From NCBI GenBank assembly GCA_000388065.2, contig KB932204.1: a stretch of DNA of 64,000 nt, one strand, 5' to 3'. The DNA comes from Fonticula alba ATCC 38817 (taxonomy: Eukaryota; Protista; Nucleariida). The number at the start of each line of letters is the position of its first letter. Position 1 is the stretch's first letter. Position numbers and translations under genes: made by a program. Below the pieces are notes generated by a model. It was not told the DNA's origin. It made no database searches and saw only the letters and a program-made list of their open reading frames with translations. Of this stretch, positions 1-64,000 are shown in pieces.

Positions 1-47
1 CCCCACCCGCCACCACCATCGCCCTTCCGCCCTCAAAGCAGACACAC

Positions 48-3000
48 ATGTCAATCTTCCAGTGGCTGCGGCGGGCCGGACATCAAGCTGAGTCGCCCGG
101 CGCCCCATCCCCCGCTTTGCCTGATCCGACCTCCTCAACGGCATCTAGCCAGACGTCGATGCTGTCTCCCTCCGGACAGCCCGGGGGCCCCATCGGTCCC
201 GTACGAGGCGGTGCCCCCTCGGAAATTTCCGAGGTGACTGGTGCGTTCCACCGTGCGGCGTTGGCTCACGCCGCAGGTGTCTTCCCTTGCCCGCGATCTC
301 TCTCTCTCTCTCTCTCTCTCGCCCATCCCCTCTGACGATCGACCTCCCCCGTAGTGGATGACCTTCCCCCCTCGGCACAAATCACCGACGATGAGCGCAT
401 CTACGAGCGCATTCGTACTGGCGAGCTCTGTTGGATTCGGATCTTTCGGTTCGAGAAAGGCGTGCAGGATGAACCCACCGAGTTCACCCTTGGCGCCTTC
501 GGGTGCGTGCACGTCGCCTGTCTCGGGCCCCGACCCTCCTGCGCCCCAGCCAGCAGCTGATCCAGACCCCCCGCTCACCCTCTCTATCATCCGTCTGTCG
601 GCCTCTCTATCCTCTCTCTCTCTCTCTCTCTCTCTCCCCCCCCCCCTCGCCACCCCTCGCCACCCCTCCTCCCTCTTGCAAATGCGCAGGACAATCTATG
701 TCAGCCGCGAGGAGGTTGTCCTCACGGCCAATCCCAGCCAGTATGCCTACTTGCGCAAATCTCGCCCCGATACCGGTACGCCTTTTGTTCCCGGCGACTG
801 GCCATTCCCTTTGCGAGTGTCCTCCCCTCTTTCTCTCTCTCTCTCTCTGCTCCTTCGCCGCTGACATCCATATCCCGGCCGATGCAGGCGTCTCCCGGAT
901 TGAGGGCAACCAGAAGCTGTCGTTCCACTCGCCCCCGAACCAGGAACTGGAGATCTACATCATCTCGGTCTTTCCGAGCCTGGCGTGCGCTGGCCTTCCT
1001 CCTTTGCTCTTCTTCCTGTGCCTGCCTTTCGTGGTGTGGCTGCCAGCTGGCGCCCTGACCTGCCCCTCCTCCCCTTACCCCTCTGTCACCCTTGCCAGCC
1101 CATACTGTGGCCTGTATAACCAGGGGGCCACATGCTACATGAACTCCATCCTGCAATCACTCTTTTTCACACCTGCCTTTGTTCAGGTGCGGCCTCCCCC
1201 TCTCCTTTCCTCCCTCCGCCCCCCNNNNNNNNNNCCCCCCCCCCTGCCCTTTCCTGGCACCATGTGCCTCGCTCACGGTTCCCCCCTCTCCCCGATCTGA
1301 CATCCACGTCCTCTCTTCTTCAGGCTCTCTTTCAAATTCCACTGCGTGCCAACCCGGCCGACGGGACCGACCAGCCGAGCCAAACGATCCCTCTGTCTCT
1401 GCAGCGGCTCTTCTTCGAGATGATGCTCGCTCGGGATGCTGGCCCCAACTGCCGGCGCCTGCCGGTGGACACGCAGCGCCTGACACGGTCCTTCGGCTGG
1501 GATGTCCAACAGTCCTTCCAGCAGCATGACGTCCAAGAGTTCAATCGAATCCTCTGTGACAACCTGGAGACCGGCATGAAGGTACGCTCGCCGCGCCTTG
1601 TCGGACAACTGGCCGTGTCTTTGTGGCTAACGCCCTTGGTGAACCTCCGCATGTGAATGCCACGCTGCACAAAGGGCACCTCCGTGGAAGGACGCCTGAA
1701 CCAGCTGCTCGAGGGCGAGTACAAGAGCTACATTCGCTGCCTGAATGTGGAGTACGAGTCCTCTCGAACGGAAACCTTCTTCGGTGCGTGCCCCTTCGGC
1801 TGCCACGTCCCGCATTTTGCCCCTGCGCTCGAGCCCACTTGCGAGAGGATCATCCCCTGGCCACATGTGCACTCACCATCAACATGGCTTCCAACTGTGG
1901 CTATGTATCTATTTTTCCCTCCACGCGACCATCATCTCCATGTATACGCGCAGATATCCAACTGAATGTCCAGGGGCTGCCAAATCTTGAGCGCTCCTTC
2001 GAGCAGTACATCTCGGAAGAGCGGCTGGACGGCGAGAATGCCTACAATGCCGATGGGTTTGGCCTGCAGGCTGCCACCAAGGGGGTTATCTTCACGAAAT
2101 TCCCCCCGGTGCTGCATCTGCAGCTGAAGCGCTACGAGTATGACATTCACACTGGCAACAATGTCAAGGTCACCTCGCACTTCGAGTTCCCAGACACCAT
2201 CGATCTCGGCCCGTACATGGAGAAGGATGAGCACGGCCGGAGCCAGGTACGCATGCGCTTGCTGCTCCTCAAGAGGGCGCGCGGGGTGGTGGCGGTGGCA
2301 GCGCGGGGGCGGCACTTTCGAGCCTCAAAAAGCCGATATCCCTCAAGGACCAAGACTAATCCTGCCTCGGTCTCCTGTGCGCCTCTCTTGACAAAATGCC
2401 ACAGAGCAAGATCTACCACCTGTACGGAGTACTGGTGCACGAGGGAACCGTCAACCTCGGTCACTACTTTTCCTTCCTTCGGCCGAGGAAGAACGGCCTG
2501 TGGTATCAGTTCAATGATGACGAAGTGAACCCGGTCGACTACTCGCTCGTCACGCGGGACAGCTTTGGCTCCAACCAGCAGGGTACAACATGTCGGCACA
2601 GGCGTCCCTCCTCTTGGGTCCTTTTCTTCGTGTATGTGGCCACTGACGTCTTTTCTTCTATGGACGGCCCCCCCCCCGGTCCAGTCTGCCGCCAGACAAC
2701 CACCGCCTATATGCTGGTGTACTTTGCGGAGGAGCACTTGGATGAGGTGCGTCTTCTGACCTGCTCCGGGGCCGGGGGACACCCGGCACATGTCTCCTCT
2801 TGTCCTTTCTCCTCCCTCTCTCCCTCTCTCTCTCTCTCTGTCCCCTCTTCCTCTGCCCCTTTCTATGCCTCTTCCTATGCTCACCTGGCCTTCCCTCCTG
2901 TCCCCTTCAGATCTTCACCGAATTTAAGATCGCCGATGTGCCATCGCCTCTGGCACACTACCTGGAAACATCAGTCCGGCATGATGCCCCCTTCCCGGCG

Positions 3001-6000
3001 GAATACTCGCCCCCGCCTGACACGATGGCCATCACCCTGTCGACGCCGCCGCTGACCGGGGACCCTCTGGACCTCAATCAGGCGCTTGAACAGAAGGATG
3101 TCGAGCCCCTGCGCGACAACTTCTTCAGTGATGGTGCGTTGGCGCGCTTCCGGCGCTATTGTGCCAAAATCAGCCGGCGGCTGTTCCTTCGAGAGGGGGG
3201 GGGCCGGCGTCGGCGCTTGATGCTGTCAGGACCAGTTTTGGGGAGGTGAGTGTGCCCTTCCATACATCTGTGTGTATGTGGGTGTGGGTGTGCTCTTTGT
3301 TCCATCTGCCATTTGCCTCCCGCTGTCCGCCGCAGCTTGTCTCTGGTGGGGGAGGGATCACTAGATCATCCTCCCATATCCCCTCTCCCGCCCTTCCTCC
3401 TTGAAAAGAGACCCGCACCCCAAAGCCGGTTGCCAAACACAGAGAGTCCAGTCATGGAAGTGAGTACCTGTGCTTTCCCCCCCCCCCTTTTTTTCCCTCT
3501 GTCTCTGTTTCTGGTGCTTCCCCGTGCCTCAGCACCCGCCTATGCGGAGGAACACCTCTCCACATGTTTCTGTCCTGGCGCACTCTGCCCTCCTTTCCCA
3601 CTTGCTGCCAAGAGACAACCCCCCAGCCTTGAGATCCGTCTGTCCATGTGCCAATTTCCTGCGTAACCCTCCCACTGTTCTGCCCGGGAGTACCTATTGC
3701 TCATGTCTCCTTGAGGCAAGGCAAGTGGTGTTTCTTTTCGGTGTGGCCCCCGCTCCATGACTTCCTCCTTTTGGTCCTGCGTTTGTGTGTGTGGACATGC
3801 TCTGTGCTGTGCACTCTTGGTTCCCGGTCGCCTGGACCCGGGGAGACTCTTGGCCAAACTTGTCTTCTCCACTAGTGTCTAGTGTCCCAGTGACGGGATC
3901 TCCCGCCACACCTGGCCCAACCTTTTTCATGGCCCCTTTTGCCACGTTCCCTGACACACATCCCATGCCACACCCAGTTCGAAGCGGCTACATCACTCTG
4001 GAGCCGGAGTTCCAGCGGTTTTCCGACCTGCGGTCGGTGGTTGACTGGAAGAAGGTACACGTGCCCCACACCATGACCTGCGAGCCTCTCTCTCCTCCTC
4101 CTCCTCCTCCTCCTCCTCGTCCTCCTTTCGCCTCCTTTCGCCTCCTTTCGCCTCCTTTCGCCTCCTTTCGCCTCCCTTCGCCTCCTTTCGCCTCCCTTCG
4201 CCTCCTTTCGCCTCCTTTCGCCTCCTTTCGCCTCCTTCCGCCCCCTTCCGCCTCCTTTCTCCTCTGAACCTCTCACTCGTCTAACACTGCCCGGGATCCC
4301 TCCTCCCTCCTCTGGCCGGCTGGCGGGGGCATGTCCGAGTAGACCACTCTGGAAACGCCGTTCTCCTCTGAGAAGTACATCGATCTTGGGGATTACCAAT
4401 TCGGCGACCACTATATTTTTGTCATGCTGTGGGGTGCGTATTTGGCAAACCCCTCAGGGCACTTGCAATCCTCGGCGAGTCCCACTGACCCTGTGACGGT
4501 ATACAGATCTTTGTCCGGAAAGCGACATCCTGCTCCCGGTCCAGCGGCTGATGGTCCACCGAGACACCTTCTCACTGGCCAGCCTCGGTCGGTCGCCCAC
4601 TTGCGTACGTGCAAAGACAGATAGATGGATGGATGGATGGACTTGATGGACGGATGGACGCCGCTCCCGCGTGCCCTCATTGTCCCTGTGGTGATTGACA
4701 TCTCCCCTTCTCCCATCCCGTTCCTGGCTTAGCGCTTCTTCCTATCTTTCGACAATGGTGATGCCGAGCTTATCGATCCCCAGCAGCTCTTTGACCACGA
4801 TTACATCCCTCTAGAGCTGGCTCACATTATCTGTGTCGAGGTGCGAGCGCGTGAGGCAGCTTGGTGCTTGGTGGCAATACCACCTCCTCCCCCTCCCCCC
4901 TCCCCCCTCCCCCCTGTCCTTGGCACTGGCTGACCGACTCCCCCTTTCTGCCGTTCACCCGCTCCCTCTCCTTCCTGTACACACTCTCTCTCACACACAC
5001 ACACACACACAGGGCGACCAGGACTACGACACGTTTGACGACTTCTTGCTCCTGCGATTCATGGAGCAATCCTCGACAGTGGGCTTCTATGGCGAACAGT
5101 CTGGGCTCATTCTGGTCGCCGGCCTGCATCAGGGCACCCTGACTCTCGACCGACTCCGTCAGGCCATTGTTCGTGCTCGGTCTCGGGTCCTCCCCAATGA
5201 CGTGACCAGCCCTGGCCATGTGCGTGCTCCGGCTACCCGCTCCCCTTCTGCTGACCTCCAGCTGAGACGCCTCTCGAGGCCTGCGCTGCGACTTACCCGT
5301 GTTACCCCTCTCCGTGCCATTTCGTGGACAGATCTACATCAGGTATTTCATGGACATCCCCGCGCATGCCCAAACGCCGGACTACACACAAGACCCGCAC
5401 GCCCTGCTGTCTACGATCAAGAACAACCACTGCTTCGCCATGCGCTACAGCCACTCGGTGCGGGAGCTCCGGGGGCGGGTGCGGCCATTCACGTGTATTC
5501 TGGTGGACTCGCGCTTCCAGAGCCTCAGCGTGACGGTTTACCTGCCGGAGGATTTGGGCCCCATCACGCCGGACAACCTGGTACATCTGGTGCTGGAGTC
5601 CGCCGGTGACGGGCTTCGACGCGCGGCCCAGGCTGTCCATTCGCCGGGGCTCCCGGTGACGGACTTCCTGGCGCCGCCGGGTGACATCCTATCTCGCTTC
5701 CGGGTGGTGCCGTTCTTCATTTTCGATGTTTTCTTCTTCGGGATTCTGTGTGGGCCGATGGATTTGTCATCCGGGGTTCCCCCGCCGCAGCTGAGCATCC
5801 AGGTGCGCATTAGCTCCGGGTGGCCATCGCCAGCCCATGCCTTCCGCTGAGCGCATCATGCCGGCACCAGTGCTCCTCCCACCATGTGTCTTGGTCACCA
5901 GCGCCCCTCCCCGCCCCCCTCCCTTCCTCCCCTACACACGCACGCGCATGCACGCTAACACCCATGCGATATGCAGCTGATGCCGCCAACCCCAAGCGCC

Positions 6001-6928
6001 CCGGCAGGTCTGTATGTCCCGCCGGCTCGGCCGCAGGAGCTTTACCAGACAATGGTGCTGGTGCTGCGCCTGCAGCAGGGCCACCTGGCCACTCCCTTCC
6101 TGGTGGATGTGGTGCGACTTTGACTCCCGCTGTTCCTCGCCGTTGCGCCTCCCTGGCCCTCCTATTGTCCCGGCTACTATCATGGCGGGAGGCGAAGGGC
6201 GGTCTGCTTACACACGACTAACGCCATTTTCCTGACCCACTTGTCTCTCACGCACACACGCCTGTTCTCTCTCTCTCTCCCTCCCTCCCTCCCTCTCTCT
6301 GCCCCTCGGTCTGTGCACTTTTCCCCTTCGGCCGAATGACCACCCACCATGACCCTCACAGACTGGCATGCATACCTTGCTGGAGGTGAAGCAGATGCTG
6401 GTCGAGCGGATGGACGCTCGGAAGAACGACGCATACATGGTGAACCTGAACCTGAACGTCAGTTTCCGCAGGCCATCCAATGAGATCATCCTGCAGCACC
6501 TTGCCCAGGCCAGTGGATCGTCCCTGCGACTGGCGCCCAGTGGCAGCCCCACCGACTCGGCGAGTGGCAGCCCTCATGAGCAGAGCTATGAGGAGCGCGT
6601 GTGTGGATTGCTGGCGCGCGTGAGGGCCGAGCTTGGGCCGGCCGAGGGCCGGCCCTCGGCCGTGCCGGACATCTTCACGGACGAACCGCCCGGCCAGCTG
6701 GCCAAGGCCCACCCAGCGGACATGACCCTGGCACATGCGGAGCTCGAGGCCGGGGATCTGCAGCAGGCCCTGATCGGCATGAGCTGGGTCCCCGGGTCGG
6801 AGAGTCTGCGCCGGGAGGTCAGCCAGGCAGTAGGCCACTCCCTTGGGTACTTCTTCACGCTGGATGGCTCCCAGCTGCTCGGGTCGCAGGGTGGAGCCGC
6901 AGGTCGCGGGGGCATTCGGTTTGGGTAG
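48..6928 (+). CDS. Ubiquitin carboxyl-terminal hydrolase (peptidase C19), USP7/Ubp15-like; multi-exon
   Basis: Spliced exons give the Cys box GLYNQGATCYMNSILQSLF (~1100-1186), SFQQHDVQEFNRILCDNLE (~1515-1570), DIQLNV...FPPVLHLQLKRYEY (~1955-2140), the His box YHLYGVLVHEG...GHYFSFLRP...WYQFNDD (~2415-2520) and TAYMLVY (~2700). Junctions are GT-AG and keep frame. The C-terminal exon structure (3.3-6.4 kb) and the stop at 6928 (GIRFG*) are less certain. Confidence 0.88.
4121..4259. repeat. 10-bp minisatellite (CCTCCTTTCG)n in an intron of the USP gene
   Basis: About 14 near-perfect tandem copies read directly, preceded by (CCT)n. Confidence 0.9.
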
Positions 6929-9900
6929 GCCACAGTATTGTGGCCCATGTTCTCGCCTGCCCCCTGCCCCTGCATTCCCTCCCCCCCCCCGCCTCCCTCC
7001 TTTGCCCACAAACACTTGCTCAGGCTGCGTGCGTTTCCCAGTGTCGGCATGCCTCGACCTCCGGATGTGTTGTATGATTGAGTATGGACATACCGCGCAT
7101 TTCGGTACCGCCTGACCGATACCACTGCTTCCTTGGCTCTCCCTGTGCCAAGGCAGGCTTATTAATACACAGTGACCCTTCCTCATGCTGGAATGAGCAT
7201 ATGTACATCATAGAAGGCTCGTCCATCTACCCAAGAGAGGGGGAGAGGAGGAAAGAAGGGGGCAAGAGGGACCACGGCTCGGCGGTCAGGCCCAATGATC
7301 GGTCGCATGGGGGGTCCCCGCGAGTGCGAGGCGGCGGACAAAGCATCGCAGGCCGGCCCAGACTGGCGGCCATGTTAATCGAGACGTTTGAGTTATATCG
7401 CGGGGATCCTGTGGCCGAGACCGTAGGTAACGTGTCTCGGTGAGCGATGCCTCCGGTTGGTCCGGCCGTTGGGCGCATTTTTTGGACAGGTAAAAAGGTA
7501 TTTGTGCTTCGGCATTGGGTGTGTTTTCGCCAGCGCCAGGACCTCCTCCCTCCCCCGGGCAAGGGCGCGCTGGGGCCTTCTCCGGTGTTCCCCTTTTGAT
7601 GGGACAGCGCGGCATTACACGGTGGTGTCTCTTGCCCCCCCCCCCCTCCCGCCTGGAACAGTGTGCCCAAGGGCAAGCGCAGGAGGGAGGAAAAGGGACA
7701 ACGGAGAGTGCCAGGCTGCTGCCTCGGAAGGCCAGTAACTCCGGAGCTCGGTCGCGGTGGGGCAGGGGGGGGGGGGGCAGTGGAGGGGGACAAGGCGGCT
7801 GTTGGAATGCAGCCCCTCTTCCGACTCCAGGGACCGTGCGAGTCAAGGGGAGGTGACTAGCGACGTGGCGAAAACCTCACGATAAGCAATCCAATGGGCG
7901 GGGCGGGCGAGGGAAATCCGCCAAAAGGGTGGGGTCTTCCCTCGCAGCGACACGCGCAGGCGGAGCCCCGGCGCAGAGCGTCCACCGGGCCATTCTTCGC
8001 TTCCGTACCGCCAGCGAGAGCGCCGCCCAACCGCCAAGGAGGCGCTTCTCTTGGTGGCTACCCGTCACGCTTGAGCCGACGCCACTGGACGACCACGCGC
8101 CGGACCGGAGGAGGGCGGCGGGCGGGGGGGGGGGGGCGCATCAAAGACAAGCGAGGCTGGGCGCATCATCACTCGGTCGACAGCACTCATACTAGGGTAC
8201 CCCAGGTGGGCATGTTCCTTCCATGGGGGTGGACGTCTGGGGGATTGGGGCGTCGGCGTGGGGCATGTCATCCTGTTGAGGGATCCACGTCCTTCTTCTT
8301 CCCCCGCCTAGAAGGGGGGGCGTAAGCAAGATCGCGTGGGCGCGGCACGCACCACGACACCGAGAGCCCTGGAGTCTGTGGGCATGTTTGCCCGCACCCG
8401 CATGCATGAAGCGCTATACCACACACACCGAGGGCCAAGCACACGAGCATCAATCCCCTCTAGGACGCCGGAAAAATAACGAGCGCGGGGGCGAGCAACC
8501 TCCCGGAACTCGGGCGATCAGGGAGGGGGATGCAGCCGGGTGACTTGGGAGGGGCAGGGGCGGGGGGAGGGGAGAATGCGGCGGGTCTATTATGAGTTCC
8601 TGGGCGTACCAAACAGGGGCCGCCTCTCGGAGGCCCGATTCGCGAATGGCTGGCCCGATTTCCGCCGCGGCCGTTGGGGGAGGGGGTGGGGCGGGAACCG
8701 CCACGGCCAGGGGGAGCCAGCTCGGTGCCGGCCTATCTCCGGCCCTAGGCTGACAACCGGCCGCCACGCGGTCCGGGGCCCCCCTGGGAGAGCGGAAACG
8801 CACACAGGGGGGGGGGGGGGGGGGGGCAGGTCAAGGGTCGGGGCACACACACGCACGCGCGCGCGCGCGCGCGCGTGTGCAGGAGCGTGGTGCACGGCGC
8901 CGGTCGACGAAGCAGGGGCGGGGACGCGCGCTCCCGCGAGCGCACCCTCCCCCACATCACACGCCCCCGGCGGCCCTTGGAGTGGGCTGCCGGCGGACTC
9001 GGCGGAGATCTGCCGCTGCACCGGGGCTCGGACGCCAGGAAGCCCGGACCGGAAGAAAGGGGCCGAGGAAGCAACCGCAAGCGACGGAACACCAACGGCC
9101 GGCAGGACGCCACGTACTTGCATTCTGAGGCATTGAAGGCCGGAATGGGCGGCCCCCGGCCCGCCCCCGCCTGCTCAGTCGTTCGCTCGCTCGCCCTCAC
9201 CGGTGGTGCGGCGGGCCTGGNNNNNNNNNNNNNNNNNNNNNNNNNNNNNNNNNNNNNNNNNNNNNNNNNNNNNNNNNNNNNNNNNNNNNNNNNNNNNNNN
9301 NNNNNGGGGGGGGGGGGGGGGGGGGGGGCGGAGAGCGGCGGCCAGGCGCGGGGCGCGTGCGCTTGACCCGCCTACCAACGAATGGCGTGCCACTCTCTGT
9401 GGCCGGCCGGAAGAAGTGGGGCCTCATACCGGGTCCCGTCGCCCCTGGGAGCGACGCCCCGGGCCAGGAGCGGAGGGTATCGCGTGCGCATTGTTATTTA
9501 TTCGCCGGGACACATTCACACAGCCAGGACCGTTGCTGGAACTCGGGCCGCGCCCGGGGGGCGGGCGAGAGGGGGCACGTATGCTGGCAACGCGTCTAAA
9601 AATATACACGAGCCATTATTTTGTGGAGATTTTACACTCCACTCCGCGGGAGACAGGCAGGGGGACAGGCAGCCAGGCCGGCCATTCATCTTGCCGGCCC
9701 TTGCTCTTCGGCCTCGCTTTTCGCCGCGTATGTGTGCGGATGAGTCAGTTTCTTCGGCATGTTCTCAAACGCGTGTAACATGCGCCTTGCCACGCCGGCC
9801 TCCCGCCGTCCCTCGAACGGGGCGGGCTTGTGCAAAGGCCAGGCCCGCGACGTGTGTGGCCCGCCGACTAGTTCCCCCCCCCCCCCCCCCCCCCCGCCCC

Positions 9901-10895
9901 CGCGTTCTGGTGGTGTGGGGCGCTCCCCCGGTGGCGCGGGGAAGGGAGGCAGCTCTCGCGTGCGCCCCCCTCCCCCCCCCCCCCGGCCCCCGTTACTGCC
10001 CCGGCCGCCATCAGCGTGGGCTCTATATGTGTGCGCGTGTGGGGGTGCGGGCAGGGGGGGGGGGGCGGGGTACTGTCGTGCCTGCCCGGAAGTAGTGTCA
10101 GGCGCCTGATTGGCTGGACATCACGAAGGCCGATTTCTCCACCAAGCGCCCTGTGCGAGTCCCTGGCTGTGCATCCTCGCGCCCGCATGCGCACACGGCT
10201 CGGCACACTTCAGCACAAGTGCACAGGTATCCTCGCATGCACCGGCGGACGCCCGCGCCCGCGCGTCCAAGACACAGCCACACGCGCACGCACGCGCGTA
10301 TGGCCGTTGCTTTCCGGGCGGCCCCCTGTGGCTCGACGCCCCGGCCCATTCCCGGCTGCCGCCGTAGCACAGGGGGGGCTCTCACGGGCGCCCTCTTTTG
10401 TGTATCTCGTCGCCCCGACTCCCCCCCCCCCCCCCCCCCNNNNNNNNNNNNNNNNNNNNNNNNNNNNNNNNNNNNNNNNNNNNNNNNNNNNNNNNNNNNN
10501 NNNNNNNNNNNNNNNNNNNNNNNNNNNNNNNNNNNNNNNNNNNNNNNNNNNNNNNNNNNNNNNNNNNNNNNNNNNNNNNNNNNNNNNNNNNNNNNNNNNN
10601 NNNNNNNNNNNNNNNNNNNNNNNNNNNNNNNNNNNNNNNNNNNNNNNNNNNNNNNNNNNNNNNNNNNNNNNNNNNNNNNNNNNNNNNNNNNNNNNNNNNN
10701 NNNNNNNNNNNNNNNNNNNNNNNNNNNNNNNNNNNNNNNNNNNNNNNNNNNNNNNNNNNNNNNNNNNNNNNNNNNNNNNNNNNNNNNNNNNNNNNNNNNN
10801 NNNNNNNNNNNNNNNNNNNNNNNNNNNNNNNNNNNNNNNNNNNNNNNNNNNNNNNNNNNNNNNNNNNNNNNNNNNNNNNNNNNNNNNNNNNNNNN

Positions 10896-10950
10896 GAACC
10901 GACCCCCAAGAGGGGGGGGGGGGGGGGGGGATTTTTCGCCCCCAAAAACT

Positions 10951-10951
<1 letters not shown>
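10896..10951 (+). repeat. Gap-adjacent ~56-bp repeat, copy 1 (copy 2 at 14837-14892)
   Basis: GAACCGACCCCCAAGA-G(n)-ATTTTTCGCCCCCAAAAACTT followed by a long C run occurs at both places. Confidence 0.8.
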
Positions 10952-10998
<47 letters not shown>

Positions 10999-12160
10999 CC
11001 CTGGGACAAGGGGGAGCCGGGACCGGGGCGGGGCCGGGCCGGGCGGGACGTGGGCCAGGAAGCCCGGCGGGTTGCTCTCTGTTTATGCTCTCCCGCTCCA
11101 TTGGCGATGCCCTGGGGGAGTGCGCGCCCCGAAGGAGGTCGGATCCACCACGCGCTCACTCCCGCATTGATGCCCCCTGCTTCGCTCACGCGCCTGGGCA
11201 CAGCCCACGAGCATGCAAACCATCGCCCCGCCCACACAAACAGTCCCCTGGGCGGGGGTGTCCACGCACCATCAGGCCATCTGTGGCAGGGTGCGGCCGG
11301 GCGATTCATCGCCCTGCCCCTTGTTGGTGGCAGTGCCCGCTACCGGCCGTCTGCCGGGCACACGCGCTCCTCCGCCACCGGGGAACATGCCGTCTCCCGC
11401 AGGCCGGGCGGGGGCGGAGGGCAGCAGCGCCGGTTGAACGCGTCGACCTCCCCCCCCCCCTCTATGGACCTGAGGAGCCTGGTGGGTAAAACTGGCGAAG
11501 GGTGTTGATGCGGCCGGGTTGGGCTCCTGCCTCCCAGCCGGGCTAGGGTTCGGGGGGTGTTGGTCCCTCTGGCATATCAGGCCATTCAGGCCTTGTGGAT
11601 GGGCCGCTCCTCGATCCTGGCCACGACCGACCATGCACCGGCGGGGATCTCTCTGCCGGGTTGGGGCGGGGCAGGGGCGAGTGTGTGCGTGTGCGTGTGC
11701 GCCGGGCGCCGGACGCCGGCGCCAGCGTGGCCGTGTGCTCGGGNNNNNNNNNNNNNNNNNNNNNNNNNNNNNNNNNNNNNNNNNNNNNNNNNNNNNNNNN
11801 NNNNNNNNNNNNNNNNNNNNNNNNNNNNNNNNNNNNNNNNNNNNNNNNNNNNNNNNNNNNNNNNNNNNNNNNNNNNNNNNNNNNNNNNNNNNNNNNNNNN
11901 NNNNNNNNNNNNNNNNNNNNNNNNNNNNNNNNNNNNNNNNNNNNNNNNNNNNNNNNNNNNNNNNNNNNNNNNNNNNNNNNNNNNNNNNNNNNNNNNNNNN
12001 NNNNNNNNNNNNNNNNNNNNNNNNNNNNNNNNNNNNNNNNNNNNNNNNNNNNNNNNNNNNNNNNNNNNNNNNNNNNNNNNNNNNNNNCCTCCCCGAGCGT
12101 GGTCCCCGCGTCCCTCCTCCGCCCGCTTGACGCGCCGCCTGTCGCGCCTCTCCCACCGGG

Positions 12161-13857
12161 ATGTCCCTCTCCACCCTGACCACCCGTCCCCGGCGGACGG
12201 GCGTCAGCTCGCCAACCGATACCCCCTCGCTGAAGTCCCGCAGCGTGGAGACCCTGGCGGCGCCGGCGCCGGACGCCGCCACCGCCGCCGCGTCCACCGC
12301 CGCCGCCGCCGCCGACCAGCCCAAGTCCCTCTTCATGGCCTTCTACGAGAACGTCATCCACCGGACCGTGGCCCCGCTCTTCCTGATGCTGGCCACTCTG
12401 CTGTGGGTGCCCTTCTGCATTCACACGGTCACGCAGCTGGACGGGTCCTACGCGCGTCTCATTGAGTTCATCGCCTCCGAGGGCCTGGTCAACGCCTATC
12501 GCAAGTGCTACGTGGCCCCGGATGCCACCACCTATGGGATTCTGATTGTCTTTTCGGTCTTCCAGCTGGTGCTGATGTTCGCCCTTCCGGGTCGCCGTGT
12601 GGCCGGCCCCGAGTCCGAGGGCGGCTTCACCCCCATCTACCGGGCCAACGGTGTGGCCGCCTACCTGGTCACCTGCATCAGCCTGGTGGCGGTGCACTTC
12701 TCCGGGCTCTTCGACGTGTCGCGTGTGTATGACCAGCTGCCGCAGATCTTCTCCCTCACGGTCCCCGGCATCTTCGTCTTCTGCCTCCTGCTCTATGTCA
12801 AGGGCGCTCTGCTGCCCAGCAACCGCCATAGCTCGAAGCTGGCCCCCGGCGAGGACAACCCGGACTTCGGCCTGTCGGGCAACCCCATCCTGGACTTCTA
12901 CGCCGGCACCGAGCTCTACCCCTACATCGGGCCGCTCAACCTGAAGTTCTACACCAACTGCCGCTGGGGCATGATGACCTGGCCGACTCTGATCATTGTG
13001 TATGCCATCAAGCAGTACACCATGCTCGGCCACCTGTCCAACCCGATGATCATGTCGGTCACCATCCAGCTGGTGTACCTGTTCAAGTTCTTCCACTGGG
13101 AGATGGGCTACATGGCCACCCTGGACATCATGCACGATCGCCTTGGCTACTACATCTGCTGGGGGATTTTCTGCCTGGTCCCTTCGCTGTACACCCTGTG
13201 CACCAACTACCTGGTCAAGTGCGTTCTCCCCTGCCTTTCATCGGATTGGCCGTGACCCTATGGCACCGGTGCTTGTGTCTCTCTCCCTCGCCGGCGTATA
13301 TCTCTCTCTCTCTCTCTCTCTCTTGACTTACCTTCCTCTGTGTGCCTCTACCCTCCTCGGCCTCTCCAAACAAACGCACACGCACACACACACGCACACG
13401 CTCATCCAGCCACCCCTATGAGATCTCCAACCTCACCTGCTTCCTGGGCACCGTCTTCGGCATCTCCCTCGTCGCCCTCGAGTACCACATCGACATGGAG
13501 CGCGTGCACTTCCGCAACGCCAAGGGCAAGGACAAGATCTGGGGCCGCCTTCCGCGCCATGTGGTGGCCAAGTACATCGCCGCCGATGGCACCGAGCGCA
13601 CTTCCCTCCTGCTGGCCGATGGCTTCTGGGGCCTCTCGCGTCACATCAACTACGCCTTTGAGATTGCCATGACCTTCGTCTGGACCGTCCCCTTCCAGTT
13701 CAACCACATCATGCCCTACTCGTATGTGATTTTCCTGACTGGTCTGCTGCTGCATCGCCTGTACCGCGATGAGGTTCGCTGCAGCCAGAAGTATGGCGAG
13801 CACTACGAGGAGTATCGCCGCCTGGTGCCCTACTACCTGATCCCCTACGTCTTCTAA
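12161..13857 (+). CDS. DHCR7: 7-dehydrocholesterol (sterol delta-7) reductase, ERG4/ERG24 family; 2 exons
   Basis: Exon 1 (12161-~13219) has LPGRRVAGP...PIYRANGVAAY, DFYAGTELYP, KFYTNCRWGMM, KFFHWEMGYMATLDIMHDRLGYYICWG. Exon 2 (~13420-13857) has LLADGFWGLSRHINY and HRLYRDEVRCSQKYG...YRRLVPY. These motifs are characteristic of DHCR7/DWF5. Confidence 0.93.
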
Positions 13858-14836
13858 GTGTGCGGGACCGTGTCTGTGCGCGAGAATGCGAGTGTGCGAC
13901 GATCTCAAAGGCCGGCCGTGAGGCGGCGCCGCACCCCCGTCCACGAGGAGAGACGGCAAAAGAGGCATGTGCTTTTTGACGACGTCCAGACGTCGGGGAG
14001 CGTGCCGCGGCAAATGTGCAAGCGCGGGGCGTTTGCATCTTTGCCGCAGTGTGTCTCCCCCCCCCCCCCCCCTCCCTCCCCCATGGCATGCATATTCCTC
14101 CTGTCTCCCTTTCCTCTCCCCCCCCATCTCCAGTGTGGGCTCTTGATCTCCACCTCTCCGCTCCTGATGCCTGGAGTTTTTCTCGCCCCCGCCCCCCCCC
14201 TCCTCCCCCCCCTCCCCCCTTCTCCTCCGGCACGGCGCGCGTGTGCGATGGAGTGGGCCGGCGTCGCGTGTGTTTACGTGAATATGTCACCCCCTCCCCC
14301 CGCGAGAGAAAGCCTCCTGCCCCCAATAAACACCTAAATCCCTTACATGCGCCCAGCCAAACCAGCCTTCCTGCGTTGTTCTCCTGCATCCTGTCTGTGT
14401 TGCGCGTGTCATGGCCGGGGCGCTCCGAGTGGCAGGATGGGGGGAAAGCTACCTAGGCCAGGCGCCACAGAGAGGGGAGAGAGCGAGAGAGAGCGAGAGA
14501 GAGAGGGTGCAGAGCCCCTGTTCTCCTCTCCCCAGGCGGAGGGAGACAAGGCCCAAGCACGAGATTCCCCGGGTCTTAGTCGTGCATGGCGCCTTGCTGG
14601 CAGAGACAGCGAGATGGCGCAGGGCGGATCCTGAGAGAGGCTGTCATGCGGGTGGGTGACGCGGCGCAATTGTTCGACTGAGGAATGGTGCCAGAAGCCC
14701 AAGTAGTGGCGTCGTCGCCTCCGCCTGCGAGGGGGGGATGCGCGCGTGCGTGTGTTTGTGTGTGTGGACAGCAGGGCCGCTCTTCCCTGCCGGTACCCTG
14801 CCGGTTGGCTGCGGATCTCCCCGCGGATCCGGACTG

Positions 14837-14986
14837 GAACCGACCCCCAAGAGGGGGGGGGGGGGGGGGGAATTTTTCGCCCCCAAAAACTTCCCCCCCC
14901 CCCCCCCCCCCCTCAGTGACTGCTGTTGTGTGGTACGAGGACCCTGCCGTTGGCGGGGAAGGGAGGCAGCTCTCGCGTGCGCCCCC
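14837..14986 (+). repeat. Gap-adjacent composite repeat: copy 2 of 10896-10951 plus a 34-bp block shared with 9936-9969
   Basis: Direct comparison; GCGGGGAAGGGAGGCAGCTCTCGCGTGCGCCCCC is identical at 9936-9969 and 14953-14986. Confidence 0.75.
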
Positions 14987-15767
14987 NNNNNNNNNNNNNN
15001 NNNNNNNNNNNNNNNNNNNNNNNNNNNNNNNNNNNNNNNNNNNNNNNNNNNNNNNNNNNNNNNNNNNNNNNNNNNNNNNNNNNNNNNNNNNNNNNNNNNN
15101 NNNNNNNNNNNNNNNNNNNNNNNNNNNNNNNNNNNNNNNNNNNNNNNNNNNNNNNNNNNNNNNNNNNNNNNNNNNNNNNNNNNNNNNNNNNNNNNNNNNN
15201 NNNNNNNNNNNNNNNNNNNNNNNNNNNNNNNNNNNNNNNNNNNNNNNNNNNNNNNNNNNNNNNNNNNNNNNNNNNNNNNNNNNNNNNNNNNNNNNNNNNN
15301 NNNNNNNNNNNNNNNNNNNNNNNNNNNNNNNNNNNNNNNNNNNNNNNNNNNNNNNNNNNNNNNNNNNNNNNNNNNNNNNNNNNNNNNNNNNNNNNNNNNN
15401 NNNNNNNNNNNNNNNNNNNNNNNNNNNNNNNNATCTCTCTGGCGGGGCCAGTTTGCCCATTTGTCAGGAACCTTCAGGAGGCCTACAACCAGCCGGGGGT
15501 GCCCTACCATCAGACACCGGCACCCTCCCTCCCCCTCCTCCCTCCCCCTCCTTCCTCCTCGCTCTCCTCCCCCCCTGTCTCCTATCGCATTTCTCCCCAT
15601 CCGCCGCTGTCTCTCTGTTGTCCTCCTGCCCGCGCTGCCCTGGTCGCCCGCTGCGCATCGCCTTAACGGCGCCCCCTCACGCTACTCGGCTTCACCTGCC
15701 CCCTATCCCTGTCTTTGCTCCTCTTCTTCCCCCCCCCCCGCTCCCGCCTCCACGAAGCCCGCCTGTC

Positions 15768-18700
15768 ATGAAGAAGGGTAAGAACACCGCTGTTGCGAGC
15801 AAGGCATCCCCGGCCGCCGTCGCTCCGGCCACCATCGATGTTGAGGCCGATGGGGCCAAGCGCACCCGCCGCACGCGCGCCTCCACTGCGGCCGCGGCCG
15901 CCGCTGCCGCCGCCGCCGCTGCCAAGTCCACTGAGGAGTCGACTCCCTCCAAGAAGGCTGCCTCCCTGGTCAAGGGCACTGCGTCCCAGAGCAAGTCGCC
16001 TGCCGCCAAGAAGACTGGCGTTCCGGCCGGCAAGAGGGCCGCCAGCAGGAAGGCTCCCCAGGAGTCGGCTGATGTGACGATGGTCGATGCCGATGCCGAT
16101 GCCAGTTCGCCGACCGAGCAGAAGCCTCGCAGGTCCAACCGCAAGGGTCCTCGCGGCTCCAAGGCTGTCCCGGGCCCTCGCAGCGCCCACGCCCAGCAGC
16201 GCCTTCAGCGCCGTCACCAGCTCCAGCAGCAGGCCGTCCTCCCCAGCGGCTTCAAGGTCCCCGGCTTGGCCAACCCGAAGTTTGCCGACCGGCGCCTTTC
16301 GACATTGGAGCGCTTCCAGCGTCTGAGCCGCGTCGTGGTGTCAGCCGTCCCTCGGAAGTCGCTGCAGCGCGCCGCTGTGGCCGGTGGCGCCCCCGTTGGC
16401 CCTCGTGCTACCCAGCGCCGACTTTCGCTGTCTTCCGGCTCTGCAGATGCCACGCGGACCGTCTTCCACCGGTGCCTCTTCTACCGTCTGCAGCCGTCCG
16501 AGATCCGGACCCTCTGCTGGTCGCCGGATGGCCGGACACTCGCTGTCCTCCGTGGTGATGGATCGATCGGCTTCTGGACCGAGCGTTCGCAGTGGTATTG
16601 CGAGAAGGTGCGTTTCCCGCATCTTTCTTCCCCCCCCGTTTGTCCCGATCCTCGTTTGTTTCTCGACCGGAGCTCCCGTGCCCTTGGGTCTTTTTTTCCT
16701 CTCTCTCTCTCTCTGGTCAGCATCCAACTCATGCCCCTCTTCCTTGGCCCCTCCCCGCGGCCCATTCCCCCGGCCCCATTGGTAGTCCATCAACGGTGGC
16801 ACCAGTCGCCAGCACAACACCATGGCCTTCTGCCCGTCGGGCCGTTTCTTCACCGGCGCCTTCACCGGCCAGCTGACCGAGTGGGACCTCCTGACTCTGA
16901 CGCCAAAGGTGCGAAGCTCCAGTCCCCAGTCCCCAGCCCCCCCCTCCCCCCCTCCCCTTGCCGGTTTCGCCTGACACATGGGAGGATGGCCCGCTAACCC
17001 TTCGACTCCTTCTCCTGGGGGGCTCTCCTCGCAGCGCGTGTCCGACTCCTATGGCGGTCCCATCTGGTCTCTGGCTGTCAACTCGACCGGCACCGAGCTG
17101 GTGGCCGCCTGTGATGATGGCTCGACTCGCCTCTTCGACATTTCGGATGACCGTCTGCAGTACTCGCGCGCCTTCGAAAGCCAGAACCGTGCGTAGACCC
17201 CCCTCCATCCGCCCCGTACTCCGCAAACGCACACCCTTCATCCCTAACCCGAGTTTCCAGACCGTGCCCTTTCTGTTGCCTGGCATTCCTCCGATAAGGT
17301 TGTCGTCGTCGGTACTTCGGCCGGTGTCATCAAGAAGTACAACGCCGTCACTGGGCGCTTGGTGTTCAGCGCATCGGTTCCCAAGAACAAGGCCGACGTT
17401 CGTGTCTGGAGTGTCCACATGCTGACCGATGGCACGATCATTGCTGGTACCTCGACCGGCCACGTCCTGTTCTTCGACGGCCAGACTGGCATCCTCAACC
17501 AGACCATCCAGACCCATGAGGCGGATGTCCTCTCGATTGCTGTGTCCAAGAGTGGCGACACTGCCTACGCCTCCAGTGTCGATTCCAAGGTGGTCGAGCT
17601 GAAGCGCTCCCAGAGCAACTCCTCCCAGAGCATCGACCTGTCGGTGCGTGGCGGGCTTTCTCCAGCCTTGCTCCCCCCCCCCCCCTCCCCCTTCTCCTTC
17701 GCACACGTGCTTTCCACGCTCCGGCTTCTTTGACTGACCGAAATGCAGTTCGAGTGGGTCCACTCTGCCAGCTCTCGCATCCACTCGCACGATGTCAACG
17801 CTCTGGCCCTGCGCCCCCAGGCGGATCTGCTGGCCTCTGGTGGTGTGGACACCCAGATCATCCTGACCAATGTGGCCAAGTTCACCACGCAGGACGTCGT
17901 GCGGATCTCCCCCTTCGACACCTTCCGCACGCACATTCAGGTGGCTCCGGAGGCGCGCCTGGTCCTCCTGACTTACCCGCACAGCGTGGCTGTGCATGCT
18001 CTCCGCTCGGGTGCGTGCTCGGCCTTCTCGCACTTGAATGCGTCGTTCCTCCTTCTCGCCCTCTTTGGATCTCTTCTTGCATCCACGCCACGCGCTCCAT
18101 CGGCCCTAATATCCTCTTCCTCTGCCCGCCTCGGTGCTCGTAGCCGACGATGCGGGCCAGGTTGTCCGCACTTCTGCCAAGGAGGATTTCGAGGAGGAGA
18201 AGCTGATCGAGATTTCGCTGAAGGTGCGTACACTTGCTCGGCCGTCGGGGGGGGGGGGGGGGCGCTTCACTTTAGCCTGTCGGTCTCTGACACGCCTGTT
18301 TTCCCCATCGCAGCGTCACTTGATGATCCAGTCGGCTGCCATTTCGGCCAATGGCAAGCTGATCGCCATCGCCGATGGCGGCAAGCTCCGTCTGTACTCC
18401 CTCGGCGAGTCGGTGCGCATCGCTTTTTACCTTTCTCTTTTGCTGCGACTTTTCCGCGATCTTCTGACCCCCTTTATCATGCTTCCTTTCTCCCTTTCTC
18501 CCTTTCTCCCTCTCTTCTCCCTCCCTCTCTTCTCCCTCCCTCTCTCCCTCTCTTCTCTCTCCCTCTCTTCTCTCTCCCTCTCTCCCTCTCCCCCTCTCTC
18601 CCTCTCTCCCTCTCTCCCTCTCTCCCTCTCCCCCTCCTTCTCTCGCTCCGTCACTCTTTGTCTTCTTCCACGTTTCGGTGGCTCGGCGACTGGGGCAGAC

Positions 18701-20208
18701 TCATCACCGGCTGTCGGCGGCGCCGCTGACTCTCAACCTGCCTGCTGAGATGCACGCCGTCACGCGGGTGCACTTCACCGCGCATGAGACCCCTTATCTG
18801 GTTGCCACCTCGGCTGATCGGGTGTTCTCCTTCAGCATCCAGGAGGATCGCCTGCTGGGGTCGGCCCGCCTGAGCGCGCTGGCCCCGGCCGCTGTCGGGT
18901 CGGTCCCGCAGGGCACCATCCACACGGTGACCAGCTCGCCGACTGGGCATCTCGTGGCTGTCGGTGATTTGGCCAACAACATCCATGTCTTCCAGACGAC
19001 CACTCTGCAGCATCGGGCCACGCTGCCGGTCTTTGAGAGCCTACATACGGCCACCGGCTTCACGGCCGATGGCAACCACCTGGTGGTGGCTACGGCTACG
19101 GTGACTGTTTACATTTTCGAGATCGGCACCTCGCAGCTGACACACTGGTCTCGGTACGCACATGCATGCACATGTGACATGCTGTTGTCTCCTCTCTGGC
19201 GCCCCCCCCCCCCCACACACTCACACTCACACTCACACTCACACTCACACAAACTCTTTGCCCCCTGGCCCTCCCTCCCTTCTCTCCCCCCTGTCTTTCA
19301 GACTCAACTCTGTCCGTCTCGGTGGTCCCTTCCTCAAGCGCGAGAACCTGGTCCGGTCGATTTTGATCGATCCAAAGCGCCCGCAGACCGTGGTCCTGGC
19401 GTCGCTCTTCAACCTGTGGCGCTTCTCCCCGCGGGGGTCGGTCCGGTCGAAGCTGTCGCGCACGACGCCGGCCGCCGCGGTGACGGCCAGCGCCCCTGGC
19501 TCCGATGCTCCCGCCTCGCCGCTGAATGTGTCCAATCTGCATGAGCTCCAGCAGGCGCTGGTCTTCACACTGACCATGCAATCGTTTGATGCCGATGAGA
19601 AGGTGGCTGTGGCCGAGGCGCAGCTTCAGCAGGCCACTGAGGCTGCTGGGGAGTTGGCCACCCGTCTGGCTGCCCTGCAGGGGGATCCCGATGTCCCGAA
19701 GTCCCGAGTGCAGGAGGTCCAGGCTGAGCTGGATGTCTTGCAGCAGAAGATCGCCAGCCAGAGCGAGCGCCTGCAGGGGCTGACCCTGATCGCTCAGGAG
19801 GCCCTCAAGGCCAAGAATGTGGCCCTGGGTCAGGCGAAGCATGATCAGTGGCTGCACCAGCGCCAGCATAACTCGCCGAACAACATGCCCGGCAAGCGCC
19901 AGCGCGGGACCAATGGCTCGGCCTCCCTGACGTCCGGGCTGTCCCCCTCGCTGCAGGCGTACCTGACGGCCATGCCGCCGGATGCCCTGCGCACGCAGCT
20001 GGATTCGCTGTTGGCTTCGGTGTTCAGCAATCCGGTCGGCTGCATGGAGCGCAAGTCCCCGCTCCTGGGGGCGTGCTTCCTTCCGAGCACCGGCGCCAGC
20101 GGCCCCGTGGCCGAGGCATCGGAAATGGTCCTGGTCGAGCGCTCTGGTCTGGCGGTCAAGCTGGCCTTGCCTGGTGCCCTGACGCGCAAGCGCTTCGGTC
20201 GCAAGTAG
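15768..20208 (+). CDS. UTP4: U3 snoRNA-associated protein 4 (UTP4/cirhin), WD40; multi-exon
   Basis: VFHRCLFYRLQPSEIRTLCWSPDGRTLAVLRGDGSIGFW matches the UTP4 N-terminus. Further WD repeats: GGPIWSLAVN, QTHEADVLSIAV, RIHSHDVNALA, LLASGGVDTQI. The C-terminus MVLVERS...LPGALTRKRFGRK matches the UTP4 tail. Confidence 0.88.
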
Positions 20209-20421
20209 GACCGCCTCACCGCCGTTGTACAAAAAGGGTACCAGGAAGCTGGCGAGAGAGCGAGAGAGAGAGAGAGAGAGGAAGGGAGGGGGGGGGGGCG
20301 GACTAAGATTCCCCCCTTTGTTGATGTTCATGTCCCCAATGTCCTCCTGTCCCTCCCTCCCGGCTGCCCGTGTCACAGTGCTCCGGCGTGCGTGTGTGGG
20401 TGTGCGCGTGTCACAGGGAGT

Positions 20422-20475
20422 CCCTCCCTCTTGGGATCTTGTATCCGCCCCTCCCTCTTGGGATCTTGTATCCGC
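20422..20475. repeat. 27-bp perfect tandem duplication between convergent genes
   Basis: CCCTCCCTCTTGGGATCTTGTATCCGC occurs twice in tandem. Confidence 0.85.
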
Positions 20476-20892
20476 CCCTCCCCCTTCCCCTGTCACTCCT
20501 GTGCCTCTCCATTTCCCCCCTCGTGGGCGCGCATGTCTCCTCTCCCTTCCACCCTGTGGCCGATTTGCCCGTTGTGGCATGCCTCTTCCCCGTCCCCTTC
20601 TCTCGTCCATCCTTCCTGTAGACACCCCCGGCCCCGGATGGGCCCCTCATAAAATACATTTATATATTAGATTATCCCCTCCTTTCGTCGGGAATTTGCC
20701 TTTGACAACTTTATCTTCATGGAAGAGGCTGGATCGGAGACCGCGCTGGCAGCCACGCGTTTATGTGTAGGATTGCGTGGGGGGAGGGCTCCGGGGAGGG
20801 GGAGGGGGGGGGGAGGGGCGCCATGGTCGGCCAAGAGGGTGTGTCAAAGGGAGGCAAGTCGAAAGGACGATGGAATGCGCAGAGCTGGCCAG

Positions 20893-21286
20893 TTATGCAT
20901 TGTGTGGCGGTGGCACAGGTAGGTCGCGGAAGGTCGATGTCGGAGGCCCGGCATCCTGGCCCGCGGGCGGGGCCCCCGCCCCCGGGCCTGAGGGGTGGAG
21001 TTGGTGAGAGTGCTGGTGATGCGGCGTGCCCGCCGACTGCTGATAGGAATGCTGAGGCACTGGCTCCGACGGAGCAGGGTAGAGGCTGTGTTGGTCAATG
21101 AAGGCCTCCCGGCGGGGCTCCGGCGCCCCGGGGAAGGGCCCGGAGGCCGAATGGGAAGGCTGATGTTGGGATGAAGACGCGGGTGGCGGTTGATAGGCAT
21201 AGGGGTTGGTCGTCGGGCCTGGAGCAGTAGAGGTGGCGCCAGCGCCGGTCGAAGGTGCTTGCTGATGCTGCTGCTGTTGTTGGTGT

Positions 21287-21318
<32 letters not shown>

Positions 21319-24300
21319 GTGGTGGTGGTGTGGTTGTTGCTGCTGCTGGTGGTGGAACAGTGGCTGGGAGACAGGCGCCGATGCCCAGCTTGGAGGCTGG
21401 GCTTGAGCGGCGGCCGGGTAGAGGGCAGCCGGCTGGGTAGGTGGCGGGGCCCATGAGAGGTAGGCGGTGGTCGGTTGGCCGCCCGGTGCCGTGTGAGGCA
21501 TGGCCACCGGCAGGAAGGACGGTGCAACAAAAGATCCAGCAGCGAGACCGTGCGGGTAGACGACCGTCTGCGGTGGCTGCTGATATGTCTGGGGGTATTG
21601 TGGCTGCTGTGAGTGCTGCGGGGGTGGCCCCGAGGACGAGGGACCGGTGGCGGTGAAAGTGCCTGATTGGGGCATTTCGGAGGCCGTGGTCAGATAGGTG
21701 GCCGATGGTCCAGCGTGAGCGGTGGCCGAAATGGCAGCCGCATGCTCTTTGATGGCAGCCACCTCCTGGTGGAGCTTCAGCTGCGTCTTACGTAGCCGAC
21801 GGCGAGTGAGCTCCAGCTCCCGACGGAGCTGTTCGTTGACGGTCTCCAAATGCTGAACATGGCCCACAGGGATTAGTACCTGATCGAGAGAGAGAGAGAG
21901 AGAGAGAAGGCAGGCGCAAGCGGCGGTGAAGAAAGAAGCCCGGGGTAAACGCACATGAACCTCGACGCGAGATTGCTGCAGAGCCTGCTCGACGGCGGCG
22001 GCCACCGCGCCAGCATGGCGCTCCTTGTCATTGTTGATCACCGCCGAGGCGACCAATTCCACCCGCGCAGCACGAACTACTTGCATTTCCAGGCCGGCAA
22101 TCTGGCGGCGCATTTCGGCCACGCGTGACTCGAGGGCCAAGTTCGCCTGGGTCAGTTGGGTGAGACGCTCATCGCGCGCGGCCTCGGAGAGATGTGCATG
22201 GGCGGGATCCCCCCCGGGAATGAGAGCCCGGCCGCCCCGAGGCGCCAAGGCACCAGGCCCGGCTAACCCCTGGCGTAGGGTGTCGCACAAATCAACCTGC
22301 ACACGCAAGCGCTTGTTCAGGTCACTGGCGCGCGCGCGCGCGTGTGTGTATGTGTGTGTGTGTGGTGCATGTATGCACGGAAGAGGGGGAGGAGGCGGAA
22401 TGTTGGTTAGGCGCCGCACCGGCAGGGATAGGGGAAGGGACGCTAGACACGCACGCTATTTCGTGCCGCATGCCGGCACACTCCTGCATGGCCGCATGGC
22501 GCTCATGGTCTAGATAGGCGTATGCCTGCTGCCAAGCGGCACGTTCCTGTTCCCAGGCCTGGCGACCAGCACGCAGGGTCTCCAATTCGGCGCGCTCGGA
22601 GAGCGAGCGCTCCAAATGGCTCCGGGCCAGTCGAATGATCCCGGCCGCGAAGAGGGTAAGCTCATGCGGCGGGAACTTGTACAGCTCCGAGGGGTTAAAG
22701 CTCATCAGGAAGGAGTCCGACACGCGGGAATCCACCAGGTGGTGGTGGTGCTGGGCCGAGGGGTCCAAGTGATCCGGCTGATAGTAGGGCTGCTGCTGGG
22801 CCGGGGGACGCTGACTTGCGGCACCGGCTTGCGGATCGGGCGACACCTGCCGGCCGACTGAGGACACGGCACTGGCCAGGGTGGCGACATTGCTACCGGC
22901 CAGCGCCGCCAGCTGGGCCACCTGCTCCTCCAGACACATGCCCGGGCTGGAGGGCATCGCCTGTTGAGGGGCCACAGGCTGGGCATCGGCCTGCCGGGGG
23001 CCAGCCTGCCCGGCTGGCTGCTGCGAGGGGGGCAGAGAGGTGGTTGGGAGATCGGTCGGCTGGGTGGCATTGTCGAACATCGACAAAACCCGCCGAGCCT
23101 GGGCCTCGAGCGCGTGCCAAGAGGGGTCATCCTCCAGAAGGCTCGACCGTTGTGACGAAGACCGGGAGAGATCTTGAACATGGAGGCCGGACGTGCTGCC
23201 ATGAACGTTACTGCTGCTGCTGCTGTTGTTGCTGCTGTTCCTTGGGTTGGCATTGGCCGAGCGCCCGGTGTCGCTGCCGCCGCCGCCGCCGTCGCCGCCG
23301 CCGCCGCGGCCCCCGCTGTCGACTCGCCCGCTGTTGACGTTGTGCCGGGCCGCTGGTAGAGCAAGGCCCGAGGCCGAGGGTGATTTCGCCGCCCGCGGCG
23401 AGTCAGAGTCGCTGGTAGAGCGCGATGCCTCTGACGAGCTGGGCGGCGTCAAGTCACCAGGCCGCCCGGTGGCCAGCGGAGACCGGACTCCTCGGGGTGA
23501 GCCGGGATGCGAGGTCGCATGGGCAGGCTTGGAGCCGGCCGACGCTCCGGCGGCGCTGCCACGCGATGCCTCCAGCGCCAAGCGCCGAGCCTCCGGGCTG
23601 GAAAAGGGATCCAGCCCCACAGCATGGAGTCCGGCCAGGTCGCGCAGTTCGCTGACCAACCGATCTAAAGATGACATGTCGCTATGGCGCTTGATAGCCA
23701 AGCGGGAAAGCTGGATTCACCCAAAGAGAGTGGGGTCAGGAGGCTGCCGGTGGTCAAAGGGAAAGGGGTGCCGGAGGCAACGTACAGCCTGTGCCTGGGT
23801 GGATGGCCGGAGGGTGGCCCCAAGACTCGGAGGCGTGCCCGGGACCGCAGCAGCGGACAAGGCGCAGGCGGAGGACGATGCATCCGGCGGGGCCACCTCG
23901 AAGAGGCCAGCCAGTCGGTCGGAATGCCCTTTGAGGCCGGCACTCCGGGTCGGGTCCAGGGGGTCCCGGCCGCCAGCGCCCATCGAATGGGTCGCCGGCA
24001 GGGTGCTGACATTGCCACGCCGGGCCGACAACTCAAGAAGGGTCCTCAGGAGGTCACTGTCGGCAGCCGACGGGGTCGTCTCAGCTCCAAGCGTCGAAGT
24101 GGCGAGGTTGTTGCCGTTGACGGAGGCAGACGAGCCAGGGGGCTTGCCAGTGCTGTGAGTGCCGCCAGCACCGTCAGTGGCGCCAGTGTTGCCAGTGCCA
24201 CCGGCCTGGGCCTTGCGACTGTGGGCAGGGTGCTCTGCAGATTGGAGGGGGTCTTGTTTGCCCTCCAGCTCATCTTCCGGCAGGATGTCGTCGATGTCCC

Positions 24301-24391
24301 GCAAAACTTGGGACATGGTCAGCCGGCCGATCCCCGGCAGGAGCGACTCCAGGAGATCCTCGTCAAGGAGGTCTTCCGCAAGTTGCTGCGC

Positions 24392-24437
<46 letters not shown>

Positions 24438-26017
24438 GACCGCTGCGATGGTTGTTGGTTCTGCCACGATTTGGTTTTGGGCGCCATCGTGTCAAATGGG
24501 ACGGCACTTGGCACGCGCCCGGACGGGACTCGAGTACCAGGGTCGAGGGTGCCGGGCCCGCTAAAGAGGCTGGCCGGAAGGAGTGTGCCCGGCGTGGGGG
24601 AAAACTCGAAGGGAGTCTCGGCCGGAAGCATTGGCACAAAGGTGGGAAGGGATGGGGGCGACGCAAAGCTGCCCGGGGCGCTGGGGTTTGGGGCCGTGTC
24701 GGTCGGAGTCCAACGTTCGGTGGTGGTGGTGGTGGTGGTGGTGGCGGCGGCGGTGGCGGCGGTGGTGGTGGCCGATCGAGTCGGATGCGCATCCACTAGG
24801 GATCTCGCCTGTGGAGAGAAGGGAGCCGAGGCCGCGGCCGAGGATGCCGGCGAGGGGGAGGTCGAGGGCGATGAGTGGGCCGAAGGAGCGGCGGCGCGAA
24901 AGACAGCCGCATGGGCGGGTGGCTCGATGCCGGCGGTTGGGCCAGCCGCCATCCCAGGCGAGTAGGCCCCTCGAGTGAGAAGAGAGGAGAAGGGCCCGGA
25001 AGTGGAGAGGGGCTGCTCGCCCAGCGGCGGCCGGGGCTTCAGCTCCAATGGAATGCCCCCTGGGGAGGGGACAGAGCTGGAGGTCCACTCGGCCAGATAG
25101 CCCGCATGAAGGGGATCTTCCGGGTGGGCAGCTGCCGGGAGCTTGGATGGCGGTGTGGCCGAGCCAGCGGCCGCGACGGTGACCGCGCTCAATCCATCTG
25201 GGCTGCCTGACGCCCGAGAGGACGACAGCTCCCGGTATCGGGCCAGGAAATCTTCCAGAGCCGGAGCCCCGGCGGCAATCGGAGTGCTGGTAGAGGCGAT
25301 GGCGAATGGGGTGCCGGTAGAGACGGCGCCGGTCGGGGCGCCCGCGCCAAGACCACTGGGCGAGAGGCCAGCTGGAGACCGAGGAAGCGGGAGTGTGGCA
25401 GCCGAGCTGCTGGCCATTGGAGCGGCCTCCCCCCATGCGGGCGCAGAGAAAAGCCCCCCCGAGGAAGAGGATGACGAGGAGGCAACGCCAGAAACAACGC
25501 CCGCGGGCTTCAAGCACGCAGGCGGGTGTGGCGGATGAATGTGAGGTCGGGTCCAGAGAAAGGAAGAGCTGTGTGTGTGTGTGTGTGTGCGTGTGTATCG
25601 ATGAATTCGTTGCATACCGAGGGTGTGGACGGATACAGGGAGGGCTTCGCGGTTGAAGCCCCACGAGAGGCACTGTATGTGGCCGAGAAGACTGGCCGGA
25701 CATCCACGGTGGCCGCGCCGGGCGCAGGCCGGCGGTCATCAACATCCGAGTCGGAACTCACATCCTGGATGGAAAAGATATCAGCCGGAGACTGGCCAGG
25801 CTGGGACGCGTATGTGCCAATGGGAGCAGGCACATGCGCAGGCGCGCGTGTAAATAGAGGGACAGCCGAGGAGCGAGAGGGTGGATGCGTGTGCATTCAT
25901 ATGCCCCCCCGAGAGCAAGTGCGTGCTGCGAGGCGCTTGGCGCGAACGCACCTTGTGGGCCGGGGACAAGTAGAAGGCCGGGCCGCTGCCAACAATCGGC
26001 GATGGCGTGGAAGACAT
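20893..26017 (-). CDS. Hypothetical ~1500-aa low-complexity protein with polyQ/polyT tracts and C-terminal coiled coil; multi-exon
   Basis: Long frames 23717-25615, 22322-23701 and 20893-22419 join at consensus GTACGT/GTGCGT donors and AG acceptors. The probable first exon is MSSTPSPIVGSGPAFYLSPAHK at 26017. Heptad-like segments: ERAELETLRAGRQAWEQERAAWQQ, ERLTQLTQANLALESRVAEMRRQIAGLEMQ, LETVNEQLRRELELTRRRLRKTQLKL. No family recognised. Confidence 0.7.
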
Positions 26018-27433
26018 CTTCCCCAGTGGGGGATTGCGCGCACGCGTGTGTGTGTGTGTGTGTGTCTAGCTGGGTGTGTGCGTGGGTGTGGTGTGCGTGG
26101 GGGAAGGGGGGGAGGGGAGCTAAGGGGCGAGCAGGGAACAAGGACCGCGCCAGTGCATGCCACCTGGGGGTGAGAGGCAAAGGAAGGGAGTGCCAAGAAG
26201 GCCGAAAGGGCAAATGACCAGCAGGCAGAGGAGAGGACCAAGATGGGAGGAGATATATGGGGGGGGGGGAGGGAAAGAGGAGGAGTGTGAATCGCCCCGC
26301 GCTCGTGGCCACCCGGAAAAAGGCGCCGAAAAAGTGCACAGGGACATGCCGATCGCCGATCTGCACACGGGTNNNNNNNNNNNNNNNNNNNNNNNNNNNN
26401 NNNNNNNNNNNNNNNNNNNNNNNTGGTTTTTGCAGCGGAGGCTCTTGCCCGGTGTTTTTTTTTTTTCCCCCCCCCCCCCCCCCCCCCCCCCCGCCACTCC
26501 GACAACCAAGTTCAAGCGCAGGGACCGGGAGGGCTTTGGCCCCCAGTCGACGCTCGCCGCTGGGGTCGGCGCGTCGGCCAGGGAGCACCATCTTGTTGCC
26601 TGGCCGATTGCTCAAGGCCAGGCCCATTTTTGTTGAGCAAGTGTTAATTTGTCCTCGGCCCCCGCACTCCCACAGCTGGGATGTCCGTTGCACTGCCGAA
26701 CGCGCCCAGTCGTTTGCATGTGGGCGCGCACGCACCCGAGCAACTTTGCTGCGCAGCCGGCACGCGAGACGAGCGCCGGTGGGCGCATGTGGGGCGAGCC
26801 GAGGGAGGGGGCGGCGGGCGCGGATGAGGAGTCACCGAAGAAGGAAGACAAGCCGCCGCGCCAGGCAGAACCATTTGACACCCTCAATCCTTAGACGTTA
26901 GCCTGTCGGTCATGTGATGTTCGTTGGCAGCATCGGGTGCTCCATGATTGGTCCAAAACATGGCACGAGAAGAGAGAGGCGGAGGGAGAGGAAGAGGGAG
27001 AGAGAGAGAGAGAGAGCAGCCCCAGCCGCGAAGGAGGCAAGGCGGGGGGACCCAGGAAGGAGACAGACACACGCGGGGGGGGGGGGGGGGGGTCAAAATG
27101 CGGACGCATATATTTAGGGGAGGAGATACGGCACACCGGGGGAGGAAGAGGAGAGCCGGCCGACCGCAGTCCGGGAAAGGGGATCGTTTTTTTTTTGGCA
27201 ACAAGGACAGATGTGGGAGGGTGATGAGGAAAGGTCTAGCGCAGGGAAGAGGGGCGGGCAGGCCTGCGGGCAGCTCTACTTGCTTGCCGAGAGGCCCAGC
27301 CGCCGGCATGACGCTGTAATGTGTGGGTGGGTGGGTGGGCGGGTGTGTACGGGAGGGAAAAAGAGACAGGAGGGGGAAAGGAGGAGCCCTGCCGGGCACC
27401 GGCGGGAGCGTGGAGGCAACGCCGGGAGCACTC

Positions 27434-30400
27434 TTAAGAGGAAGGCGGACCCGGCGGGGTCTTGGCCGGCCCGTCGCCAGAAGCCGCGCCCGTCTCGGCC
27501 GGCGTTTCTTGCGGGAAGGAAGCAGCCTGAGGAGGCGAGGCATCGGGATGCTGCTGCTGCTGCTGCTGCTGCTGCTCCTCGCCCTCGGGCTCCCGAGCCG
27601 AGTCGGAGAAGTTGGGCAACGTCGAGTGCATGGAGGCCGCCACGTCAGATGCACTGCCTTCCTGCGGGGCGGAGGCGTCAGGCTGGTCCACTTGAGCAGC
27701 ATGCGCAGTGAAGCGAGTATTCTGTTGGAGCCAGTGACGGGAGGTCTTCGGCTGCGATGGGGGGGACACGCTCGAGGCGCCGGAAGTCGGCCTCGCGCTC
27801 GGGTCCTGACTGAAGTTCGGAATGAGGAACGGGCTCTTGGGGGCATTGGCGTTCGCCGGGGCCTCGGTCGGGCTGTCAGCCCGGGAGAAGGAGCTGCCCG
27901 AGGAGAGGGAGCTACGCATGCGGATGCCCTCGCTGCGGCTGAGAGCCTGGGCCGCCATGTCGGCCGCCGCGCGCAGATAGGCATCCTGAGCCATGCGCTT
28001 GGAGGCGGCGGTCTGGGCCTCGAGGCTTTGGCGGACGATGCGCGAGAGATTCGGCGAGAGAATGGTGGAATCCATCTCGTCGATGCGCTGCTTGCGCGCC
28101 AGAGCCACGCACACCTGGGTGGCCGGATGCATGCCGCAGTACAGACAGAGGCCGAGGCTTTCGCGGCGACTGCGCTCGTCGTGCGAGGGAACGTGCTTGC
28201 GCTCGACCGGGTCCCACAAGATGCCCCGGTGGGCCAGGTAGGGACAAGGGTCGGAGGAGATTTCATGGAGCCCACAATACGGGCACAGGCGCAGGCGCCG
28301 ACGCTCATTGGCCAGGGCCAGCGATACCCGGTGATGGCCGAGGAGGAAATCGAAGCCACCCTTGCGGATGATGCCGGAGCAGGGCTCCGACGCCGGGTGC
28401 AGGCCACAGAACCGACACAGCCGGTGCTCGCGCCGGCGTTCATATTCCTCCTGGGTGACCTGGTACCGGCCCAGGGAATTGAAAGTCAGCTTGCCGGTGG
28501 CCAGCAGCAGGGGACACGCCTGGGTGAGGGGATGCTCGCCGCAATACCGGCATAGGTCCGCCTGCTCCTCGGTCCAATCATCGGACACCGGATGGGCCAG
28601 CGCCTTGCCGAGGGGAAGCAGCTCGCCCCGGCGACCGAGCGACATGCGCTGGACCCAGGGCTGCGGACAGGGCTCGGTGGCCGGGTGCTGGCCACAGGCG
28701 GCGCAAAGCCCCGACCGCAGGCGCATGGTCTTGGTGGCTTCACTCAGGTGGTAACGGCCACCGGCATAGTGGTAGCCCAGGCGCAGGAGAACCATGCACA
28801 GCTCATCGGCCTCGTGCAGGCCGCACACACCGCAGGGGACCATGATTTCGCGCAGGGTCACCTCATGACGCAAGGTGGCCGAAGACTGGTCCGGCAGGAC
28901 GGTCGAGCGCTCTTGCAGCAGGGAGGCCACCGAGCTGAAGAGATTCACCGCAGCCAGGATGGAGGTGCTCTGGCGGGGGAGCTTGGGAAGTTGCTCGTCC
29001 ACGGTCTGGCGGAAGAGATTAACCAGGGCCTCCACCGATTGGAGGACATCCGGTTCGGCGACCGCCGGCAGGGGAGAATCCCCCGAGGGGGGATGCTGGT
29101 GCGCATGCCGGTGCTGGCCATCGTCCCCAGCCTCCGGGTGATTGCACTGGGCATGGTCATGGTGGGCGGCGTGGGGCGGATTGCCATCGGCATTGGAGGC
29201 GATCTCCGACAGGATCGGAGACCAGGCGGCCGCGTGCCCTGGCGGCAGGGGCCGAGCCGGCGGGGTCGTCTGGCCAATGGCCGCCACCATCAAGTTCGTC
29301 AGGGCCTTGGCCGCCACGGCGAGCGACACCTCCACCGAGGGGAGATGCCCACTGGGGGTCAGGGCGGCGGCCGTGCCGATGGCCTCGCGTTGGCGGGCAT
29401 CCTGCAGGTCGGCCTTGACCGAGCCAAGGTCCGGCCAGCCCAGAGCCGGGCCAGTGGAAGGAACATACGACCCGCCACGACGCTCTTCCGATCTCTGGCC
29501 AATGGCCGCCACCATCAAGTTCGTCAGGGCCTTGGCCGCCACGGCGAGCGACACCTCCACCGAGGGGAGATGCCCACTGGGGGTCAGGGCGGCGGCCGTG
29601 CCGATGGCCTCGCGTTGGCGGGCATCCTGCAGGTCGGCCTTGACCGAGCCAAGGTCCGGCCAGCCCAGAGCCGGGCCAGTGGAAGGAACATACGACCCGC
29701 CGGCCAGATCCAGCCCGCGGGCAAGCTTCAATGGGCAGGCTAGCCCATGGGGATGGCCATGGCAGTCGGGGCAGCGGGGAAACCGGTCCACCGGGGCACT
29801 GACATCGTGGCCGGTTTGCGCGCGGTAGCCACGCAGGCACCACCAGTCAACCACCGGGCAGATGGTTGCCCCGTGCGGCGGGGCGCCGCAAAAGACACAC
29901 AATTGCGCCCGCGACCGGCGAAGGTACTCGGCCCCGGTGACATTGGTGGCCAGCAGCCCCATCAAGGCGTCCAGGTAGAGGAGCGTCTGCCGGGCGTCGT
30001 GGGGCCCGGGGGTGGAAGAACCAGCGGCGGCCGGCTGCAGGAGCGACACCAGCTGCGACAGGGTGCTGGAGGTGGGATTGGCGGTCAGCTTGGCGAGGGC
30101 CTCGGCTCCCAGGGGATCCGGGCCGGTGGGATTGGCCGGCGGGGCGGGCATGAAAACCGGCACCGAGGCCGGGCCGGGACCGGGGCCGGGGCCCGGTCTG
30201 GACGGCTTCAGCGATTGTAAAAGGGGATTGGTGGCGGCGATGCGCCCGAGGACCCCGGTCAGGAGGTGCTCATCGCGCCGGGCCTGCCGGGGCATGGTGG
30301 TGGGGGAAACCATGCGCACGCCGGCCGGGCCGGGAGCGGGAGCCGGGGCATTGGCCGCCTCGGCCAGGACCGCGGCCGTGGGCGCCGTGCGTGGATGCCC

Positions 30401-31075
30401 CATGAACTCGGCCTGGAGGGCGGCAAATTGCGGATGGATGTCCGGCGCCTCGAAGGGAAGCAGTTCCGGGTTCGGGTCATCCTGCCGGAAGGGCAGAACC
30501 CGGACCGAGCGCCGAGGGGACCGGCTCGGCCGGCTTGCGGCCCGAGTGCGATCCTCCTCCGGCTCGGTCGAGGGGGTGGCCGTCGGGGGGTCGGATGAGG
30601 CAGCGGTGGTGGTGGTGGTGGCGGTGGCGGCGGCAGCGGCGGCCGTATGGTCGCTCGGAGGCAGGGGCGGCGGATGCGGGGTGTCCGTGGCCGAGGTGGA
30701 GTAAAAGGCCCCCGGGCGCCGGCCATGGGTGGCCGGGGCGGGGAACCGGCCACGCGGCGGCCCGGCCCCGATCAGCGAGTCATAGCCGACCGGGCGCCGG
30801 ACCGGATATCGCGAAGCACCAGTGCCGGGGCCGCTCTGCACCAGTGACACCCCGACTGCGGCGAGGGCCGGCGCGGCCACGAGCGTCGAGGCGGCCAGGA
30901 CCACGCGCAGGCGCCCGGCCGCCAGGTGGGGCGGCCCAAGCGAAAGCCCACGTTCTCCCAAAGCCGGCAGCAGGGCCGCCGGCAGTCGATCGATCGACCC
31001 GGCCATGGCGGCCGGGGCGACTCGCGGTGCCCGGGGACTGGCGCGACCCGGGGCGACAGGGGCTCCTCGCGACAT
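27434..31075 (-). CDS. Unspliced 1213-aa ORF (about 1138 aa without the artefactual duplication) with eight CCHC zinc-knuckle-like motifs; Ty3/gypsy Gag-nucleocapsid-like
   Basis: Single open frame of 3.6 kb. Canonical CX2CX4HX4C (CVFCGAPPHGATIC, ~29858-29899), then CPDCHGHPHGLAC, then six CX2CGXHX5-6C repeats spaced 43-51 aa apart (28109-28834). The true 5' end may lie upstream across the gap at ~31.1-31.3 kb. Confidence 0.8.
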   Translation of the reverse strand: MSRGAPVAPGRASPRAPRVAPAAMAGSIDRLPAALLPALGERGLSLGPPHLAAGRLRVVLAASTLVAAPALAAVGVSLVQSGPGTGASRYPVRRPVGYDSLIGAGPPRGRFPAPATHGRRPGAFYSTSATDTPHPPPLPPSDHTAAAAAATATTTTTAASSDPPTATPSTEPEEDRTRAASRPSRSPRRSVRVLPFRQDDPNPELLPFEAPDIHPQFAALQAEFMGHPRTAPTAAVLAEAANAPAPAPGPAGVRMVSPTTMPRQARRDEHLLTGVLGRIAATNPLLQSLKPSRPGPGPGPGPASVPVFMPAPPANPTGPDPLGAEALAKLTANPTSSTLSQLVSLLQPAAAGSSTPGPHDARQTLLYLDALMGLLATNVTGAEYLRRSRAQLCVFCGAPPHGATICPVVDWWCLRGYRAQTGHDVSAPVDRFPRCPDCHGHPHGLACPLKLARGLDLAGGSYVPSTGPALGWPDLGSVKADLQDARQREAIGTAAALTPSGHLPSVEVSLAVAAKALTNLMVAAIGQRSEERRGGSYVPSTGPALGWPDLGSVKADLQDARQREAIGTAAALTPSGHLPSVEVSLAVAAKALTNLMVAAIGQTTPPARPLPPGHAAAWSPILSEIASNADGNPPHAAHHDHAQCNHPEAGDDGQHRHAHQHPPSGDSPLPAVAEPDVLQSVEALVNLFRQTVDEQLPKLPRQSTSILAAVNLFSSVASLLQERSTVLPDQSSATLRHEVTLREIMVPCGVCGLHEADELCMVLLRLGYHYAGGRYHLSEATKTMRLRSGLCAACGQHPATEPCPQPWVQRMSLGRRGELLPLGKALAHPVSDDWTEEQADLCRYCGEHPLTQACPLLLATGKLTFNSLGRYQVTQEEYERRREHRLCRFCGLHPASEPCSGIIRKGGFDFLLGHHRVSLALANERRRLRLCPYCGLHEISSDPCPYLAHRGILWDPVERKHVPSHDERSRRESLGLCLYCGMHPATQVCVALARKQRIDEMDSTILSPNLSRIVRQSLEAQTAASKRMAQDAYLRAAADMAAQALSRSEGIRMRSSLSSGSSFSRADSPTEAPANANAPKSPFLIPNFSQDPSARPTSGASSVSPPSQPKTSRHWLQQNTRFTAHAAQVDQPDASAPQEGSASDVAASMHSTLPNFSDSAREPEGEEQQQQQQQQHPDASPPQAASFPQETPAETGAASGDGPAKTPPGPPSS
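29270..29701. repeat. Perfect 207-bp direct duplication (29270-29476 / 29495-29701) joined by Illumina adapter sequence
   Basis: The two copies are identical. The junction 29476-29494 reads CACGACGCTCTTCCGATCT, the 3' 19 nt of the Illumina read-1 primer/adapter (ACACTCTTTCCCTACACGACGCTCTTCCGATCT). Confidence 0.92.
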
Positions 31076-33074
31076 TGAGCCAGGACAAAGAGGGGGTTGG
31101 GGTCCGGGTTGGGGCGGGGCGGGGGGNNNNNNNNNNNNNNNNNNNNNNNNNNNNNNNNNNNNNNNNNNNNNNNNNNNNNNNNNNNNNNNNNNNNNNNNNN
31201 NNNNNNNNNNNNNNNNNNNNNNNNNNNNNNNNNNNNNNNNNNNNNNNNNNNNNNNNNNNNNNNNNNNNNNNNNNNNNNNGGGGGGAGAGACAGGGGAGGG
31301 CAGAGGAGGAGAGAGGACGAAGACGCGCGGTCTTCCGGACGGCGGCGGCGGCAGCAGTGAGCGGGGCCCGAGCCAGCTGCGTCGACTGGGCGCCGAGGGG
31401 CGTGAAGAAGTCTACAAGGCGCGGCTCGCGGATGCTCGGGACTGCGAGGGTGGGAGGACGCGGTGGTCAGCAATCGACCTCGACAAAAAGCAGCATGAGG
31501 AGGGACGGGATACGGGGCGAGTGCGGGGAAGGGCGGAGCGCACTCGCAGCGACGGCGGCCCACACGGAGGCGCGGAGTCCGGAAATGGAAGAAGAGGAGA
31601 GGGGGGGGAATCCAGGACAGCTGACGAGCAAAGGTCTCTCCAGAGAGGAACAGGGACGGGGCAAAAGGAGGGCGAACGGGAGAGGGTGAATGGGGATGGG
31701 GGGGGGGGGGAGGGGAGGGAGGAGACCTGTGCAAGGGGCTTCGGACGTGCCGGCCTGTGCACCGGGGGCCGTTCAGTCGCCCCGGTAGCCAGCCCAGAGG
31801 AGCATGTTCGGCAGGACCCCCCCCCCCCCCCCCCCCCCCCCGTCAGCCGGAAGAAGCGGCACTCCGGGCAGAGGGGCGCCGCGGAACCGGCCGTGCCCGC
31901 ACGGCGGCCAGCGTGCCTCTAAAGTGCAGCCAGGTCAGGGCGTGGGGCACGGACAACATGTGTGCCTGCCCCCCCCCCCCCCCCCCCCCCCGGAGGCGCG
32001 TGCCGGCCAGCCCCCTCTCTGGTGCTGCCTCGCGGGGGCCCCGGGACCGAGTCGAGAAGGCAAATGTTGGGGGCCGGTGGGCATCTGACTCTTCAGAATG
32101 CGGGAGCAGGGTTTATCTTGACTTGCATTGGGAACTCGAGTTCGTTCATGAGTCACAGTTTGAATCGCACCTAAACCCATGCTGGAGAGCGGGGGCCGGG
32201 CCGCCGGCCTCAAGATGAACACCCAACTGATCATCACCGCCCTCGGTTAAGCCAGAGCGAGGAAGGCGATCAAGGATGCGCCAGGGTGTCCTGCGTTGGT
32301 ATTTCGCCGGCATGTGATAGGCGGAACGGTATTTTGTCCTGAGCGTGAGGGATTTGCGAGGGATTTGGCCCGCCCGCCGAAAAAGGGAGGCGATGGGCGG
32401 TGAACATTCTGAAGGCCACTTCTCGGCCCCGCCCCCCGCGGCCGTGGGGGGCGCGCGTGTGGGGGCGGCTGCCGGCATCTGATGGCGTGAGGGCGGGGAC
32501 CTTTCGCCCCCTGTCCTCTCTCTCTCTCTCTCTCTCCCTCTCTGCATGCTTATGTATGCGCCCCCGCGGGAGGCGTTCCATTTTTCTCTCCCGGGGCCAA
32601 GCCCCCTCCGCTGGTGCGCGCGGTGTGGGGGCGCCGCGGGGCCGGGGGCCGGGGGCGGGGGGCGGGGGGTGCCAGTCGTCTCTGCACGCAGGAGCACCGC
32701 GGAAGGCAGGCCTCGGGCCCAAAGGGCGGAAAAGGAGTCATACTTTATTCGGGACACATTTGCACCGATGCCCGGGCCGAAAAAAAGAGGGCCCGGTGGC
32801 CGGCTATCTCGGCTTGGCCCTTTGGTGGTCCTGCTGCAACCGGACGGGTCCTCTCTGCCAGGTGGTGCGGTGGCGCGCCGATTGCGCTTGTGCTTCCAAC
32901 GGAGCGCGCCTCGGGCCGGCGGGGGGCAGGGTCCGGGCCGGAGGGACTTGTGAAAGTCTGCCCGAGGGGCCGGGGCGGCCAAATGCCAAGGGCGTAGGCG
33001 CGATGCGCCCGCGCGATGGCCAGGTTGTTCTCCACCCAGGCCCACGCCCAGGGCTGCGGCCGGCCCTCCGTGAC

Positions 33075-33112
<38 letters not shown>

Positions 33113-34300
33113 CCGTGGACTTCTGGTCTCCCTTTCTCCATCTCTCGTCCTCGGGCTCTTTCCGTGCATTCCCGCCGGTCCCTTGGTCCATCTCTCTTCA
33201 CCCCCGGTTGGAGGATTCCCAGCCACGGCAGGGATGCCGGGAAGTGCGCCCCAGCAAGGCGTCGACAAGGGAGGGGCGGAAAAGGAAGAAAAAGACGCCG
33301 CCAACAGCACTCGCTCCCTGCCCTGTGGGCAGGGTGCCCTGCCCTTCGGGTCGCCCTGGGCGCCAAAACCCGGCGCTCCTCCATTGGCAGGGGACTTTGC
33401 CCGGCCCCGGGTCCCCTGCCTTCACGGCCCCTCCCTCGGGAGTTGATTTCTCTCCCTCGCCGCTGGGGCTCCGCGGCAAGGTGGTTACTGTTGCGCGCGA
33501 GTCTCTTTTTTTCGCCCCCCCCCTCTCGCCCCAGCCCCTCGTCGAGCATGTCGATCACACATTGGCCTGAGATTGTGTGCCGGTCCTCCCCCACTTGCCT
33601 GGGGCCAAGTGTCCATGATGCTCCCCGGGCTCGGGACCGGGGCCGCCCCGTGTGAGGCCCAGCTTCGGGGGGGGGGAGCCCCGGCCCAGCCGGCCCGGCG
33701 CTCGGGCCGGTGCTCGCCACGCGCAGGGGGCTCGCGATCTGGCAGGCCGCGCGGCTCCCTGCCAGAGACCTGCTGGCAGGGCGCCCCCGCCCCCGGAACG
33801 AGCGACACCCCGGACCGCGCTTTTGCTTTCGCCATCGGCCTTGGCCGGCCATACTTGTTTCACTTTTCTCTCGTCGGGGGCCTCGTTGGGCCAGGATCTA
33901 TTCCCCCCTCCAGCGGCCCGCCCCCCTCCGGCTCCTGCCCCGCGCGTCTTGCGGGTCCCGTCACACAATGTCGCCCGCCTTCCGGCCATTCCGAGCGGAA
34001 GCAGCATCTGCCCTCGGTCGTCCGCGCACCGGCGAATTCAAGGGCGAGATCCATATCCACCGGCCGCACGCTGGCCTCCCCGCCACAGCCAACGCCCTTC
34101 TTCCCCCCTCCCGCGCCCCATCACCCTCCTCCCCCCTCCCCCCTGATCTCCCTCCCTGCTAGTCCCCTTCGGAAGCCTTCTCCTGTCTGTCCCTTCCACC
34201 GCGTCAGTGCCGTTCTCCCGTTTTCTCCCCCCGCGTCCGGCCGGCCCTCCCCTCCGCACTCCCCACCCCCTTCCTTTCTCCTGCCCCCATTCATCCAGGC

Positions 34301-34783
34301 ATGGGCTACGACGGGTCCTCTGCCCAGGCGAGCCCGGCTGTGCCGGCAGCCACCCCGCCCTTGCACCCCCCGATGCTGGGAGATGGCGACACTTCCATTT
34401 CCTTGAACGAGCAAATGTACACCGCTCTGTCGATGCCGGTGTCGCCGAGCCAGGCCGATGTCTCCTCGCCGGCAGTGCCCCCCGACACCGCCATCCCGGC
34501 GGCCCGCTCCGGCGCCGCCCCGGCTGGCGACGCGCCTCCCGCTCGCAAGCGCGAGGCCGTTGTCGATGTACGCTCCATCTTCACCGGCTTATTTCTTCTC
34601 TCTCTCTCTCTCTCTCGCTCCCTCCGTTCCTCCGCCTCTTTTCCCGTGTCGGGCTCCCATCGCCCATCGCCCATCGCCCATCGCCCATCGCCCATCNNNN
34701 NNNNNNCGTGCTTCCTCGGCTCTTCAACCTCAAATGTGCCGATGGGGTTGGACATCTTCCTCCGTCCACCTATCTCCGTATGC

Positions 34784-34818
<35 letters not shown>

Positions 34819-37396
34819 CGGGCGGCATTGTCAATTGTTACTCCACAGTCCATGCCGACCGGCCGACCTTCTATACCGAGCGCCAAGACGGCCTTTATCG
34901 GCTGTTCCCCTTCTACATGGCACGTATCTTGGCTGATCTGCCCTTCGACATCGGTTTCTCCTTGCTGTACTCGATCCCGATCTACCTGCTGGCCGGGTTG
35001 GATCTGGAGGTGGATAAGGTGCGTGCCTGGTCTCCTGCACCGGAGTCCCCCGGGCGCCTGTATGTGTGTGTGTGTGCTTGTGTGCTTGTGTGCATGCGCA
35101 CGCCAAATCAGCGTGCTCTCCCTCGCCCCCTCTCCCCCCCCCCCCGTGCACTCACCAAAATCCATGCCTTTCACTACGCGCAAAGATGGTCGAAGAGGAG
35201 CCGGTCTTCCAGCCCAGCTCTCGCTCCGTGCGCATCGACGTGCGAAACCTCAACTACATCGTGCAGCCCGGGCTGGACCTGGACGCGCAGGCCATCGGGG
35301 CGGTGTTGACTCGCGGTCGCCGCGGCATGCCGACCCCGCGCAAGCTCCTGGACGACGTTTCCATGACGGTCCTGCCGGGGGAATTGTGCGCCGTCATCGG
35401 GTCCTCCGGATCGGGCAAGACCACGCTGCTGGATGTGATCGCCGCGCGGCATCAATCCGGCGGCGGGATGTTCGCCGGGAGCTCGCTATCCGGCGATGTC
35501 CTGCTGAATGGACTGCCCCGGACGACGGCCCGGATTCGAGCCGTCGGCGGGTATGTGGCCCAGGAGGACCGTCTCCCGGCCGAGCTGACCGTGCGCGAGG
35601 TCCTGTCCTTTGTGGCACGCATTCGCATGTCGCGCGACATGCGCGACGAGGAGAAGCTCCGCCGGGCGGATGCGGTGGCCGCCGAATTGGGGCTCATCCA
35701 TGTGGCGCACACGCCGATCGGCGGGTCGGCCACCGTGCGCGGTGTGTCTGGAGGCGAGCGTCGGCGTGTGTCCATTGGCACGCAATTGCTCCTGGACCCG
35801 GCGGTGCTCTTCGCCGATGAGCCGACCTCCGGGCTAGATGCATACACCGCACGGCATGTGGTGTCCACTCTGCGTGGCTTGGCCCGAGCCGGGCGCACCG
35901 TTCTCTGCACCATCCATGCCCCGCGGGCCGATGTCTTCCGGATGTTCGACAAGGTGATGATCCTGTCCCAGGGCCAGGTGGTGTACTTCGGGGCAGTCGA
36001 GCGGGTGGTGGACTACTTCTCCAAGGCCGGGCATCCGTGCCCCATCTACAGCAATCCCTGCGATTATTACCGTACGTGGTGCCCTTGTCATGCTTCCGCG
36101 GCCTCTTTGTGGCCTCTCTCTCTCTCTCCTTTTGTGGGCCTCCCTCCTTCTCTTTCCCCTGCTGCTCCTGGCCTCGCCTGGCCACCTGTGCATGGACTTA
36201 TGCTTTTTCTTTCATCCCCCCCCCCTCCCTCCCTCCCTCCGTCTGTCGCCCCGCTCCCCATGCCCGATGCCCCTCTGGTGCCGGTAGTCGACTTGTCCAC
36301 AGTGGACTTCCGCTCGGAGCGCCGGGAGCGCACCTCCCGCGCGGTGGTCAAGAAGCTGGTGGATTACTACCGGGCCAACACCAAGTTCGCCACCGGGCAC
36401 CTGCCCGAGGAGGATCCCCTGCATCAGCAATCCCGCGCAGATGCCAAGCTCCGGTTGATCCAGGCCTCGGAGCAGGATGCCAGCGTGGCGGCCGACAATG
36501 CGGCCCTGGCATCGGCCTCCGACGGCAGCAAGGGCAGGTCTCTCTTCTCGCGGCGCAAGTCCGCGGCCGCCGGCGATGGTGGGGACATCCCGATGGCCGA
36601 CCTTTCGCCCTCGCTTGAGGACACCTCCCCGGCCAAGGTCCTTGGTGGGTCGGAGGAGGACTTCCGCGCGGTGACCGGGGCCTCGGTTCTCGAGCAGTTC
36701 CGTCTGCTGTATCTGCGTTCCGTGATGTTCCGCTTCAAGGTATGTTTGGTTTTGACGTCCCGCGGCCGGCCGGCTGCCGGCTGTCTGCCTGGGGGGGGGG
36801 GGAGGGTCATGCTGCTCGATGCACTTGTCCACGCATGCGCACACACGCACGCACGCACACACGCACGCGCCCGGTCACATTCAACCACTCGACCTGCTGA
36901 CCTTTCCCGACACAACACACTGCCCCTGTTTGTGACACGCGCGCACATGCCCTCTTTCTTTCCCTCTGTCTCCCTCTCCCTCTCTCTCCCTCGCCGCCCT
37001 CTTATCCATCGCACACAAATGCGCAGGCTCGCTCGGCGCTGTTGACCGAGTTTGGCCAGACGCTGGCCATGGGCCTGGCCGTGGGTGTGGTCTTCTATGC
37101 CCTTGGCAGTGACCAGGTATCTGTGCAGGATCGCTTCGGCTTGTGCTACATCGTGTCGACCCTCTTCCCGTTCATGGTCATCCTGAGCACGGTGGCGAAG
37201 TGTGCGTTTAGATTGTGCCCATTGTGCCGGGGCTCCCCTGTCTCTCCCATTCAAACACCCTCCTTTGCCCCTCTTTCTCCCCCTCTCTCACACGATTTTC
37301 CCCTCGCGCTTGCTTTTGGCGTGCTTCCTCGGCTCTTCAACCTCAAATGTGCCGATGGGGTTGGACATCTTCCTCCGTCCACCTATCTCCGTATGC

Positions 37397-37429
<33 letters not shown>

Positions 37430-38513
37430 CGGGCGGCATTGTCAATTGTTACTCCACAGTCCATGCCGACCGGCCGACCTTCTATACCGAGCGCCAAGAC
37501 GGCCTTTATCGGCTGTTCCCCTTCTACATGGCACGTATCTTGGCTGATCTGCCCTTCGACATCGGTTTCTCCTTGCTGTACTCGATCCCGATCTACCTGC
37601 TGGCCGGGTTGGATCTGGAGGTGGATAAGGTGCGTGCCTGGTCTCCTGCACCGGAGTCCCCCGGGCGCCTGTATGTGTGTGTGTGTGCTTGTGTGCTTGT
37701 GTGCATGCGCACGCCAAATCAGCGTGCTCTCCCTCGCCCCCTCTCCCCCCCCCCCAGGTGGTTCTTCTAGATTCACTTTCTCGGCCAGCCTGAAAGCCTG
37801 ACATCGCGAGCTCTCCCCCTTTCGCTCCCCCCCCCCCCCCTCACCCACTCACCCCCGAGGTCAGTTCTTTGCCTTCCAAATTGTGATTTTCCTCTGTATC
37901 TACGCCAGTCGGTCGATTGCCGTCGGTGTGGCCTCCATGGTCCCGCGCTTCCAGCAGGCCTCCTTCGTGGCGAATTTCCTCTTCACCATGTTCCTTCTTC
38001 CCTGCGGGTATGTCATGCATTCCTCTCGTTGGATGGCAAAGCAGCCGAGCCGCCTGATCTCCACGCCTTCCCCTGCCCGTGTGGTGGCGAGACACACACC
38101 ATTGACATGATGCATCCCCCTCTCCTCGTCCCTTCGCAGGTTCATCTTCAACATGGACACCGTCTGGATTGGGATTCGCTGGCTCAGCAACATCTCCTTC
38201 GTCACGTTCACCTTCCAGGCTCTGTCGGTCAATGAGTTCCGTGACCAATCCTTCGATTGCCCAGCCCCACCGGTTGGCAGCATGGACGGCCAACTGCCGC
38301 CTGGCTTCGAGTCTCTGACGCCGGAGCAATTGGCACAGTACGCTTCTGGCGAGTTGACTTCCTGCCCCATCCCGGATGGCGAGTCGGCCCTGGAGTTGTA
38401 CGCCATGAGCAGCGTCAATGTCCTGCACAATGGCATCTTCCTGGTTGCGGTGACCGTCTTCTTCCGGACTCTCTGTTTCCTTGCCCTCAAGTACATCAGC
38501 CAGCGGCCGCGGT
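34301..38513 (+). CDS. ABC transporter subfamily G half transporter (NBD-TMD), ABCG5/ABCG8-like; multi-exon
   Basis: Walker A GSSGSGKTTLLD, Q-loop GYVAQED, signature VSGGERRRVSIG, Walker B LFADEPTSGLD and H-loop CTIHAP in exon 35186-~36070. TMD exons follow: FHADRPTFYTERQDGLY, ASFVANFLFTMFLLPCG, WIRWLSNISFVTFTFQALSVNEF. Ends LKYISQRPR*. Confidence 0.92.
34707..35145 (+). repeat. ~440-bp duplicate of 37320-37755 (intron-exon-intron of the ABCG TMD) placed directly after a 10-N gap
   Basis: Near-identical sequence including microsatellites. The duplicated TMD exon does not fit at this position, upstream of the NBD. Confidence 0.9.
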
Positions 38514-38740
38514 AATCCCCTCTCCTTTCTGCCGGGCCAAGCCCCGATGTCCATGTGCGCGCGTGTGTCGGCCATATGGGCGGGAGTTTGCAATGCGCCG
38601 CACGCAGGGGACCAGGCATGCTTCTCCTGCGGCTGTGGATTTCCAAATGTGCGCCTGAGCATGTGCGCGTGCATCCATCGTATACCCCTCAGTCGCCCAC
38701 ACTTGCACGCACCGGGCCCCTGAAGGCGGTGTATGGATCT

Positions 38741-38790
38741 GTGTGCCTGTGTGCCTGTGTGCCTGTGTGCCTGTGTGCCTGTGTGCTTGT
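38741..38790. repeat. 8-bp tandem repeat (GTGTGCCT)n downstream of ABCG
   Basis: About six copies read directly. Confidence 0.8.
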
Positions 38791-39913
38791 GTGTCCGCCG
38801 CATGTCCGGTGGTTAGGGTCCTAGAGCGCATGGTGTATCCCCTCTCCCTTCCCCTCCTGTTATTTCGTTAGTTGTATTTTATTGCTTGCGCGCGTCTGCA
38901 TCGGGGACATCGGTGCCTTTGCCAGGAAGTACCCATATGTTGATGTGCAAGAGTGTGGGTGCATGCGCGTCAGCCCCACCTTCCTCCCCACCTTCCTCCC
39001 CACCCTCCTCTCCACCTTCCTATCTTTCTCCCTCTCTCCCTCTCTTTCCCGCCACAGTCGGACGCATTTCCCAGTTTGCTAGTCGCCATCCATCCTCTCG
39101 ATGGCGATGTTTTTTTTGATGCGGTTGTTATTGTTGTTTCCGGTGTCAATGACACAGACATTACCTGTGTCCTCTTGCTCCTCTCGCCCCGAGAGCGAGC
39201 ATTTCAATAAAGCACCCTTGATGAGACACACGCCATACACCAGCGAAGCAGGGCCGATGGGGATGGGGGGTAATGGGGTCCGGAGAGCGGGCCCCTTCTC
39301 CACGTGCCTCGCCAGACACCGCTGCCCTCGCGAAACACACACCAGCCAGCCCCGAGGGAGGGTCCGATCGCCGGCGTTGCCTAGCCCTCAATTGACATAG
39401 TGCCAACGCTCACAATGTCATTTCGTGATACGTGATCAGGTGCCCGCCCGCTGCGGGCGCCCAGGCCGCCGCCGCCCGCCCCCCGGCTCCCGCGACAGTC
39501 CCCGGCTCCTTCCCCTCGTCCTGAGGACAACTGGTGTGGCCTTTTTTCGGGCCCCCGCACAGATCGGGCATTCGTGGGCTGGAGGCACCCCGCTCCGTCG
39601 CGATTCCTGTTGCTCCCTTGTGACTGTATCCACACCCTCCCCACCTCTCTTCTCCTTCCCCCCGCCTCTTTCATTCTTTCTTTCCTTCTCTCTCTTCTTA
39701 TTCTTCTGTCCATCTCCTCAATTTCCCCCCTCCCAATTTCCTCNNNNNNNNNNNNNNNNNNNNNNNNNNNNNNNNNNNNNNNNNNNNNNNNNNNNNNNNN
39801 NNNNNNNNNCCCCCCCCCCCCCCCCATCTGCGCCTCTGCCGCTTTTCTCGTCTCTAATCCCCACGTTTTCCCGTCATTCTCGCCCAGTCACCTTCTCGAC
39901 ACTACACAGCACC

Positions 39914-40448
39914 ATGCTGCCCAGCTTCTCGTGCGCCTCCTCCTCTGCTGCCATTCTCGCCCGCGCCTGCCTTCGTCTCCCCTAGGCGGTTGGTATTGAC
40001 CCACCTCGGATCGCTCGCTTCCTTTGCTCCTTGTCGCGTGAGCAGGCGCTTTGCGGCTCGTTTCCTCGGCCCCCGCTTCGTCGCCCCGGCGATGAAGGCC
40101 CCCACCGTCCCGACGGTGTCGCAGCTGTTCTTCAATTCGACCGCTCGCCCGGCCGTCCCGTCGCTCATGCAGTCGGCCGTGTCGCGGTTCACCGGTGCCA
40201 ACGGCTCGGCCCTCCTTTCGCGGCCAACCATGGCCGGTCTCCTGTCGCAGGGGTCCCCGCTGGCTGGCCAGCAGTCCATGGCCGGTGCCAGCCTTGCCGT
40301 CCGCTTCCGGTCCTTCGGTAACGAGTATCAGCCGAGCACTCGTCGCCGTAAGCGCAAGCACGGCTTCCTGGCTCGCAAGAGCACCCCCGGCGGCCTGCGC
40401 ACTCTGGCTCGCCGCAAGAACCGCGGCCGCAAGAACATGTCCCACTGA
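39914..40448 (+). CDS. MRPL34: Mitochondrial ribosomal protein L34 (bL34m) with long presequence; 2 exons
   Basis: MLPSFS, intron 39931-39985, then RLVLTH... in frame with the bL34 domain FGNEYQPSTRRRKRKHGFLARKSTPGGLRTLARRKNRGRKNMSH*. Confidence 0.93.
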
Positions 40449-40738
40449 TGAGCCGGCTCTGGGTGCCGAGCTTTTCCCTCCTCCTTGCCCGTCCCCCCCC
40501 CCCCTCATCTCTTTCTCTCTCATTTACCTTCTTCTGCCACTCCCGCGTCCTTGATCCTTCCCCCGCTGTTTTCGCGCTCCCCCCCCCCCTTCCCCCAATA
40601 GATTCCTTTTGTTCTGCTTGGGCCTTCCTCCCCGGGTGACCGACACACCTGCCCTCGTGCGGCGGGGGAATATGTGGTTTTTGTGCTTTTTTGTAAGGTG
40701 CCTCCGGGGGCACTGCCGAGCTCCTGCCCAGCTGGCTG

Positions 40739-43584
<2,846 letters not shown>

Positions 43585-44028
43585 GTCGTGTGTACATGCA
43601 GCAGACGAGTGATGGCAAGAGGTGCACGCGTGTCGGCCGGATGGGACGTGGTGGCAGTGACTCAAAAAAAAAAGCCGGATGGGCGGGAGCAGGGGCAGGG
43701 ACGGGTGCGCGAGGGGGAGGGGGAGGGGGGAGTGACCTGGTCTGTGGCCACCGGTGGGTGAGGAACAGAGGCGCCCCCTCCCGATCCCGCGGCCGATCAT
43801 GCATGGGCACCGGCTGGCCGTGCCTCTGCCCTCCGCCAGGCACCAGAGTCCGGGACGGAATCTAACGGCCGGTCGGCAACTGCCAACGCCACATGCGCAC
43901 GATTGTCTCCCCGGGGGCTGTCTCGCGGATGGCGCACCCCCCCCTATGTGCCATCTGGCTCTCGGTGGGGACCAGGGACAAATGGAGAGAGATCTTTAAA
44001 TGTGTGCATGCATGCGTGGGCGTGCTTC

Positions 44029-44073
<45 letters not shown>

Positions 44074-44313
44074 CTCTCTCTGTGTGTGTGTATTCAATGT
44101 GCTTGGGAGAAGGTGAGGGAAAAACAAGCCATTGCTCTGGTCCTCGAGGAGCCCGCAGATCAAATAATACACCTCGAGTGGCCTGGTTGCGCCCCCCTCC
44201 CCCCCTCAACCCTTCTTTCTCTCTCCTCCTCCTTCTCCCTCTCTCTCTCTGTCTCCTCGTTTCCCTTGCATCCTCCCTCCCCCACCCGGCACCCCCTGTT
44301 CCTGTCTAGGACA

Positions 44314-44813
44314 ATGGACAACGCATGCTCGAGCCAAACCGGCCCGGTAGAGGACTCCCTCCCCCGGTTCGCCACGTACTCCCGCGAAGAGGTATGCTTG
44401 TTGGCCACGCTTCGGCCTTTGCTGTCCGCCTTGTGCCGGATGTCTTCCATGCCTTCGCCTGATGCTGACGCCATGGTGTCCGGGTTTTGCAGATCGCCAT
44501 GCACAATAGCGCCGATGACTGTTGGATCATCATCGAGGGGCGAGTTTACGATGTGACGGCTTTTCTGAATGACCATCCGTGCGTCGAGTCGGGGCTGTTG
44601 CTTTCACGGCGCCCTTCCTGCGCCCATTACCCCTGGGTCTAACCTCCCCCCGCCCCCCCCCGCCGACTCAATCGCAGCGGCGGTGCCCGGATCATCTTGC
44701 GCCACGCTGGGCGTGACGCCACTGAGGCCTTCCTGGACATTGGACATTCGGCCCGGGCCCAGGTTCTCCTGCGAAAGTTCCTGATCGGTGTGGCCGGACG
44801 AAAGTCGGTCTGA
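44314..44813 (+). CDS. Cytochrome b5 (short, apparently without membrane anchor); 3 exons
   Basis: Exons 44314-44391, 44493-44578 and 44678-44813 splice to YSREE-IAMHNSADDCWIIIEGRVYDVTAFLNDHP-GGARIILRHAGRDATEAFLDIGHSARAQVLLRKFLIG. Both haem-ligand motifs (HPGG, GHS) are present. The ORF track misses it. Confidence 0.9.
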
Positions 44814-45089
44814 TCCAGCCCGCCCCCACACCCTCATACGCCTGTTGATAGATTCCTTGGAGACACCTTTCCCTTGATGCGTACATGGTTGCAAGCATAT
44901 CCCCGCGCCCCGGTGCCCCCCCCCCCCCCTTCGGCGGCGCCCATGGTAGAGGATAGTACACGGTTTTATGTATATGTGAATTGTGCGTGCGTGCGCGCGT
45001 GCGTGCGTGGACAGACACACAGACACACAGACACACACGCACAGGCAGAGAAGCCCGGCAGCAGCACCGCAAGCAATGGGGGCGGGGCC

Positions 45090-46061
45090 TTACTCGGAGG
45101 CCTTCTCCTCGGTGGGGATGAGGTTGTGGGTGCGGAGCATGTTGTGGAGCTCGCCGGAGCTGTACAGCTGAGAGACGATATCGAAGCCGCCAACAAACTC
45201 GCCCTTGATGTAGACCTGGGGAAGGGTGGGCCAGGAGCTGTTTGGAAAAGGGGAGTCAGCATGGCGCGGGGCCGCCGGGGAAATGGAAGGGCACAAGAGG
45301 GGGACCGAATGAGAAAGGGGGGGCGCGGCGGGCACACGGGACGGCAAGGGCACACGCACGAGAGATCCTTGATGCCCTGGCGAACCTCGTCGGACTCGAG
45401 GACATCGATGGCCTTGAACTCCGAGACACCGGCGGCACCGATCAGCTGGACCACACCGCGAGAGAAGCCGCACTGAGATCAGGCGCGCAAAGAGGGAGCG
45501 GGCAGAGGGGGAGGCGGGAGAGAGACAGAGAGAGAGAGAGAGAGCGGGAGCGGGAGAGAACAGACGAGGGTTAGAACACGGGCCGGGATCCCAACATCCC
45601 GAGAGAGGAAGAGAGAGAGAGAGAGAGGGGAGCCGTGCAGGGGAACATAGACGCACACGGGGGGCCTCGGGAACGCCCTTCATGAAGACGACAATGTCGT
45701 TGTCCTTGATGGTCTGCGTCGAGTCGGAAGGAGGGGCGAGGGGTGTCAGTGGCTCCGAGTGCGGGCAAGTCCCACGATGCAGGCCGAGCGCAGGAGGCAA
45801 AGGGGGCCCCGGGGAAAGCGCACCTTGTCCAGCTGCTGGAGCAGATCCGGGCTGACGCTAGACATGGAGCGCATGGCCATGAGCGGGGCAACGGCCGGCC
45901 GGGCGGCAGCCGCACGCAGAGCAGTGCGGTTCAGGGTAGCGGCAAACAGGGCAGTGCGGGAAAGCTGGGGGATGGCGCGGAGGTGTCAGAGGGGGATCTG
46001 GGGGGGGGGGGAGGGGGGGAAGAGAGGGGACAAGAGGGGCCAGAAACAAGTGAAATACCAT
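45090..46061 (-). CDS. GLRX5: Mitochondrial monothiol CGFS glutaredoxin (Grx5/GLRX5); multi-exon
   Basis: ATG, intron, then [23 protein letters not shown] (presequence); [18 protein letters not shown]; [11 protein letters not shown] (45473 downward); [20 protein letters not shown]. Confidence 0.92.
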
Positions 46062-46917
46062 GACTAAGGAGGGAGGGGGAGAGGGCTGTTGGGAGAGGAA
46101 GGAGGAGAGGAGACAGCTGTAGATGCTCTGCGCGCCGGGGCGTCAGTGGCCGGGTCGGGGGGCACCAAAAAAATGTCCCACACGCAGGCGGCGCCGGGGG
46201 AGGGGATGTGGGCTCCTCTCTCCTTCTCGTTCTCTCTCCGTCTCTCTCGCCAGGCACATGCCTCTCGCCGGGACCACGGAAAGGCTGTGTGTCCCCCTGG
46301 GTCTTCCCTGGGCTGGAGGGGGGGGGCTCTATCGGCGCCTGGGGCGGGGCGGATCGGGCAGCGAATGATCGCCGTGTGATACAAGGGAATGTCATTTGGG
46401 ACATCACGAGCCCTGCCCGCCACCGGCGCCGAGGCGCGTGATCCATCGGCAGCCATGCGCTGCCCCTGCCTTGTGCTTGCTGGGACGATCTCGGCCATTC
46501 TCACCAGGCAGCGTGTCCCCGTCCCCTCTTCGGCCTCGGGTCGGCCAGCCGGCCGGCCGGCCGCGGGCACATGCGCCCGGTCGGATGCCGCATGTGTGTG
46601 GGTGTGTGCGTGCGCGCGGGGGCGGCCCGCGGCCGCCTGCGAGCGCACCGGCAGGCATGCGGGGCCAGTCCCACTCGTCCGGTGGCGATCTCCGGGGTGG
46701 TTGTTTTGGCTGTCCCCGGCGGGGGCGGAGGGGGGAGAGGCCGGCTCGATGAAAGGGATGGCGGGTATTTTTCGAGCTCAGGTTGTTGGCCTCCTCCCAC
46801 GGAGAGACCCCTACTCCTCCATCCCCCAGCCTTTCTACACCCTTCTGCTCCTCCTCTCTCCCCCCTTTCCCTTCCTCCCCTTCCCCCCCCCCTCCTTTCC
46901 TTCTCCCCGTCGTGAGC

Positions 46918-49885
46918 ATGTCCATGTCGCTTGTGGCGCCCCACATGGCCGCGGCCGCCTTCCTGGGCGAGGACGCCCCGGCCGACCAGGAGCACCAGTC
47001 GGTTACCTGGGAGGAGCTCGGCCTGGATAGCCGAATTGGCAAGGCAGCCCTGCGCATGGGCCTCGCGGAGCCGAACATGGTCCAGCGCGAGTCGATCCCC
47101 CTGGCCCTGGCCGTGCGTCGCAGATCCCGGTTCCTTCCGTGTCTCTCCCAGCTTTGCCGAGCCATGCGCCCCGAACTGACATCCATGCGTCCCGCCCCCC
47201 TCCCCCACCCTGGGCTTGGTTTGCTCTTGCTTTGTCCCCCCCCCCCCAGGGAAAGGACATCCTCTGCCGCGCAAAGACCGGCTCCGGCAAGACGGCCGCC
47301 TACGTGATGCCGGCCATCCAGCGTGTGCTCAACGCCAAGGAGGTATGCCTTTTGCCCATCTCCCATGCCCCTTCTCTCTTCCTCTCTCTCTCTCTCTCTT
47401 TCCATCTCGACGTCGTCGCTTGGCCCGTGGCCTGCGCCCCGTCCTGTCAACGGCCCCCCTTTCCCTCCTCCGTCCGATCTTTCCCTCCGGTCGCTCACCC
47501 CTCGTGTGTTTGTCCCAGCGCGACCCCAACTACACCGGTGTCAAGGCCCTGCTCCTGGTTCCGACGCGTGAGCTGCTGGAGCAGGTCTTCCAGTATTGCC
47601 GGCATCTCACGCTTCATTGCGCACAGAATGTCCACGTTGTGCAGCTCTCTTCGGATTTGAGCCCTGCGTCTCAGAAGTGCGTGGTCTGCTCCGGCTCCCC
47701 GGCATCCCCCCTCTCCTTTTGGGTTGCTGCGTATTTTGCCTTCCCCCCCCCCCCGGGAGACTAACATCTTCTGTCTCCCCGGTTCCTGCAGGGCTCTTTT
47801 GGCCGAGTGCCCAGACATCATTGTATCCACTCCGCGTGTTGTGAGCCACCTCGAGAGCGGTGTATGTGCCCCCTGCCCGCTGCCCTGTGCTCCGCCACTT
47901 GCGTCTCCCTGCTGACGTTCTTTCCCACCAACTCCGTTCCACTCTCTCTCTCTCTCCCCCTCCTCCCCCCCCCCCCCCCGCCTTCGCGACACGCCCTCTC
48001 TGACGCCCTTCCTCCGCGGCCTCGGACACAGGTGCTCAGCATCAAGGAATCCCTCGAGACCTTGGTCATCGATGAGGCGGACCTCATCCTGTCCTTCGGT
48101 TATAGCGAGGATGTCCGCACACTGCTGACCTTCACTCCCCAGATCTTCCAGGTGGTCCTGATGTCAGCCACTCTGACCCCGGTGCGTTCGAGCTCCACCA
48201 TCCTCTCTGCGCCGGCGACAGGGCCTGCCTTTCGCTTGGTCCCCATCGGCCGGGGCCGGCACTGACTTATCGTCGATCCCTGTCGCCTCCCCCGTCCTCT
48301 GCCCTCCTCGCCCCCCNNNNNNNNNNNNNNNNNNNNNNNNNNNNNNNNNNNNNNNNNNNNCCCCCCCGAATACCCCCACAGGATGTTGTCCAGCTGAAGC
48401 AGCTTCTCCTGCGGAATGCGGTGATCATCAAGCTCGAGGAGTCGGAGCTCCACAACCGTCAGCTGTCCCAGTTCTTCGTCCATGCCGAGGAGGACGAGAA
48501 GTTCCTGCTGCTTTACTTCATTCTTAAGATGCAGCTGGTTCCGGGCAAGTCCATCATCTTCGTCAACAGCATTGACAAATGCTACCGGCTGCGCCTGTTC
48601 CTGGAGCGGTTTGGCATCCGGGCGTGCGCCCTGAATGGGGCCCTGCCGCACAACTCTCGCTACCACGTGGTGCAGGAATTCAACAAGGGCACCTACTCGT
48701 GTATCATCGCCACCGACGGGGCGGCGTCTCACTTTGAGGATGCCGCGCCCGGCGGCAAGAAGGCCGGCAAGAAGTCCTCGCGCCAGGGGGCCAGCTCCGG
48801 CTCGAAGACCGAGTCCTACGGCGTGTCGCGTGGCATCGACTTCCGCGATGCCACGCTTGTGGTGAACTTCGACATGGCGGACACCTTCGTGCAGCACACC
48901 CACCGTGTGGGCCGGACGGCGCGTGGCAACAAGAAGGGCACGGCCATCACCATGGTGTCGGTCGGCGAGGAGGCCCAGCGGCTGGAGGACTTCCAGCGGG
49001 AGGCCAAGATGGAGCTGACCGGGCTGACGGCGCACTCCACGCGTCGGACCAAGCGCCAGTACAAGCGCGAGCAGGCCCTCGAGCGGGCGCTCCTGGCGCC
49101 GGCATCCGAGGCGGGTGCCGGCAGCTCGGCCGAGGCGACGGCCGATGGTGATGCCGCCGCCGAGGCCCAGCCTCGACGCCTGGTGGATTTGGACAACATG
49201 GAGGACATCATGCGGCCGCTGCGCTTCGACATGGCCACCGTCAACAGCTTCCGGTACCGTGTGCAGGATGTCCTGCGGTCGGTGACCAAGGCCTGTGTCC
49301 GGGAGGCCCGGCTGCAGGAGATTCGTCAGGAGCTCCTGACGTCGGAGCGCCTGCGCGCTCACTTCGAGGACAATCCCCTGGATCAGGATGCCCTGCGCCA
49401 TGACAAGCCCCTCGGTGTGTCGGCCCTGCAGCATGTTGGCCGGTCTCTGCGCAATGTGCCGGAGTACCTGCTCCCGACCTCGGCGTCGGTGGTGGCCAAT
49501 GGCGCCATCTCCACCGGGTCCATGTTTGCCCGTGATGACCGGGCTCCCTTCGACCCGAAGCGCAAGAACAAGGGCCGCCGGGGCAACAAGCGTGCTGGCA
49601 AGGTGCGTAGTGGAGGCTCTTTGTCCATGTCTCCTCCTTGTTGCCCTTCCCTGCCTTGACCCTCTCGGCTGCGCCATCTTTCTGGGCTTTCCGGGTTCCC
49701 CCCTCCCCCTCTTTGCCCGGCTTCTCTCCCCCTGCCGCCCTCCTCCTTGCATTGGATGTGTTTCCCTCTTTTTTTTCCCTTCTCTAACTCTCTTTCCCCC
49801 GTGGGACGAATCCGATGACGCACACCAGGCCTCCAAGTCTGCTTCCTCCAAGAAGCGTAATCCCCTCAAGTCCTTCAAGGCCTGA
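46918..49885 (+). CDS. DBP9: DEAD-box RNA helicase DBP9/DDX56; multi-exon
   Basis: Q motif [10 protein letters not shown]...[10 protein letters not shown]; [11 protein letters not shown]; LVPTREL; [13 protein letters not shown]; MSATL; [35 protein letters not shown]; [11 protein letters not shown]; HRVGRTAR; [13 protein letters not shown]...REARL...[15 protein letters not shown]; ends [11 protein letters not shown]. Confidence 0.93.
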
Positions 49886-50296
49886 TCTCCCTTTCTCCCC
49901 TTCGTCCAATCCCTCTTCGCGGTGTGTGTCCCCCCTCCCTTCCTCCCTCCTCGTTCCCCCCCCCCCGCCCCCCCTCCCCCCTCCACGCGTGTGCAGGTTC
50001 TCCTCTCCCCCCTCCTCCTTTTTTTTTTGCAGGGGTTCCAGGCACCGTCCCTCCTCCATCGCGCACCTCTGTCCTTGTGTGATAAATAAAGTGTGATCTG
50101 CTTCCCGGTGTTGGTGTCCTCTCTTTCTCTTTGCGGGTCTCATTTTTTGTCCTCCCCCTGCCCCATGCACCAGGTGATTGCCAGGATGGAATGTACATTT
50201 GTTTGCCCGAACGGCGGATTTGAGCGCTCCGGGCCGTCGTGCCGAGAAAGAGACCGAGAGACCGAGAGAGAGAGATGGAGGGCGAGGAGGCTTCCC

Positions 50297-51763
50297 TCAG
50301 TTCGGCCGCTTGCGGTTGTTCTTCTTGACGATTTCCAGGTACTTCTCGTAGGGCATCTTGGAGTCGGGCTTGTTGACGAACAGGTGTAGCGGGGCCGGCT
50401 CGAAGCGCGCGCGCTCGGATGGGTCGACCTGGCGCTCGAGGGTTTCGTCCTCGTCGGCCCCAGGAGCAGGGGGCGCCGAGCGGCCGGCGGCCGCGGCGGC
50501 CGCCACGCGCGAGGCACTCCGCGCCTGCAGCGCATTCAAACGCAAGACCTTCTGGTTGATGTCGGCATGGATGTCACTGTCATCCTCCTCCTCGCTGGAG
50601 TCCTTCTTGTTGCGGACCTCCTGCACATGGGCCGCCCACTTGACTGGGGGCATGATGCCCGAGAGGCAGCACGGGAGAGGGGTCAGTGGCGGCATGTGTG
50701 GCGAAGAGGGCAGAGACCCCGGACTGGCACACGGGTGCGGCGGGGGGGGGGGGGGGGGGGGGAATGCGGCGCACAGATGAGACGCTGCGCGAGGTTGCGG
50801 TTCTCGGCCAGCTCATGCGGGTGGTATACCAGAACATGGATGTTGAAGCCGATCTCCTCGCCGGCGATTTGGTCCTCAAAATTGTCCGGCAGAGCGTCGA
50901 TCTAATGTACGTCATTCGAAATGGCCACCCTCCCCTCGGAGGGGGGAGAGGAGAAAGGGGGTTCGGGAAAATCAGCAGCCAATTCACCGGAGTGGCGCCC
51001 GGGCATATGTGGATGCAGAGGAGGCCCGACACGCACACTGAGCAGGCCCTTGAGGATACCGGTGCGGATTTCCAGATTCGGCAAGGTCCCATCGTGTAGG
51101 CGCTCCAGCCAGGTCCCGCAGGCGGTCAAGAAGTCCTTGGAGATCAAGTACTTGTGGAGATTTTGCCTGCCGAAGATGGTGGCGGAGGAGGGGGGAATGT
51201 GTCAGCCAATGCGCCGAGATGTGTGGTATGGTGAACAGGAGGGGGGGGGGGGGGGTATTGGCCCAAAAGCGCGAGGCCCGAGGGCGAAGCGGAAAACCCA
51301 AGAGGTCAAGGGGGGGCGAGGACACACGAGTTCAGGGCCTTCTCCACCTGGGGCCAGAGGGCCAGCTTGCGCATGGACGGCTTGCCTTGAGAAAAGTCCA
51401 GGAGATCCTGGTTGCGCGCCTCGAACATCAGCTCGGCCAGCTTCAGGACAAGGACATTCCCGGGCTAGGAGCACAGTGGGCCGAAGCGGGCGAGCGGCGG
51501 AGCGCCAGGACGTCAGTCAGTGAAACACCGGGCCATCGGGTGGCGGTGCAGGGGCTCCGACGCACGACTTTCTTGGGCTTCTCGGCGGCGGCGGCGGCGG
51601 CGGCGGCGGCTGGCGCGGCAATCGACCCACGGCCGGCGTAGGGGTCTTGCGTGGGGGCCGGCCGGTAGCTGGCGTCATCGGCGCTGGTGGACTCGCCGAA
51701 GGTCGTCGCAGCCGACGATCTCGACGGGAACTCCTCGCGACTGGGGGAGCTGGCATGCGTCAT
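50297..51763 (-). CDS. IWS1: Transcription elongation factor IWS1/Spn1 homolog (TFIIS N-terminal domain); multi-exon
   Basis: Spliced frames give KLAELMFEARNQD...GKPSMRKLALWPQVEKAL, FLTACGTWLERLHDGTLPNLEIRTGILKGLL and HPHELAENRNLAQRLI...KWA, matching the IWS1 KPA-KL, WL-PL-DGSLP-IR and NK-LA-LI-W motifs. Confidence 0.8.
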
Positions 51764-52689
51764 GCAGAGGGGACACGGAGGGGTGAGTTTCTGGACGGGG
51801 CAGATACCCGGGGGGAGAGGCGGCGCACGAACCGATCAGAGGGGTGCGACATGTTTCGGCCGGCCGGAAGGGCAGATGGGCAAGACGAGGCGGGGCGAGG
51901 AGAGAGAGAGAGAGAGGGAGAAGAAGAGAGAGGAGAAGAGAGAAAGAGACAGGCGAGGGCGGAGGAGAGGGAGACTAGGAGAGAGAGAGGGAGAGAGGGG
52001 GGGGGGGGGGCCTGTTGGGAGGGAAATCCGTCGTGTCCCGCGCCCCGAGGTGCGGGGCCTTCAGTGGCTGAACTGCCCACGCACATGTATCTGCCGTTGG
52101 ATGTGGATTTTCGGGAATCCTTTTGTTCCCGGCGCCGGTCGAGCCGCGGCCGGCTCGGTTGCGGGCCCCCGATTTTATAGGGGGGCGGGCGGACCGGCGG
52201 GGCCCGCGAGGGCGGGCGGACTGGGCCCAAGCGTGGGAGAGTGTGGTATTTTGCCCGGGGCGGTATGGCATTTATTGTCGGGGCTCTCATTGTTGTCCCC
52301 CGTGCCCGCGCGAATATCCGAGCGGGGATGGGCGCGGGCGGATGCCCCCGCCCTGTCCCCCCCCCCTTGGGCCCCGCTGGCGGCTTTTCTCAGAGGGGGG
52401 AGGGGCGATCGAGGTCGACAGCCGCCCGGCCCTCCCCTCGGAGGGGGCGCCCCGATCTCGGCTCGCGGCTCAGGTCCGTCACAAGGAGAGTGGGAGGAGG
52501 GACGGGAGGCGCGCGGTCGCCATCCGGCCCCGGGCCGGCGTGTCTCAAGGCCCAGCGACTCCGTGGCCTGGACGCGGCCCAGGCGCGACTCCTCCCCCCN
52601 NNNNNNNNNNNNNNNNNNNNNNNNNNNNNNNNNNNNNNNNNNNNNNNNNNNNNNNNNNNNNNNNNNNCCCCCGGTCGTCGTCCGTCGCG

Positions 52690-55600
52690 ATGCTCGCCCC
52701 CCCCGGCGAGCACCCCCACCACGATGGAGGCCTCTCCAACTCCCCGGCCCCGGAGAAGGCCTTTCTCGGGCTGATTTGGACCTCGAGCATCTTGTCCCTG
52801 CTGGCGGCGCTGCTGCTCTTGTGGACCCTGCGAACCATCCCGCGGACGCGGCGAAACTTGACCCTGCACCTGATCGGCTTCCTGTCCATGGCCCAGGTGG
52901 GGTCCTGTGTGTCGTGGTTCATGAAGCGCCCCGGGGCCGAGGTCGATGGGCTGTGTGTGGCATCTGCCGGGCTGGGGCTCTTCTGCCAGGTGGCCACCTT
53001 TCTCCTTTGCTGCTCCATCGCCACGCATTACATTTTGACCGTCCGCCGGCGGGGGTCCGAGTCGAGCGCTGCCCGGCGCGCGGCCCGGACTGCCGAGCGT
53101 GCGGCCCCCGGCCTGCAGCGCTGGGCCGTCCGCCACCGAGCGTACCTCACCTACGGCGCGGTGTGCTTCCTTGTCCCGCTCCTTTGTGCGGTGGTGCCCC
53201 TGTCCATGGGGATGTTCGTCCGAGGCGGCGGCCATCCCAGCGACATCGGGTGCTGGTTCGATGGCGAGCGCTTTGCCTGGGCGCGGCTGCTCTTTTTCGA
53301 CAGTTGGATCGTCCTGTCCTGGTTCTACATCGGTGTGGTGTTGCTGCTGGCGCGTCGGTGCGAGCTGGTCCTTTGCCCGGCCGGGAGGGGGCGGGCCCGG
53401 TTGGCTCGGTCTCTTTCGCCCTTCCCTCCGGGGCCCTTGGGGCGCGGCCGCCCGGGCAGTCACACATTGCTGACCCTCCTGCGCCTCCCTCACTTCCCCG
53501 TGTCGATGAACGGTCGCACGCAGCGAGCTCAACACCATTCGGGCCTTCCACCAACTGTTCGAGCCCTTCGTCCACAATGCCGTGCACACCCGACGCATCG
53601 TCCATGGGGTGCTGCTGAATTTCCTGCTCTGCTGGATGTGGAGCTCGATCCTGGCCCTGCTGTCGTTGATCGACGACATCCAGACGGTCTTTGGGGGTGT
53701 TGCGGCCTCGGGCTCCGGGTCCGGGTCGAGCCCAAGCGGGCCGCTCAGCGCTGCCCAGGTCATGATGGTCATCCTGCTGCTGGCTTTCGGCATCTTCTCC
53801 CCGCTACAGGGGTTCCTGAATTTGCTGGTACGTGACTGCTCCGCGCCTGTCGGCTGGCGCCCCCCCCCCCCTGCCTGGTGAGACTGACATGTTGGCGCTT
53901 GTCGACGCCGCCCTCGGGGTGGAAAGTTGATGCTCGCTCGGTCGCCGCTCTTCCTCCAGGGTTTCCGTCTGATGGCGGTGCGGGCTGTGCCGGGCTGGCT
54001 GCTGCCGCTGGCCGGGCGTGCGCTGCGTCTGCCCCCGATGCCCGAGTACGTGGATGCCCTGTCCTCGGAGGAGCGGGCACAAGCATGGCGGGCACACCTG
54101 GTCGAGGCCATCGGCCCGCTGGACCTGTCGGCTGATGAGAAAATCACCGGCCAGGTGCCGGAGCTCGGAATCGAGGCGGCCAGTCTGCTGCCCAGCCCGC
54201 AGACCAAATTCAGCCCCCTCCTCCCGGGCCTGGGAGGCAGTGTGGACCCCTTCGTCGGGGGGCCCTCGCGGGGTGTCACCCTCGGCAATGACGAGTACAC
54301 ACCGTTGATGATGGCTGGCCATCAGGCGTCCGGAGCCGGCGGCTTCGGTGGTGGCGGCCCGGGCTCCGGGTCCTCCTGGCATCAAGATGCCCCAGCGGGG
54401 GCCCCCTTCTCGCCGGCCGAGCTGGGGCTGGTGCTTGGCGAGCCCCTGGCCGGGACAGCACTCCCCCCGGGTGCCGAATCCCCGAGCATCAGCCTCCCGG
54501 CCGAGCCGGGGTCCCGCGGTGTTTCGGCCCCCGAAGTGGAAGACCCGCTGCTCGAGGCACTCAGCTGGGTGGTGCATGTGGCCCCGGCGTGCTTTGACCG
54601 AGCCGGCGGCCTGGCCGAGCTTCCTGCCGCCGAGCCGGGCCGGCCTCGGCCCATGGGCCTGATGGCTTCCAGCTTGCGAGCTCGCTATGCCCAGTCGACG
54701 GCCAGCCCGTGCCTGCTCTTCTGCTTTGGCCGCCGGCCCGATGAGCATCCCCTGCCGCTGGCGTCCTACACCGGGCAGCGCCTGACGGCCATGGTGTCCG
54801 GCGCGGCGCCGGACCATCCGCTCATCCTGCGGGTGACCCTGCAGCAGTGTCTCCTTCGGGCCCGGTCCGGGGATGCCCCAGTCGAGGCCCCGGGATTGAC
54901 ATTCATTTGCTCCGGACCGGGGCGTGCCCTTCCCGGGGTGCTTTCTCGGCGCCTGTCTCGCTATCGCCTGCTCTACTGGGACGTGGCCGTGGCGGATACC
55001 CTGGCCGGGGTGGGCTCCCGGGTGGCGGAGGTCCCTGTGACAGTGGCACCGGCCCGGGCAATTGCCGGGGTCCGGCGGGCCGATCCGGCCGTGGCCCACA
55101 GCGGATCTCTGCGAACCGGCTTGCAGCATGCGCACGAGCGCCTGTTGCGGACTTGGGCCGCCGGGCAGGCGGCATCCAGCCCCGGCCTCCCATCTCCGGC
55201 GGTCCTTTCCCGGCGTCTTTCAACCCTGTCTACCACGCCGATGGGCACGTCCCCGGCACCTCGGGCTGTCTCTTTGTCGCCGGTGTCGCGGCCTTTGGCG
55301 GCCGCCTGGCCAGCCGGCATGGCCACCCCTGCGGCTTCGATGTCGGCCTCGGTGGCGGATCGCCATTCGGATTCGGATATCAGCTGGTCCAGCGATGCCT
55401 ACTCCAGCGAGGAAGACTCGGATGGTGACCACCCGGCGGCATATCCGGCGATCGACGCCGACAGCCACGGCCAAGACAGTCAATTGGCTTTGGGTCCATC
55501 CTCGCTGGCTCCCCCCTTGGCCGGGTGGCCGGCTGCCCGGAGTCCGGCTTTGGCTTTTCCCCCGGTCCCTGCTGGCCGGCCGGTCTTCGATCTGATTTTC

Positions 55601-55714
55601 CGCCGGAGCCACTCCTTTTCGGACTTCACCGAGCAGGCCATCATCAACGAGTCTCCATGGCCGGGGGGCGCCCCGGCGGCTGGGGGGCGTCCGCGTTCGC
55701 GATCCATTTCCTAG
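52690..55714 (+). CDS. cAMP-receptor-like/Git3-type 7TM G-protein-coupled receptor with ~585-aa cytoplasmic tail; 3 exons
   Basis: Seven hydrophobic helices across exons 52690-53357, 53524-~53828 and ~53960-55714. TM1 SSILSLLAALLLLW; TM2 RNLTLHLIGFLSMAQV; TM3 LCVASAGLGLFCQVATFLLCCSIATHYILTV; ECL2 DIGCWF; TM6 FLLCWMWSSI; TM7 SPLQGFLNLL, resembling the CAR/Git3 QGFxN motif. Confidence 0.8.
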
Positions 55715-56176
55715 GCTGTCGGTGCTTTTGCCGCGTGCCCAATGCACGGCCCATCCGAAGTCCACCGGTTTTGTCCCTGTTTGCCTGGGAGGGGGGGGGG
55801 GGCCTCTGTCTTTGCATATGTGTATCGATGCATGGGGGTGTGCATGTGGACTGGCTTGTGATGGATGAGGAAGCAGCATTTGGGTATTCTATTGATGTAC
55901 ATGCTTCCCCTCTCGGCTCTGCGACCGATGGTGTACCTCCGCAGAGGGGAAGGGAGCGGCACGGGTAGAGGGAGAGAGAGAGAGAGAGAGAGAGAAAGGG
56001 AGAAGGGAAGAGGAGCGGCGAGGGGGAGGGCAGCGGACTCGGCTGGCTGGCCGAAGGCCAAGCGGGCAAAAGGGCATCGCATAAGCTGGGAAAGGGGGAA
56101 ATGGCAAAGCAAGGATGAACCATGGCCCGACCGCAGAGTGCGGCATGGTGCCCGCGGGCAGGCCCCAGGCGGGCGC

Positions 56177-57961
56177 TCAGTCGGTCTTCGGGCCGGAGAC
56201 CTGGCGCGAGGCGTGGGCCACCTCGGCCAGGCGCTTGAACACCTCCACAGTGCCGGAGATCAGGCCGGCGGTGTGGTAGGGGACGTTGTACTTGCGGCAG
56301 AGCTCGGCGACGCGGGGCTGGATGCGGTGGAAGTTGTGGCGGGGAATCGAGGGGAAGAGGTGGTGCTCGATCTGGTAATTGAGGCCGCCGGTGAACCAGG
56401 TGTTGAAGACGCTCGGGTGGACATCGCGGCCGGTGATGATCTGCCGCGTGAAGAAGTCGTACGAGCGGTTCTCCTCGGCATCGAGGATGGGCATGCCGTT
56501 GTGGTTCAGGGAGAAGACGCTGGCCAGCAGGAGGCCGCAGGCGACGTTGCTGACCATGAAGATGATGAGCGCGCGCCAGGGGCCGGTAAGGAGGACGGAG
56601 AAGATAATGAGCCTGTATCGGTGTGGGAGGGCGAAGGAGGGGAGCAGGCAGGCGGGGAGGATGGTGTCAGTATCCGGGGGAGGTGAGGCGCCACAGGGCG
56701 GCCGCAGCAGCGGCCGGGTGTCCACGTACAGGGCCCAGTGGCCGAGCAGGCCGAGGGCCTCGAGGCCGCGGTTCGGCACGTCGGCGGCCGTCTGCACGTA
56801 AATGACCGACTGGATGGCCCAGGAAAGACGCGCGAAGCTCAGCAGCAGGGGGTAGAAGAAGTTCTGGTGGTCGATCAGGATCTTGGACATGCCCTGGACA
56901 TCGCCCTCGACGAAGGCCTCGAGGGCGTGCTCCGACCAGGCAAGCAGCGGCATCAGGTCGACATCGGGGTCGGCCTTGTGGACGTTGGGGATGGCGTGGT
57001 GGGTGTTGTGCTTGTTCTTCCACCAGGCGACACTGAAGCCCTGGAAGAAGTTGCCAATCATATAGCTGTGTGCGCGTGGGGGGCAGGCGGGCGGGCGGGC
57101 GGGCCGGCGGGCGGGCGGAGGTCAGAGGGGGGAGATATGCACCATCGCCCGGGAGGCAGGAGCCGCGTACCCGAAGAGATCGCCCAGGCGGCGGTTCTCG
57201 AAGACCTGATGGTGGACGAAATCGTGCGCCAGCCAGCCGCACTGCTGCCAGAAGAGAGCCACCAGCAGGGCACTGACCACGGCGCCGGGGACGGTCTGCC
57301 AGTAGTGGGCCACAGCACCGGCCAGCAGGACGATGGCCACGGTGGAAAGCACCTTGAAGGCGTAGTAGGCCTTGCTGGCCTCGAAGAGCCCCTCGGCCTG
57401 GAACCGATGCCGCAGGGCGCGCATCTCGGCAACGAAGGCTGGTCGTAGGGGGAGAGCAGGGGGGAAGGGGGGGGGGGAGTCAGCCAGGCAGGGAGAAAGG
57501 TAAGAAGGAAAGGCGCAGGCCGGGAATGCCCACGAGGGGAGCATGGTCGGTGGAGACGCACGAGAGGGCGGGATCCGCTCGGAGGGGGCGATCTCACCGA
57601 TCTGGTACTGGGCCAGCATCTTGAAGGTGCCGACCGGGTGGAAGGCCTGGAAGGCATCGGCCGCATCCTCGCCGGAGTAGGTCATGATCAGCGGCCCGCC
57701 CGGGTGCCGGGGAACGAAGGAGGTCACATCGTACACCTTGTCGTGCAGGATCAGCAGGCACCGACGCCCGGCGCGGATTTCCCGCGCGGCCTGGGTGCTG
57801 GCGATGTCGGCCGAGGTGGTGGCCTGGCTGAGAGCCTCGGCCGACGGGACGGCACAGGCCTTGGTCACCTCGTCCCAAGTAAAGAGGCGCATCGGGCCGG
57901 AGGAGGCCTCCTTGCCCAGGACATCAACCTTGGTGGGGGCGGATGAAAGCTCGGGAGGCAT
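56177..57961 (-). CDS. Front-end (delta-5/6/8-type) fatty acid desaturase with N-terminal cytochrome b5 domain; multi-exon
   Basis: KVYDVTSFVPRHPGG (b5 domain); His boxes WLAHDFVHH, WWKNKHNTHHAIPN and GGLNYQIEHHLFP (the Q-for-H third box is typical of front-end desaturases). Confidence 0.93.
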
Positions 57962-58166
57962 GGTGAATGTGTGTGTGTGTGGGCGTCACGAGCGAGCGTC
58001 AAAGGGAGTGGCGCGGCGTGGAGGTCGGGCGGAGGGGGAGGGCAACGGGGAGGCGGCGCGGAGGCAGGAGGTGATGGTGGCACAGACTGCGGCGGAGAGG
58101 CAGCGGGAAGCCATTCCGGGCTCCCGGACACTGCGTCTTGGATGGTTCTTCAGCGAGAGTGAAGCC

Positions 58167-58170
<4 letters not shown>

Positions 58171-58228
<58 letters not shown>
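58171..58228. repeat. 58-nt poly-G tract upstream of the desaturase
   Basis: Uninterrupted G run; many other G/C runs of 12-45 nt occur in the window, often beside gaps. Confidence 0.85.
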
Positions 58229-58230
<2 letters not shown>

Positions 58231-60997
58231 ACCTCCAAGCGGAAGGCCGCCGGTGTGTTGGTGGGGATCCATGTGTGCGGGTGCGTGCGCGTGCGCGTGC
58301 GCGTGGGCCGGTGAGTGAGCGGGTGAGTAAGTGCGCGGCCGGGGCCCGGGTGGATGTGGGGTGTTGCTGCCAACACTCTGGGGCGGCCCCAACCGTGGTG
58401 CATCTCGCCCCAGGGGGAGGAGGCGCGCCCCAGTGGCCGGGGGGCGGGCCGAGCGGCCGCAACGTGGCGCGGGCCGAGAGTCTGCGCCCGTGTGAAATCG
58501 CGCCCGGGGGACCATCACTCGCGCACAAACGGACACACATACGCACGCAGGCACACGCGCACATGCTTGAGGACCGGTGCGATAGTGGGCGCATGACCGG
58601 CGCCCCCCCCCCGAGAGCCAACGAGTCGGGCCCTCGAACCTCCATCCCCCCTGGGCGCCGGCCGGCCCCCCTGGCGCAGGATCGGGGGAGGATAACAACA
58701 ACACGCCCATGTCGGCCGGCCCCGAGAACACGGCCGGCCCATGCGGTGCCGGGTCCCTTGAGACTAGGCGTGGTTTGGCCGGGACCCGGTGGCGAAAGGC
58801 AGCCTCGGCGGTCAGCCGGGGGTTGGAAGAAAGATGGCAAGCCACGGCCGGGGAGCGCGGAACTCGGGGCCGGATGAGTGCGCTTGTTTGCGGTCGGCCC
58901 CAAATCCCCCAGCCCGGCGGGGCCCGCCCGGACGAGGGTCGGGGCCTGTCCGTCGGCCCCACCCTGGCCCGGCAAAGGGGCCCCAGGCCCGAGGCCCAAG
59001 CAGCGAGCGAGAGCGAGAGCGAGAGCGAGAGAGAGAGAGAGAGAGAAGCACGCGGGAAGAACCTCGCACGCGTGGTTCGGCAGGAAGCATGCCTCGCGGC
59101 CCCGGGGGGCGCGCCATCCACGGTAGGACGGCGCCTGGCCGAGCGGCACAGGGGCCGGGGGGGGGGGGCGGGGACCGGAGCCGGTGTTTGCACGTGGAGA
59201 CTGGCTGTCTAGGCGAGAATGTGCCTCGGCCGTCGTCGGCCTCCAAGCTCTCGGACCCGGGGGCCGGATCATCGCGCATTGCAGCCAGATGTGCCGATGG
59301 ATCGGCCGAGCGAACAGGCCGCGCGCCCGCGGCCGCAGCACTCCCACCTCGTCATCGAGCCAACGTGGTTCGCCCCCGGGCCCTGTTGCCCCCCCCCCTC
59401 CCCCCCCCCCGCCGCCCCTCGCCCCTCTCCCCCCTTTGGGCCCCCTCCATGCCCAACTCCATCTCCCCCCCCTCGGCCGGGCAGTCATCCGGCCCGCCGG
59501 GCAGCCGCTCCGGTTCTCCCCGACCCGGAGCAAGGGACCCAAGGAGGCGATCACCGCCGCCGTCGTTGTTGTGGCGGCGGGCCGCGGCCGGCCAAGCATG
59601 GTGGGCCCACGCAGGGCCAGCCTCCGCCCGCCCGGGCGCCACGTTGGCCAGGCTCCGGAGTGCGGTGGCAACCGCTCGGTCGGTCCAACCGGGCAAACAC
59701 CCGGGCGCCGGTGCCGGTGCTCTCATCCCAGAATGCGACCAGTCGTCCACATCCATGTGATACCCTCGCATTTGATCATGCAACAATACTGCCAACGCCC
59801 GGTCCGTCGAGCGGGCCCGCGGAGTGGCGGCCGAAATATCGGTTAAAATTGTCCCCCCAGCCTCCGTTGTGTCTTGTCCCTTCGTCCGCCCCCCCCCCCC
59901 CCCGGGCTAGTCCCCGATCGTTTGCTCTGCCGATGTTCCCTCTCCCCCCCGGGGAGGGGGAGAGAGCGCCGAAGCGGATGAACATTGTGCCGAGTTTGCG
60001 GCATTCCTCCCATCCCCGGTCCTTCTGCGTCGCTTGTTGTCCCTCGCTTGCCCTTGCTGCTCGATATCTCGGCGGCAACCGGCCGGTCGGCGGCGGCTGG
60101 TGGCCAGCCGGCGGTCGTGTCCGGACAAATGCGCCGCCCTCCCCGCCCCGCCCCAGGGATGCCGGCAGGAATCCGGGCCAGGGCGGGGTGGCTCGATCCT
60201 GCCCGGGGGTGCCTGTCAAATGATCGAGCAGATCTTCCCCCGCCCGGGGCCCTTGTGCGCTGGGCGCTTCTCAGGAGTCATGAGTCCCTACGGCGCTGGT
60301 GGGAGATACATCGTTTTTGTTGTTGTTTTTTTCCCCCCTCGGTCCGTGCGCCCTTGGGCCCCGGGGCCGGGGGAGCTCCCCAGGCATTGCACGCGCTACA
60401 GTCCAGCGCGCCCCCCCGAGAGGAGGCATTCTCCCCGCCCGGGGTGGACGCTCCCGGAGGACAGTGCTTCTCTCCCCTTGCTCCCCACCTCTCCTGCCCT
60501 CTTTTCCCCCCGACTGCACGCGGTCCCCCTGGTGCGTCCTCCCCCCCCCCCTTCTTCTCCCCCGACCTCCCATTCTGCATTCCAGTCTCTGGCACATCCC
60601 CGAGTGGGAACCACGGGCCCCCCTGGCACCACAGCATCCCGCCCCCCCCCCCCCCCCCCTCCCCGCTTCCCGCCGTAATGGCCACTCCCCCTCCCTGTCT
60701 CTCATCCCAATGCGGGGACATCCTCGCCGCTCTCCTTGAGTGAACCCTCGGCCCCCGTGTGCCTTTTTCCGGGGCCTTTTACCGGTCCCTCCGGGAAGTC
60801 AGTGCCTATTGTGCTTCGGGCTACCCCACCATCGGCCTCCCTCTCCACCTTTTCCACCGCTCCCCCTCCCCTCTTGCCCCTTTCGCCCGATCTCCGCTTT
60901 GCTCCTCCCTCTCCTCCCCCTCTAGCCCCTCTCCTTTTCTTGGAGATCCCCGACTCCTCGCGCGTCCTCCTGTGCACCGACCTCCACACGCGCACGC

Positions 60998-61034
<37 letters not shown>

Positions 61035-61163
61035 TTGTGACGTGGATCCGAGATTCGGCCAACAGCCATTGCGGCACCCACTCTAATTCCCCGCCTCCCG
61101 CTTTCTTCTTCCTCTCTCTCTCTCTCTCTGTGCCTCCGTCTTGTCGCCCCCCTGCCCGACATC

Positions 61164-64000
61164 ATGGATCCATCTCTGGCTGCCGCCGCCGCCGCCGCCC
61201 CCCCGGCGTCACCCTCGCTGCGGCTGGTCGTGAATACGCCTACCCCTCCGCGCTCCGCCTCGCCACGTCCATCGCTGGGCTCCCCGACCCGCGATGTGTC
61301 CCCCCCGATGACACCCTACCTGACCAAAAGGATCTCCATCGTCGGTGAGCCCATTCGCCTACGGTTGCCGCCTTCCCCCGTCACCGATCCTCCTCGCGCG
61401 TCTGGTGCGTCTCGTGGCTGTGCCATTTCTCCCTGGCCCTCCTCCTCCCGAAGCATGGCCTGACTTACCGACACTCTTACCGCCTGTGCGCGCCCGCATG
61501 CTCGCCCTCCCTCTCACATCTACCGATCTATGCCTCTCTCTCTCTCTCTCGGTGTGTCCTTCTACGCCCCGTCCCGTGCCACTCCCCCCGCCCCCCTCTC
61601 TTTGGGGTTTCCTCCCCGTGGGTCCCATCATAGCACACTTTCCCCCCATCCAGCCCGGGCGTTCGAGTGAAGACGACGCCGAATCCCTGGTGCTCGAGAG
61701 CTCGTCAAGCTACGACCTTCGCCAGTCGCGCCAGCAGCCGCCCCAGCACGCCCTCTTGTCAGCCGTTTCCTCGGCCTCCCTCCATCCCTACCGCCCGTCT
61801 CTCAAGGCCGCCGTCTTCACCACGCCGTCACGCTACTCCGACGAGGCCCATCCCCCGTCACCCGGTCGGCGCGTCGCTGTTGTGGATTACCACCCCTCGC
61901 TGGGCTCGGCCACGCATCCGCCCTTCTCGCTGCCCGCATCGCCGCGCGTCCAGCAGCAGTACCCCTTCACCTACGCGCCTCCCCCGGCCGAGTTCCCCCT
62001 CTCCGGCGGTCAATTGGACGCCCTCTCGCGTCAGCTTGGCACGCGGCCCCGGTCCATTGTCACCGAAACGACCACCGCCCTGCTTGTGGACCCACGCGAC
62101 TTCCCCGGGTCGACTGGTGGTGCTCTTGCCTCGGGTGCTGCCTTCCCGCCGTCGGTCTACCCGCTGGCCAATCCCCTGCCCCTCCCTCCGGCCCCTGCCG
62201 CCACAACGGCCTTCCGTGACGGGCAGTTTGGATTTCTCCCCCCTGGCGCCATCCCCGGCACCGGCACCGGCCTTTCGGAGCTCCCCTCGCCTGCGCGGCA
62301 ATTTGTCTCGGCTCCCCCGGCTCAACGTCCCAGTGTCGAGGACGCCCCTTGCGAGCACGCCGACTTCGCGCTTTTCTTCCCCTCGCTAGCCGGCGATCGG
62401 ATCATCCTAGGTGCGTGGCTTCGCTGCACTCTTTTTTTTTCCCTTCACCCCACTCCCCCTGCTGCTGTTGCTGCTGCCGCTGCTTCGCAGTGGCCCTCGG
62501 CCATCCTGACATCCGTCTCCCCCTCGCCCTCCCCCTCCCTCCTTCCCCATCACGGCCCGCCTCCTGTTGGTAGATACCCCGGCCACTGTCAGATACCACA
62601 CCCCCATCGAAGGCCGAATCGCCCTCACCCACAACGCCTTCACCTTCCGCGCGCGGCTACACGGCTGGTCATCGGCGGCGGTTTTCCCCTGGGCCCACAT
62701 CCGGTCCATATCCCGGCACGGACGTAGCGGTGTATCCATCACCACCAATCAGGAGAAGGTGCATGCCCGGCACCTGCGGGCCGAGGAGGGGGGCCTGCCC
62801 TGTGTCCCGCTTTCCTTTCTCTTTGAGCCATCCCTGCTTTGAGGTCCCTCGCTCCGGCTGACCGATGTCCCTTCCATCGCGTGGGGCAGTTTGTCTTCTT
62901 CGACATTCCAAACCGATCGCGGCTTTACCTCGAGGCCAAGCGCCTTCGCAAATCCGCCGCCACCACCAGCCCCTTCACCGCTGCCTCTTCGCTGAAGGTT
63001 CTCCAGCCTGGTGAGCCGTATCCGCTCTTTGAGACTCTTTCCCCCCGCGCCGACCTCCTGGGCGCCTCGCTTCCGCCGTCGCCGCTTGCGGTTTCCCCGT
63101 GCGTCGCTGCCCCCTGGACGAGTGGCTTTTGCCAGGGCCCTGCGCTTGGGCCATGGACCTTGTGTCTCCACTCACCGTCCGATCCCCTGACTCTCCCGGT
63201 GTTTCTTCCCCTTTCTCTCGCATGCTCCCTTCCTCTCTGCTGCCCTCGCCTCTTGCGCCGGCTTCGCCCCGACGCCCGCACACCCGCATGTGTGACACTC
63301 CTGTAATAGGGTGAGCCCCACCGCCAAGGCTTCGCATCTCATTGGCTCCCAAGCAGCTGAGTCCCCGACCCCGCTCAACCGGCCTAAGACTGCCAAGCAG
63401 CTTTTCCGCTCGTCCTTCCAGTTCACCAGCTCCAAGTTCCGCCACGCGCGCCACTCGCTCTCTGGACTTGCCACCAGCGCACCCGGTCCATCCTTATCCG
63501 CCGGCACTACCGACACGAGCTTGACCCAGACCACCACCTATACCGCGGTGAGTACCGGACCCATTGCTGTGCCGAGCCCACTCCCCGGCGCTTCTCCGGG
63601 TGCAGCCTCCTCTGCGCCGGCCCTTGTCACCGCAACAGTCTCAGCCACCTCGCCTCGGTCCTTGAACACCCATCCTGCCCATCCCGCTGTCACCTACTCG
63701 CGGCCGATCGTCACGTCCACTGCCACGGCTCCGACTGTCGCCGGGCCCCCCTCGCCGTCACAGCCCCCATTGTTGCTGCCACAGCCGTCGCCGCCACCGC
63801 CACCACCTTTGGCCCTGCCTGTCGAACCGGCACCCTTGGCTTCGCCTCCCTTGTCTCCTGCTCTGCCTCCGATTGTCGCCATGGCTGCCTCCGAATCGGC
63901 GATGCCGCCGGGTGCGGTGGATGCCGCACCGGCCGTCACGCCGAGCGCCGTATCGCCCACCGCCGCGCAGGAGGCCGTGTCCCCAGCTGCCCCGACTTCC
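61164..64000 (+). CDS. GRAM (PH-like) domain protein, Pro/Ser-rich; 3'-partial
   Basis: Spliced DFALFFPSLAGDRIIL-DTPATVRYHTPIEGRIALTHNAFTFRARLHGWSSAAVFPWAHIRSISR...VSITTNQEK-FVFFDIPNRSRLY follows the GRAM pattern (F..F.L..E.LI...QGR.Y....F....FGW....IP...I.SI...I.T..K.FF.SF..RD). The gene runs off the window end. Confidence 0.7.

What the first reader, a model, noticed from the sequence alone, without database searches (positions are those of the whole stretch)
27434..31075. Stand-alone gene with an amplified array of Ty3/gypsy Gag-like zinc knuckles: candidate domesticated retroelement protein
Seen: a 3.6-kb unspliced frame among genes whose exons are mostly much shorter. It has one canonical retroviral CX2CX4HX4C knuckle, one CPDCHGHPHGLAC, and six tandem ~43-51-aa modules built on L-CX2C-G-X-H-X5-6-C. 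Established, recalled from memory and to be verified: the linker-plus-knuckle pattern VTQEEYERRREHRLCRFCG / HDERSRRESLGLCLYCG / EYLRRSRAQLCVFCG closely mirrors the nucleocapsid of Ty3/gypsy-derived Gag such as PEG10 (LTQEEKERRRKLNLCLYCG..GH...CP). Seen: no protease, RT, integrase or LTR nearby. Inference: a Gag nucleocapsid module was captured, shortened by two residues in the C-to-H loop and multiplied into a multivalent nucleic-acid-binding array, possibly for RNA binding or transposon defence.
Basis: partly seen in the sequence, partly recalled or inferred. Interest (0 to 1): 0.8.

Follow-up and report, generated by a model that had tools for sequence, protein, structure and literature searches.

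The report
Gag-derived zinc-knuckle array gene, Fonticula
A single-exon gene of the slime-mould-like amoeba Fonticula alba encodes a long, mostly disordered protein carrying eight zinc-knuckle modules that are homologous to the nucleic-acid-binding tail of a retrotransposon coat protein (Ty3/gypsy Gag). It is one of three such host genes, so it looks like a piece of a mobile element taken over and multiplied by the host.

Summary
Window 27434-31075 (-) is a 1213-aa ORF, identical to a public single-exon gene call in Fonticula alba (GCA_000388065.2). No Pfam zinc-knuckle model, solved structure or fold search recognises the module.

A profile of the six arrayed modules, searched against 1.84 billion proteins, found only two other F. 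alba proteins as array-bearing relatives: H696_05279 with 10 modules and H696_00495 with 4. It also hit the Gag of a Ty3/gypsy retrotransposon whose single C-terminal knuckle has the same short spacing and the same Arg-rich linker. A second related Gag shares these features. Profile-profile comparison of the modules with these two Gags gives 97.5% probability, E 5e-12.

No capsid domain, protease, RT, integrase or LTR is present at any of the three loci. All 80 ligand positions in 20 modules are intact, while the remaining positions are about 21% identical.

Best reading: an old nucleocapsid-only exaptation, amplified into multivalent zinc-dependent RNA/ssDNA-binding arrays. The short spacing probably predates capture. 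Function, expression and orthologues remain untested.

The parts
27434..31075 (-). Whole single-exon gene, 1213 codons plus stop. Fonticula alba hypothetical protein (P0001).
   Evidence: ORF list. Exact match to a public gene call. GC3 0.81 against GC2 0.58 all along the frame.
29936..31075 (-). N-terminal about 380 residues. Ala/Pro/Ser/Arg-rich low-complexity region with no recognisable domain. The first 28 residues are basic with no acidic residue.
   Evidence: Pfam finds nothing. Composition.
29858..29899 (-). Knuckle K1, residues 393-406. The only motif with canonical CX2CX4HX4C spacing, preceded by an Arg-rich linker and Leu.
   Evidence: Weak sub-threshold Pfam DUF7815 match at residues 384-398.
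29735..29773 (-). Knuckle K2, residues 435-447. In register it is a seventh short-spacing module (CX2C-X2-H-X5-C).
   Evidence: Its tail aligns with module tails of H696_00495.
29269..29701 (-). Perfect in-frame tandem duplication, 225-bp unit, 1.9 copies, 100% identical. It starts just after K2, at about residues 459-602.
   Evidence: Tandem Repeats Finder. The repeat finder family D7.
28046..28870 (-). Array of six modules M1-M6, residues 736-1010. Each is about 43-51 aa: Arg-rich helix, knuckle CX2CGXHX5-6C, short helix.
   Evidence: Profile search. AlphaFold model of M4 with mean pLDDT 82.
28796..28834 (-). Knuckle M1, residues 748-760
28667..28705 (-). Knuckle M2, residues 791-803
28514..28552 (-). 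Knuckle M3, residues 842-854
28379..28417 (-). Knuckle M4, residues 887-899. The module modelled with AlphaFold.
28244..28285 (-). Knuckle M5, residues 931-944. The only one with X6 between His and the last Cys.
28109..28147 (-). Knuckle M6, residues 977-989
27434..28045 (-). C-terminal about 200-residue Ser/Ala/Pro/Gln-rich tail with a poly-Gln run, plus the stop codon.
   Evidence: TGC/CAG run 27549-27576. No Pfam hit.
31127..31279 (.). Assembly gap (153 N) lying 52 nt upstream of the start codon. The reading frame is open up to it.

Best explanation
The ORF is a real host gene of Fonticula alba. It belongs to a three-gene, apparently lineage-restricted family, together with H696_05279 and H696_00495. 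Its only recognisable content is a tandem array of a roughly 45-residue module.

Each module has three parts: an Arg-rich alpha-helix, a CCHC zinc knuckle with unusual spacing (Cys-X2-Cys-Gly-X-His-X5-Cys), and a short helix.

The module descends from the C-terminal linker plus nucleocapsid knuckle of the Gag protein of a clade of Ty3/gypsy LTR retrotransposons that already carry the short spacing. Only this nucleocapsid piece was kept. There is no capsid, protease, RT, integrase or LTR. The piece was multiplied to 8, 10 and 4 copies in the three genes and has since diverged almost to saturation, except at the four metal ligands.

Inferred mechanism: each module binds one zinc ion through the four invariant residues. 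With its basic helix and the aromatic residue often found before the second Cys, it contacts single-stranded nucleic acid. The array, strung on disordered linkers, then acts as a multivalent RNA or ssDNA binder or chaperone.

Shown here: the gene, the motifs, the paralogues, the homology to Gag nucleocapsid, the lack of other retroelement parts, and ligand conservation. Inferred: zinc binding, nucleic-acid binding, and the biological role.
For: Coding gene:
- Exact public gene call.
- GC3 0.81 against GC2 0.58 throughout.

Motifs:
-. Chance expectation is about 0.0009.

Family:
- The six-module profile, searched against 1.84e9 proteins, found self (7 stretches), H696_05279 (E 2e-45, 10 stretches) and H696_00495 (E 1e-20, 4 stretches). 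These lie on three different scaffolds among ordinary genes.
- BLASTP shows homology only in the arrays, at 32-33% identity.

Constraint:
- In 20 modules the four ligands are 20/20 each, Arg at -6 is 18/20, Leu at -1 is 15/20, and Gly after Cys2 is 17/20.
- Non-ligand identity is 21-22%.
- All 12 Cys of H696_00495, 30 of 35 in H696_05279 and 24 of 26 in the window protein lie in knuckles.

Gag link:
- P0010 (E 4.9e-5) is the ORF directly upstream of a pol with RVT_1, RNase H, Integrase_H2C2, rve and SH3_Tf2-1.
- That pol's best solved relative is Ty3 Gag-Pol 7q5b, E 5e-129.
- P0010's single knuckle has the same CX2CGXHX5C spacing.
- A second Gag (L027, 50% identical) has CX2CGXHX7C with the same linker.
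- hhalign of the modules against these Gags gives 97.5% probability, E 4.9e-12, over 41 columns at Gag residues 339-379.
- The profile's linker and first half also match a fish array of canonical knuckles that Pfam calls zf-CCHC.

Fold:
- AlphaFold of one module with the 20-module alignment gives pLDDT about 90 over residues 1-30, showing helix, knuckle with a beta-bridge, then helix.

No other retroelement parts:
-.
Against: - Only two retrotransposon Gags with the short spacing were found. Their host organisms are unknown, and no such element was looked for in the F. alba genome, because no tool searches it.
- No curated zinc-knuckle model, solved structure or fold search recognises the module, so zinc and nucleic-acid binding rest on analogy.
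- His only two residues after Cys2 is an untested geometry for a Gag-type knuckle.
- No orthologue outside F. alba was found, so purifying selection could be judged only from ligand conservation among paralogous modules.
- No expression data were available.
- The assembly is gapped, and one internal duplication may be an artefact.
Confidence: 0.62

Rival explanations
1. A cellular zinc-finger family unrelated to Gag. On this reading the likeness to the two Gag tails is convergence on a short Cys/His motif with a basic linker, or those two retrotransposons picked the motif up from a host gene.
For: - No Pfam zf-CCHC or Gag model hits any module.
- The best PDB sequence match of the profile is a PHD-type finger of PHF7 with the same CX2CGXH...C letters, E 0.027.
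- Only two Gags share the short spacing. Other relatives of that pol have canonical knuckles (3 loci) or no knuckle-like motif in the upstream sequence held.
Against: - The match covers 41 columns, including the helix before and the stretch after the knuckle, not only the ligands.
- The profile's linker and first half also match canonical Gag-type knuckles (P0005).
- The module sits at the C-terminal end of the gag ORF, immediately upstream of pol, where a nucleocapsid knuckle is expected.
- The PHF7 hit is not significant.
Confidence: 0.13
2. The modules are Gag-derived zinc knuckles, but they serve protein-protein contacts or scaffolding, for example in a condensate or a ubiquitin-type complex, rather than nucleic-acid binding.
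For: - Most of the protein is low-complexity and predicted disordered.
- The altered spacing and the loss of the Gly-His pair of canonical knuckles could have changed the binding surface.
- The structural searches gave only weak RING or zinc-ribbon look-alikes.
Against: - The Arg-rich helix (Arg at -6 in 18/20) and the aromatic residue before Cys2 (11/20) are kept. This fits nucleic-acid contact, by analogy with nucleocapsid proteins (established knowledge, not tested here).
- The fold-search hits are all non-significant.
Confidence: 0.15
3. A decaying retroelement remnant, or an over-called ORF in a GC-rich genome, with no function.
For: - GC-rich DNA gives many long spurious ORFs here.
- There are no orthologues and no expression data.
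- An assembly gap lies beside the start codon and a perfect internal duplication is present.
Against: - The 1213-codon frame has a strong GC3 signal.
- All 80 ligand positions are intact in 20 modules that are otherwise about 21% identical.
- There are three unlinked intact genes, one of them with an intron.
- No pol or LTR remnants.
Confidence: 0.05

Closest known systems
Nucleocapsid (C-terminal linker plus CCHC knuckle) of Ty3/gypsy (Metaviridae) Gag, specifically the clade represented by P0010 (locus L002) and the gag ORF of L027
   Same: - Arg-rich linker, Leu before Cys1, aromatic residue before Cys2, Gly after Cys2, His two residues later.
- A similar stretch after the last Cys.
- Profile-profile probability 97.5%.
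   Different: - The F. alba proteins have 4-10 copies in tandem, against one copy at the end of Gag.
- They have no capsid domain and no pol downstream.
- They are host genes at three unlinked loci.
   Same: - Four ligands in the order Cys, Cys, His, Cys, with a CX2C start followed by Gly.
- One of the eight motifs (K1) has the canonical X4/X4 spacing.
   Different: - Seven of the eight motifs have X2 then X5-6 spacing.
- No Pfam knuckle model hits them even at E up to 10.
- Neither PEG10 nor the Ty3 knuckle came back as a hit.
Cellular multi-knuckle RNA/ssDNA-binding proteins of the CNBP/Gis2 type (recalled from general knowledge, not returned by any search here)
   Same: Several CCHC knuckles in tandem in a host protein, thought to bind single-stranded nucleic acid multivalently.
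   Different: - Those have canonical spacing, short linkers and small size.
- Here the modules are 43-51 aa with a helix on each side, the spacing is non-canonical, the proteins are 384-1213 aa with long disordered parts, and there is a traceable Gag relative.
Domesticated Gag genes of animals (Arc, PNMA, RTL/SIRH families; general knowledge)
   Same: Retroelement gag sequence kept as a host gene without pol or LTRs.
   Different: - Those keep the capsid domain and often lose the knuckle.
- Here only the nucleocapsid piece is kept and amplified.
- The host is a nucleariid amoeba with a very repeat-poor genome, reported as 0.36% repetitive DNA.

Membership tests
Pfam zf-CCHC (PF00098) canonical zinc knuckle | Spacing CX2CX4HX4C | tested here: not met
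   Met by K1 only (residues 393-406). The other seven motifs are CX2C-X2-H-X5/6-C.
Pfam zf-CCHC (PF00098) canonical zinc knuckle | Match to the family profile at or above its gathering score | tested here: not met
   No zf-CCHC family listed at E up to 10 for the whole protein, its pieces or single modules. One module reaches zf-CCHC_5 at E 0.77.
Ty3/gypsy Gag | C-terminal nucleocapsid linker plus knuckle homologous to that of bona fide Gag | tested here: met
   hmmsearch E 4.9e-5 to P0010 among 1.84e9 proteins. hhalign gives 97.5% probability, E 4.9e-12. P0010 lies upstream of a Ty3-like pol.
Ty3/gypsy Gag | Capsid (Retrotrans_gag-type) domain N-terminal to the knuckle | tested here: not met
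   No Pfam hit. hhalign of the two Gags against the whole protein aligns only residues 863-907. A fold test was impossible because the model has pLDDT 41.
LTR retrotransposon (mobile element) | pol genes (protease, RT, RNase H, integrase) adjacent | tested here: not met
   No such domain in the long ORFs from 19 to 34 kb or in the called genes around the three loci.
LTR retrotransposon (mobile element) | Flanking long terminal direct repeats | tested here: not met
   Only microsatellite-like repeat families around the gene. No direct repeats of 80 nt or more around the paralogues.
LTR retrotransposon (mobile element) | Many dispersed near-identical copies | tested here: inconclusive
   Only three diverged proteins in the protein library, and a paper reports the genome as 0.36% repeats. 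The F. alba DNA itself could not be searched.
Domesticated (exapted) retroelement gene | Sequence constraint after capture | tested here: met
   By proxy only. 80 of 80 ligand positions are intact while non-ligand identity is 21-22%. dN/dS against orthologues was not possible.
Domesticated (exapted) retroelement gene | Orthologues at the same locus in related species | tested here: inconclusive
   No hit outside F. alba among 1.84e9 representatives. Whether other nucleariid proteomes are in that library is not known.
Domesticated (exapted) retroelement gene | Expression as a host gene | not testable with these tools
   No transcript or proteome data at hand.
PEG10 / RTL family | Comes back as a named relative in sequence or structure searches | tested here: not met
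   No such hit.
CNBP-type cellular multi-knuckle proteins | Tandem canonical knuckles recognised by zf-CCHC models, with short linkers | tested here: not met
   No zf-CCHC hits. Module period is 43-51 aa.

The most novel reading that the evidence does not exclude
The three F. alba genes could be a lineage-specific genome-defence or RNA-handling system built from nucleocapsid pieces alone. Multivalent arrays of Gag-type knuckles would bind retroelement RNA, or other single-stranded RNA, and so compete with or sequester it, in a genome that is nearly free of transposable elements. A side variant: two of the three proteins have presequence-like N-termini and might act on organellar RNA.
Probability: 0.12. 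Interest if true: 0.8.

Novelty: new variant of a known kind. Interest (0 to 1): 0.55.

Why it matters
Known host genes derived from gag keep the capsid part, as in Arc, PNMA and RTL. A host family that keeps only the nucleocapsid knuckle, in a non-canonical spacing that no curated model recognises, and multiplies it into arrays of 4-10, would be a different route of retroelement exaptation. It occurs in a deep-branching relative of fungi with almost no transposable elements.

It also documents a CCHC spacing variant (X2 then X5) shared by active-looking Ty3/gypsy Gags and host proteins, which annotation pipelines currently miss. All three genes are labelled 'hypothetical protein'.

Tried and rejected
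1. Word-indexed homologue searches gave only the query itself or nothing: whole protein region 330-1000, the 275-aa array alone, and the Gag P0010. Low-complexity words probably swamped the candidate lists.
2. Pfam on the whole protein, five pieces and 20 single modules gave no significant family. The weak sub-threshold hits (DUF7815, CP12, New_glue) were judged to be noise.
3. PDB sequence searches with the protein and with the module profile gave nothing significant. The best was a PHF7 PHD finger at E 0.027.
4. Foldseek of the confident 45-residue module model against PDB and BFVD gave a best E of 8 and 1.7. The domain is too small for the method.
5. AlphaFold of residues 300-760 without an alignment gave mean pLDDT 41 and was not used for a fold search. 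The capsid-fold question therefore stays open at the structural level.
It was corrected by starting those rows one codon later.
7. A metagenome scan with the pol of L002 gave 24 related loci. Only the closest (L027) has the short spacing. Three have canonical knuckles and the rest show no knuckle-like motif in the upstream sequence held, which was too short in several loci.
8. Grouping of modules by gene was tested and not found (permutation p 0.66), so no order of duplication could be inferred.
9. Literature searches for the spacing pattern, for F. alba zinc knuckles and for the sample identifiers found nothing relevant.
10. A Pfam call on the pol stretch of L027 failed because that stretch is not one open frame. 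This was not pursued.


Full report
**1. The observation**

The window is GC-rich (about 0.6-0.7) and holds a 1213-codon ORF at 27434-31075 on the minus strand. The same protein is the product of a one-exon gene call on scaffold KB932204.1 of assembly GCA_000388065.2. A preprint names that assembly as Fonticula alba, a nucleariid slime mould at the base of the fungal side of Opisthokonta.

GC at codon positions 1/2/3 is 0.72/0.58/0.81 in every 100-codon block. The other long ORFs compared have lower GC3, 0.65-0.75. The frame therefore looks truly coding.

The protein has 26 cysteines, and 24 of them lie in eight Cys-Cys-His-Cys motifs:
- One motif, at residues 393-406, has the canonical CX2CX4HX4C spacing.
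- One motif lies at 435-447.
- Six motifs have first Cys at 748, 791, 842, 887, 931 and 977 and share CX2C-G-X-H-X5(6)-C.

From the protein's own Cys and His content, fewer than 0.001 such motifs are expected. None occurs in any other frame of the 64-kb window.

Aligned with the array, the motif at 435-447 is a seventh short-spacing module, and its tail resembles module tails.

**2. Surroundings**

The called neighbours are ordinary genes:
- an ABC transporter at 34301-38515 (+)
- ribosomal protein L34 at 39914-40448 (+)
- Vps4, on the minus strand, held in L001 from 40739 to the locus end at 41075 (the gene runs beyond it)
- an unnamed 1100-aa gene ending at 20208 (+)

Ten long ORFs between 19 and 34 kb have no Pfam domain at all, so there is no protease, RT, RNase H or integrase. 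Repeat searches find only microsatellite-like families and no long direct repeats bracketing the gene.

Inside the ORF there is a perfect in-frame 225-bp tandem duplication at 29269-29701. A 153-N assembly gap lies 52 nt upstream of the ATG, and the frame is open up to it.

**3. What the module is not, by curated libraries**

- Pfam gives no zinc-knuckle or Gag family for the whole protein, for five pieces or for 20 single modules, even at E up to 10.
- PDB sequence searches with the protein and with a 20-module profile give nothing significant. The best is a PHD-type finger of PHF7 at E 0.027.
Nor did the knuckle of Ty3 itself, although Ty3 Gag-Pol is in the PDB set (one search shows entry 7q5b).

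**4. Relatives**

A profile of the six arrayed modules (alignment A1) was scored against 1.84 billion representative proteins. Ten proteins reached E 0.001:
- The query itself, with 7 stretches.
- P0002, F. alba H696_05279: 932 aa, 10 stretches, E 2e-45.
- P0003, F. alba H696_00495: 384 aa, 4 stretches, E 1e-20 (names).
- P0005, a fish protein made of eleven near-identical units, each with a canonical knuckle that Pfam calls zf-CCHC. It matches the linker and the first half of the profile.
- P0010, a 417-aa protein, E 4.9e-5.
- A 49-aa fragment, a short double-zinc-ribbon protein, and three translated simple repeats.

The two F. alba paralogues lie on other scaffolds among ordinary genes, and again no pol is present. 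No LTR-like repeats flank them. One of them has an intron.

BLASTP shows that the three proteins are alike only in the arrays, at 32-33% identity. All 12 Cys of H696_00495 and 30 of 35 in H696_05279 lie in knuckles of the same short spacing.

**5. The link to Gag**

P0010 is the ORF directly upstream of a 1291-aa ORF on a 5.7-kb contig (L002). That downstream ORF has, in order:
- RVT_1
- RNase H
- Integrase_H2C2
- rve
- SH3_Tf2-1
- a weak chromodomain

Its best solved relative is Ty3 Gag-Pol, E 5e-129. P0010 is therefore the Gag of a Ty3/gypsy element.

Its only knuckle lies at the C-terminus and has exactly the spacing CX2CGXHX5C. It is preceded by an Arg-rich linker and Leu, and followed by a stretch like the module tails.

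A metagenome scan with the pol found 24 related loci. The closest, L027, has a gag ORF 50% identical to P0010, with the same linker and CX2CGXH followed by X7-C. Three more distant loci have canonical knuckles. The others show no knuckle-like motif in the upstream sequence held, which was too short in several loci.

Profile-profile comparison of 20 F. alba modules (A4) with the two Gags (A5) gives 97.5% probability, E 4.9e-12, over 41 columns at Gag residues 339-379. The same two Gags compared with the whole window protein align only to one module, residues 863-907. Nothing aligns to their capsid part.

The pol stretch held in L027 is not one open frame. I did not examine it further.

**6. Constraint and history**

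Across the 20 modules:
- The four ligands are present in 20 of 20.
- Arg six residues before Cys1: 18 of 20.
- Leu before Cys1: 15 of 20.
- Gly after Cys2: 17 of 20.
- Pro before the last Cys: 12 of 20, and Pro after it: 12 of 20.
- An aromatic residue before Cys2: 11 of 20.

Identity at non-ligand positions is 21% within genes and 22% between genes, with no grouping by gene (permutation p 0.66). The modules are therefore old and diverged close to saturation, yet every one of the 80 ligand positions is intact. That argues for selection on metal binding and against a decaying remnant.

The short spacing occurs in retrotransposon Gags. This is inference. The one canonical-spacing motif (K1) in the same protein is not explained by it.

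**7. Structure**

AlphaFold2 of module M4 with the 20-module alignment gives mean pLDDT 82, about 90 over residues 1-30. The model shows a helix over the Arg-rich linker, a knuckle with a beta-bridge, then a short helix.

Foldseek against PDB and BFVD finds nothing significant for so small a domain. Residues 300-760, folded without an alignment, give pLDDT 41.

**8. Mechanism**

Shown here:
- A host gene family.
- Arrays of a Gag-nucleocapsid-derived module.
- Invariant Cys-Cys-His-Cys.
- Absence of every other retroelement part.

Inferred from established knowledge of nucleocapsid and other CCHC knuckle proteins:
- Each module binds one zinc ion.
- With its basic helix and aromatic residue, each module contacts single-stranded nucleic acid.
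- Eight modules on flexible linkers give multivalent, chaperone-like binding.

Which nucleic acid, and for what purpose, is unknown. A role against retroelements is attractive in a genome reported to be only 0.36% repeats, but nothing tests it. The N-termini of two of the three proteins are basic and nearly free of acidic residues. That could be a targeting presequence or merely GC-driven composition.

**9. Comparison, novelty, verdict**

The module works like, and is homologous to, the Ty3/gypsy Gag nucleocapsid. The protein is not a Gag, because it has no capsid. It is not a retrotransposon, because it has no pol or LTR. It does not meet the profile or the spacing of Pfam zf-CCHC.

No paper in the searchable library describes the family or the spacing, and the three proteins are labelled hypothetical.

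I rate it a new variant of a known kind: a domesticated retroelement gene and a zinc-knuckle protein. The unusual points are:
- nucleocapsid-only retention
- amplification into arrays
- a non-canonical spacing shared with a retrotransposon clade
- a deep-branching, repeat-poor host

Confidence in the identity is about 0.75. Confidence in the proposed nucleic-acid-binding mechanism is about 0.5. Interest is 0.55.

Conservation is given as shares by position. Break places in the L027 pol stretch were neither sought nor listed.

Noticed in passing
window 29269-29701: Perfect (100%) in-frame 225-bp tandem duplication, 1.9 copies, inside the ORF. It duplicates about 75 residues just after the second knuckle. 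It is either a very recent duplication or an assembly artefact in a gapped draft.
   Followed up: partly
window 31076-31279: An assembly gap of 153 N begins 52 nt upstream of the start codon, and the reading frame is open up to the gap. The annotated 5' end is therefore not certain. The intervening bases are pyrimidine-rich, like intergenic DNA here.
   Followed up: partly
window 34707-35085 and 37320-37696: Two 100% identical direct repeats, together about 380 nt, spaced about 2612 nt apart. They lie next to a 10-N gap (34697-34706) and inside the ABC-transporter gene call (34301-38515, +). This looks like an assembly duplication.
   Followed up: no
window 20209-27433: 7.2 kb with no called gene. 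It holds long minus-strand ORFs (20893-22419, 22322-23701, 23717-25615) rich in Ala/Ser/Pro/Gln with CAG/CTG runs. They have no Pfam hit and only a modest GC3 signal. This could be a missed low-complexity gene or just GC-rich open frames.
   Followed up: partly
window 30992-31075 (residues 1-28) and P0002 residues 1-62: The N-termini of the window protein and of H696_05279 are Arg/Ala/Ser-rich with no acidic residue in the first 28 and first 62 residues respectively. This is presequence-like. H696_00495 has an acidic N-terminus instead.
   Followed up: partly
P0005 (Anabas testudineus LOC113155357): A 1027-aa fish protein made of eleven near-identical tandem units of about 93 aa, each with a canonical Gag-type knuckle and an Arg-rich linker. 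It is another, evidently recent, tandem amplification of a nucleocapsid-like piece.
   Followed up: no
P0002 residues 539-553 (L003, about 11782-11826): H696_05279 has one odd unit with four Cys (CX2C, seven residues, CX2C) in place of a CCHC module, lying between the seventh and eighth modules.
   Followed up: no
L027 1229-2163: The pol stretch held in this metagenome contig, the closest relative of the L002 element, is not a single open frame when translated straight through. That copy may be degraded.
   Followed up: no
window-wide, e.g. 18472-18662, 26967-27019, 33059-33135: Intergenic regions are full of CT/GA and GT/CA microsatellite-like tracts. Twelve N gaps interrupt the 64-kb window.
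   Followed up: no
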